A stretch of DNA of 64,000 nt from Catajapyx aquilonaris. Lineage: Eukaryota. Below the pieces are notes generated by a model that ran no database searches, was not told the DNA's origin, and saw only the letters and a list, made by a program, of their open reading frames with translations. The DNA lies in contig JYFJ02000031.1 in NCBI GenBank assembly GCA_000934665.2, forward strand, positions 124,001 through 188,000, written 5' to 3'. Every line of letters starts with the position of its first letter. The stretch's first letter is position 1. The position numbers and the translations under genes are program-made. This document shows, piece by piece, positions 1-64,000 of this stretch.

Positions 1-204
1 CACAACCTCTCCCAGCCCAATTCCCAACTGGAGGTGCCGGCAGCCGTGAAAGGTTTCCTGCCCATCAACCTTTATCTCTATCAGAGAGAGAAACGGTGTG
101 CTGCAACCCGTGCAAGAAAGGTGCAGGATATATAAGAAGCCGGTCAAACCACAATCAGCACACACTCAAGCTTCGACCACTCCCAAAGGCAGAAGACATC
201 GACA

Positions 205-868
205 ATGGGCAAGTCTGTGGTGTTGCTGCTGTTGGCCAGTCTGGTCGCCTTGACCTTAGCTGGAGACCACGGAGGAGGAGACTCCAAGTTCGAGTACCAG
301 TTTGGACACAAGGTGGAGGGACACTTTGAGGACAAGCATCATAAGGGGTATGCGTCTGGATACGGACACACGCACGTCAAAGGAGAGGTACGGATGCACA
401 TTGTTCATGTATAATGTACCTGATGTTCGCACAGGTCTACTGGTTTTTCCCAAACGAGCTACGCATGTACCGTTGGTAGCCTGATTTTATTTCAAGGATA
501 CTGGCACCTGTTGTATGGCCTTCACGACATACAATCTGGTTTAACAAAGAGTCAGTTCCTGGTAGTCAGATGGCTTCCGGAGCTCGTTCGTTTGGGTTCA
601 CGTTTGGTCGATGTGGTTAGGATACACCAATCAACCAATAACTACAATTTCCAAAAGATTTGAGTGTGGACCCGGCTGTTTCTAATCTCAGTTTTGATTG
701 TTTCAGTCGAGCCACGTGGCTGTTGAACCTGTGATTGTCCACGGCCATGACCATCACGGGGGTGGTGGAGGCAGTGGTGGTCATGGCGGTGGTGGCGGTG
801 GTGGAGGCGGTCATGGTGGTGGCCATGGCGGCTGGGGGGTTTTTGACGGAGGCGACCATTACTGGTGA
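205..868 (+). CDS. Small secreted Gly/His-rich protein (cuticle-protein-like), 2 coding exons (205-388, 707-868)
   Basis: Signal peptide MGKSVVLLLLASLVALTLA. Donor GAG|GTACGG at 388/389 and acceptor TTTCAG at 706 are both phase-compatible. Exon 2 reads SSHVAVEPVIVHGHDHHGGGG...GGDHYW*. TATATAA at ~129 and AATAAA at 1203. Confidence 0.75.
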
Positions 869-1247
869 GCATACATGTTTAGTGGATATTCATGGATCAG
901 GACAAGTATCGCCGCCTGGCGGAGCGTTTCACTTGCTTCATGTAAAGGAAAAGCTCCGCAAGGCGGCGATACTTGTGGGTATCCATGTATTTCCACCACT
1001 GCACTGTACAGGTTGGTTCAAACGGACGTGGTTGTGGTTGGGGATCAACCAATCAGCAATTTCGATCCGTGTGAACCCAATTAACACGTCAATTACATAA
1101 CATCCTAATTGTACATTTCAGAGTTCACCATCATTCGTAGAAGCTTCTAATCCAATTTTCTTCAAATGCCGCCAAAGAGTTGTACGTGTGGATGTGGTTA
1201 TTAATAAATGTTGATTTTTACACCTATTTTGTTGTTTGCTAACTTAC

Positions 1248-3419
1248 CTTCAGATGCTCCCTCTAATGTTACACCTCTAATTAGCAGTATTACGATCGGG
1301 ACGTATGGGAATATCGCGCTGAACCAAATTATCTGTAAGAAATTACAAATTGTTAGGTACCTGCACTTGACAAAAAAAATGTAACTGCAATTTGGTGCTA
1401 AGTACTGAACCTTTGCGCTGTGATGAATTCCTTTCCAGACGACAAAATACACGATAATCCAAGCTAGGATCAAAAATCCAGCCAGATGCCATTGAACTTC
1501 GCCAATTTCAGTCAGTCCAGAAGACATTCCTAACACTCTTCGCCTGCGAAAAACACACGGTGTTATTAAACCACTTGTTGTGACAAGCATTGAATGGTTC
1601 AATGATAGATACTTGCTCCCAAAATTCTTCGATGGGCGACCTAAAGTCTGACGAAGTTCCATTTGCGTGTTCATTGTGCAGAAGAGTACTGTTGAAATCT
1701 TGGCATCTGGGTGTGTTCCACGTGTTGTCTGAAATAAATATGTATTATTGCTTAATTACTGTGGGTACTATTATAGTGCGCAACTTACTGCAATGAGCCC
1801 AAGGAAGGGCTGGCACGCGTGTAAAAGTACACATCAAGTAGTATAAAGTCCAGGCGACAATTACGATGTAATACACATCTTCTAGGAACACCATTGTTAA
1901 AGATGCGTATCCCACACCTGTAATATTCAACGCTGTTATTATTGTTGGTTTCTTTTTAGTGTTATTCGAAGCTTACCTTTGAGAATGGGGCAGAATTGCC
2001 CCATGACGCTCATTCCAGAAACACCAAGGTATTGGCCCATGGAAACCTCCAGGAAAAATAGTGGTATTCCACAGGTGAACATGGATATCATGTATGGTAT
2101 CAGGAACGCACCTTTTTGGAGATAAAAATTATGCGGTCAGTTTTTGTCAAATAACTAATTTGCCACATTTTAAGCAGATTCGCATGTCAGTATTGCTCAT
2201 TGCAGTGCATGTCTAGTCCAAAATATACCCATGCAATGCAGCATGATATTACGCAAAAAAAACTACGTACCGTTAAAAAGTGGTGGTGAAGGTCATAAAA
2301 TTACTTCAAATACAGTAAATGAATTATTCATCAAAATGCTGATCCGTTTTGAACATGAAATTCCCACATAATTATTTTTTAACAAAAATATACCTTCAGA
2401 GGGATTTTTTCTCTCTCTCTATAGGCCTACTGTAGCTTCTTGGTCACAATCAAACCAAGGCAATGGTAAGCTTATAATAAAACCTGCAAATTGCACACAC
2501 CCGTCCAAATGAGAGACAATTTCCATAAATTGTCACGATATGGAGAATGCATTTCAAGTAGACATAAATTACTGGATATTATATTACAGAATGTCAAAAA
2601 AATTTATCCAATAGTGGCTTATACGATGACTCAAGTTGAACGTTATGAAGAAGAGCACCTTGACATTGACAGAATGCTGTGAATAGCATGCAGGATACAA
2701 TTGTCAATTTTTTTTTTACTGTACAGCGTCACAATATTTTACAATACAATCTGCGAGGTTTTTACTGCTTGAAAACCATAGAAGCTAGCTGACTATTCCT
2801 GGCACCCATAATCGCCCCACATTTGTCAATGCCATACCCCCTTTTTTTAAAGGACCCACTTAACGTGACCGGAAATGGTCTAAGTAATCTTGCACCAGAT
2901 TTTTCCGGGTGATTGTGGTCATGCACAATGAGCCTCAGTCATGCACAACAACTCATCTACTCCTCCCACAGCACCCCCCACTGAATTCTCCTTGTCATGT
3001 TACCTTGCTCACACATGCTCATGCAAATCATATCTGATATTATCATAACCAAGTATACTCCGATTTTTTTAACGTTTCAAATGATTGTTGTCGGATAAAA
3101 ATATGTATTTTTCCAATTTTCTGGAAAAAAATAGCAACAACTTACCCAATAGAATGGTGATTCAAAATTAGTTTAAAATATTAATTTTAACAAATTAGTA
3201 AATATACTGACCTCCCCCGTTCTTGTAGCAAAGGTATGGAAATCTCCAAACGTTGCCCAAACCAATGGCCATGGCCACACAAGAAAATATAAAGTCGAAT
3301 CTGTGGTTCCAGCTGCCTCTTTCAACTGGCATCTTTTCAGCAACCATTGTTGGTTCCTTGGCTGCTACTGATCCGGATATTGTGGACACAGGAGGTCCGT
3401 TGGACACCTTCAGCTCCAT
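1248..3419 (-). CDS. SLC6 sodium:neurotransmitter symporter (GABA/taurine/creatine-like), N-terminal ~6 coding exons; gene continues beyond the window start
   Basis: Exons ~3419-3212, 2111-1977, 1918-1789, 1729-1613, 1543-1411, 1333-1248 give [95 protein letters not shown], the classic SLC6 signature. The last exon seen ends in a G|GTAAGT donor. A probable 5' UTR exon lies near 5073-5090 (TCAGTC Inr, GTGAG donor). Confidence 0.95.
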
Positions 3420-3761
3420 GATGGAACCTGAACAGCAGTACAGAGGTCAGAGGATGACCTGTGGCATTGGTGACAATTATTTGACAGAGGGACTGTGACG
3501 AAACCGAGGATGGCAATTGTCACACCCTCAATCAATGATCAATCATAAAATGTCCTCCTCCTTATCCGGAGTCGTTTAAACAACGTTCATGTTACGCATA
3601 CACACACTGAACTATAGGATGAGGAATTAAGAGGCGGAAGATGCCCAACAATGGGCAAGGCTGTTGCAATAACAGACAGGTGGTCAAGTCCTGAATTTTT
3701 TGGAGCCATCATGAATATTCTAAGGTGCATGTGCAGTGTTGTCTACTGTTACCGACAGATA

Positions 3762-3864
3762 CAGGGTGTTCCCCTGCCCAAGGCGACCATCCGAAGAAGA
3801 GGAAGCAGCGATTGGATTGTTGTCATGCAAAAATGGTACTTTTAAACAATTTTGAAACACCCTG
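3762..3864. mobile_element. Short Tc1/mariner-type MITE remnant
   Basis: TA|CAGGGTGTT ... AACACCCTG|TA: short terminal inverted repeats flanked by TA. Confidence 0.5.
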
Positions 3865-5421
3865 TACCTGACATTACCAGTGGCTCACCGCAATGACCTT
3901 AGGAAAGATAATGACCCCAATAACGACCACCTGTCCGTGACAATGGACTCTGATTGCAACGAGTCATTTTGCTTTTGATGAGCAACATCCTGCATTATTA
4001 TTTTATGAAGTTAACCGGTCATTTCAATATCAAACTGTCGTCAATATAATTGGCACCGCCTGTGAGACTGTCCGGTTTTAACGGGTTCCATTGACCTCTC
4101 ACGCACTTTGCTTGTGATGGGATACCCATCATGAACCCCGCCAAAAAATAACATGATATCCCTGACCCTGATAACGGATTCCAATAATGATAAGACAGGT
4201 GTAATCAATGTGTAAACATACGCATTTAAATTTAACTTTGATTAAAATGTGCGGATATGCCATACGCACAATACTGCGGAGATTCCTAAGAAACTCACAG
4301 ATGCACAGGTAAGTTGCAAGTGAGTTTGTTGCAAATTCACGTGACTAATATTATACTTAAATGATTCGACATAACACGTGTGTCAATATGTACTTTTTCT
4401 AAGCAACATATGTGACTTCCCACATGTCCATATGTATATTGATCTGTAATCACCCGACTCACCTGTGCTCACCGATGTCTTCACACACACACACACACTT
4501 GTTACACACCCACGCAGATGCTATGTAAATACGTTTCCTATCACTGTGACCCTCACGCACTATGCGTAACACATCCCTAGGCACTTGATGCCATGTCAAA
4601 AAAGAAGTCCGGCAATCGCGCCTCTGCCAATCAGAAAAAACGTCAAAAAACATCACTATCAAATGTCTTGTTCCGATTATATGGATTATTTCTTATTGAA
4701 TGTACGAGAAGCACGAGACATTTGATTTTAGTATGAGATTCAATAAATTTCGTGATTTGCAATATTTCGTTGATTCATATGATTCAGTTAATCACTTAAA
4801 GTGCGAGTACACCACACATACTGCGGTTACTTCGGATATGTGGATTATTTATGAAGAATTTATTAAGGAATTCCTGAAATATTATGCTACCTAGATAAAA
4901 AATTAACAAGAGTTTATCGTATTTATGGAATTGATTCCCCATCAATTTATGAAAATGTCGCATTGAAATATCTACCTTCGTTTTAATTGTTGGCACCAAA
5001 TTACTGGGATGACATCGGAAGTTGCGTCCTTGAAAGTACAGTACATCAGGAAAAGGTGTAACACACACTCACCTGCGGCTGACGACTGAATGAACCAGCC
5101 TCTCTGCTCTTTTTTTTTTTTTCATTTGCTTTAAAATAAGTTATCTGAACGTGCCGTACAATGGGTGCGCATGACTATGCGCAGTCGGATCCGACTCGCA
5201 TGTGAATATATAATATCCAAGGGAGGAAGACGAGCCCAAAAATAAATATCGTACTTTTCTTATTCACGTCCTTGATTAAATTATACAACAAAAAAAACAC
5301 ACGATATGTACATTACACCTTAGTCACTTTTGGAATGCAAATGTCCCAACATGAGTTATCACAGTCACGAATGTTTCGACTAGAGCATGCACGAAAAAAA
5401 TCAGGCAAGGTCAGTGGTACG

Positions 5422-7339
5422 TCATAGACTCAATGACCACAGCACCATCACCCAGAGGATGCCTCTCTGATGTTTGATGAGCCATCCTTGGTTTGGCATC
5501 ACCAGAGATGGGTCTCTGTGGCACCAGGTGTCTAGGAATATGTAGGAGAGCTCTGAGTAGATCTTCTCTGTGCCTTCACCACATGAGTTGAGGGTGCCAC
5601 TATTCAGGAGGCACTTTCGCTGGTAGTCCAAGGCGCTGAAGATGCAACAATGATAATAGTAAAACAACAATGAGGATTCCAGGATTTGATAAGGTGGCTG
5701 TAGGCAAGTTGTGTGTTTCCTTTACATAAGACAAGGCCTTTCACATAGGGACAGGACAGTCATTGTCCGAAACATTATTTTGTTACCAACTAGGGTTAAA
5801 ATTACAGTTACTTACTTGCAGACTTCTGGTCCTACTTCTAACCTAAGTATTTGTTGCCAAATGTTAAGTTGTATATTGTTGTGAGCACATGTGTTGATTC
5901 GTATCTGCTCCACGCAAGCTACAGATCGCAGCATCACTGAAAATAGATACGTCACTAAAATAAGAGGTACCGGTGATTGACCCAGCTGTGACCTTCTTAA
6001 TATTGGGGTTACACAAATAGATCACATCCTCCCATAAAATCGGCATAAATACCTAAAAATCGTTCTCGAAGTTGACTGCACATCCATTTGTGAGTCAAGT
6101 TGAGGCTGTGGACCAGATGTCGCAACCGGAAGAAGTCTTCGTTGTAGACACAGGTTGGAAGCAGTTCGGTGAAGCAGACAAGCATGTCTCGAAGCCTCCT
6201 GCAAAGAGGGTGAGGAGTTAAAGAATACAGACCTCCTTTTGATAAACAAATATTGAGGGGGGTGGACTTACTCGCAGTTGTTTTCTAATTCAGGACCGTC
6301 CAACATCAAAGTCCTCTTTTCGCCATACGACCTGTTAAAAAATAATGTGGCTAGGTGTGACTGTCAGTTACAGCTTTAATGGCTGCAAATTAATCGGACT
6401 CTAATTAATTGGAAAGGGGCAGGAAACCGCTGAAAGTCAGTTGACACGCGAATTTCACCTCAGCAGTTTCCGCAGGAGTTAATTACTCTGCGGGGAAAGT
6501 CAATGGACTGCACATGTTTCTTTTTGTCCACACTGCAATGCATATCAATAATCATGATCATCAACGTCGCGACATTTCCCTATAAAAAGGTGTACTCAGC
6601 TATGAAGCGACGCAAATTAATTTTTTTAAAGAAAAAGGTCAGGCACATTATACACACAAAAGATCTTAAAATATCCACCAACTTATAAGGAAGATATCTC
6701 GAAATAATATGCTCGTAAACTATAGTAAACATAATAGTAAACAAGTTCTGATTCACTTCCTGAACATCTTCACAACATTAATTTAATGTTTGTGAAAATG
6801 TTCAGAAAAAATGTAGTATCAGTATGTGAAGGAGATAAATTTTCTCCTCCACATACTGATGTTACAATTTTTTTCTGAACATTTTCACAAACATATGTTC
6901 ATAAACATTTCAAAAAATATTGTGCTGTATCAGTATGTGAAGGATAAAAATTTTCTCCTTCACATACTGATACAGCACAATATTTTTTTTTGAAATGGCA
7001 GTTTTAGGGCCATACATATTTCCTGTCTTGTCAGTTTATCTCTTGTTTTTCACACATTATAAAAAGGCGTATCCCCCCCCATAACATGACACCTCTTGAT
7101 CATTACCCGAGTTGATTCTGTTTTTTGGCCTCCAGTTCATGATAAACGACGGCCTCGATTGCAGAGAAGTCCCTCTCCAAGTAAATGTGCAGGCAAACGC
7201 CCACCTCCTTATCATCCTTGTTACACCCATGCACCTGTAAACCTATAGAAAAAAAATCGAGGGTAAACAAGTTCACTCTCCTACTAAAATGATTGTACAT
7301 ACTTGTCAGCACCAGTAGGAAAACCGACAGCACTTTCAT
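5422..7339 (-). CDS. Uncharacterised secreted 12-Cys protein (~240 aa), two 6-Cys repeats and a hydrophobic C-terminus (GPI-anchor-like); DUF19-like
   Basis: Six phase-consistent exons (~7339-7303, 7242-7107, 6331-6272, 6198-6052, 5936-5815, 5636-5422): MKVLSVFLLVLTSLQVHG-CNKDDKEVGVC...NNCERLRDMLVCFTELLPTC...WMC...ACVEQIRINTC...VCNALDYQRKCLLNSGTLNSC...WC...ILWVMVLWSLSL*. Confidence 0.8.
6786..6997. repeat. Two adjacent long palindromes sharing the core ATCAGTATGTGAAGGA..TCCTTCACATACTGAT
   Basis: Hairpin 1 at 6786-6894 and hairpin 2 at 6906-6997, read directly from the sequence; intronic. Confidence 0.85.
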
Positions 7340-9159
7340 CGCGTGTCACGAAGGGCGTTTCCTGGGAAGAAAAAAAAAACATAAGACAGGTTGCAATTTC
7401 ACTGGGACCGGTTCTTAGAACGTACCCTGCATGTTCAATACACATATGAAGGACACTAGCTAATCAAATAGGCCATGGTCGCCTATACGTACCCTAAGCT
7501 GATCTAACCGGCGACTACCACTTTAACCCCTACTGTGTGGTACCATGCTCCTTGAGTAGCCTCTCCTTCCGTTTCCTCCATGTATCCGGAGACTGACTTC
7601 CCCGAAAAACCGATAAAAGCTGTACGCACTTCCCCTATATGCTGCTCTGTGTAATATCTGGTGTGGAGTGGAGCATTTTTTTCTGGTATGGTGGGGGGGA
7701 GTCAACAGAGAGACAAACAAGAGTTGGGGGGGTTTGTTCGGATCGATGATGACCTCGCGTGTTGGGATGGACATGTGCCAGATGCTGGCTGGAGTTGGAG
7801 GAAGGTGGTGGTCAAGGTTGGTTGAGGTAGGCCATCAGGATGAAGGTGTTGAAGGTGGATAAAAAGTCAAGGGCAATAACGTCATGTATCGGGAAATGCG
7901 TTGTCAGTTTTTTTTCTTTCTTCCGAAAAGGTATGTGAAGAAAGCCACTATCAAGGAACTAAAAATCACATATGCACTTTCGGTTTGGAAGTGCAATATT
8001 ATGTAAGAGATATTGTGGAATTGAATCAAAATTAGTGTACTGTCAAAAGAGCAATTTCATATTGAGGGTATATTCAACCTCTGATCGAGCAAAATGGGAC
8101 CTGTTGCACTGGTGCGGTGCCAAGAAACATTTTTTTGGCTTGAAATGTTGCGATCATTTTAATTGCTGTCACCAATAAACTACCATTGCACTTTTTTGCC
8201 GGAAAATGTCTTTTGGCTCCTGTTAGTGCCAACTTTTCAGCATGTAAAAAAGTACTCACACAAAGGCTACTCTTTGTACAAAAGGCTTACTATCTTCCTG
8301 GTCAGACTTACTCGTTGATGAAATAACGGCTCGTCCTCTTCGAAGAAAACAACATGTAAAAAAAAGTCACTCAAGTGGCCCCAATGTAACGCAATATTTC
8401 CCTGTCAACATCATTCTAACAAAACCTATGAACTATACACATAGCGCCCATGATAAACATCAGGAAAATATGCGCCACATCCGACCTTGCACTGTTGCAG
8501 TCACATGTGCGCGGTATATACATCCGTCATACATGTTATTGACAGGCACAACAATGCGCTGTACAGTACAGTGTATACCGGTGTAACTCACCCAAGTGTG
8601 CCTGGTCCTATCCTCATGTCAGTCTCCCCAGCGAAGATGAGCGGAATTCGGTCCAGCTTCCGTTGCAAAAATGTGTGGGTTTGGCTCTGGCATGGGCAGA
8701 CTGGTGGTGACGTCACGGGATTCGCCTCTTGCGAAACTTGTGCCCCTCTCTTCCCGAGGTCCCCTGTACCGTTTTAGCCAATCTACAAATCTGACTCATC
8801 CACTGGATTTCCAGATTCATACAAATGTTGATGGCCTCCACACAGCGGTCACATGTTGATTAGGAATGTAGGCCAGATATTGCCAATAAAATGCTCCAAT
8901 ACAATGTGATTTGTGATAAAAATTATTGAAGACAAATTTTTTTTTTTACAAATACCAACCAACACCTTTTCAGCTTTTGTTGTGATTCCTATGGTCATCT
9001 ATATCATAGGCACTGGTCATTCAGCATGTTCGTAGTAAGTTACTCTTAGGTGAGCCACCCAATGGTGTTTCCACCTTTTATTGTGTTGGCAACGCTTGCA
9101 GTGTTCAACAATCCAGAGAGCTGCATCAGCGGTACTGACTACTGGTACAAGTACTCATA

Positions 9160-9205
9160 GGATCACCCAAAGAGCTTATACTAGTATAAGCTCTTTGGGA
9201 TCACC
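9160..9205. mobile_element. 30-bp perfect palindrome flanked by an 8-bp direct repeat (candidate P-superfamily footprint or minimal element)
   Basis: GGATCACC-[CAAAGAGCTTATACTAGTATAAGCTCTTTG]-GGATCACC. Confidence 0.65.
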
Positions 9206-9875
9206 CAAGGTAGAAAATATTACTTGTTAGACAGGAAACAGATAATGAGATATCCCACTTCCATCGAGTTCAATGTCATAGTTGCCACTTCCATACCTTA
9301 GGCATCACTGCTGGCAACCTAAATTAAAAGACTTCAAACAGAACCATAATAATGGACCTGGGGGGGTCTGAAATAAACTGAGGCTGTGGCGGACTGCCTC
9401 CTGGAATCAAGCATGACATATTCAAACTCACAAGCTCACTCGATCGAATGTGACACATTACCTACTTCACCAAACCAACTCCTAAGAAGCTTTATTATCT
9501 TTCATTATGGTTGTTGGAGAGAAACTGAAAATCACACACCAAGGACGTCTTTATTCTCCTCTTAAGATGCTGGGCTTATTCATCAGAGAAAGATGTAGTC
9601 CATCTGAGGTTTTATTGCTTCGCTGTACATTTCACAATTAAGATAGGTTTATTAACAGTGGGACCAACTAGCTGCAGACAATAAAACCAGGTAACAATTA
9701 AACAATATTTTTAACAACTGACTAGAGATTTATTTACAAGATGAACAGAGGTGACACATTGGCTAAGCAAACAAGTTTCAAACTGTACAGGCTTACCTTA
9801 TTTTAGTGCCAATCTTATAATTAACTGGACTGGTCAGACAGTATCCAGACTCAAATATCCTGTAGGTTTTTCAGT

Positions 9876-11046
9876 TCAGTCATCAAATTCATAGAGTGTC
9901 TTCTGCTTGGCCTTGCTCAGTATAACATCATCATCCGAAAACCTGAGCTTCGTTGGAGGTATTAATGCTCCAGCGACATACCTTTTTTCTGCATTTAAGA
10001 AGTTGAATGTACTGCAAGCACGCTCTGTTGAGAGGACCTCTGCAGCAATTCCTTTCGAGCGCAAGAAAGTGAAGACCTCAGGTTTCAATCTTGCTCCTTC
10101 ATCTCCCACACCAATCACCAGGATGTCTACATATCAAAGGACCAATTAACATCAGAGTAATGTCAAGTAATGATAATGCCATTTGACGCACCAATTTTAG
10201 GCGCCAGCATGTAGAAGAGGCAGAGTGAATCCTGATCAATGTCCTCCGGACCATTGATGTTCCAGCTCAATACAGATCGAGGGAATATGGCCAGTGGGCC
10301 TACAACTGACATTCCATTGTTCAGCCGGAATCCAACCTGCAACAAAATGTGGAAGTGTAAACTCATATAATCACCATAAATGACAGACCCATAAAATTCA
10401 CCTGAAAATACACACTGCAAAGCAATGTCGACTTCTCTGAACAAACTTACTTGGCTGTACGAGTTGATCATTAGACCCATTTCTGAATCCTTGTTTAAAA
10501 TCGACACTGTCGTCTTGCCTTCAGGGTCAAAGGTGTGGTTTTGTACTGGTGTTCTGCTGATGCTACGGACACACATACTGATTCTGTAAATATAAATTTC
10601 ATCAATTTAATGTAATCATCGCTACATAAAGTTGTATCCACCACATGCTGCCAAAATTTCTCATCTTCCATTATTAAAATACTGTGACACTTTCGTGTAA
10701 CCTGGACTCCGCCGGCTACCCCTGTATGGGATTTATGCTGTGAAGTCTCAAATTCGTGAAAACACACATTAATTATGAAACAGTAATAAAAGTGATTAAC
10801 ATCATCAATGCAGCTGACACAAGTGTAATCTCCTACATGCTTTAAACATGCCGGGTCAATAGCCACTCTCGGACATTGCGGAAACGGCCATGTGTTCCTT
10901 CTATAAACTAAAATATTCATAGCCACAACTAACCCAGGCAAGAGTGCCCTTCCAGCCACCGGACAGCAGACGGCCGGCACCTCCAGGAATCTAGAAATCA
11001 GCCGAACACTGCTCCAAAGAAAACTTGATCGCATACAGGCCGCCAT
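9876..11046 (-). CDS. NDUFAF3: Complex I assembly factor 3 (Mth938-like domain)
   Basis: 4 exons (~11046-10934, 10582-10451, 10336-10192, 10126-9876): mitochondrial-presequence-like N-terminus, INSYSQVGFRLNNG..VGPLAIFPRSVLSW, DILVIGVG, EVLSTERACSTFNFLNAEKRYVAGALIPP. Confidence 0.93.
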
Positions 11047-11369
11047 CTTCCCAGATTCCCGGCTCAGTCCAATTTTCCACTGCACATTAGTTCGGCTAAT
11101 ATTTTAACCGTTAAATGGTTTCAGCTGGTATTTAAATATATTTTACCGATTTGAAATGGTAAAATGGGAGGTTGTGATGTGCAGGTGGAGTGCGGCAGGC
11201 AGGTGTTGCCGCCGTGGCAGGTGCACAAAACATGGCGGCTCCCACCTTGACGTTTGGTTCAGCGGGAACCCAATGATTCACCGGATTCAGCCTCGTTCAG
11301 CCGGCTGACGACCCGACCACGGCCACAGGACGATAGAACTCATCCCAGACACGCAACGAGTGCAGACAT
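11047..11369. promoter_or_regulatory. Bidirectional promoter region between NDUFAF3 and the SLC35A2-like gene
   Basis: Divergent start codons ~320 bp apart; CpG-rich; YY1-like AAACATGGCGG at ~11228 and GCCGCCATCTT at ~11038. Confidence 0.65.
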
Positions 11370-12524
11370 ATGACCGCGATGGCGACGGAAGAGCCGAAGC
11401 AATCCGCTGAAAGTGAGTTTCCATCAACTTGTCACATTGCAATGTCACGATGTCCCATGTACCTGCAGGGCTTCAGGTGCTCAAGTACTTCAGTCTGGTG
11501 ACCCTCACGCTTCAGAATGCGGCACTGGGTATCAGCATGCGCTACTCCAGGACACGCTCAGGCGACATGTTCCTGTCATCCACTGGTACGACCCCGTGAT
11601 TAGGCATCTACTGCGTTCTCCACATGTAACTGATGTTGTTACCTTTTGGCAGCTGTACTGACTGCGGAGGTTGTGAAGCTGGCAACCTGCCTTGCACTAG
11701 TTTTCCACCAGGAAGGTCGCAACGTTCAACGCTGGGCGTCTGCGCTTCATGCCAACATTATCGCTCAACCGCTGGACACGCTCAAAGTGTGTGTCCCTTC
11801 TGCGGTCTATGTGCTACAAAACAACCTTCTGTACGTGGCGGCCTCGCACTTGGATGCTGCCACCTACCAGGTCACCTACCAGCTGAAGATCCTCACCACT
11901 GCGCTGTTCACCGTTCTGATACTTAGAAGGCGCTTGCTGGCGTCGCAGTGGGCTGCGCTTGTCATCCTGTTATTGGGGGTCGTGATGGTGCAGCTGGCCG
12001 ATCACCAGGAGAGCAAGAAAAGTGCAGGCGGACCAGAACAGATCAGGATGGTTGGATTTTCGGCTGCCATTGCCGCCTGCTTTCTCTCAGGGTTTGCTGG
12101 AATTTATTTTGAAAAGATTTTGAAAGGCTCGGAAGTATCAGTGTGGATCCGTAATGTGCAACTTAGCTTCCTCTCCCTTCCATTTGGTCTTGCCACCTGC
12201 TTAATAACTGACTGGAATGCGATTCATACTAATGGATTCTTCTTTGGGTACGATGCCTTTGTCTCGTATCTGGTGCTCCTGCAAGCCACGGGTGGTCTGC
12301 TAGTGGCAGTGGTAGTCAAGTATGCCGACAATATTCTCAAAGGATTTGCCACGTCATTGGCAATTGTCGTGTCGTGCATTGCTTCGGTCTATCTGTTTGA
12401 CTTTGGGGTCACAGGTCAGTTTGCATTTGGGACTGCCCTCGTCATATCCTCTATATTCCTGTATGGGTATAAGCCACCTGAAAAGGCTAAGGTCACCAAA
12501 ATGGGGTTGACCACTCGAGTGTGA
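11370..12524 (+). CDS. SLC35A2: UDP-galactose / nucleotide-sugar transporter (SLC35A family)
   Basis: Exons 11370-11412, 11469-11585, 11653-12524: LKYFSLVTLTLQN..MRYSRT..FLSSTAVLTAEVVK..QNNLLYVAASHLDAATYQVTYQLKILTTALF..SGFAGIYFEKILKGS..VVKYADNILKGFATS. SLC35A3 cannot be fully excluded. Confidence 0.88.
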
Positions 12525-12702
12525 AAACAATGCCTGGTTGTGACTCTTGACGCATTTTTAATGTTTTAAAAGAAAAATCACGTGATAATTATTTATTTTT
12601 ATGTTGCAAGTGAAGTCACCATTATTTGGACGGAATCATGTTATTCGTGACAGTGAAAATAAAGTATGATATGTGTTAGTGGATCTCTCATTAGGAATAT
12701 CC

Positions 12703-13143
12703 AGGGGTTGGGCAAAATAACAGGGCCCCTGCAAAAAGCCGGTGAATTGTCTCCACCATTTTACTCAAAAACTGGAAAAGTTACAGAGATGGCTCTTACT
12801 GATTTTTGAAGTTCTATCGATGTGCATTTGCAGATATGAATATGACGCAAAAATTACAAGAGGAGGGGGAGAAACAAAAGACTAACGACACCCCCCCCTC
12901 CCCTCCCCAGTAAATGTTCATATCTGCAACTATTTTCAAAAATGGGGTCTGGGTGGATGTCTTTATTATTTTTTTCTCCCCCTACTCTTGTGATTTTTGT
13001 GTCATCTTCATGTCTGTAAATGTACATCGACATAGTTTCAAAAATCAGTAAAGGTCATCTCTGTAACCTATCCAGTTTTTGATAAAAATGGAGGAGAAAA
13101 TTCACCTGCTTTTTGCAGGGGCCCCCCGTTATTTATCCCACTC
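12703..13143. mobile_element. Foldback MITE with ~170-bp imperfect inverted arms
   Basis: The left arm GGGCAAAATAACAGGGCCCCTGCAAAAAGC... pairs with the right arm ...GCTTTTTGCAGGGGCCCCCCGTTATTTATCCC. The element is absent at the paralogous site (~16870-16890). Confidence 0.8.
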
Positions 13144-13369
13144 TTATCCTTCTATGACAATAGTGCTTTTCCTTTGGTTTTTAAAGCGTCATTCTGGGGA
13201 AGATCATATCACGCCAGAACTCAGGTGACACAGTAAAATGTGATAAATTCTGTGCTGTTGTTGCTCCAGGTAAAATCACGAAAACTACCTTTCACAGTTG
13301 AATTAAGCAACTGCAAATTGTAGGTCACCAATTTAAAGCTCACACAATCATGACTGGGTATGGGCCTCG

Positions 13370-15184
13370 TTAGAAGGAGTCAAGTTGCTCTGACGACTGT
13401 CTCCTGCTGGGTGGCAGCCTCTCGACATTACTCTGACTGTGAGTGGCGGGTGCCTCCTCTACTGTTTGAGCCGTAGGTGGTCTGCGCCTCTGCGTGTAAC
13501 CTCCGCCCTCCTTGGGAACGAAAGGGAAAGGAGTCTGGTCCCTGGACATTCCGTCGTTGATGGACTCCCCTGAGGAGACGCTGATTGGGCTGGTCAGCTT
13601 GGTGTTTCCCCCGCCTGTGAACTGATTCTTGAAGGAGCTCAGGTTTGTGTTGAGTTCTGCACTCCCATCCGATATGGACCCATTTGCTTTCACCTGAAAA
13701 TCATGCACAGTGCCACCTTTAAAATGTTTGGTGGTTTTTCTACCTCTCAGATTAACTAATGAATATTTTGAAATTTAACTGAGGCCAGGTTGCATGACTC
13801 AAGATATTTGATCTTTTGATCTTACCATTTTAAAATTGTTGTTAATTGTTTTCAACAATGAATATTACATCCATTATCCATTTTTATATCACGATCAGTT
13901 ATGTAACTTGGCCTAAATATGACAGCAAGTAGTCTCATGAATATGTGAATAACGTTTGCATCATAAATTTTTTTCATGACGTGTTATTATAATTCAGATG
14001 TGCAAGCTGTAGCAAAAGTGTTGCAACAGCTGGACCTTTTGTATGTAAGTCTGTTATCATATTTTTATCAAGGCTAGTTAAAAAAAAAAAAGTAACTGCA
14101 GCCAAGGTGTAACAGCTGCAATTGCCCAATATTGTCTTTATCTCTATGGCCATCAACTTTACAATAGGATCAGCCATCCTGGATAAAACGCACTAAGTAA
14201 ATAACATAATAATTTTTTCTAAATTTTTGATTACTAGCCATCCCTTAACCCACCCAAAGAGTGACACATAAAATATTACAGTGAAAATTACCTGGTAGAC
14301 AGCGCAAAATGGATCGTATCCATCCTTGATAGTGAATCGAAGGTGACAGGCAGTAATCTGCTCTGTTGACAAAGTGTCATCTTGCGCCCGACCTGTCTCA
14401 CTCTCCAACTCCTTCTCAACCACCTCCTCAAACGTACCAGGCTTGACCGTAGTGCATCGCTCAACCAGTATGGTTTTAACTGAAGAGACAAAGACCTGTG
14501 ACTCAACCTACTTAATAATAACAAACAACCGTACCATTGTAACATCTGATCTTAATGGAGTCGATGTTGGCCGGTGCAGTCAGCGATATGACAAACTGTT
14601 CTGGAAACAATCCACCAGATGCCCAGAATGAGTTGTACACCCTGAAAGCCCAATTTCGGTGTTAATTGCCAACATTTACATATCTTATTAGTTATTACAT
14701 TAAGGTAGCAGACTTCAAGCTCAAATTAGCCTGCATATGAGACGACCTTGATACTATAGTGTACGATGGACTTCAAGGCATGGGGTTATTCACGTACATT
14801 TTTTTGTGTACACAGACTAACCGGACAACTCGGGTAGTCCAGAGTGGGCTACCCCTGACTACCTACGAAGGTGTAGACCTAACGGACTACCCTTAGTGAA
14901 CAACCCCTTGCTTCATGGACTTTGACCGGACTTCAGGGTGGGTGTATCATGTACGAAGGACTTCATAAGTGTCTAACCCCTTGGAGGACCTCTCTTGGAG
15001 GCTAATTCCAGCTTCAGGTCTGCTACCTTCCTGTAATAAGTGACTGCACATTATTCCAAACTGACCCGTCAATGATGTTGGTCGCAGGATACTTGACATG
15101 GTTGGTTGTGGCCATGGTGATCCTGGCCCCGCACGTCTCCTTCGCCAGATCTATTATGTCCCGCTGCATGTTCCTGTCCGACAT
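13370..15184 (-). CDS. IFT25: Intraflagellar transport protein 25 (HSPB11), copy A, with a C-terminal extension
   Basis: Exons ~15184-15066, 14641-14535, 14479-14292, 13693-13370: IDLAKETCGARITMATTNHVKYPATNIIDGVYNSFWASGGLFPEQFVISL..IKIRCYNVKTILVER..FEEVVEKEL..HLRFTIKDGYDPFCAVYQVKANG. This matches the IFT25 pattern NIIDG..FW..G.FP..F..LRF.I....D.F..V..V.A.G. Confidence 0.9.
14701..15029. mobile_element. MITE-like element in IFT25-A intron 1
   Basis: Ends TAAGGTAGCAGACTTCAAGCTCAAATTAGCCT ... AGGCTAATTCCAGCTTCAGGTCTGCTACCTT. Confidence 0.7.
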
Positions 15185-15476
15185 TTGCAAACTCTTCCTG
15201 CTGCTTGTAGGACGGACCCTATATAATATCGATCAGCCGCCCCTGCATATCAGCTAGTACATCAGTACCGCCATGATTTGAACTCAACTTACTTCTCATT
15301 ACTCCCGCTACCCATTGCGCTCCTGGCACCACCCTTCGCCCTCGGTACGTCGTCCATGGGTCTGGAAATCAACTCCGATTCACCCGTTCAGACGTCGTGT
15401 TCGAATGTTTAGAACACACGGTTTGGAACGGGCAGTGTTGCCAAAGGCTTGATCTGTCAACACTGTTTTTTCAAAG

Positions 15477-16690
15477 ATGGCCGGGCAGGACGGCGACGAT
15501 CTTGGGCTTGTCCGGCTGATGGAGACTATCCGTACAGCTAGGATGCGTTTGGCTCAGATGGTTTCCCTTCATCATCTTCACGGGGGTGTGCAGGGCAGAC
15601 CCAGCACCAGTACTGAGGAGGAGGAGGAGGAGCCCATCAAGAAGGTCGGGGTGCAGCCACTGTACCAGCTGGCAATGGACTGCGTGGCGGTCAATCTGGA
15701 CTTGCTGGACAGCCTCGTTGGGTTCCCCGTGTTCATTGGGGCACCGCTGTTTGAGCGGGCGGTGAAGCTTAGGGCCTTCAGGGAGACTGCGCCGGTCCAG
15801 GTGGCTCGACAAGTCAAGAAGTTTCAGGACGCGTATCCCGCTTTGCTTCTGACGTCCTGCAAGATCAGTTACAGCCCAAGTCTTAACAACCAAGTGATGG
15901 CCATACAAATCCTGTTTCAAACCGTCACACGATTAGACTTGAGCGGGATGTACCCGCTGATCACCACTTGCGCTGCCGACCTGATACGGCAAATGCCGGT
16001 GTTGAAGGAGCTGAACCTGACCAACTGCGGGTTGGACAACGAGACGCTGGACCAACTGACACTTCCAGGGCCCATCAGGCACAATCTCATCTGGATCAAC
16101 CTGGCAGGTATTCATTGCTGTTCATGTCACAAGTTCCAGTACTCCCAATGCAATTTTTAATATTTTGCAGACAATCCAATGTTGGGTCCAAAATCTGGTC
16201 ATTCCCTACTCAAGCTGATGGCTTTGGAAGAGTTGGTGCTCACAGACATGCTTGATCTGGTGAGTGCATAGCTTCATCCTTGCTACACTGCCATTGACTA
16301 TCTATTTACACTTGCAGAAAAGCACTGTTGTGATGTTGCAGTCGAAAGGTTTTGACACTGTGACTTCACCTCAGTCGAGAGACCCTATCGTCTCGTCCGG
16401 ATTGGCTGCTCCCATGCTTGGGGAATGGGAAGTTGAGGGAAAGGCACCCCCATCATGCAAACTGTTCTGTAAGCACTGCATAATACGCAAGCAGAGAAAT
16501 CTCCCATGCATTGTTCTGTACCGCCACCAATAGTTTAATACAACAACTGACCATTTCAGATTTTCCAGATCATCCTGTTACTATCAGCCGAATCATTACC
16601 CTTGCCAAAGTCCAACAAGCTGTTGCCCCTCCTGACAAACCACCACTACAAGCACCTCCCAACCTCGACCTTCTGAAACACTACATGTAA
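15477..16690 (+). CDS. LRRC42: Leucine-rich repeat protein 42-like, copy A
   Basis: Exons 15477-16107, 16171-16259, 16318-16468, 16560-16690 are in frame. Motifs LYQLAMDCVAVNLDLLDSLVGFP..LF..KFQDAY, LRR units, GLAAPML.EW and terminal DLLKHYM* resemble LRRC42 (N.D..DSL.GFP...KF.EAY...DLLNSY). Confidence 0.82.
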
Positions 16691-17123
16691 GTGCCTTTTT
16701 CTCCCATATTTTGACGCATTTTGTACGCATTTCTAAATGTTTTAAAAGCAAGATCATGTTATAATTATTTATTTTTATGTTACAAGTGAAGTCACCATTA
16801 TTTGGATGGAATAGTGTTATTTGTGACAGTGAAAATAAAGTATATGTTACAGTAGTGAATTTTTCATTACAAATTATCGCACCACTTGTATCCTTCTATC
16901 AAAATAAGTGCATTTCCTTTGGCTTTTACGCATCATTCTTGGGGAGATGATAGCAAGTAGGACCTTGAGTAACACAAAATACTATGTGCAAAGTTCTTTG
17001 CTGTTGTTGCTTCAGATAAAATGATGAAAACTGATACCTTACACTGTTGAAGTAAGCAACTGTTTCACGTCTGCAAATTATGGATCGCCAATTTAAAAGC
17101 TCGTGCAATCATGACTGGCCTCG

Positions 17124-18656
17124 TTAAAAGGAGTCAAGTTGCTCTGACGACTGTCCCCTGCTGGGTGGCAGCCTCTCGACATTACTCTGCGAGACAGGTG
17201 CCTCCTCTACCGTTTGAGCCGTAGGTGGTCTGCGCCTTTGCATGTAACCTCCACCGTCCTTGGGAACAAAAGGGAAAGGCGTCTGGTGCCTGGACATTCC
17301 GTCGTTGATGGACTCCTCTGAGGAGACGCTGACAGGACTGGTCAGTTTGGTGTTTCCCCCGCCTGTGAACTGATTCTTGAAGGAGCTCAGGTTAGTGTTG
17401 AGTTCTGCACTCCCATCCGATATGGATCCATTTGCTTTCACCTGAAAATCACACACACTGTCATCCATAAAAATCAACTGTCCATAGGATCAGCCATCAC
17501 GAATAAAATGTACTAATTAAGTAAATAAGGTAATAATTTTACCCAATTTTTCATTACTTCCTGGCCTTGAACCCCACCCGAAGAATGACACAAAATATTA
17601 CAGTGAAAATTACCTGGTAAACAGCACAAAATGGATCGTATCCATCCTTGATAGTGAATCGAAGGTGACAGGCAGTAATCTGCTCGGTTGACAAAGTGTC
17701 ATCTTGTGCCCGACCTGTCTCACTCTCCAACTCCTTCTCAACCACCTCCTCAAATGTACCAGGCTTGACCGTAGTGCATCGCTCAACCAGTATGGTTTTA
17801 ACTGAAAAAATCAAGACCTGTGATCCGATCCCCACGAGTCAAATAACAACACTCTTGATAACAACCATGACGTACTATTGTAACATCTTATCTTAATGGA
17901 GTCGATGTTGGCCGGTGCAGTCAGTGATATGACAAACTGCTCCGGAAACAATCCACCAGACGCCCAGAATGAGTTGTACACACTGAAAGCCCAATTGCCA
18001 TGTTAATCTCCAACCTCTTATCACATATGTCACGATTAAAGTATAAGGTAGCAGACCTCAAGCTCAGATTAGCCTCCAAGATATGTGGGTCAGTTGGAGA
18101 ATAATTTCATCTTCAGGTCTGCTACCTTACTCCTAAAGTGAGTTTAAGGAGTAAGGTAGCAGACCGGATGGACAAATTAGCCTCAAAGCGGAGCATCTGT
18201 CTTGGAGGCTATTTTGAGCTTCGTAGGTTTTCTACCGTCGTACACTTTTAAGTAACTTTTAAAAGTCATTTAAAGGTGTACGATGGTAGCAAACCTGAAG
18301 CTCAAAATAGCCTCCAAGGCAAGAGAAGGAAGAGGGGAGGCTAATTGCAGCTTCAGGCCTGCCACCTAACTCCTGTGAGTGAGCTTCAGGTCTGCTCCCC
18401 TATTCCGTGACCTTCAAAGTAACTTAAAGGAGTAAGGTAGCAGACCAGACCTGAAGCTGAAATTAGCCTCTGCGATGAGCACCTGTCTAGGAGGCTAATT
18501 TAAGCTGCAGGTCTGACACCTGCACATTCCAGCTGACCCGTCAATGATGTTGGTCGCAGGATACTTGACATGGTTGGTGGTGGCCATGGTGATCCTGGCC
18601 CCGAACGTCTCCTTCGCCAAGTCCGTCATGTCCCGCTGCATGTTCCTGTCCGACAT
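17124..18656 (-). CDS. IFT25: Intraflagellar transport protein 25 (HSPB11), copy B
   Basis: Same 4-exon structure as copy A (~18656-18538, 17982-17876, 17801-17614, 17441-17124); open frame, near-identical core. Confidence 0.9.
18045..18520. repeat. Array of ~4 hairpin units with shared ~35-bp arms and variable loops, in IFT25-B intron 1
   Basis: Repeated AAGGTAGCAGACCTGAAGCTNAAATTAGCCTCCAAG followed by its reverse complement, at ~18045-18130, 18152-18238, 18286-18368 and 18434-18520. Confidence 0.8.
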
Positions 18657-18912
18657 TTGCAAATCCCTCCTGCTGCTTCGACGGACCCTATATCGATCCG
18701 ACGATCCCTAATAATGATTCTCTGCAGCTGTACTACTACTGTACCGCCAACATTTGAACCACAAGGGGGTTGGCTGGCTACTTCCCATTCTTCCCGCTGC
18801 CCACCGCTGCTGTCAGCATCACAGGTCCAGACAGACGTGTTCGAAGTTCGAACCGGTTTGGAACAGGCTTTTTGGAACACGCATGGATCTGGCAACACTG
18901 TGCATTTCAAAG

Positions 18913-20464
18913 ATGGCCGGGCACAACGATCGAGGTTTTGCCGGAATCTTTGAACAGCATATGCGTAGGATGCGTGGGGCAGCGATGCGGGGTCGTGGGG
19001 CCGAGTTCCGCATGTCTGCTGGACCTGGACCGGATGGCTTCCCCGACTGGCAGAACAACTTCCTGGACAGGGCCAGCACCAGCACAGGGCAGGTGGCAGA
19101 GGAGCCCAAGAAGGGGCCGGAGTCGCTCTACCAGCTGGCCATGGACTGCGTGGCTCTCAATCTGGACTTGCTGGACAGCCTCGTTGGGTTCCCAGAGTTG
19201 ATTGGAGGGCCGCTGTTTGAACGGGCGGTGAAGCTTCAGGCCTTCAGGAAGCCTGCGCCGGTGCAGGTGGCTGAACAACTGGAGAAGTTTCAGGATGCGT
19301 ATCCCGCTTTGCTTCTGACGTCCTGCAAGATCGGTTTCAACCCAAGTCTTACCAAGCACATGATGGCCATACAAATCCTGTTTCAAACCGTCACACGGTT
19401 GGACTTGAGCGGGATGTACCCACTGATCACCACAGGCGCAGCCAATTTGATACGGCAAATGCCCGTGTTGAAGGAGCTGGACCTGACCAACTGCGGATTG
19501 GACGAAGAGACGCTGAAGCAACTGACGCTTCCAGGGCCCATCAGGCACAATCTCATCTGGATCAACCTGGCAGGTATTCATCATTAAGCCACATTTGCAT
19601 CTAAAGCGGCGCGTTTACATGTGAGCAATTTGACAAGCCATGTTGTTGCCGAGCGAAGTAACCAATTGATTTTCGCCTCCCAACAATACAGGTTACTTAG
19701 GCGATGCACCGCTTGGCAATGACATCGCATGATCAAATCCCTCACATGTAAACACAGCCTTGTTTGTGTGACGATCTCCAATACTCTGATGCAATTTTAT
19801 AATTTTGCAGAAAATGGAGCTTTGGGTCCAAAATGTGTCCGTTCACTATTCAAGCTGATGGCTATGGAAGAGTTGGTGCTCCCAGCCGTGGCTGAGATGG
19901 TGAGCATGTAATTTCATCCTCACTACAATGCAGCTTATTGGTCTTTTACACTTGCAGAAAAGTGTTGTCATGACGTTGCAGTCAAAAGGTTTTGACACTG
20001 TGACTTCACCTCCGTCGAGAGACCCCATAGTGTCATCCGGATTGGCTGCCCCAATGCTTGAGGAGTGGGAAGCTGCTGAAAAGACATCCCCATCGTGCAG
20101 ACTGTTCTGTAAGCACTACCTGACATGCTGTATACCTAAAGTCAGTTAAACCAAAGAATGATCTGACGTCACATTCAGCCAGGGCTCTTCCCTCCTACCA
20201 TATCCCCGAAACGCTCTGCAAGAGGACTTCTGGGCATGCTGAGAAAACACTGCCAGTGTGACGTCAGATCATTCTTTTTGCCTAAAGGACTGGGCCTCAA
20301 CCAATAGTTTAATATTACAACCGAAAATTTCAGATTCCCCTGCTCCAGCCACTACCAAACGAACCATTACTCTTGTTAAAGTCCAACGAGCTGCTGCCCC
20401 TCCCAACAAACCACCACCACCACCACCCCCCCCAAACCTTGACCTTCTGAAAGACTACATGTAA
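18913..20464 (+). CDS. LRRC42: Leucine-rich repeat protein 42-like, copy B
   Basis: Exons 18913-19573, 19811-19899, 19958-20108, 20334-20464; PESLYQLAMDCVALNLDLLDSLVGFPELIG..; ends PPPNLDLLKDYM*. Confidence 0.85.
19604..19760. mobile_element. Palindromic MITE, family TTTACATGTGAGCGATTTGA (PIF/Harbinger-like)
   Basis: GCGTTTACATGTGAGCAATTTGA ... TCAAATCCCTCACATGTAAACAC; absent from the equivalent intron of LRRC42-A. Confidence 0.75.
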
Positions 20465-20914
20465 GTGCCTTTTTCTCCCATATTTTTATTGTCACTGTTT
20501 CTAACAATCAGACAAGCAGGGCAGCCCAGCACTTGGGCTCCTATATAAACCTCTTATGTTAACGGTCCCATTTACATATAGCTGCATCGAATAAGGGAAT
20601 CAGGTGAACTGGGGAAGATCAATGTACACGAGCAATTGGGGGGAGGGGGGGCCTACACATATGACTACGATGGAGATTGGGGCGGTGGGTAGGAGTCATG
20701 CAACGATTACTGTGGACGACAATGTAGACATGTACACATGGTACAAAAAACTTTGAAACTCCACGGGAAAGGGACATAAAGGAAAGGACGTGACCGTGGG
20801 ATGGGAATTTGATACCCACTAAAAAAACAATTGTAATAAAAAAGACGAGCCATTGGCAGCTTGGAAGTGCAGCACAGCACCCACGGGATCCATCAGAAAG
20901 CCACGCCTCTGGTT

Positions 20915-23900
20915 TCAGCGCCTCACAGGCGAGTGCGACCTGTCAGAGAGGGAGACACAAAAGTAGAGGCTAAAGCATGTGGTCATGTGAGCATTCATAA
21001 ACGATTTGATTCACACACACCGCGCTTCCATCCTGAATGAGCTCTCGGAAGAGCATCTCAAACAACATTCACACGTACACTTGGACATTGAAACATAAGG
21101 ATAAAGCAGCAAACAAGAAATCCTGCCCGCTACCCCACCTTTCCCAAAACCCTGTATAACCCATCCCAGCCCTCCCAAAGACTACTCTGCGTGTCCACCC
21201 CAAACCTGGACCTCGACCGGCTGCGTGAGCGTGACCTCCGCTGGTGCAACGAAGATGACGACGATGTGCTGTGCCGGCGTCCAGAATCTTTTGAATGCTT
21301 GTTATTTGATGATCTGTTGATAAATAAAGTTAAAATGAGATCAGTAACTTTTACATCAGTGTTATCAATAAGAGCAAAAACATTCCCTTCAGTGAAAAAA
21401 AAGGGTAGTAACACCTCCGCGGCGGCGGCGCAGGGGTATTTTTCGCGCCTACTCATTTTTTTGTCACTCCGCTTGCTTGACAAAAAATTATTGGTATGTA
21501 CCCTTGGCACCACTGAACAATGCAGTACATAAGCACATGGCATGAATTACGTCACAGGCCAGCAAGGTGAGTTATACAGGGTGGTCCAACATCAAGTGCC
21601 GTTTTATAACGGCGATTAATAGCAGTGATTGTGCGATGACGTAGCAGCGACACGTAAAATGTCCCACTTCGGCGCAACTCCGGCGCCATTGAAGTGGGCA
21701 ATTTTACACGTCGCTGCTATGTCAATCGTAAAGCGCTTCTATTAATAGCCATTATAAAACGACACTTGATGTTGGACCACCCTGTATTGATCAACACACA
21801 ACCCCTCACGAATGTAAACAATCCCTACAGCCACAGCTGTTTAAAAAGCGTGGGAGACTTGCGCCTTCCAGCCACACGGAGGCCGGCGTTGAAGTGCGCA
21901 GCCTCCCGCCAGCCGCTAACTGGCATTTACGAACATTATTTATTTATTTTAAAACTATTGAATCATCTTTTGCACTAATTTTAGGGTGGAATCTCTTGAG
22001 GAGGTTTGGGGGCAACTGTGTATGCCAAAAACTCGCCAGTCAAGGTCGATTTTTTTTTTTTTTTTGTAGTTTTATTTTTTCAGCGGCCACAAAAAGATGA
22101 TTTCATTCAAGTTAATCTGGTTAATCCGGTTTATTTATGCACGATTTCGTAGTCCAAAATTCGCGATTTTTTACGCGAGAGAACATTTAAAAAGCCACCC
22201 AGAAACTATGTTACATAGTGGGAAAACGCCATAGTTTCGCCAGCAGAATTTTTTAAAGCCACTGTCACAGCAGACCAAATTTTTCAGCTAGCAATGATAT
22301 CACAATTTGGTACACATAATTCAAATCTTTCTCCAACATAAAGGAAAGCCCTCACAATTTTACATTATTGAATGAAAAAAATATGTCAGAAGACATTTCA
22401 CTTGGTTGCAATTTTAGGCTGACGACCGCTTCCCTTCCAGAACCAAAAATGCACTGGCATAGTCATTCAGTATGCAACAATTCAGTGTCTTTGTGCGTTA
22501 GAACCAAATAATTCAGGTATTTTTCCCTGGGACGTCCTGGGCACTTGCCTGGAGTGCGAACTGTGAGACTTCCTCCTGTCCTTGTCCTTGGAACGAGACC
22601 TAGACCTGGATCGAGAGCGTGAGTGGGAGCGGGAATTCTTCTTGTGCCCGCTGCTGCTGCTGCTGCTGCTCCCGCTGCCACTTCCGTCACCCTTCGACTT
22701 GCTGGCTGGCTTGGCATCTTCATCGGAGTCACCCCAACCACTCAGATCATACTTCGAGAGGTCCCCATCATCTTCATCGTCATCATCCTGGGAAACAAGC
22801 ATGGGGTCAGTAGGCTGGCAACTCTAAAAACAGGCATGTAGCACACACCTCTTCTTCTTCTTCGTCTTCTTTATCTACAACTTTCTTCGGAGCTTCAGGT
22901 GGTGGGACAACTGGAGCAGGTGGGGCCACAGGTGCCTCCACTGCCTTCAGTACTGGCGCAGAAGGCGCCTCTTCATCACTGGAATCCCCTTTAACAGCAC
23001 TGGCTCGGAACTTCTTCTTCTTGCGACCAAACTATACAAACGAATAGTCCTCAGTACATTGCGCATTGTCAGTATGACTTGATCTAAGTTATGAGTGTGT
23101 CAAATAAACAACAATAATACTTGTCCCACAACACTTTGGACCAACTGACATGGAAGTACCTCATCATACTCGTCATCGGATTCCTCGCGCTCTATGTATT
23201 CAACCACTCCACGGTCATTGTATCCTCCTCCATATCCAGTCCTTTCTTCTACTTCACCATACTTGGGGGCATTGCACATGTTGCATTGCTGCCTGCGTGC
23301 CCAGTTCACATTGCCGCACCTAGATGGAATAAAAATAGGATCAACACGGCTCTTGCTATTTGTAGTTTATTGCCTAGAACTATGCATTAGTCTCGTTAAC
23401 CCATGCCAAGCTGTCAACATCACATGACAACAGAAACCTGATCCACAGAGTACAAATCTATCAGTGCCTTAGAAGGAACCCACAAATAATCTGCTTCCTC
23501 TTACTATCAGTAAGGTGATGGAAACTACTGCACGTGATATGACTCTGAAGCTGATAGCACTTTGACAAAGCTGTTGCAGACACTTAAAGGCTGGACATGA
23601 TTCAACAAACATGTCTTCAGTTTATGATGATTATTATTGTGCAGAATTTCCAAAGTAAACAGCCTTCAAGTCCAACTCATGAAAGAGCAAGCCACTGCTT
23701 ACGACTACAAGATAAATGTAGGTTCCCCCCATCCTAGCTCTCAACGCACTTGCTACACTGCCAATCGTCTGCGCTGAACAGTCCTCGGCTCTTCTCCGCA
23801 GCTGCCTTCCCAATCTCGACCCCCAGCTTCTTCTTCTTGGGCGACTCTCCTTTCTCTGCAATGAGCCAAAGAGAACCACAAAAAACCAGCACAATCACAC

Positions 23901-25100
23901 CAATCCTGCACCCTCAACCAACAGTAACCGTGACCCCCTAACAAAAACTTAGTACGAACCTGTTTCACCTTTTCCGCACCGGTTGCAAGTTGACCTCCTG
24001 GCAAAGTTAACATTGCCACACCTGTAAAATAAAAAAGCTTTGTATCAGAACCAATTGTTCGCAATGCAAGTAATCAGATGTACACTTTGTCTGACAATTA
24101 AACATGAGTATAGCAGAATCCCATTTATCCGTCACCTATGGGACCAGGGCATGGTCGGAACACAAAAAAGGGGTCAGCTAATCCGAGGAGCAAAGAAAAC
24201 TTTAATGAAACGCAACAAAACACATACAAAGCTGTGCTTACATGAGAGTGATTTGATCAGCGATGTTGTAGCGATGAGACCAATGGTTTGGGCCGAAAAT
24301 ATATTGTCACCACGATTGTTCCTCTCGCTCAGCCATGCACATTGCTGCAACATCGCTGATCAAATCGCTCGCATGTAACCACGGCTTAAAACATTAAGTA
24401 ATGTACAATAATATGGTTTTCTATGAAATAGTTAAGTATTTATCTGGACATACACACTTTACAGTGCGGAAAACGAAACGGCGATCTGACGCCATGACCG
24501 TTTCCGTGGAAATACCCTCACAGAACAATATGAGTAAACAGTAGTAACAATGTAAGAAATGACATCAGATCGTCGTTTGGTTTTCCGCACTTTAGTGTAC
24601 TTTGTATTAATAATTTAACTCAGACAACACACAACAAAAATGAGTAGTGCATTCCGGTACTTTATAAGAAAAATATAATTTATTGCCAGAGTGGTATGCT
24701 CGGATAATCTTAGTTATACTGCATATTCCGAGGGGTTAGTCACTTTATACTGCAGTACACGACGAACTTCATGGACTTGAAAGACTTCACCTGCACTTTA
24801 CGGACTTCAGCCTCTCGGTGTATGAATGACTTCGTAAGTGAATAACCCCTTGGTATATTCCAATACTTTTCTTATAGCATGTGCCGGTAATCCCAACAAT
24901 ACATGCTCTGTACTGTACCGGCTACATTGTATGCGTCTTTTAGGCTCAGTTCGTAAACATTTCCACCTTTTTTTGTTTTCTGGTACGCATCCCTCGCACA
25001 ACCTCGGACGGGTCACGAAAGGGGGCGATACTCACTGTGGATCGCTGCAGACCCAGTCTCCCTCGTTGGCCTTGTACCGGCTGCCGCTGTTGGACGACGA
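20915..25100 (-). CDS. ZRANB2: RanBP2-type zinc finger RS splicing factor; start codon lost at N (25101)
   Basis: [95 protein letters not shown], then an RS domain ending RSHSPVRR*. Confidence 0.95.
21577..21784. mobile_element. Tc1/mariner-type MITE with TA target duplication
   Basis: TA|CAGGGTGGTCCAACATCAAGTG ... CACTTGATGTTGGACCACCCTG|TA; the inverted symmetry extends inward. Confidence 0.88.
24230..24388. mobile_element. Palindromic MITE, TTTACATG family copy
   Basis: TTACATGAGAGTGATTTGATCAGCGATGTTG ... CAACATCGCTGATCAAATCGCTCGCATGTAA. Confidence 0.75.
24462..24593. mobile_element. Short MITE-like inverted repeat
   Basis: AGTGCGGAAAACGAAACGGCGATCTGA ... TCAGATCGTCGTTTGGTTTTCCGCACT. Confidence 0.6.
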
Positions 25101-28100
25101 NAGCGCGTCCAACACCCGCATGTCACGTCACGGCGGGAGAGCGGTGATGCGCATTCGGACGCGCCAGTTGAGCCGAGGTAGGGTTAAGGAATACGCCGCT
25201 TTACCTGGGCCAGCAGGGGAGCCAACCCACGAGGTTTACACCGCGCCCACTAGCTTAGGACGCAGCGAACTGGATTGGCCATCCCTCCTTGGCATTGCAG
25301 CCAATAGGACGCTCCGACGACCGCGCCGCTTACTGATGGCTCCACCGGCACAACCGTGTGATATCCAGTGACGTGCGCACAATTGTGCGAATACGGTTAC
25401 CGTATCTCTCTGAAAGGGTTCGATACCCGCCCTAGCCAGGCACAGCCACAGCCAGCGGACAGGGACGAAACAGGCTCTTCAGAATGGGCCAACTTTGCAT
25501 ATGAATGTCTTCAGCCAGAGGGGACTCATTTGCGCGAAAATGCGGGCAGATGTCTCGTCAACTTTGTGCATACTGAAGGCCTACTTATAGTGATAATGTT
25601 GCAGGCTGAAAGGGTGAAAGATATGGTAAAACTTTATACATCTAATCAAAACGTAGTCAGCTGTGTCACTATATTGATTGCTACTAGAAAACTAGTAGAG
25701 TATATTATTAAAAGCCGACTGTCGTGGAAACTACTCCCACAGCGTAGGGCCTACAGTATTGGGAGCGGTGTCATAATTTTGCCCGCGTTTGCTATATTTG
25801 CAAACCACTTTTTGGTTTTGGAAACAGTCCCCAAGGGACTTTGTCAACGCAAAAATAAAACGACGCCATTTCCACGGAATTCCCAATTCCGCCGCGCAGG
25901 GCGCCACCTGCTTGATCGCGACTCGCTTACTTCATAACTTTACCGTCGGATGTCGCTGCTATGCTGCTGCCTGGTTTCTCTCTCTCCACTCGGGCTTTTG
26001 CCAAATTTTGGCAATAAGTTGGTGCCTAGTTATAATAAATAAACTACTAGTAAAGAATCTTCATTATTTTTGAACAAATTTACTTGAAGTAATGACAAGT
26101 TAATTTCTCTTATTCGTTTTCAACTAATAATTGGAAACTGATGCATAATTTGTGTGTTAATTAATCGGATTTGTACACGGAAGGGGGTCTGAATAATAAC
26201 TTCGTAACTTTCATGCTGAATAATTTTCAAGCCCTCAAGAAAAGTTGCCTGACTTGGTCTCTGACCCAATCATTGAGGGAATCCCTACAGAAATCTAATG
26301 TTGCAATGACTTGGATCCTTGAATACTGTACGCTTAAATGTCTTTTGGGGATTACCATAAAAAGCACGCAAAGTGACATGCTCATTTCCTAGACTCGGTG
26401 GTTGTCAATAACAAGATTTTGTTATTTAAACAGCTAGGATATGTCAGTAATAACTTAATACTTGTAGTAAAATAAAACGCCAGAGGCTGTTTTTTTGCCC
26501 CCCCCCCCCCCCCAAAAAAAAACAGCCTCTGGCGGGGAATTCGGCAGTGTTTGCAGGCGATATATATTTTTCAATAACAAAGTCTTCCAAAAATTCGGAG
26601 ATAAAATTTCTCCTCTATCCAATGAAGATTTAAGACCTCTTAAACTAACTGACATTTTCACACTGCATGCAATAAATAAGTCGAACAATCATAAAACATT
26701 ACAGGACGGTGGTTTCTCTTCATACTGAGTGATGATATGCATGACCTGTAAGGAAATTATGACAGTCTACTTCTGCTCAGAAATCGAAATGTGCTATTAA
26801 CAGTTGTAACAAGTATAAATGCGATGCAAGCACGCACTTTATAGCTATACATCGAGTCGTCCTATTCAGTGCCAGAGTAGCTCCATATTGCCATACGTTT
26901 ATGTTCCAGGTTGAGCACACATGCAAAGTTAGGATATAAAGTTGTTTCATAATTTTATTACTCCTGTACTGTTCATGTGAATCTTGCCTGGAGAATAATT
27001 TTCACTTACGCTCGCTCGTGGCATTACTATACAGTCAGGAATATCGGCTTGTGCCCGCATATATTATACATACTCGGAGCATAATTAGGCATTTACATGA
27101 TCCATACTGGTTTATACCGCTCGTGGTCAACAGCGTGTGTCTTAGCCTCAGGAAGGGCAGACCAAACGAAATGCCAGATCAAACCCCTGAACGGCCATTG
27201 TTCACTACACCAACAAAAATCTAGACGTCCATATGTGGTATTAAATATGTCATGTACTCCATCAAGGCTGATCCTTTTGAAGATTACAGTCGGGCGTGAA
27301 TATTGTAGAGCCCAACTCAGGCCTCCACTATAATTTAGCACTCTCCTGCTTAGTGTACTAAGGTAGCCTAATGCCTAGTTTGGGCCCCCAGTATAAAATA
27401 ATGGACCGTACATTAAAAATACAACGGGCACAAACCAAAACCTGGAATACTGCAAGAAGTTACTTACTATAATACATAAAATGTGCAATGCTATGTTACA
27501 CCGAGGTAATAATAGGCTGCAATATCCTGGCAGATATGCGTCCCTCCAAACAACATTGCCTCATACTTATTCATTTGAAGTTTTGATTCGTGTCAGTTAT
27601 ATCGGTAACGACTCTATATATAAGTGAATGTCTATGTGCCAAGTATGTTGCCAAGTATTACAAAACACCTTGCATAATAAGACAGGACTCATCTCGCGTG
27701 AAGTTACGTGAAGTTCTCCATGCACAATATTAGGTGTCATGTCAACCGAATTGATTTGCAAGTCCTTAACCGTGCATAATGTATACTGGGCCATATTTCA
27801 TGGTTCCTACTTGGCGAAGGCCAGTCCACATATAGAGGTTTTATATTTAGATTCAATTCGGACTCCCAAAAAAAACGTCTGATATCCGGAAGTAGCGCAC
27901 ATACTGGACATATTTGGAGGACACGGGTCAAATATAACTCAGTATGTCCTTGAATTTGGGAGGAGGCCAAATGTAAACATATAGTTTGGGGGAAATGTCC
28001 TCGACCTAGGAGAAGGTCGCGATGTAGGCACCAATAACGCATGTATTGTTAAATGAATCGATTAAAGTCTTGGGAAAGGAAATGGATGCAGTTGTAGCCT

Positions 28101-29148
28101 AATAACACGCGCGGTACATGTGATTGATCGACCTTCATTGTAGTATACGTGTTTGGTCTGGGGGAACGGTTTCTAAGAAATTCATTATTTCCCAGGGGTT
28201 ACCCCCACCCTGGACTTTCAAGTTCGGTGGTGTGGCGTGGAACTTATTTTTATATTGTATATTAACCTATTCATTTGCTAACAGGTGACAAATGACTGTG
28301 GAATGGCTGTCACACTAAATATGACGCAGTTGGATTGTCACCCATACCAAGCATACAACAGTATGTTGCATAACACTTCTATACTACTAGTGAAATTAAG
28401 AACTATATGTAAAAATATGTAAGCACTATTTCAGCAAAGATTTCCCTACAACTAGTGAGATCAAATACATATTAGTTAATTAAATAATTAAATAATGTTA
28501 GGTGTTAAAAATGTGCGTGCAGCAACAATACAGGTTGCTGGGATTAACAATCAATAGCTTATTCACCTTCAGATCCTCTTGAATGGGTTCAGTTACCATG
28601 TGCATAATTAATACATCCATAATTGAAGCAATTGTTCTTAGTTCATATTCGCTGAATATTACATTTCGTCAGTATATCAGTGTCCAGGAAGACGTTACTA
28701 AGGCATTTTGACAAACGGGTTCAGCTTGGCCTTCATGTCGTCGTACTTATGACAATTTCATACCCTTCTGAAATATTCACCCGTCTCCTCCAAAGCATAG
28801 GAGGCCAGAAAAAGCCATTCTCCGCATCGGACCTTATAATTCGGCAATCGCAATATCTCGTCTGTATATTTCTGCCTCCATTTACATATGGTTAAGTGTA
28901 TTTTTAGTGGACGGACCATGACATATTCATCGAGCTGGGTAATGGTGGCCCTATCGTAGTTCAAGTGCGAGCTAGTGACATGCGCCCAGGGCCAGCTCGG
29001 TTCGATGGGAGCTCAGGCTGTGGTTGGCTGGATAGGACATCAGACGGAAGACATGAGTCGCACGGCCAGGGTGGACATGGACACCTTTCCTTGCTACGTA
29101 CCGGCAGAAGTGTCGTGGTGTTGCCAACGATGTGATTGCAATTAGACA

Positions 29149-32100
29149 ATGGGAGCAGCTGGTAGCAGCAGCAGCAACAGTGCACAGGCCTTGCAGGAGG
29201 CCGACGGAGACAATGCGCCCAGAAGACGTGGTGCAGCCGCATTTGTCAGAACTGGAGGAACAGTCGCACCATCTTCGCCAGGGGCCAACCATCGGAAGGA
29301 TTCAGTCACCACCACCTACAGGTAAGTGTATATAATGGAAGATCTTTATTATACGAACGTTATTGTGGCTTTGCCGTGATTGTTGCTGTTGAACAACCCA
29401 CCCATGTTTCTTTTCGACAGCCACCATTCGAGCCAAGATGACCTGCACGAAGAAGTACAGGACTTGGAACGCACATTTAACAGCCTGGGCATCAGCGAGG
29501 GGAAGAGGAATGGTTCGACGACGTCCACGGTGTCGGAGGGCAGTCGAGTTCGGATCAGACGGATGAAGTTCAACGACGAAGATGACGACGCTGAGGACGA
29601 AGCCGACGTGGACGACAGCGACAGTGGCATCCGACCGCCAAACAGACGGATGAGCTCCTGGAGCGAAGGAAGACGTCCTCCTGAGAGAAAAACCAACAAC
29701 ACTGGTCGGAGTGTCATCAAGTTCAGCTGGGACGGTGGCGACGCCAGAAAAAACAGCGAAGAAGAGTGGGCGGAGTACAAAACTGTAAGTTGATGCACCC
29801 TGTACACATTGAACAATCAAAGTGCATAAAATTACCACAGGTGCATCAAATTATTACAAGTGCATAAAATATTACTACAGCTGCACAAACAGTTCTGTAG
29901 GTGCATTAAATGCTATTAAAGGTGCATAAAATTATTGCAGGAGCATAAAAGTAGTACATCTGGATTAAATTTACCATAGGTACTAAAGCTGATGCAGGAT
30001 GGATAATCATATGGAAATAATTTTATATACTATAGAATATATAAAAGGCACTACTCTAAACTACATTATTCACGCACTGCACCCGTTTAGTTGCATGTCC
30101 AAAATTTCGGGGGCACCCAAGTTGCAGTGTGGGGGTGCAAAAAATAAGCTGTGATAAGCAGTTTGGAAGGTGCATAATTTGAAGTAGCGTGACCGGAGGC
30201 AGTTATTTTGTCACAAGCAAAGGTCACAGGGGAGGGTAATGAAAACGCGACTTCCCAAACTGGAGCAAACATGGGAAGGGAATTACAGGGGCGATTTACA
30301 ATGGCATGGTCACGAGCCATTTAATGGTCGAAATATCCTGAAAAACTAGCAGACAAAAGTTGCAATGAACTCGAGGTTTTCTTTGCTTTGTTGACAGCAC
30401 AGTTGTTGACAATTGGTTTTTTTTCTGACATATTATTTGAATCAGAGCAGACCTGTGTATTTAACATGTGAGGTTAGAGACGCGGTTGAGTCCTTTGACA
30501 TTTTGGGCTGACAAAAGAAAGGGCCATTGAATCAGGACAAAAGACCGCTGTCAAACACTCGTCAAGCTTTCGTCGAGCTCCTGCTTTTGGTATCTTGTGC
30601 TAGCATATCCATATAAAGGAACCTACAGCGCAGTTGCTGAATTTTCAATTTTACAGAACTCTTACTTTAAAGTAGGTTATATGCCAATTTTCTGTTAGTA
30701 GTTTAAAATTTCAGTACATAATAACGTACGAGGTATATGTCGAAAGTCACCCACGACCATTACACTTATCTATACACAGTAAACATCACGTATCCAATAC
30801 TGTATTCACTCATATGCTTTGCCCAGTACCCGGAACCTCAAATCGATATCAACACTTGACCTTACCGGAAGCTCTTTCCAGACATTTTTCTAAGCTGACC
30901 TTCTAGCAAGAGATATCACTATAGCTACCATAAAAAATGAGACTAAAAGTCAAGCATGACGTGATTACAGGGGCTACAACACGCGAACTCTTTTATCGCA
31001 CCCTTAGTGTAGGCTGCAATATCCCTTTTCACGAATTATGTATATGACCACATATATTTATTTTCAGGGTCAGATTGAAAAAAAAAAGGTGTGTGCATAT
31101 AGATTAGCTTGTAAAGGGCACTTCCAGGTACCTATAAGTATTCGTGGCGAAAAGATAAGCGTGATAAATGTGAGGCAGTGACGTTCGTTCCAGTCACGAA
31201 ACTAATAGAGGTTTTGCAGCCCCACTGGGGGTCACGTTTCAGGAGGTTAATAACTTTTTTTTTTAAAGATTCATTTCTATACTGTGTGTCTGATGGCTCG
31301 ACCTTTTAGTTGCTTACATGCCATTTACATGGTTAGAAAAAGTTAGGTTGGACATATCAGAAAGGTGTTAGCATGCATGCAAGATTACGTTTCTGAATAT
31401 TACGATTATGACACCATGATGGATAGATCTATTAAGAGACGGTAATTATAGCCAAGAATTGAATGTGCTGGTATGTAAATATCAGGTGAAGATATCGATT
31501 AAATAATGGTTCTGATTAGGATAATATTTATTTAATGCAAATGTTATTTTAATGTCCTTTATTGCGCGACCAGTTCCGAAGTACAGAAGAGTACTGTACA
31601 AACTTAACCGAAAAGGACACTATTACTGGTAAATCAAATTACTCACCAAATTATTGCTAAAAATAACCAGAAGGAACAGTATTATGTGCTGAATGTACGA
31701 CCGAGTTTGAACTATTAATAGGATGTATCCTTAGTGCATAAAGCAATTTCAGCAAAATCAAGCTGGTAGGCCAAATGACAGTATTTTGTGGACAGAATTA
31801 TGGAGAAAATAATAGTGTGCAGAACTGTATCGTCATCTATATAAGGACTAAAGTAATGAAGCCAATACACTTGGGTAGAGCTCATATTACGGTGTCGGCT
31901 CTCCTTTTATGACCCACAAGAATTTATCAATATGTCGAACGTGGTGGTTTTCCCAATGAAGTTTCGACATGTCAATCTACAATCGCCATCAATATTAGCA
32001 GAGTTTCGCAAATGGCAGTTCATCTAATTGATTTCTGCACTTGCTAATTGCTACATAATAATTACAACAATTACTACTAATTAGTCCGCCATGCAATTTG

Positions 32101-34840
32101 GGCCTATACAACGTAACCTTTATTTCGTTACAGGCGCCAATTGAAGGCTTCGACCCTGAGAAATTCAAGAAGGCCAACAAAGGGGTAAGCACCATTTTAC
32201 TAATTAACTAATTATAAATTAATAAAATTTATGTAATTCATTACATTGCGGAATTTCCCAGGACCTCGTTTAATTGTTATTTATATTCATACATTTATGT
32301 TACATATTGTACTGTATTTATAGTGTGCATTATGAGCATGATGATTATGATGTAACCCCCTTCGCTTTCAGAATGAAGAATCTGGTATCGAAATCAAGCT
32401 GAACAACCACGTGCCTAAAACATTAAGGTACCGTTTTCATACTTCAAAATCGATGTCCCCCCCCCAACCCCCTCCGTACAATCCATATCGGTATGCCCTT
32501 GACAGTACGATACATGACATCGATATAGGAAGCAGGAACCGCACAATAATCCCTACGATAATTATTAAATCATAAGGTCGCGTTCACTATAGGTGTAAAT
32601 ATGGGTCATCATCACTTTGCTGAGTGTTATGTCCTTGGTTCGGATCTCACGCGACAGTTAAAAAAGCCAAGGAGGTCACGCCCTAGGAAAAAAAGAGGGC
32701 GCTGGATATAGTCGAACTGGGTCAGCGGGACCCTCCGACTCTGGTCAGGGGCGGCTCCCGAGGTCATCCCAAAGGCCTTTTTGGGGCCGACCCAAAGCCC
32801 AGATCTCCTTCCCAATCCTACTTTTAACTAGGTTCCTGCTCCAGTGGCCCTTTTCGTATTTAGGGGACATATGGAAGGACACATTCAGAGGACGAAGGTG
32901 TATTAGATCGATGGAAATTTACCTCTGGAGGTGTTGGTTCACACAGAGATTAATTATTCACGTGTACTTTTGTATGATCGATTTTTAGGGGGAATTCAAG
33001 GGCGGCTATGACAGCCGATATTCATGGGGTTGAGAGGTGTATCCGCTTGAGATAGGGCTGTATCCGCCAGGTATCCGCAAGGTAGGTTAATGGATATTCA
33101 TGGGGTGTCAATATGCAGCCATATCCATCACATATATGGCGCACTATTGCCACTCGCGGACGGACAGAGTCACAGACAGCAAATTCTATATGGCTCTTGG
33201 AATGTTCGCAACTTCTTAACCATTTCATTGAGGATTTATAAGGCTGAATCGGTTTGCCAATATGGGTTCTGTGAAGTCAATTTGTAAGGTTCGATTGGGG
33301 GATCTGTGTGGGTGGATAGTTTTGTAGTGTATGAAACTATTTCGCCTACGTTTCTGTCTGGGTTGGCGTGGGAATTGATGGGATAGGGCAATAGTGGTTT
33401 TCAGGGCGATGAACTTGCGGATGGTCTAAAATTTATGCTGGGAAAATGAGGATATGCGGCACGAGATTGGTTTAGATTGGGAGAGGGGGGGAAGGAATTG
33501 CTTTTTCCCGGAGCCATATGCACGAAATGTCGATTTCATCAGGAAACGGAAGTGGACATTGCCTGAGATATGAAGGAATTAAATTGTAATGGTATAAATT
33601 CTCATCACATTCGACAACTTGCAATATTGGTTGTTGCAGTTTAGCAATATGTGAAAAAAATGACATTTTAAATGGAATGAATTTTTAAATAATTTGCATA
33701 ATATTCGCTGCTCACTTTGGAAACAAATTTTGGTTACAATCATATGCATATATTGCGGTAATTAGCATAGTGCAATTAACACACCAATTAAAGTCCTTAT
33801 ATGCAGTCTAACTGGTACTTTCCAAGAATTACTGGAATATTTTAGTGAAAATGTTTATAAAACAGTGCAAGCTATTGTGACTATGAAAGCCGTACCCTTC
33901 ACTCCAGTGCAGTGGAATGGCCATTGTTATTGGAAATTATGGATGCATTATTAATATGCCTACCACATAAACAACTCAATAGTCAGACAAACTGTACACA
34001 TATGGCTGGTGCCAGCATACGCTCAAGGCCTGTATGCTGCATATAATACACCATGGTTTTAGTTTTCGCAAAAGAATCCCTTAGCCTACATGTAATTGGT
34101 TAGCATTTCTTTCATTCATTCGCAAAAAAATTACATTGAAGTTATTCTCAAACTTCTTTGACTTAGCACCTTTTTGGGAAAAACATTTCATGGCCCATCT
34201 ATCCCTTTATGATTTTTAAAAAATGGTTATGAACATATACATTTGTTATCAGCCAGCCAAAAAAAAAAAAAAATCTTAGAATTCTTGCTCTTTCGTAAAT
34301 GACGAGTGTGCGGCTAAGAACTTTATTTACACCTAAATAATAAATTGGTTACCCTGCGACTTGACCGACCATTTTTATTGGGGAACAGGAGAACCTCCGT
34401 CACAGTCAGTAAACCCATTTAAAATCATTCATACCCCGTTATCAGCCGGAGTCTCTTTAGGGGGAGGGGGGAGTTCATCCCAATTTTGTTTTGACTGGAA
34501 CTCTTTGCTTTCATTTTTACTTTTGCTTTTTGGGATAGGGACGGAAGGAAGCATCTGTGACCTAATTATTTAGGAAGCAATCCCAGAATTCTCCTGGGGG
34601 GACCGTGGGGAACCACAGAAAACCACTGTTAGGATTGCCGGCCCTGGGACTTGAACCCAGGACCTCCCGATTAGCAGTTGAACACCTTATCCACTCCACC
34701 TACTCTCATCAATATTTCTAACACTCACTTTTCCATTGTACAGCTCTCATGAGGTGTCTGAAATGCACCCCAACGTGCCATCATATGACCTGTCCGAGCA
34801 GCAGCTGCTGGCTAGCATTGAGCGAGAATATGTGTTCTAA
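29149..34840 (+). CDS. Predicted N-myristoylated, largely disordered protein (~245 aa) with a cystin-1-like C-terminal motif
   Basis: Five phase-consistent exons 29149-29321, 29421-29784, 32134-32184, 32372-32427, 34744-34840: MGAAGSSSS...RRRGAAAFVRTGG...APIEGFDPEKFKKANKG...PSYDLSEQQLLASIEREYVF*. AATAAA at ~34997. Confidence 0.8.
29821..29958 (+). repeat. Degenerate ~20-bp minisatellite (GTGCATAAAATTAYYACAG-like), ~7 units
   Basis: Recurring GTGCATAAAA units downstream of the exon 2 donor. Confidence 0.7.
34570..34702 (-). mobile_element. tRNA-derived SINE fragment
   Basis: The minus strand reads GGTGGAGTGGATAAGG (A-box-like) ... GGGTTCAAGTCCC (B-box), followed by a GGTTTTCTGTGGTTCCCC..CCAGGAGAATTCTGGGAT body. 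It does not form a full cloverleaf. Confidence 0.7.
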
Positions 34841-35040
34841 AAATCTGTTACCTGTGAACCATTTTGTTACATGTCACTGTCTAGACTGTCAGTAATTAGC
34901 TTACTATGTAGGCTAATGCTAACAGTACAGCCTGTTAGTAATCATGTGTATTATAACAAGCAAAAAAATGCCTGTACATAAACCGTCCACATTTGTAATA
35001 AAACACCACAATGACTTGTAATGGTATGTTTAGTTTAATA

Positions 35041-35992
35041 TCACATGTGATAGTAAGTTCTGCTGTTTGCTGAGAGAGACAGAAGACACGAAGAGGCTTT
35101 GTGGATATGATACGAGCAGCTACGCCCAGCGCAATTGCCTTGAAGACTCATGGCAGAGCGGAGTTTCACGTAAAAGTTGGCTGGACAACGGATTATGGCC
35201 CGCCGTGATGCTTGGTTGTACTTTAGGATGTCAACAGTCATGGCAGCCCCCACCTGAAATATCAAAGATTGTTTACCATTGTTCTGCTGCAGTGCAAAAG
35301 GTACAACAATGCATTGCAGACACCTGATAAGGCCGCATTTACATGTGAGCGATTTGATCAGCAATATGCAGTGATGATCATCGCTGATCAAATCGCTCAC
35401 ATGTAAACACTGCCTATATCTGTTGGTTATGATATAAATTTAAAAGCAACCAGTAATAATAGCATACCTCCCCAAACAGGGACTTGATTCCATCCATAAT
35501 GTTGGCCTTAAAAAACACCGCATTTACAATCGGCGCCTTGTTCTCATCTTCAAAAATCCTGCAACAAGCTCCGATAAGTTGTACTGTCAAACCAACACAC
35601 TACGGTCATGTAAACCTCGCAGTGTACCAGATGGCACAAATATCAGCACACGGCTGCATCACAATATCTTTCAGATGGTCATCCTTTAAACGCGGCAGGG
35701 ACTTAGCATTTGGAAAGGCTATTTAACGCACAGGAATGCAACTCTGCCATACTTGAACATCAGGAAATTTTATTTATTATTTATTGTACTCCATGTTGTG
35801 CCATGTAGGCACTTTGGGGGAATGTTAAGAAATTTCTACCCATGACATGTTCACCAAATCTGACTTCCAAGTAATGTTTGCTCCATCTGGTGGCACAATA
35901 GCATGTAAATCACTAGCAAGGCATATCTTCTGCCTTTCCACATTGACGGCAACTCACAGAGAAACGTCCAGATAGCAGTGGTCTTCCCCCAT
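35041..35992 (-). CDS. RPP14: Ribonuclease P/MRP subunit p14 (Rpp14/Pop5 family)
   Basis: Exons 35992-35958, 35558-35468, 35253-35041: MGEDHCYLDVSLIFED..FKANIMDGIKSLFGEVGAAMTVDILKY..AIIRC..VKLRSAMSLQG..SSCLLSLSANSR. Confidence 0.88.
35329..35416. mobile_element. Palindromic MITE, TTTACATG family copy
   Basis: TTTACATGTGAGCGATTTGATCAGC ... GCTGATCAAATCGCTCACATGTAAA. Confidence 0.8.
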
Positions 35993-38900
35993 GGCCGCAT
36001 TTCAGTCCCACTTTTGCCTTTTTCTTCTATTGACACCACGCGGTCTGTCAACAGATCAGCGCCATGTTGGATCACTGACGTCACCACAACGTTGCCACAT
36101 CGGCCTCATCAGATTGCGAGGTTGCCAACTTTTCCATCGGATCAATACGCTTGAAAATGCAACGCCATTCAACGTCACTATTTAGCACGTAAACAAATCG
36201 TTACGTGCTCATGCGAACTTCTGTGGCGTGACTCCTAGGGGAAACTTAACCCAAAATAAATGGCTAATGGCACTTGCAGTCCTATTCATCATTTTTTAAG
36301 CACACTTATTATACCACCTGCTATGAGCTCAGGTTGCTAATGATTAATGAGCGGAATGACCTGAAGGTTGCCACAGCCATGAATATTGTTCCCTGGTGTG
36401 TGAACAAGAACCTACAGTACTTTGCACCAAATATACTGCAGCAGACAATACAAAATGATGACAAACTTTGCTATACTCCAATACCAAAGACCCTACTAAT
36501 TACACATTAAATGACATTAAAATTATTGTCCGCATTAAGTTGAGTTCATTACGAATATGAAGTATACAACAAACATTTGATCAAAAACATCAATATCAAT
36601 TAGGTGCGCTTGTCTAATACACACACTTACTGTCCGCAGTAGTACATGTCTCTCACAAAAAAATTAGCACCATTTCAATAACGGCAAACACGACTAATTA
36701 ATATGGACATGAGCTGGCTGAAAGTAATGAATCCCATGGGAATGAAACTCATTGAGTGTAGGAACACATGTATATTTCTCCTGACCACCACAACACGGAG
36801 GCTACGCACAAAACGACCTGGCATGAGCCGCCTAGAAACGAGAGCCCAACAATTTTGGGGATTGGGGGATGCACCCATCCCCAAAAAATTAATTTTAAAA
36901 CAAATCGGACTTTCAAAAATTAAAAATCAGGATGAAACTCATAAATTAGAAAAAAAGGGGGAATCATGGTTATTATGCACTTTTTTTTCTTATTTTCTTT
37001 AAAAAACTTTATAGGGGGGGAGGGTAGACGTTCAACGACAAACTTGTGAACTTTGTACCAATGAGCCGGCCTCAAATCGGGCCAAAGATATGACTCGTGG
37101 TGAAGGGTGGCGTCTGCGGTGGACACTTGTTTTCTCTTCAAAAAAGATTCCATACACATTTTAAATTGTTTATAATATATTAATCCAAGGGAGCTCTGCA
37201 CTTTTGCAAGTGGTTTCCAATATGTGAAGAAAAGAAAAAAAACAAATAAATTTGGAGGCCGACTTGGTGCAGGGTTGATGATGTCCCTAGGGGAATTAAT
37301 GGGACCTTCTTGATATGGCTCTTCTGGGGATGGGAGGGGAACTAGTGAGGGCAAATGCGCAGAAAAGACTTGCACCAGGATATCCGAAAAGTGCGGTGGG
37401 AGAAAAAATAAAAATAAATCTGAAACCAGATCATGGTGTTTCGACTCGGAAGCGCTTATAGCCCCTGAGACACATTAGCAAAAAAAAGGTTTCAACAATA
37501 AAGACAATAATTAAAAAACACTACTTGTTATCCAGATTGCCCACTGAAATATTTTAACTCTCAATAGATAAAAACTATACAACTCATATGATCGTTTCAA
37601 ACCTATAAGCATTTTTTCTCGAGTTCAGTAAAAATCTGTACAACATTTACCAACAAAATTGTGAAATAACGTTTCATTTTTTAATACTGTAAAATCAATA
37701 GTTCCTCTATAAAATACTGTTAAAGCAAACCAACCGCTCAGTCTTGCTGTAAAAACTCTTTGTTAATATTGCACAGGAAAACGGAGCAATTGGTTTGCTT
37801 CGACTCTTTAAAAAAAATTTGTCAATAAACTTGGTCACCATACAACATTTGGCACTCATACAAAAAACTGCCATATGAGCCAAAAAGATGGTCTATATGG
37901 CTATAATAATCACAAGTTTGAAAAAAAGGACAACTTGTCAGATATGATACTATGAGTCCAAACATCATTACAATAGATACAAGTCCTGACAATTGAGAGC
38001 TTTTTTTTTAAAAAAAAAAAAATCCCCAGCCTAAATGTAGCTGAAGTGCAGGACTCCCCCCCCTTTTGTTATACTGCATATACATATATAATGACACTCG
38101 GGGAGGAAGAGAAAGGGCTGATAATAATCAAGGAGACAGCATGGGGAATAAACTAAGGGGTGCACTAAGAAATGGACGGCCCTCCTTTTTTTTCTGTTGC
38201 AAAAAATTTATCCAAGACAAGATACGGACCCTGCACCCATTTTGGAAATCAACACGCGACATAAAAAAGAAATGGTAGACACCGCAGACGCTGCCTCTCC
38301 GGGTTTCTGCACAGCCTGCCTGTTACGTATCTTGGTTTACAGTGGGCATTGCGCTTCATGCACATGTTGTGTCCTCCCCACCCCACCCCCACACACTTAA
38401 AAAAAAAACGACGATGAGCATACACTTCCCCCCACACACACAAGAGGAGGGAGATATATGCCAAACACACTGGCCCGAAATAGAGTACATGGGGGGCGGG
38501 GGAAGGGACACAGTTTTAAATATACAATTGGGCTGCAGTCGTCATCAAACGTGCTATTAAAATTCCCTTCTTGATAAAAACTAAATTCGGTTACTTGCCT
38601 ACGCACACTAGGATTCAGTCCTATGATTGCCTAGAGCAAAAAAGATCATTTGGGGTCACCATTTATCTCCACCCACCATTATTTTTATAATCCCCCCCCA
38701 CACACTCCCTCCCACGATTAAAAAGAAAGACTCCACATGGGGAACCCAGAGAAATAGATAATCTGCCAGTTACAAAATAACCCTTGTAAATTCCTATCCT
38801 ATTGGTAACATCCAGCTCTATTCGCAATAAAAAGACCCATATTTTTTTTTTTTCTTTTTTAAATCTTCCAAAGACAACAACTGTCTATTGCACTCTCTCC

Positions 38901-41274
38901 AACACACCATTGCACTCGAGACCCTTCACTCTTGCCACTGGGACCAATCAAGATAGAAACTCCCACCGGAGATGCCAACAGGTGTCTCATGTTCATTTTC
39001 GTAGTGCGGAGTTCAAGGGGCATGCAAGTGCTCGTCATTTTGAATCTTGTTTTTTAAAAAGACGGATCTCGTGACTTTCAAAGTCAGATAAAATCAAAAT
39101 AATCATGGGAGGGTCACATATGCTTATTTACAAGCCAAGTTATTCACCCGTCTGTTATACACACATTGTATAATTTTCATGAAACAACCCAATTTAATGT
39201 AGGACATTGACATTGACCCTCTCGACTATTAATTTTGATAGAATTGGGTCAAGGCTGAGCAGAAGGACCTTTTCGCTTAACAGCAACTGATTGTACCGCA
39301 ACACTTTCTGCCACACCACAAAAACAATACCAATAATCAGGTATCGTGATTAAAACCTTCGAAAACTAACAGCACCATGAAACCACAGGGTATGTGAAAA
39401 AAAGCTCCTTGCAATAAACTCTGTGTAAAGACTCTTGATAAAATTCCTCCTCTGATTTGTCTTTCGGGAGTTTTTTCGCAGGAACCCTGTGCTAAATTCA
39501 ATCCGAATATGGGTGCTTACAGCTAAAATGCACATAAAACTATTCCAAAAACCAACAACAAAAGGGAAAAAACGATCATTCTATACTCTAGGAGTAAACT
39601 CTCTAACAACAACAGATCGCTATGGAAGATTCACATCTATAAATTTGGCCTCGAGAGGAACAAATTATAAAATCAAACCACTGCCCTCCACCCAGCCTTA
39701 ACAAACCAAGTGGCTCAAAGTCCGAATAGGAACATTTACACAAATTGCCAATAAAATTCATTCGACTGTTGACATAGAGAGAGAGAGAGCAATCTTGCAG
39801 TACCCATAACCCTCCACAGCTCTATATTTCCGTGCACATTCACACGTGGGGGGTGTTCTGGGTAGGGGGGGTCGGTGGAGTGGGAAGGTGACGTGGGGCT
39901 GGGGGTCGGACTACACAGGTATAATGAGGAAGACCAGAAGGGGCCCCCAACATAAGATCCCCCAGTATGTACTGCCCCCTCCGGATTTTCACCCATTTTG
40001 GCACCGGGAGGCCGATGGTATTTTTGTTCAATTTTTAACGCACTCACACACACATACGCATACATTGCAGAGGATATAAATTTATGGGGTGGACCAAGAT
40101 GGGGAGTGTGGGAGGGAAGGGGGGACATAAAAAATGATGGTTCCCTCCATGAGGAAGACTGCACATATAAAATAATAGTGAAAAAAATTTGAGTAACAGG
40201 CTCCTGTGTGCAAAAACTCGACACTTCGGTCCCAGTCTGCACTTTGATACGTTATGTGTGTGTCATTTTTTTTTCTTAGTTTTTCTTTTGTGGGGGGAGG
40301 AGGGGGACAGGGTGAGGATAATTGGGAGAAAAAGGTCATTTGGGGGCACAGCAATGACATATGGGATCAGGGTGGTGAGGAGGTTTTACGTCTTAACACA
40401 AGTTCAGCAGTTCAATGGCACCTATGCGCAAACGTAATACTGCAAAACCATCTGTCAAAAACACATGCATAAAAAATTCTAAATGGAAAAAACAATAACC
40501 ATTTTGCGATGGACTGAGGGATTGTCTTATGTGAACCATCGCAGTCTCGATGAACACAAAACAGGAACCAGAGATATCCAAAAATGAGGGTAGGGCAGGG
40601 TTGGGAGGTAACTGAAGCGTGGCCACACAGACACTTCACCACTTGTTTTCTCCTCTATAAACTTGAGATCCAGTCTCACAATACTGTCAAGGAATGCATT
40701 TCACAAATGCATAGAGATTTTTCATGTTTTTTGTTGCAAGTTTTTTTTTTGTTTTGGTTTTCTGGATTTTGTTGTGATGTTTGAATGAACAGCGGTTCTC
40801 AAAAAGCTTACTCTCTAAAAAATTTTTATATTTGCTTTCTCACTTGCTCTGTTCCTGCACCACTCGGGACAAAAAACGCACAAACGTAAAAAGCTTTGCT
40901 ATCACTCGCAAAAATTACCCTGTGCAAAGTTAGTCATCGACAGACACGTAAGTGATGATTCTTCTTCTTCGACGTGCTTTACGCGACGTCCAATTCGTCA
41001 GGGGGAGAGGGGGACATATGGATACTGGGTGGAAAGTGGGAGGTGGGTAGGGGGTGGGGTGTTATATGTTGGCTTCTCCTTCTCGCCCTCAAGTCTCCAG
41101 CACTGTCACATCCGTATTGTCTCCCATGGCAGGTAACAAATGACAACAATACTTTATACACGATTGGGATTACATACACACTTGATTACACAATTTTCTT
41201 TACCACCTCCACTTCACCTCCACACCTCAGGGGGGGGGGGGATCTCATATTTCCCTATGTACACTAAATCAGTT

Positions 41275-44200
41275 TCAGAAGCTGCCGAACCCCAAGTCCA
41301 TCCGGTCCTGCTTTATCCGGTCCAGCATGTGATTCTGGAGATATCCTGGCTGGCCATATGCGGAGTTGCTGTACGGAGAAGGATACGCATAGTTGGGGCT
41401 CGGGAGGTGGAGGCCATGCGCCGCTGCTGCTGCCGCTGCCGGGGAGTATGGAAAGCCACCTGGCGGGCCTGCTCCGTATGATCCACCACCTCCACCCGGA
41501 TGGTGAGGGTGGTACTGCCCATATGGGTATGGCAGTGGGGGTGAGTTGACTCCTCCCATTGGCCCTCCCATTCCACCTCCCCCACCCATCCCGCAGGGGC
41601 CGCCCATCATCGATGAGGGTCCTCCAGGGAAGATCCCATTTCCAGCACCTCCCATCATGTGGTGGCCTGACCCCATCAAGGAAGGATAACCTCCCATCGG
41701 CGACCCCATCCCAGGGTAGTTTGATGCCAGGCTGGACACGGAGAAGGATGACGGTGATGGGGTGGGCATGTCTGGAGGGGGAGGGCCTCCCCCTCCTCCC
41801 CCACCTCCCCCTCCACCCCCTCCTGGTGTGGAGGGGGCAGTGTTGGCTCCCGGAGTGCTGCCACCACTTCCTCCACCTCCACCAGCTAAGGAGCTGACAG
41901 AGAATGTGGAGCCACCACTGCTGCCAGGCCCACTTCCGCCTTGCTGGCTATACCTATCCAGTGGAAAGCTGTGTTATACAAAAAACAGAAAACAGGATGG
42001 GGGGAAAACGAGAGAGGAAAGAAGCAGGTTAGAATGTGTGTTGCACACTCTCAAAATCAGTAAATGTGTATGCACAGTGGCTGAGTTGGACAGCAGAGTA
42101 GTCCACACATGCCGTAAGGAGGCCTGGATACGACCATTACAACCTCAAACAAATCAGAAATGTAATTACGTAATTGTGTAACTGAGTAGCTGGCTACCAA
42201 CAGGTGTTCTAGGAATGGAAATACTGTATTTTTTCATACGTACTGAAAATTTCAAGACATTTCAAAAAGGGTGTTGGTGTATCAACTATTGACACTGATA
42301 GTTCAATAACACCACAGCTAAAATCTTTAAGCATTGGAATAGAAAACGATTTTTCAAGCATCAGATTTTCAAACATAGGTAAAATTTTCCTGAAATTATT
42401 AACAATTGAACGGTGTTTGTGCCAACCCACTAAAATGTCAAAATTGAGTTAAACCTAGGAACATATGCGTATACCCAAAGGATTCATTCAGTTAAAATCA
42501 ATCTGACGAAATCTGCATACTTTTGCCATAAATGACCGAAAAGGACCCTTAATTTCACAGCTGTGACATTCAAAGCCCCTTTTCTCAACACTGCACTTGT
42601 AACCACCATCCAATTATACAGCACATTATGGGCCCTCCTCTGGACACTAATAGGTAACTTGCCCATGGCAATTCAAATGTTAGGAGTAAATGAATTACCC
42701 CATGGGTAAAATAACCTGTCTGCTGTCTACACTCAAGCTGTAGATTAATTATTTTTAAACACTTTGGATTGGCCTTGAGAAGCAATTTCAAGTGAGCATT
42801 CAATCATTTCCTTTTGTTTTGTAGGAAGCTGCTTGTTACATGTTGGCACCAGAGTGACGCAAAGTTTTTAAAATTTCACATTTCACATTTAAGACTTACA
42901 GGCAATCTTGAACCAGTAAGCCCTTAACGTTGGTTAAGGTCTTCCTTGTAAATAATAATTAATCAGATTAACGCAGCCAGATGGTCAACTGAGGCATACG
43001 ACATCTTGAGCTTGTACAGCTATTCTTTATCAACTGTCCATTTTCAACCATGTGCAATAATAAAATATAATGGGAAAGTTAACTATCATGCTTAATGACA
43101 AATAATACAAACGTATATTACAAAATTTTGCTCACAATTCTTTCCTATCTACAGTATATTGAAAGAAATATGTTACATATAAAAACAGTGATATGTATTC
43201 AACTGGGTACAGCCCACTTTGTACTATATCAAACATCACAATAATTTACATTCTACATTCATTTTCTCGCATGCAGTACACCTGAAGTGCGAAAAGCATT
43301 GTCTGCCAAGTACTCACGTATTGGGTGGGCAGTAGTGTGGGCTGTAGTTTCCACTCCCTGCGCTATTACTGGCAGTTGTGTATGGAGGGCTTCCAGGGTA
43401 GCCTAGGTAAGAGGGTCCCTCTCCATAATGTGGAGGTGGGGGAGGTGCATGGGGGGATCCGTAGTGGTCCGTTGCTCCTCCTCCAGCTCCTCCTGCCCCT
43501 CCATGGTTTCCAGACCCATCACCATCAGCAATGCTGGGGATCTGATCCACAAGAGATTCCAGACCAGAGAGAGACTTAGAGGTCATGTCTTGGTGGCTTA
43601 CCACCCCGACATTGGGATTGGGCGGCTGCTTGTGGTGGTGGTCAAACTCGGGGTTGGAATTTTGCGAGTAAGCCATTGCTGAGTGGGGCTCGGAGTCCAC
43701 TGAGTAGCTGCCATAACTTGGGTAGCTGATACCTGGAGAAGAACAACGTTTCAGTTAATCATGAATGCCAGATCTTCAGGATTTTGCATGCTTTCCTCCT
43801 GGAAAGGAGGTAACACTGAAACTCCATGTCCTACAAAAAATGTATGTTGCAACAATATATTACATTGAGATCCTACAGCTGTAATGATAACAAATAGGAG
43901 CATTAGGGTTCAGAGCTGTACAACTTCAACCTCATGTTAACAGTGACAAATACCACTTCCGTCACTACTTTGACAGCAGTTACCTCAAGACCAATTAGAA
44001 CGCAGCATGTCAGAAGAACAGGAGAAATCATATTTACCTTGAGAATCTGATGATGCCCCAGCTGGGCTGGGAAACCTGCACTCCCCACCAGATTGGTTGT
44101 TGCCATTTGCAGCACCATCTGCACTTCCCTCATCCTTTGGTGCATCTGATGCGTCCTCAGGCATGGATGCTGGTGGCTCAAAATCAGGTGGACCTAGACT

Positions 44201-47200
44201 TGGGGAAGTTGGGGGAGGAGATCCTAGATTATGCTCTGAAGAAATGGCAGCACTAATTTCAGAGGAGAGGTCGGAGTGGGTGTATGCTTGTGATGATGCC
44301 TGCGGGGATGCTGGAGCTGTCGGATATGCCTGTGTTGAAACTGGGGATTGGTGGTAGGCATGTGAACCAGGTGATTGGCTGGGGTTCTGCATGGGGAACA
44401 GCTGTGGCTGCTGTGAGCTGCTGTACGGTGATGCCATGTTCTGCTGTGGGTTATAACCACTGGGCGATTGGATTCCATTTGGTGAAAAACAGTTGGGCGC
44501 TGAACCTGAACATGGGTCCTGGAGCATGTCTGGGAGCCCATTAACAACATTGTTGTTGTTGTTGTTGGTGGGGGGTGCAGGAGGAGGGGTGTCCTCAGTC
44601 TTAATCTTCTTTGGACGCCCTCTCTTCTTCTTAGGTGTATCACCATTTTTGGCCGTCTCTTTCGGCCTAGTGTCCTCCCGCCTCTCTTCTGGAGGCCCAC
44701 CATCTTCTGGCTTAATTTTCTTAGGTCGACCACGCTTTTTCTTCACTGGTAGGTCTTCCTTCATGCCTCCATGGTTCAAATCAGTTAAATCGCCATTTGC
44801 CTGCTTTCCATACTCTGAGTAGTAGTTCCCTGATGCTGCAGCTGCAGCTGCAGCAGCGGCAGCTTGATTAGCAGCCTCTTCCTTGGCACGGTTCTCTGCT
44901 TCCACCTCCATAAAGTGCTTCAACTTGGATTCCGTAAATACCAGTTCTGATTCATCAAGCGTGGCCACCATGCCGTTCAGGTAATCACGAAACTTTTTGA
45001 GTGCTGCATAAAATGGGACCTTGTCGGCTGCACGGGGGAGCTGGGCACACCGGGCACTTGAAGATGGCATCACCCAGATATACTAAGAAATAGGACAAAA
45101 GATAGAGTCTTACAAAATGTATAATGTTAAAAAAAACCATCTACCAGAGAGCATCATTAATATCATAGGGATCACCAAAATCAGCTTCCCTTATTGCTAC
45201 CATGTATTGGAACTGCTGCGATCATCAACCTACTGCCACTCCTCAACATTTCCCTACCATTCCCTCCATCCCACAAAAAGAAGAACCATCCAATTTGGTA
45301 CATGATTGTCACCATACATGGTGATGCACCACTCAGGTCACCAATTCAGAGGGAGTAATAATGGATTGCTTAGCCCGGGAACCACATCAATGAGAAGCAA
45401 TGATCTGCGCTACGTTCAATTGTCTGGATTGCACTCTCTCTTTCAACTGGTTTTTGGAGTCAATAATCCATCATTTCCGCTCTTGAATTAGAGACTGGAG
45501 CAACAAGGTGGCCAGACAAGTTTCTGTAAGCATCAAGCTAGTGTCTTACACATTTTCTTAGCTCACAGCTTCACGTATTGTGGCAAAATACTCTTCACTT
45601 GATTCTCTGACACATTCGCAGAGAGTCCACCAAACCTTGCCACTTTGCCACTCAACACATCATCACTGCCAACGTGCCACCAGCAAACTGAAGGGTAAAA
45701 GTTATAAACCACCCATAATGCGATCTGTTTCATACACACATGCACCTGCACAGCAGATGTATGGAACATATCACGTCCTTGACCAACCCCATGGAAAATG
45801 TTACATGCATGCATAATACAGCAGGACAACAATGGTTCTGTAACTGCATGTGCCTGGCAAGCAAAATGATGTGTAAATGAGATGGAAAAGAATCACCTGG
45901 GCTCAGATATAATGGGAAATCATACCAGATATCATATTTTAATAAATAACAAGGACACATGAATTAAGAGTAATTTTGAAGGCGACAATCCTAGGCATTT
46001 TACAAACCAACCTGCTTGTCCACTGCTTATTGCATTACCTTTTGCTAATATTGCAAGCAAATTTTGTATCTTTCCTGCTGGATCACAAGGGTGCAGGCAC
46101 TTAAAAACTGTGATTGTCTTTTGTGTACTTCGATAGCGTTAGGTAACCAGACCTTGGCTGCCTAGTGCACAATGGCAGGAAGCAAAAGCCATATTGACCT
46201 TGATAATGAAGAATCAAGCAAATTGATAAAGATTATGTTAGTCGTTTCCTATGAAACAAAACCAATACCTCTCCTTGTCTTTATAGTGAAACCACTATTT
46301 TGTCTTGGTAAATAGATTAAAACTAGTCTAAACTGACAGTCTGCACATACGAGATACTAGATGCAGTGAAAAGGTGTCTATTATGAAATTTTGTTTGGTC
46401 CTGATCAAGGACATAACTGCATTTCATTGCAAATAGCAGGCACTTGTTTAGCATTAACAAATTACATGGAATGGAGTGAAGTTGCTACACATAGGTTTCA
46501 GTTTACTGCCAATCTTAATCACAATTACAGCATATCTTGATGTAAGTGCCCTTTAATTAATCATGGATCAGTGCACATAGCTGGCCCAACATGAAGCTGA
46601 CCTGATAATTATAACCCCCTGCAAGACGCACGTGAGAGGCAGGAAGGTGAAGGGACATGGAGACAAGACCTCAGATGTTGGAGAGACATATCATACTTTC
46701 TACTTTAAGACCAGAATGATGAACACCAATGTCCATTTTGTTTTGGAATACGAAGGGAAAATCCAACGTGAATTCCTGTCAAGATGCAACCTTACACAAT
46801 CTTATACTTTGTATTTGGGTGTCTTGAGAATTGGGCTGTGCAATTTACAAAAAACGACATGAAGCTAACACAGAGAGCCATGCCTGAGTGGTTGTTTCAT
46901 CTCATAAAAACATGGCATGTACTTGTGGGAGGGTGAGCAAGACGGCTGGTTTGGAAAGTAATGCACTGCTAGTGGGGTGGCCAAGAATATATTCAAGACA
47001 CGGCAACATCTCTTGACTTGCTGGAACACATGTGGATTGATAATAATTTTGATCAAATATTCTCTGAGAGCCTGAAAGTCTTCTGCATTAGCAATGATCT
47101 TGCAGCAGTTCTACATGATAAATTGGGGTGGTTTTTATCTTACATGGGCAGGTAGCCTCTGGAAATCATGCAAACTACCCAATCTTGAAGTCAGCTGATT

Positions 47201-50200
47201 TCTATCAGGTAGGGTGTGTTCATCTCAGCATGGATATCAACATGTACAAAAGTCAACCAGAGCTTCCATTTGTCTCTGAGCATTCTGAATGGCTGCTGGT
47301 TGTTATGGAGTGCTCCCTAGCAAGCCTCACCCAGCCTCTTTGGTATGTGTTATAATTTTATCTTTCACATACATGGCATATGCAAGTCTGTAACTTATAG
47401 CTATGGGCTGTTCCAGTAGGTGTGCCCAGTTAATGGTTTTTATGGTTTCATTGCCCAGTGAGTGCAAGGCCCTTCTGGGGGCAGGTGTGTCCAGTTGAAG
47501 TTGCAGAGATCTAACTTGTGCTATATGCAACATAGGGTGGAATTTTTGTCCCACTGCTACTTACTCTAACTTAGCAGTACCATTGCTAACACGGGTACTG
47601 CTAAGTTAGCCATAACTAGCAGTGGGAGAAAAATTCCACCCTTACTGTTCTTGGGTTATGGAGATGCCAGTAAAAATTACTCGGAGACATGGTGGTTTTA
47701 GATACAACCAGGAGGTAATCTGTTGGTATTATATTTTAAACTTTCATTTTGTCCTGATGCCATGTGAACCACAATGCCATTCTCTGTAAAGCACATACTG
47801 TCTGATTTATTTTACTCCCAACACATGTCACCAAGCCCCCTTCTCTCCATCCGTCCACCCCTCCACGGACTGCACTTGTTACCAACCTAATCTCACACAC
47901 GTGGTCACCGCTGTCACCATCAATGCAATATATAGTCAACGCTGTTCTTTCCTTACCACGACAAGGGAATACGCAGTGTCAATGAACACTCAAATTAATA
48001 ATTTATATCACAAATGTATGCTGCATGATTTAATTACAACATTGTTTGTGATACCACAAGTACAGTCCATGGAGGGGTGGATGGGTGGAGGAGAAGGGGG
48101 CTTGGTGACATGTGTTGGGATTAAAATAAATCAGACATACGTTAACTGGTTCTTTACATGTGGTGCTTTTTTTAAAAGGTAGCAATAGTCACTTACCGTA
48201 CTGGTCCCATCCACTAACTCAGGTTGCCTTCCAAAAGGAAAATCCTTCTTCCCAGAGAACACCTCATAGATGAGCTTTCCATTGAAGACTGCTATTTTGG
48301 GCTTGAACTTTTGCAGTTTCTCTAAGAGGATTTGGCTTCCTGTAAAAGACAAAGAGGTGCGGGGCCACAAAATTATTTGAGAATTCAGGAAGCACAAATT
48401 ATCAGAAAGAAAAGGACTCACCTTCTTTTATCTCTCTCCTAGTGAGATCAGCACTTCCTTTTGTAGCTCTGGACACCATGTTGGTGAAGCCAACGCCATA
48501 TTGTAGAAGCTTGTAGTCATCGTCTGCTGTCATGGGCTCAGGAATAAGTCCGGAGAGGTACAAGCACTTCCCTGCGCATCGAATCAGGGACCTTGTTATT
48601 GATCACATCCAAAAATAAAAAGGCCCCAAGGAGGAATACATGAATGCACATCCATTACTGAATGGCTGTGATATATCTTTAACAAATTCTATCTCCACAT
48701 TTTCAGATGGCTTGGCATCCATGTACTTCAATCTCCTTGTCATCTCCTAGCATACTCACAGAAGTGGTTCCCTGGTCCTGCATAGTGGTGACCCTTGTAA
48801 GCAGCAAACAAGCCAGGATTGATGCCAATCTGCCAGTAACAAAACGACAAGTTACATATGAGCAATGCCCTTTGACGCATGTTGATACTCACAATTATGA
48901 TGTCCAGATTAGTCATTAGGTGATCTGGAAGTGTCCGCCGAGACACCTCCTCCTCAGACATGCCATTGAACCGGTCATGCTTCCTCCTCTCCTTCACTAT
49001 GTGCTCCCCCATCTCCTCCTTTACCTTCTTCTTCTTCTTCATGGGGTCCACCATGGCATAAGGCTCTGGGTTATCCATCCTAAAACACACCCATTACATT
49101 TACATCCATAATTGAATTGGCAATATTTCAGTATGTGCCTAAGGTTATACTTTCAAGCATATGAAAGACACTTCAAATCTAATCACATGCATTTGTCTTT
49201 CCTTACAAACAGGTGTACAAGACTGGATGAAAGACATCCATTGGAACATCACCCAACAACCGTGCATAGTTGCACAAATGAAAACGATACACACCCATCC
49301 TCTGGCTTTATCTTCTTTTTCCTTCCCCTCTTCTTTGGCACGTTCTGCATCGGCATGGGCATGGCAGGTGGTGGGACGCCCATGTGTGGATCATCGTCCA
49401 CAAAACTGTATGGGTCTTCTGGAGGGGGTTCTGTCTTTATCCTCCCAGCACCCAATGTCAGGTTCACTGGTTCTGAAGTCTCCATGTGAGCCTTCATCTC
49501 CAGGTCAGCACTGGTTTCATAACCGTCGTCTAGCGGTTCCTGTTTCATGGTGCTGCTGCTGGAGAGAATCTCCACTTTAGGTCTCCTTTCGGATATCATG
49601 AGGGCAGTGACTCTTAATTTTTCAGCCAACATTGGTCAGGTGGCATTTTTGAAATGTACAAGCGAAACTGGTGTAAGAACATGAGCAAAAGGAAGGCATT
49701 AAGTAACAGAACATCGCAAACACATGTGGCAAACTGATAGTGGCAACCACACAACATACACCCACTGCTTTAAAATTTTCTATTGCCTGCAGTTCCCTTC
49801 TTACCTTCTACCTACTTTTTGCTCATGTTTACACAAATGACCTTCATTCACATTAAGCAGAATTCCATACATGCAAGCAAATATTTAAAAATTTCACATA
49901 AAATTGACGTAACCAAACTTTCCTAAAGCCCAATGCGACCACATGAAGGATTTCACACATTATATTTGCCACACTGGGGAAGACCATACATTCACGTGCG
50001 ACGATTCTTCATCAAGGCCTGATTAAATTCTACTGTCAATATCAACATTACTTTTGCACAAGTTTTTACAGTCTCTTGTAATGGCCAAAGTGCTCAACAA
50101 CTTAAATTATTATGAAAAATACTCCACTTTAAGGCCTGTCACTTCTAATTTCGGTCAAAACAATAATTTCTGTGAAAAGTCAGGTTATGAGAAGATCATT

Positions 50201-53200
50201 ACACACAGGCCCCTCTAAGACAATCCAAGCAGAAACCATAGTTTGAATGTAATTTAATCCCGTCCAAAAATTAGGAGAAAATATCTGCATTAAAATGACT
50301 ATGCGTATTTCAAAATAAATAATCCTCCTGGGGCACTCAGTGAACCTCTAAGCCCAGTGGAACCTGGATAAGTCCAGTTACTTTAAAAGGATAGATCGAG
50401 ATAGATCATGACAGGTGGATAGTAGAAAAACATCAACTTGCCGCCATTAATACATTTTCAACAAAACCCTTCAAATTCACTGTCATGCTGCATGCATATC
50501 CATTTATACATTAAACTTAAACAATCATATTTTGTCTATTCTGTGTGTTTTGTGTCAGTAGCCTCATTACAGTGCATGACCTGTATGGAGCTCAAATCAG
50601 TGGTTCTCAAATTGCATACTGCAGTTCATAATGGGATGCGAACAGATAAGCAGGCAATTATTGGAGGTGAATGACAATTTGCCTGGCCGCAGGATCATCT
50701 GCTCCTCCTTAAGGTTAAAAACATTGTCCTATATCGTACCTGGCAAAAGATGTGCATGGCTTTGGTGTCAATTACGTGGGCCACTCCCTACCTTAACTGA
50801 TTACATAGGCCATAGGGCAACTGCAGGCTGCTCATAAAATTAAGTTTAAACTAATTGCATTCATTATTAAAATGAAGTATTTGTTGCGCTGCTACAAGTA
50901 AATGATAAAAAACTTGTTGACCCTTGATACTGTTTGGTAATCGTCAAACAAGAGCAAGAATCAACAAACTATATTTCACTTACTATTAGTCCAGCAACTG
51001 GGCATCAGTGATGTTCAGTTAGGCTCTTACAGGAAATATTTAACTAAATGAAGGACTCTATCAGGCCATTTATTTTTATCATAGACAACTACAGTAACAT
51101 GATGTGTGAAGGAAAGCCTAGTCCACCGTGTGTTATATCATGTCTTCCCAAGGTTGGCAGAAGGCACGATATACACTGTGCGCAATTCCTATATAGTCGT
51201 GAATCAACCAAATCAAGTTTCCATCGCAGCAGACATTGACTTTCAAGATATTATTGTTTTGTTTGTAGCATATAAGTAGGAGCAAAAATAGCATGGGGGA
51301 ATGTTTATCAGCAGCATATCTTCATCTCACTCTGGGAACCAACAAACTGACAAGTGATAATTAAATTACACTAGTTATGTAAGAAATTGTGCTTTCAATA
51401 ATGTTTCAGCCTCAATTGAATTACTACATCTGATAAGCTTCACTGTGAATTACAATGCCTGATAAACACTTGAGTTCACACATCTTGAAATTAATGCAAT
51501 GATAATTATTCTTCTCTCCAAGATTAAAGGCACAATTTGCATGCAACATGTTTGATAAAAATTTGCATGTTTCTTCCAAGTCCAAACATTTCAGTACATG
51601 AAATTCAATGCTATTTCCTAAGACAGATGTTGTGTGGTACGGCAGAGACACCTAAGTGCCAAGACAGTTTTCGAACCTTTGGTGTTTCTGCCGTACCACG
51701 CGACAGTTCCTTCCAAGGCATAATATTTCTGAATACTATATTGAATGTTATTTCCTAAGAATAAACGAGGTACAAAGATGCGCCAAACTGATGCAAGTCT
51801 GAAATTTTTATACATTCAAATCAAGGCGTACCTCAGCGGTTCTTAACCTAGGTGCCTGCTCGCACCCCCTGGGGGTGCGAGCAAGGTGCACCTCTGCCCT
51901 TAGTCTAACTAATAACTTAATCAATCACCCCTGGTATAGGGGGTGCGACAAGGACCAACTATCTTCAAAGGGGTGTGGAGGCTCGAAAAGGTTAAGAACC
52001 CCTGGCATACCTGAACCAAACACTGTCAGTTCCTTTGTTTGGTCCATAACTTAATAAATAACCCTACAGGCTATCTGCACAAAGGCAAATTGATCATGAG
52101 AGCTATTTCTTCTCTCTAGATTGAGCCAATCACAACCCATTACCTGACCAGTAGCCATGACAATCTCAGCCAAACACAGTCAGTGCTAGCACCACATTTA
52201 AGGAAAAGTCTGACTTCCTATCTTGATCTAGGCTTTTTATCCCAGCAATTTGCCATCTCTGCTTATATACACAATTGATGTATCACTGGCCAGTTGGGCA
52301 CCAAGATCTATTCACTGTTACTTCAAGACTCGGAAAGCAATGGTATCACCTGAGCCTGTACAGAATTGGACAACAATGGCACACTTGAAGCTTCAGCAAT
52401 ATTCGCTGCTACTTGCTGCACGTGCTCAATACTTTTCGACTTTAATCGGAAGCTTTTCTCCTACCATTCGACATGAACAACACATTGAAAAGCATTGGAG
52501 CATATCATGATTCATTAAGTTTTTGGGAATAAAACAACAGTAAAACTGCGTGTACATGCAAGCGATTTATCAGGATGTTGCAGCATGGTACATTGCTGAG
52601 CAAAAGTAGCAATGGTGGTAACAATATTGGTCTCATCGCTGCATCATCACTGATAAATCGCTCGCATGTAAACACGCTTTAAGCCCTGCTATACCAGTTT
52701 GGATGTATGAAACACACCTAACTTCATGGTAAGCAAGAAACGATCCTTCATGTGTCATAATTATAAACCACCAAGCTCAGTCTCATGAATTACATCACTA
52801 ATGAGCAGGTATTCCCCACTTGGCAATCCTGGTGCACTTGTGAGGCAACACCATCCCAGTTTTTTCCCTTGCCCAGCAACCTCATCACGCAGATAAACCC
52901 ATGGCCACGCACTATCTATCGGCAGCGGCACATCCTCACGTGCCATGTGCCACAGCCTACCTTGTCAGCACAGCCTGCGACACATCTACCCACTCCATTA
53001 CACTCGGCCCATTTCAACGCCAGGTATCCTCCGCATGACCCAGGTAGCTCCTGCATGCACGCCGTGCCTTCTCTAACGTCATTTGCAGCACCAGCCGTGT
53101 GGGAACGCACACATTGGGCAACCCCCACTGGTTACCTAACTTTCACATTCACACACTTCAATAACACATCCACCTTGCATAACCTGAACAGTGTAAACAA

Positions 53201-55277
53201 ACCATTAAGGGTCCCCCCCATCCCCTTACATGTCTCCATACAGGCTATCCATGGACTAGGCCTAGGCCCCCCTTGTGTGTTCCAAAAACTTGTATTATTT
53301 TGCTCTGTGGTGCTTCAGCCTCCCCGTTTTTTTTTCCCTCACAGTGTCCACCCTCACTCTCTCTCTCTCTTCCCCTCGCCTCCTTCTCTACTACACACAG
53401 AGAGTCCCCCTCACAACTCCCCCAACCCAAACCAAACAGTCCAATCAGAGTAAAGCACACTCACAACTTGATGCCGTGATTGTCTGGCACGACTGGGGGC
53501 GCGTCCTGCGTCTCCATCGCCGCCCCGAGGAGCGTGGCGGTCTCCCTAAAAAGAGTAGCAACCTGCATCACCACGGGGTCTTTCTGGAACTAGGGGCGGC
53601 CCCTCGGCCCTCCTCCTGGCCACGGCAGCAGCACGACGACACGTGCTTCCTTCCTCCTCCCTCCCTGGTTATTGCTGCCACCGACCGCTCCCACCCCTCC
53701 ATCCGGACCCCATTCGAACAACACCCCAGTCGGCAACACCAGGGGCGGAACACGGTCCTCCAGCGGTAGGCAACCCCTCGCTACTCTCAGCACTGGCACC
53801 TAATGGCCGGCCATTTAAATATGGCTAACCAAACGAGCATCAAGACTCCCCCTGGATGAAGTATAAAAAAATATTCGGAGGGAGGGGGGGCAGGGGAGAG
53901 GGGAGGGCTAGTGGGGAGAGAGAGAAAAAAAAGGAGGGAAGAGGCAGACGGGTTGTGATTGGCTGCTGGGGTGGCAGGAGGGGGGGTGCGGAGGGAGAGG
54001 GGGGAGGGGGGCTAAAAATCAATAGCATGCAAAGGGGGGAGGGGGAATTTTTACATGGAGGGGGTTGTGTACCCAGAAGGGACGCCATTTTGGGTCTAAA
54101 CGTTGGGGGACATTTTGGCGGTGGTGCCAGACGGACTGTTCCCGAAGCAGCTTTTTTAAAGAGCTGTGACTGCTACTCCGCGAATAATACAGCGGGAAGA
54201 AGCTGTAACAGCGAAAGGGGCTCCCGGCTCCCCCACGACCTATCAGATCGAAGATCGAGTGAAGTTCAAATTCGTTTTTACCTAAAGCAGCGCAAAATCG
54301 AGCTATGACAGCCCCTCCGCTACAGCTATAGGAGGGGGCTGTCGCAGCGGTCGGGAAAAGCTGTGACAGCGCCTGTATTGTATAGCAATCCGGCATTCTA
54401 CAGCGAAAGGGGAGGGGCTCCCGGCCCCTGCCCACCAATCAGATCACGTCGAGGTCACGTGAAGGCCTGTTCTTAAAGCAGTTTTTTTTTGCGCAAAATT
54501 CGATCTGTGCAGCTATAACTGCCGTTCCCAAAGTAAATAATTATTGTTTACATTCAGGATGCAGCTGTGAAACATTGGTGACACGGATAGAACAAACGTT
54601 CGGCGGGGGACGGGGAAAAGTCGAATTTGAACCTATCATGGCAGATCGATCTGATTGGTCGAGAAGAGCCGGAAGCCCCTCCCCCTTCCCTGTAGAACGC
54701 TACTAGTACATCACGCCGTCACAGCTTTTGCCAGCTGTAGCATTCCCGACAGCCCTCTCCCAGATGTCGCGGGGAAGCTATAACAGCGCGATATTGCGTT
54801 AAAAAATGCTGCTTTGATAACGCAACAAGCGGCAACATACCTTCCGGCATTCTACATCGAAAAGGGAGGGCCTTCCGGCTCTTTCCGACCAATCAGAAAG
54901 TGGTCACGTGATCAGTTCAAATTCGACTTTCCCGCCTCCGCCGAACTTGCTTCTATCCGAGTCACCATAGTTTCCATGCTTATGGAGCTGTCACAGCTGA
55001 TTACAAACCGACAATTGACAACTTTGGGAACGACATCACTTGACTGAGCTGCTGCCACAGAGCGATTTTAGCTGCTTTGGGAGATCTACCAGGTGGGTTT
55101 GGCAACAGTGCGCTGATGGGAGCCAACATGGGGTGTTGCGCATGCGTGGTGGACAAGAGAAGGGGGGGATGACAGAGGGGGGGTTGGATTTTGACGGTGG
55201 GACAAGGGGACAGCGTGACGGGAAGCTCACCTCATGAGACCGTGCCCCCAGTACGGGGTGTCCATGAAGGCAGCCAT
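41275..55277 (-). CDS. TDG: G/T mismatch-specific thymine DNA glycosylase (Thd1-like) with AT-hooks and a long low-complexity tail; alternative first exons 55277-55231 or 53517-53465
   Basis: Exons ~49558-49298, 49080-48893, 48830-48780, 48570-48422, 48339-48197, 45083-44038, 43732-43317, 41969-41275: [115 protein letters not shown] occurs twice. Confidence 0.95.
47535..47642. repeat. Palindromic MITE-like element in a TDG intron
   Basis: AGGGTGGAATTTTTGTCCCACTGCTA..TAACTTAGCAGTACC..GGTACTGCTAAGTTA..TAGCAGTGGGAGAAAAATTCCACCCT. Confidence 0.75.
47800..48136. repeat. ~75-bp inverted repeat pair with a ~190-bp spacer
   Basis: GTCTGATTTATTTTACTCCCAACACATGTCACCAAGCCCC.. (47800-47872) versus ..GGGGCTTGGTGACATGTGTTGGGATTAAAATAAATCAGAC (48063-48136). 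Confidence 0.8.
51834..52004. mobile_element. hAT-type MITE with an 8-bp target duplication
   Basis: GCGTACCT|CAGCGGTTCTTAACCT ... AGGTTAAGAACCCCTG|GCATACCT (target duplication matches at 7/8). Confidence 0.85.
52546..52678. mobile_element. Palindromic MITE, TTTACATG family copy
   Basis: TACATGCAAGCGATTTATCAG ... CTGATAAATCGCTCGCATGTA. Confidence 0.7.
53780..54060 (-). promoter_or_regulatory. Candidate proximal TDG promoter
   Basis: On the minus strand: CCAAT (~53960), pyrimidine-rich tract, TATTTAAA (~53815-53822) and CCAGT Inr-like (~53794), upstream of a CpG-rich exon with a GTGAGT donor at 53464. Confidence 0.6.
54150..55010. repeat. Four diverged copies of a CCAAT-containing module (three direct, one inverted)
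   Basis: Module ..CAGCGAAAGGGG(A)GGGCTYCCGGC..ACCAATCAGA..GTTCAAATTCG at ~54200-54280, 54385-54465 and 54840-54975, inverted at ~54565-54730. Confidence 0.7.
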
Positions 55278-55279
55278 GG

Positions 55280-55640
55280 GGGCCGCCCGCCCCCTGGTCT
55301 GAAACCACGGACGGAATTTAAATAGCCAGGGTGCTGGGGGGGACGGATACCGAGGCCTCGCTTCGAAACCAGAAAACGCCCGCCCTTGCCAGCCCCCCCT
55401 TTTCCCCCCCCCTTCCGACACGAGCTCCGCGAGATTGATTCCCTAATCAGCTGGAAGCTGGCTAGGCTTCCACGGCCCCCATTGGTGGGTGGGGCTTTTA
55501 GGAGGGAGGGGAATGCAAGGGGGGAGGGAGGGGGGGGGGGATCAGAGAGAGGGGAAGGTGAGGATCTGGGGGGGAGGCAAAGAGGGGGGAGGTGGACGCC
55601 CGGTCCCCCCCATACCCTCACCTCCCCCTCATTGCAATGC
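55280..55640 (-). promoter_or_regulatory. Candidate distal TDG promoter
   Basis: On the minus strand: C-rich tracts, CCAAT (~55483), TATTTAAA (~55317-55324) and TTTCAGA Inr-like (~55300), then a short coding exon with an AG|GTGAGC donor at 55230. Confidence 0.55.
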
Positions 55641-55862
55641 CCACTCATACGCCACCTGTACTACAAAACCAAAAGTAAAACCGTATCCCACAATACAGTA
55701 CTTTAAAATTACTGACAACAATAATGAAAAGTGGCAACACAGCTCTTTTGTACACGACTGTACCAAGATCGCAGTGTTGCGAAATTTCCTCACAGCGCTG
55801 AACAAACTTTCATCAATTTAATATCATGTAACGTCTCACTTTTGTACAATTTTGGAATAATG

Positions 55863-57191
55863 TCAGTAGAGGTCTAATGGTGGAGGGGAGGGTTCGGCGC
55901 TGATGCGTTGGAGCTCACGGAGGCCCTCAAGGACCAGCTTGATGTTGGCTTTCACTTTGGCGGAATCGGACGTTAGGCGGTCCAGCTTGGTCTTGAGGTC
56001 TGGCACTTTGCGGTCGATGAAGCGGAGGGCTTCGTCGTAGGTCAGCTCCACGTAGAAGCCGTAGCCGACACAAACGCATATTTTGGATGGGTCGGGCCTG
56101 GCAGTAGAAAAGAGTTCAATCAGTTTCAATGCACCAATACACTGCACTGTGTCATCATAAGTAATTATTCTGAACAGTTGGCTGAACTTTGTTATTAATT
56201 ACTGACGAGGAACAGCCTTTTGTTCTGGGTATACCATCGATCATTCAGCCTAAGACATGCATGAAGCTGTGTAGCCACAGTTTGGCTAACAAGTTGAATT
56301 ATGTGAACCTGATAGTTAGAGGTGACCACTTACACTTTGGCCTGTACATAGAAATTGCAACCAATGTCGACTTTTGTACTCATTGGTTTGCTTGCAAGAT
56401 CTGCCTCTTTCATCACTCGTATGCTTCGCTCCAGCTCGGTATACTCTGCAATTTCAGTAATCACCTTGTCACGCTCCTCGACCACTTTGCTGTAATTATC
56501 AGGAATATATTAGTACCAAACCCGTAACCACACTTTACTTATTTTACCACTCTTGATTTTACTTATTCCTACCAACAACTGTCAATAAAGCATTGCAACA
56601 AATGGCATGCACAAAAATGAAGCACTAGCCTGTCAAACTAGCCGAAGTGGAAGTTTTTATTATTATTATTATTTTATTTTACTGTACCCCATTATCGGGC
56701 CCTGGGCCCTTGTTAGGGGAGTGGGATACCACCATGTTTGGAATCGTACATAATGTGTATGTTTTAATTGTTCCAAGGGTAAGTAGGAGGGGATGTGCGA
56801 AGTGCAAGTGCAATGTCGTATATTGGTCATTTTGTGAACTCCCCTGGGTGGATTAATCTAGCGGAAATTTCCACAAAGTGGCAGTTACATCAACACAATT
56901 CATGGAAATGTCTCTTGACAATATGTTGTGAAACCTGTACATAACCAGGCAATGCCCATCGTGTTCATACACATGGCACGTACATGTTATGTCAAGAACT
57001 AGCTATCATAATTATTCTCAAGTAATTTAACTAATGCAAGTGTAATTATTTCAGTACAATGGCAGGAGAAAGCCAAATATTAGCAGACTAGAATCAAATG
57101 TGTCAAAGTTCAACCTGAGGTCAGATCTGAGGACATCGTTAAGAAACGCCTCGTAGCTCAGAATCTTCTGGCGTCTCCTCTCCTGGTCCAT
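55863..57191 (-). CDS. UXT: Prefoldin-like protein UXT
   Basis: 3 exons (~57191-57115, 56490-56332, 56097-55863): [87 protein letters not shown]. Confidence 0.95.
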
Positions 57192-58122
57192 GACTCCTCG
57201 CAGGTTTTAGGGAGTGTCTCTCGCTCAAGTTACGGGTCCTGCAAGATGAAAATAATTAGTCAAAAGTGGACCAAACCTGGCCAAAAAAGATGAACAAACC
57301 ATGTGCCGCCATTGATGGTGGTTGATGAGACGGTCTCTAGATGGCGACAAATCAGTACGAACTGCGTGCACCAGGTGGCAGCAGCTTACAAGCACTACAT
57401 TTACGACTGTATTGAGAGATAATACTGTATTTCCTGTATTGTATTTATTCGCTATAATTATCATTCCCATGTAAGAGATCAAATTCAGGCCCCCAGTAAC
57501 ACACGAATGTTCAGTGAACATCAAGAGAATTTTCAGTAGCATTACTGACCATTTGTGGGTGCGGAGTTATTATCTGGCATTGGACTTGCATAACACTACT
57601 GCGTAGCATGACAAATTTAGTTAATGATAATCAGTAGTGTATGGTTACTATGTAAGTTAAAATTTAGAAACCAATTTCAAATGTTAAGAAGTAGGTCAAA
57701 TGGCGATACACAGGTTATGGCGTTCACTGAACATTTTTTGTTACATAAAAAAACTGCCTTTTTTTCAGTCGTACCCTTCCCTCATTGTCAGATCAAGTTG
57801 ATTAATTGAAACGAAAGTTCTCATAATAGCAAAACTTCAGGTTATACTGTGGGTCCTCCTCATTCAAAGAAGGCGATGAAACCGAAGATTTATGGTGCCT
57901 TCACAGTGCAAAAGGAGAAAGCAATAGCTGTAGACGGGCTTCACCGTGTACCCTGCTGGACGTACGTGACTGAAGAAGGAATATGCATAACAATTTTGAT
58001 AAGGATAATGATAGTTTAGTCACTGACAGTGTGTGCAGCGTATTGTCCATATGATTAAATGTGTAGTTATTTACAAATTAAATCCACATATAGTCACTGC
58101 TGGCAGGGCAGGCTTCACACTT

Positions 58123-61100
58123 TCAGTCTGATGAATCTGAGCTGCTGCTGCTGCTAGAGGAGGACTTCTTGTGTTTCTTCTTCTTGGTCTTATGCTTGTG
58201 ACTGTGATGTTTTTTCTTATGCTTCTTGCTACTGCTTTTCGATTTCTTCTTGTGCTTATGGGAGTGATGGTGATGCCTCTTTTTATTGTCCAATTCAGTT
58301 GCACCTGTTTTGTCAACTGAAACTGTAGGAAGAGGAAGTTGTGGTGGGAGGGCTGGACCATAAGCCTCAGTTTCCTTCTCAGGAGTGTGCACTGGCTCAT
58401 TCAAGCTGTCAAAATCCAGGTTGGCAAATATGCCAGTAGCAATCTTCGCAGGTGGTTCATGTTCAACATTGCGGCTGGCAGCACGCTTAGGACCAAATGT
58501 GACTGCTGACGAGGAGGAGGAGGAGGCAGAAGTGGGGCGATCTGGACGGCTGAATACAGGCTTGGAGAAAGGCAATGATTCAGGTTTGGGGACAGGAAAA
58601 GATGCAGGTTTGGGGATGGACACAGGCTCAGGCTTGGTGACAGGTAAAGTTTCAGGCTTTGTGCCAGGCAAAGGTTCAGCCCTAGTTTCAGGGACAGCTG
58701 GAATTCTGGTTGCAGGCTTGGGAGCTGGATCCTGCTCAGGCTCAGAGTCACTCTCTGCAAAGATGGACCGGAAGAGATCCATGGGTGGTCGTGGTCGTTC
58801 CTCTTCCTGTTATACGAAAAGAAGAACCTTCACTAATTTGATTAAAATCTAATAAAGCTAATTAAACCTTCAAATATTGAAAATGAATTTTTCACACTGT
58901 ATTATCAGATCTCCGGTGTCATAAAGGTGCTTTTACATGTGAGCAATTTGACGAGCGAAGTAACCAATATTGTTTGAGGTGAAAGTAACAATTTTCGCCT
59001 CAAACAATACTGGCTGCTTGGGTTACTCAGCAATGTTACCACTCATCAAATCGCCCACTTGTAAACGCACCTTAATACACGTGTAGCAGTAGCACTTATC
59101 TTCCCAAATAGCCATCATGCACGTATTAAAAAATTTGTATTAATAATGACATGCAAATCATATTACTTACCTCCTCCTCAGGTTTCTTTCTCCAACTAGG
59201 TGGAACATGTGAGGACTTTGGAATTTCTGTAGAAACATCTGTATTCATAGGTTTTGGTGTTTCCGTAGGTTTTGGTGTTTCCGTAGGTTTTGATGTTTCC
59301 ATAGGTTCTGGTATTTCCATGACACTTTCACTAGAAGGTGCCTCCTGAGACTTTTCATCACCCTGTGTCAATGCCAAAAGGCCTGGAGTTGAATCAGCTT
59401 CATTTGGCTCCTTTTCCTTTGGCTCATCTTTCCACAGAAGGAAATTGAAAAGAGACAGCTTGTCCTTTTTCACTGTTGGTACTCCAACAGTCGAGGAACT
59501 GCAAAAAATTTGGGGGTCAGAATATTCTTCCCACTAATTCTAAATTAGTCTTCATACTCTGGGAATGGATCTGGGATGTTGAAGCGACGACATAAGAGAC
59601 GATCTGGATGCCATTCAACAACCATGCGGGTGGACTTGCCATATATCTTGGTCGAGGTAGCAGGTTTTTCTGTACTCTTCTGTGGCACAACATCAGCTTC
59701 ATGAAGAGGAACATCCACCAAGTCATCAGAATGGTGGGCCGAAACAAATCGAGAAGCCATTCCCCCAGAGAGGGGCTTGAAAAGCTGCGATGCCCTGCGA
59801 AATTCAAATAACTCCTTTTCCCTCTCCCATTCGGTGCAGGATGACTTGTACAATTCAGACACCTCATCTGTAAATGAACTCCATTAGACCTTCTCTTAAG
59901 AACTTAACAAGCTTATCATACCTTGTCTTCCCTCCTTGGTCAACTTCAGGTACTTCTCATATCTCTCCTGCTTTGCTGTGTCCTTCATAAAGGGTTTAAA
60001 AGATTGTTGCTCAAATTTCTGAGCCATATGTTCAGCGGTAGGAACTCCCGCAGCAACAAACTTCAGCTTCCTCTCTGCATTCTCCTTGGATGCTTTTGTT
60101 TCAACTGCTGTACGCACCACACTTTCAGGCTGTTTCACTTCTTTGGCATTAGGCGTTGCAGAAAGTTTTGCTTCAACCTTCGGTGCTGGTTCAGGCTGTT
60201 TCACTCCTTCCACTTTGGCTTTAGGTGTTTCAGAAGCTTTTGCTTCAACCTTTGGTGCTGATTCAGGCATTTGAGTTTCAAATATTCTATTTATTACAGC
60301 TCGTTTTGCTTCTGCAGTTGGAGCATCAGCCATTATAGCCTTTCTGTCATTTGCGTTGAGATCATGTCGACCCAATCCTCTAGGTCTTTCTACTGCCTGC
60401 GATGATTCTGGTAGGGGCTCAAAGCGTGACTTGCGAATCCTATGCACTGGTTTCCAGTTATCTGGCAGCTTAGGAGGTGGGTACATTTTTGGCGGCATGC
60501 AAATTCCCATTTTTACGAATCCCTCTAGAACTTTGTCCACACCCTCATCAGGTTTCTTGATCGCCTTCTTTGGCAACTTCTTTGGTGCTTTTTTCTTTTC
60601 AGATTCAAGTTCAAAGTCATACTGGCTCATATCTTCTCGAGTGTATATCTCTTCATCTTCATCTTCAAATGCACCAACTCCAAATGCCTGCAGATATTGC
60701 ATGCAATAACATTAAAATATCTCACATATTTGCAAAAACTTTGAGGCTTTGCTACCAACTTTTGAAGACTTTTGGGACTTATATGCATTACTTCTAATCT
60801 AGTATAGCCTTATTCTGATTATTATGATGATTACCATGATGATCATTTACCTGCCCAGCAATATTGAGCTTCCTGTTCTTCTCTACAATCTTCAGCGATG
60901 AAGGAAAAAGCTCAAACCGTGGGGTCAGGAGGGCATCTCGGTCTAGCCCCTTGTATCCAAGCCCATGGTAGTTATCTCTAGGCAAGCAAGGTGGTTGCTC
61001 TATATCTTCAGGAGCAAATGTAATGCTTGGGTCATCTTCATCCACTGATGAATCTGATTCTTCACCAGCTGATGCAGTCAAAGGTAAGGAGCAGCCATAC

Positions 61101-61831
61101 ATCTTCTTGTTGTGATCGTGACGTTTCTTCTTCTTCTCTTTCTTAGTCACTCGTGGCCCAGTTCCTTGTCCAGGTCTCCAGCCCATCTTCATCAGCAACC
61201 TGACTCCAATAGTCATCCTAGAACATCAACATGTGTTATATTCCATCTATATGTTCATACATGCAAACTTACTTGACAGGTTTGATCAGCTGTTCAAGCA
61301 CTGGCTCCAAAGCTCCCGATCTTTGCTCCGGAAAGCGTTTCCGGCTCTCCCCCATCCCACTATCAAAATCCTCCGTGGTCTGAAGCTTTCGAGGAGCAAT
61401 CCCAAACTCGCCCAAGTCCTCCTGGTCCATAAAGTCCTCTGGTTTCTGCTGCCGTCCCCCTGCATACTTGTTTCTTCTCGTGGACTTGAATGTTGCTGGC
61501 GTCCAACCCTCCTCTGAGCCCACAGTGTTGAAGTAACCAGCCGAGAAACCCCCTGTAAATGCTCCATGAAAGCGCCGTCTTCCTTGCTCATCCGTAACAA
61601 TCTGGTCTTCAACCTTCACCGGTTTCTTTCGTGTCGCTGAATCTGCAACAGAATTGGTACCGTTATTAATTCAGCTATAAACTGACATCGTCACATTCTA
61701 CGACTGAATCAACTGTTTCATTGCAGTTTTTTTTTTTTTTTTAATCAGTTTAAAACAAGTGGCTTACCTTCATCCAATTCTGGCAGAGGTGTCCCGTATG
61801 CGTGGTAATCGGTCACATCGTCGAAATTCAT
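58123..61831 (-). CDS. GPATCH1: G-patch domain-containing protein 1
   Basis: [63 protein letters not shown]-patch [61 protein letters not shown] and a K/H/S-rich tail; ~7 exons. Confidence 0.95.
58925..59072. mobile_element. Palindromic MITE, TTTACATG family copy
   Basis: AGGTGCTTTTACATGTGAGCAATTTGA ... TCAAATCGCCCACTTGTAAACGCACCT, flanked by TAA/TAA. Confidence 0.75.
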
Positions 61832-62420
61832 TTTCAGTTACTAGACCTGCACTAACTTAGTGCAAATATCAAAACATTCACGTCAAAATGAACCTCGAAC
61901 CTCGAACGACATCACATTCGACACGAATCGGCAGCCATTATTCGCAAATATCACAATTGACAGATCAATTTCCTATCTCGTTGCGATCTGAATTAGACAA
62001 AAAAAAAGATATATTCTACACATTACTTATATATTTAAGAGTACATTCAGTCATAATAAATGGTAAATAATTTAAAAAATTATTGTTACTGATTCGCCTG
62101 CATACACTGACAACAGTTATTTCTAATAGTTATAACTGCTACTCCCGAAAACGTTATCCGCTCGGGTAGTAACTGCTACTGCCGTATTGTGTACTGTACC
62201 TGGCCTCAGTTGCCTCAGCTCCACCAATCACCTAAACACATGCCATCATACAGCACTAACGACAGTATGAAGATGGCACTAAATGGTCCTTACATCTCTC
62301 ACATTAAATGACAGGGCAGGTTATGAAAATCGGCAAATAAAGTCTCTTTATTAATAACTTACACAATTTGGATGAATGATAAACACAACAGAAAATTATA
62401 CTGTGATTGGAAAAAATTGT

Positions 62421-63921
62421 TCACTCGGGCTTGTTCCCGCTGCGGTGGCAGATGCCGTCTGGGACATTTCCTAACAGCCCGATCATCTCCAGTTCTGCGT
62501 TTCGGAGGACCCACTGGTGCTCCATTATCTCAAGCGCTTCCCACTCCGCCTTGAAGGCAGCTTTTGGGTCTTGAGGCATGGCCATGGCCGCCCCGCTCAT
62601 CTGCTCCTGCATTATGCGCGCTTGGTCAGCCGCTGAAAATATATTGGAATCGACCTCGTAAAGTGCCTGTGGGCACATGGGAATGAAGGATACAGTCCGG
62701 AGTAAGCTTACCGTTATTCTCGCCTAAGACAAGTGTGTATATGCTACGGAGACCAAACACATTGATGAAATACCAAGAGGCAGATGACACCCAGGATGCA
62801 TCCAAAGATAGAAGTTCAATTCCTCGCTGCAGCATTGGTTTGAAGCGCAGGGTGAGGGGGAATGGCACTTTGGCTGTCAATGGCAAGAAATAGTTAATTA
62901 TCATTAAAAATGCACAACATACTTCTATTCAAAATATTTTGCAAACAAAACAATGTATTACTTGTCAAGTGTTTTATAATTTACATCCATATACTGTATT
63001 AAAACGAGCCACATTATGAAGCGTACTTTTCTAAAATGAATATTACAAATCAGTCACATAACTGAGACACAGAGGTATACAACATGTAAAACTTCAGTAA
63101 GAAACCCCGTCATCTTGCGAGCAAGATGATGCCTTTACTTGTAACAAATCCTGAAAAGGTCCAGTTGATCCAACCACCAATCATAAGCATTGGCAAGACG
63201 TTGGTTACGTTTCCCTTCAGCATGTCCGTCATCATGTTCGGATCTGATATTGGGTTCTGCGTCGGAGGATTCCGCTTCTGGGTCTTAAAGTAACCTGCCA
63301 TTGCGGGAAGCAATTAGGACATGCCCCTAAGACCATGACATGCAATTGCATGCTTACCTGTCTCCTCATTGTTGAAGTAATGCTTCCTCATGAGAAAAGA
63401 CTGCTTCGGGAGGTACCTCCCATTCTCTCTCAGCGCGCGGGATCTGATCATTGCTTGACTGCAATGAAACATCACATTCAGCAAAATACATGTATAAATT
63501 TAAGAAATGCTATCAAGTAATTAAACATCTAGGCAATGTTTGTTTGTTTGTCCAGGTAGATGGGGAAGCTGCCGAGGGTGGGCGTGGTAGCCAGTGGTAT
63601 ACCCATTTCGTACCCAGTGTGTTTACCATCGAAACAAGCCATGCGAAGAATGGATTCTGCCGTTAGCAATTAAGCATGGCGCACCTCCTGCATAACAAGT
63701 GGTGCTTGCATCAACTGCGGCTTTACCATGTCCGCTTGAAACGTAACGATGCGGTGTCCCCCACTGCCTCACCTGTCCTGAACCTGCACCAGCTCCACCT
63801 TCTTCTGCGACGTGAGCAGGATGGACACATAGTGCCTGACTATCCCGATGAGGAAAGTGATGACCACGATGGGCAGGAAGACCCAGGCCCTGATGTTGGA
63901 GTCCAGCAGAAGCTCTGCCAT
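62421..63921 (-). CDS. EMC3: ER membrane protein complex subunit 3
   Basis: [128 protein letters not shown]; 5 exons. Confidence 0.97.
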
Positions 63922-64000
63922 CTTGGTCTGATGTTGCAAAGCAGCGGTAGTATCGCCAAGGCCTCCCATCGATCGATCCGCTACCAAAAATTCCGCGTGC

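Follow-up and report, generated by a model that had tools for sequence, protein, structure and literature searches.

On the forward strand of a 64,000-nt window (the whole stretch of DNA that was analysed) we find a predicted gene of five small exons, 29149-34840, for a 246-aa protein, and we put at about even the chance that this is a real gene encoding a divergent member of the cystin-1 family (CYS1, PF26203) with a gene structure that does not look vertebrate. Cystin is a small, poorly understood ciliopathy protein that the cpk mouse lacks and that carries mutations in a rare human ARPKD-like disease; to our knowledge it is usually treated as vertebrate-restricted. The sole computed tie to cystin is an ESM Atlas match of the last 31 residues, which is a lead only. 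The gene model itself is backed well beyond chance by splice scores from generic weights and by codon usage trained on the window. If a relative outside vertebrates is real, setting it beside cystin would reveal the parts of the protein that matter, would hint that the C-terminal peptide has an older binding partner and would provide a simpler organism for testing cystin function. If the kinship fails, the locus encodes one more lineage-restricted disordered protein, of little interest.

Structure of the predicted gene and features of its protein

The reading frame opens with an ATG at 29149 in the context ACAATGG, with an in-frame TAG 3 nt 5' of it. Exon 1 (29149-29321, 173 nt) covers residues 1-58, the last of them partly, and is followed by a donor GT at 29322; exon 2 (29421-29784, 364 nt) covers residues 58-179. 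Two micro-exons follow on the same strand: exon 3 (32134-32184), of 51 nt and phase 0/0, encodes residues 180-196, APIEGFDPEKFKKANKG, and exon 4 (32372-32427), of 56 nt, encodes residues 197-215. Exon 5 (34744-34840, 97 nt including the TAA stop at 34838-34840) supplies residues 215-246. A likely polyadenylation signal, AATAAA, lies on the plus strand at 34997-35002, 157 nt 3' of the stop, and the next gene, an Rpp14/Pop5-family ORF on the minus strand (35041-35436), is arranged tail to tail with the five-exon gene. Neither Rfam nor ARAGORN gave a match in the 64,000-nt window.

The initial annotation had proposed five GT-AG exons joining in phase into a protein of approximately 245 aa. The sequence bears this out: the plus-strand join is in frame and comes to 741 nt, that is 246 aa and a stop, and all five exons are where they had been placed except for the end of exon 2, which moves from 29785 to 29784. 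The start, the N-terminal stretch and the C-terminal end that had been described are likewise present in the translated model.

The N-terminus reads MGAAGS (residues 1-6), with Gly2 and Ser6 fitting the Met-Gly-x-x-x-Ser myristoylation pattern that cystin-1 also carries, the ATG following directly on the in-frame stop. RRR at residues 25-27 is the only N-terminal basic cluster; no basic residue precedes position 25, and residues 1-20 have a net charge of -2. Late basic residues behind an acidic start are a poor fit to a myristoyl-electrostatic anchor. The arginines belong to a basic, Ala/Gly-rich stretch, RRRGAAAFVRTGG, at residues 25-37 (29221-29259, exon 1). The part encoded by exon 2 is acidic and Ser/Thr-rich, has a basic cluster, RVRIRR, at residues 100-105, and is probably disordered. 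Judged by composition (67% disorder-promoting residues, 19% hydrophobic and no Cys), the 246-aa protein as a whole is largely disordered. It ends ...ASIEREYVF, within a conserved-looking C-terminal motif, PSYDLSEQQLLASIEREYVF (34778-34837, exon 5), and AlphaFold2 run on the single sequence predicts a helix over peptide residues 18-26, EQQLLASIE, with a mean pLDDT of 71.8.

Relationship to cystin

Of the 7.7 million cluster representatives in the Atlas, the one nearest to the last 31 residues stands for an 82-aa chordate cluster carrying Pfam PF26203 'Cys1', at a score of 0.80, with 165 of 256 features shared and the Cys1 label on 18% of its 134 members. The reliability line of the Atlas lies at 0.9 and a third of shuffled proteins reach 0.8, so that 0.80 counts as a lead only; the Cys1 family was common to three of the ten best family-bearing matches, a level of agreement that, by the tool's own account, usually indicates the wrong family. 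The match nevertheless carries weight, cystin having been the family proposed beforehand. Exon 1, queried as the N-terminal part, had no usable Atlas match. As for the letters themselves, the exon 5 C-terminus may resemble that of CYS1. The neighbouring genes do not bring the human CYS1 neighbourhood to mind.

Cystin, according to PMC10929748 and PMC6678300, is a 145-aa protein myristoylated at G2, with an AxEGG motif at residues 28-35. In the mouse its C-terminal 25 aa are both necessary and sufficient for binding the MAGE-family protein necdin, and a predicted nuclear localization signal, NLS1, lies within residues 1-20, deletion of that segment having removed it (PMC3859662). Several features are common to the two proteins: the Met-Gly...Ser signal, a largely non-globular look, a very C-terminal segment that looks functional and in mouse cystin binds necdin, and the basic, Ala/Gly-rich residues 25-37 set against the mouse targeting motif at 28-35. 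Unlike CYS1, the protein described here has 246 rather than 145 aa, some 100 residues more, and lacks an exact A-x-E-G-G as well as any basic residue before position 25. It apparently also differs in its long acidic middle and its two micro-exons, with the short micro-exon motif GFDPEKFKKAN that the initial annotation had singled out as extra; its gene has five coding exons. A regular expression found no A-x-E-G-G anywhere in the 246-aa model, and the equivalent position holds only A30-AFVRT-G36-G37. Taken as a cystin, the protein would have both ends conserved around a middle that is longer and unrelated. The homology claimed at the outset keeps the gene model, the MGxxxS start and the Cys1 cluster at 0.80 on its side, while the missing AxEGG and the failure of exon 1 to retrieve a usable Atlas match count against it.

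Homologue searches used single-exon pieces, which lowers their sensitivity relative to the whole joined protein. In word-index protein searches, the exon 5 ORF (52 aa, of which 21 are intron-derived) returned six candidates among longer proteins, none at E≤10; exon 2 returned 170 candidates among longer proteins, none at E≤1, and its ORF two among proteins of near length, none at E≤10. A phmmer search of the last 31 residues against a whole library of 1,835,955,588 proteins gave nothing at E≤0.001. This blank is compatible with kinship to CYS1, since by a rough estimate a match at 13 of the 20 motif positions would miss that threshold. The PDB yielded no hit at E≤10. Run against Pfam, exons 1, 2 and 5 drew only noise (E 0.4-0.6), a result uninformative on the Cys1 family, because the profile set was one without PF26203. 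When metagenomes were scanned with a strict pattern built from the C-terminal motif there were no matches; a relaxed pattern matched three loci, two of them (L002 and L003) bacterial and ATPase-like and one (L001) unrelated, and the C-terminal context of the motif was absent from all three.

These blank sequence searches count in favour of a reading we think unlikely, in which the gene is real and its product no homologue of cystin. The protein would then be lineage-restricted, disordered and myristoylated, its C-terminal helical likeness to cystin a product of convergence or chance, and its function need not involve cilia. The Atlas score below the tool's own reliability line, the N-terminal exon without a match, the unconserved AxEGG and a middle 60% of the protein devoid of any resemblance all lean the same way, as does the nine-residue string LLASIEREY, which is identical in unrelated, ATPase-like bacterial ORFs of metagenomic origin and illustrates how short strings recur by chance in huge collections. 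The bacterial matches are, however, no independent estimate of chance, because the pattern that found them was derived from the motif itself. Against chance likeness there is also the order of events: cystin had been proposed ahead of any Atlas query, and the Cys1 cluster then came first among 7.7 million cluster representatives. The motif, moreover, sits at the extreme C-terminus, like the necdin-binding segment of cystin (PMC3859662), and is coupled with a G2 myristoylation signal, as it is in cystin.

In the papers that the literature searches reached there is no discussion of cystin outside vertebrates, and a full-text search for the 7-letter motif found no paper. A supplement file of PMC5850483 makes no mention of CYS1. 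A review table (PMC13510785) sets a fly gene 'Cys' beside CYS1 without giving evidence.

Support for the exon model

Splice sites were scored with generic metazoan weights taken from general knowledge rather than fitted to this species, and ranked over 29100-34900, an interval with 353 AG and 315 GT dinucleotides. On this scale the acceptors of exons 2, 3, 4 and 5 rank 1, 2, 3 and 6 among the 353, and the donors of exons 1, 2, 3 and 4 rank 1, 11, 4 and 29 among the 315. Codon log-odds were trained on ten long ORFs chosen from the same window, five of which have Pfam matches at E≤1e-5 and a sixth only a sub-threshold AT-hook. The model frame is the best of six in all five exons, with log-odds of 17.5 for exon 1, 27.7 for exon 2 and 10.0 for exon 5. 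Compared with stop-free segments of equal length from introns and flanks, exon 1 is equalled or exceeded by none of 685, exon 5 by none of 3,179, exon 3 by a fraction of 0.0017 of 6,867 and exon 4, the weakest, by 0.067 of 6,494; exon 2 is longer than any stop-free null segment available.

That some of the model is wrong is, to our minds, slightly less probable than a real gene unrelated to cystin. The gene could consist of exons 1 and 2 only, its protein ending ...EYKTVS shortly past exon 2, with a stop at 29791-29793, or exon 5 could come from another transcript, in which case micro-exons 3 and 4 would be constructs picked to restore the frame. Exon 2 joined straight to exon 5 is indeed out of frame, and exon 4 is the source of the frame shift that the reading of exon 5 requires. 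With micro-exon candidates numbering some 1,800 across the 5-kb gap, an in-frame bridge of some kind is always possible, and exon 4 has both a modest codon score and a weak donor. The chosen micro-exons are, however, close to the best on offer: the gap from exon 2 to exon 5 holds 1,835 candidate internal exons, of which exon 3 is the first-ranked and exon 4 the seventh, and as a pair they rank second among 64,289 in-frame two-exon bridges, their acceptors being the second and third best in the interval. Exon 5 for its part scores strongly for codon usage, ends in a stop with AATAAA beyond it, has no other apparent upstream exon and is followed by a gene on the opposite strand.

The first-ranked bridge is the same pair with exon 4 extended to an alternative donor, so that it ends at 32490 (score 27.5 against 26.7). 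Exon 4 would then measure 119 nt and add 21 residues with the frame kept, for a protein of 267 aa. This donor, at 32427 or 32490, is the only ambiguous site of the model. The length of exon 3 is divisible by three, which would allow it to act as a cassette exon.

A non-functional locus, whether a pseudogene or a set of chance open frames in GC-richer DNA, would suit the blank homologue searches and the long antisense ORFs overlapping exon 2, and is very improbable given that the model frame has the top codon score throughout, that the splice sites are top-ranked and that an unbroken frame leads from a start codon in a favourable context to a stop that has a polyadenylation signal behind it. 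The antisense ORFs themselves (29302-29850 and 29349-29816) were considered as a real gene and set aside, having no Pfam match and lower codon scores.

Proposed function and comparison with other myristoylated proteins

On the cystin reading, a route to the cilium can be sketched from the two ends of the protein. Gly2 would be N-myristoylated co-translationally. Small residues at positions 3-5 mark the high-affinity cargoes of UNC119 that ARL3 releases (PMC8246649), and CYS1 is itself a myristoylated ciliary cargo dependent on ARL3 (PMC10011728). Here Gly2 is followed by A3, A4 and G5, all small, which would make the lipidated N-terminus a high-affinity UNC119 cargo, to be released by ARL3-GTP at the ciliary membrane. 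The arginines at 25-27 and the Ala/Gly stretch behind them, in the place of the targeting motif of mouse cystin, may strengthen membrane binding or help to keep the protein in the cilium. A short helix formed by roughly the last 20 residues could serve as a docking peptide, the counterpart of the 25 necdin-binding residues of mouse cystin. If the kinship holds, the parts that matter are, on present evidence, the last ~20 residues and the lipid anchor rather than AxEGG.

A bolder and rather doubtful extension is that cystin predates vertebrates, as an ancestral myristoylated ciliary protein delivered by UNC119 and ARL3, whose C-terminal helix docked a MAGE-homology protein, the single ancestral MAGE/NSMCE3 in place of necdin. 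Were this true, the cystin-necdin signalling from cilium to nucleus that has been proposed in kidney disease would represent an ancient module that can be studied in simple animals, and the two conserved ends would define a minimal functional cystin. A role in sensory or sperm cilia, which the initial annotation had suggested, is pure inference.

The N-terminus also resembles those of NPHP3, GNAT1, LCK and NSMF, high-affinity UNC119 cargoes with a 'USC motif', in combining a myristoylatable Gly2 with A, A and G; only this short signal is shared, and the remaining sequences are unrelated. Among invertebrate proteins, C. elegans CIL-7 offers a parallel as a myristoylated, cilium-associated regulator of ciliary extracellular vesicles, and the paper that describes it discusses CIL-7 alongside cystin (PMC4571341). 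Kinship with CIL-7 was considered and rejected: CIL-7 is a coiled-coil protein (PMC4571341), whereas the protein encoded here appears mostly disordered, with one short predicted helix.

A five-exon gene model for a cystin-like protein

Five predicted exons on the plus strand (29149-34840) join into an open frame of 741 nt, that is, 246 codons followed by a TAA stop, which bears out the initial annotation of five in-phase exons coding for about 245 residues. Exon 1 (29149-29321) and exon 2 (29421-29784, the 3' end of which fits the frame) have AG/GT-type boundaries and join in frame; they are followed by two AG/GT-bounded micro-exons, exon 3 (32134-32184) and exon 4 (32372-32427), and by the terminal exon 5 (34744-34840), which ends in the TAA. 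The ATG is the first codon past an in-frame TAG and has the context ACAATGG, and an AATAAA lies 157 nt downstream of the stop. The next ORF to match a family (Rpp14/Pop5, 35041-35436, minus strand) converges tail to tail on this gene from the opposite strand, which leaves the gene room to end where the model puts it. Splicing exon 2 straight to exon 5 breaks the frame, and with exon 2 left unspliced the protein terminates nine bases further on. An alternative 3' end of exon 4 at 32490 adds 21 residues and keeps the frame, so that exon 4 may end at either 32427 or 32490. Exon 3, the length of which is a multiple of three, could be skipped.

The predicted protein and its proposed likeness to cystin

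The predicted 246-aa protein begins MGAAGS, shows RRRGAAAFVRTGG over residues 25-37 and terminates in PSYDLSEQQLLASIEREYVF, all as originally described. It contains no cysteine, and is 67% disorder-promoting and 19% hydrophobic in residue composition; acidic residues number 44 and basic ones 33. Its translation includes an acidic run, DEDDDAEDEADVDDSD, at about residues 109-124, as well as basic clusters at 25-27 (RRR), 100-105 (RVRIRR) and 189-192 (KFKK); no basic residue precedes position 25 of the model. AlphaFold2 run on the last 31 residues alone, a weak single-sequence model, gives one helix over EQQLLASIE with a mean pLDDT of 71.8.

Mouse cystin is a 145-aa, G2-myristoylated, raft-associated protein, and its ciliary targeting requires the lipid together with the AxEGG motif at residues 28-35 (PMC10929748, PMC6678300). 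Its C-terminal 25 aa are necessary and sufficient for necdin binding in yeast two-hybrid, and G2A cystin goes to the nucleus via an N-terminal NLS (PMC3859662). CYS1 is counted among the ARL3-dependent myristoylated ciliary cargoes (PMC10011728), and the myristoylated peptides that UNC119 takes up at high affinity are those whose positions 3-5 are occupied by small residues, ARL3 alone being able to release them (PMC8246649). With A3, A4 and G5, the predicted protein fits this small-residue rule. In place of the AxEGG of mouse cystin it has an Ala/Gly stretch at residues 28-37, and the A-x-E-G-G motif is found nowhere in the 246-aa model. The explanation we favour is a real gene encoding a lipid-anchored, disordered adaptor that has both functional ends in common with cystin: a UNC119-type N-terminus, predicted to be myristoylated, and a predicted helical docking peptide at the C-terminus, flanking a middle that is longer than that of cystin and unrelated to it.

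Searches for relatives

Every homology query was a single-exon piece. No homologue was found in three word-index protein searches with single exons, the PDB yielded no match, and phmmer with the last 31 aa retrieved none of 1.84 billion proteins at E<=0.001. It follows that the collections searched contain no close orthologue sharing an almost identical C-terminal tail. Exons 1, 2 and 5 had no match in a Pfam set lacking the cystin family PF26203 (Cys1), and this blank is therefore uninformative on cystin kinship. The tail of exon 5 presumably agrees with the CYS1 C-terminus at about 13 of its 20 terminal residues, counted by eye against the CYS1 sequence given in the initial annotation. By a rough estimate, a match of this strength would miss a library-wide E-value threshold, and the blank searches therefore leave the kinship unrefuted.

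The nearest ESM Atlas cluster to the last 31 aa is of an 82-aa protein; it is all eukaryotic and mainly chordate, chordates being the commonest phylum, and 18% of its 134 members carry PF26203. The match scores 0.80 with 165 of 256 features shared, a level that shuffled sequences reach one third of the time, and the Cys1 family appears in three of the ten best family-bearing matches, an agreement that usually indicates the wrong family. Exon 1, at the N-terminal end, had no usable match. By the Atlas's own calibration the Cys1 match is a lead only. It carries more weight because cystin had been named before the query was made: a top match arising by chance would have had no reason to fall on Cys1, with representatives of 7.7 million clusters to choose from.

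The strongest competing explanation is that the protein has a short motif in common with cystin through no shared descent. Nine-residue identities do arise in very large collections, as two metagenome contigs illustrate: LLASIEREY lies inside longer bacterial ATPase-like ORFs (L002, 124-162; L003, 2001-2039), where the motif pattern hit it by chance. Two scans of metagenome contigs with back-translated motif patterns gave zero and three matches, the three, L002 and L003 among them, being unrelated ORFs. With the prior naming of cystin and the predicted likeness at both ends on the other side, we regard a motif shared without common descent as rather unlikely, and put membership of the cystin family at roughly an even chance. 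Should the kinship hold, the protein adds a divergent member to a family already described rather than representing a new kind of system. The papers reached by our literature searches contain no discussion of cystin outside vertebrates, and the protein would then possibly be the first family member described there.

Is the gene model more than chance?

A second alternative, slightly less probable still, is that the 3' half of the model is wrong. Some frame-restoring bridge can always be found between exons 2 and 5, since about 1,800 open AG..GT intervals (1,835 candidate internal exons) are available. The chosen micro-exon bridge does stand out among them: by combined splice and codon score exon 3 ranks first and exon 4 seventh of the 1,835 candidates, and the pair ranks second of 64,289 in-frame two-exon bridges, the first differing only in that exon 4 runs on to 32490 rather than stopping at 32427. 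With generic metazoan splice weights, taken from general knowledge and not trained on Catajapyx aquilonaris, the model's acceptors rank 1, 2, 3 and 6 of 353 AGs and its donors 1, 11, 4 and 29 of 315 GTs within 29100-34900.

Codon scores used a table from ten hand-chosen long ORFs of the same window, five with a Pfam match at E<=1e-5 and a sixth with only a sub-threshold AT-hook. The model frame scored best of six in all five exons. Against stop-free null segments matched for length and drawn from the introns and flanks, the tail fraction was 0 for exon 1 (685 segments) and exon 5 (3,179), 0.0017 for exon 3 (6,867) and 0.067 for exon 4 (6,494); the null regions contain no open segment as long as exon 2. 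These scores argue for a five-exon model that is quite probably correct, and make it very improbable that the locus holds no functional gene, for all the blank homology searches.

Neighbouring genes and repeats

Two other genes in the window have long uninterrupted coding stretches, presumably unlike their vertebrate orthologues: a nucleotide-sugar transporter with 296 uninterrupted codons (11634-12524, plus strand; PF04142, E 8e-117) and a GPATCH1-like gene (58123-61670, minus strand) with stretches of 228 and 271 codons, in which DUF1604 (E 2.2e-38) and G-patch (E 2.6e-06) matches fall in successive long exons. These long stretches make an invertebrate source plausible. A sodium:neurotransmitter symporter fragment lies at 1201-1755 on the minus strand (PF00209, E 9.5e-22), and the Rpp14/Pop5 match, to an RNase P/MRP subunit, has an E-value of 2.9e-06. 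Large Gly/Pro/Ser-rich exons with AT-hook-like motifs (41275-45082 and 49249-49635, minus strand; Pfam AT_hook E 0.0042, just below the cut-off) are probably parts of a single long gene whose product binds chromatin.

The plus-strand ORFs at 15453-16160 and 18718-19587 are tandem paralogues that share 81% identity over 173 aa (E 5e-100). Neither matches a Pfam family; judged by eye, each resembles leucine-rich repeats in its C-terminal half (...LDLSGM...LKELNLTNCGLD...). About 2 kb upstream of each is one of two minus-strand ORFs (13370-13774, which has no Pfam match, and 17124-17489) with almost identical translations (...DFQVKANGSISDGSAELNTNLSSFKNQFTGGGNTKLTSP...); from this arrangement, the duplication seems to have taken in a complete unit of about 3.7 kb.

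Within the cystin-like gene, a minus-strand stretch of intron 4 (about 34590-34700), for which neither ARAGORN nor Rfam reported anything, looks by eye like a tRNA-derived SINE with a GGTTCAAGTCCC-type box. Intron 2 starts, just past the exon 2 donor, with a short degenerate direct repeat on GGTGCATAAAATTATT (29819-29970), three 52-nt copies of 63-100% identity.
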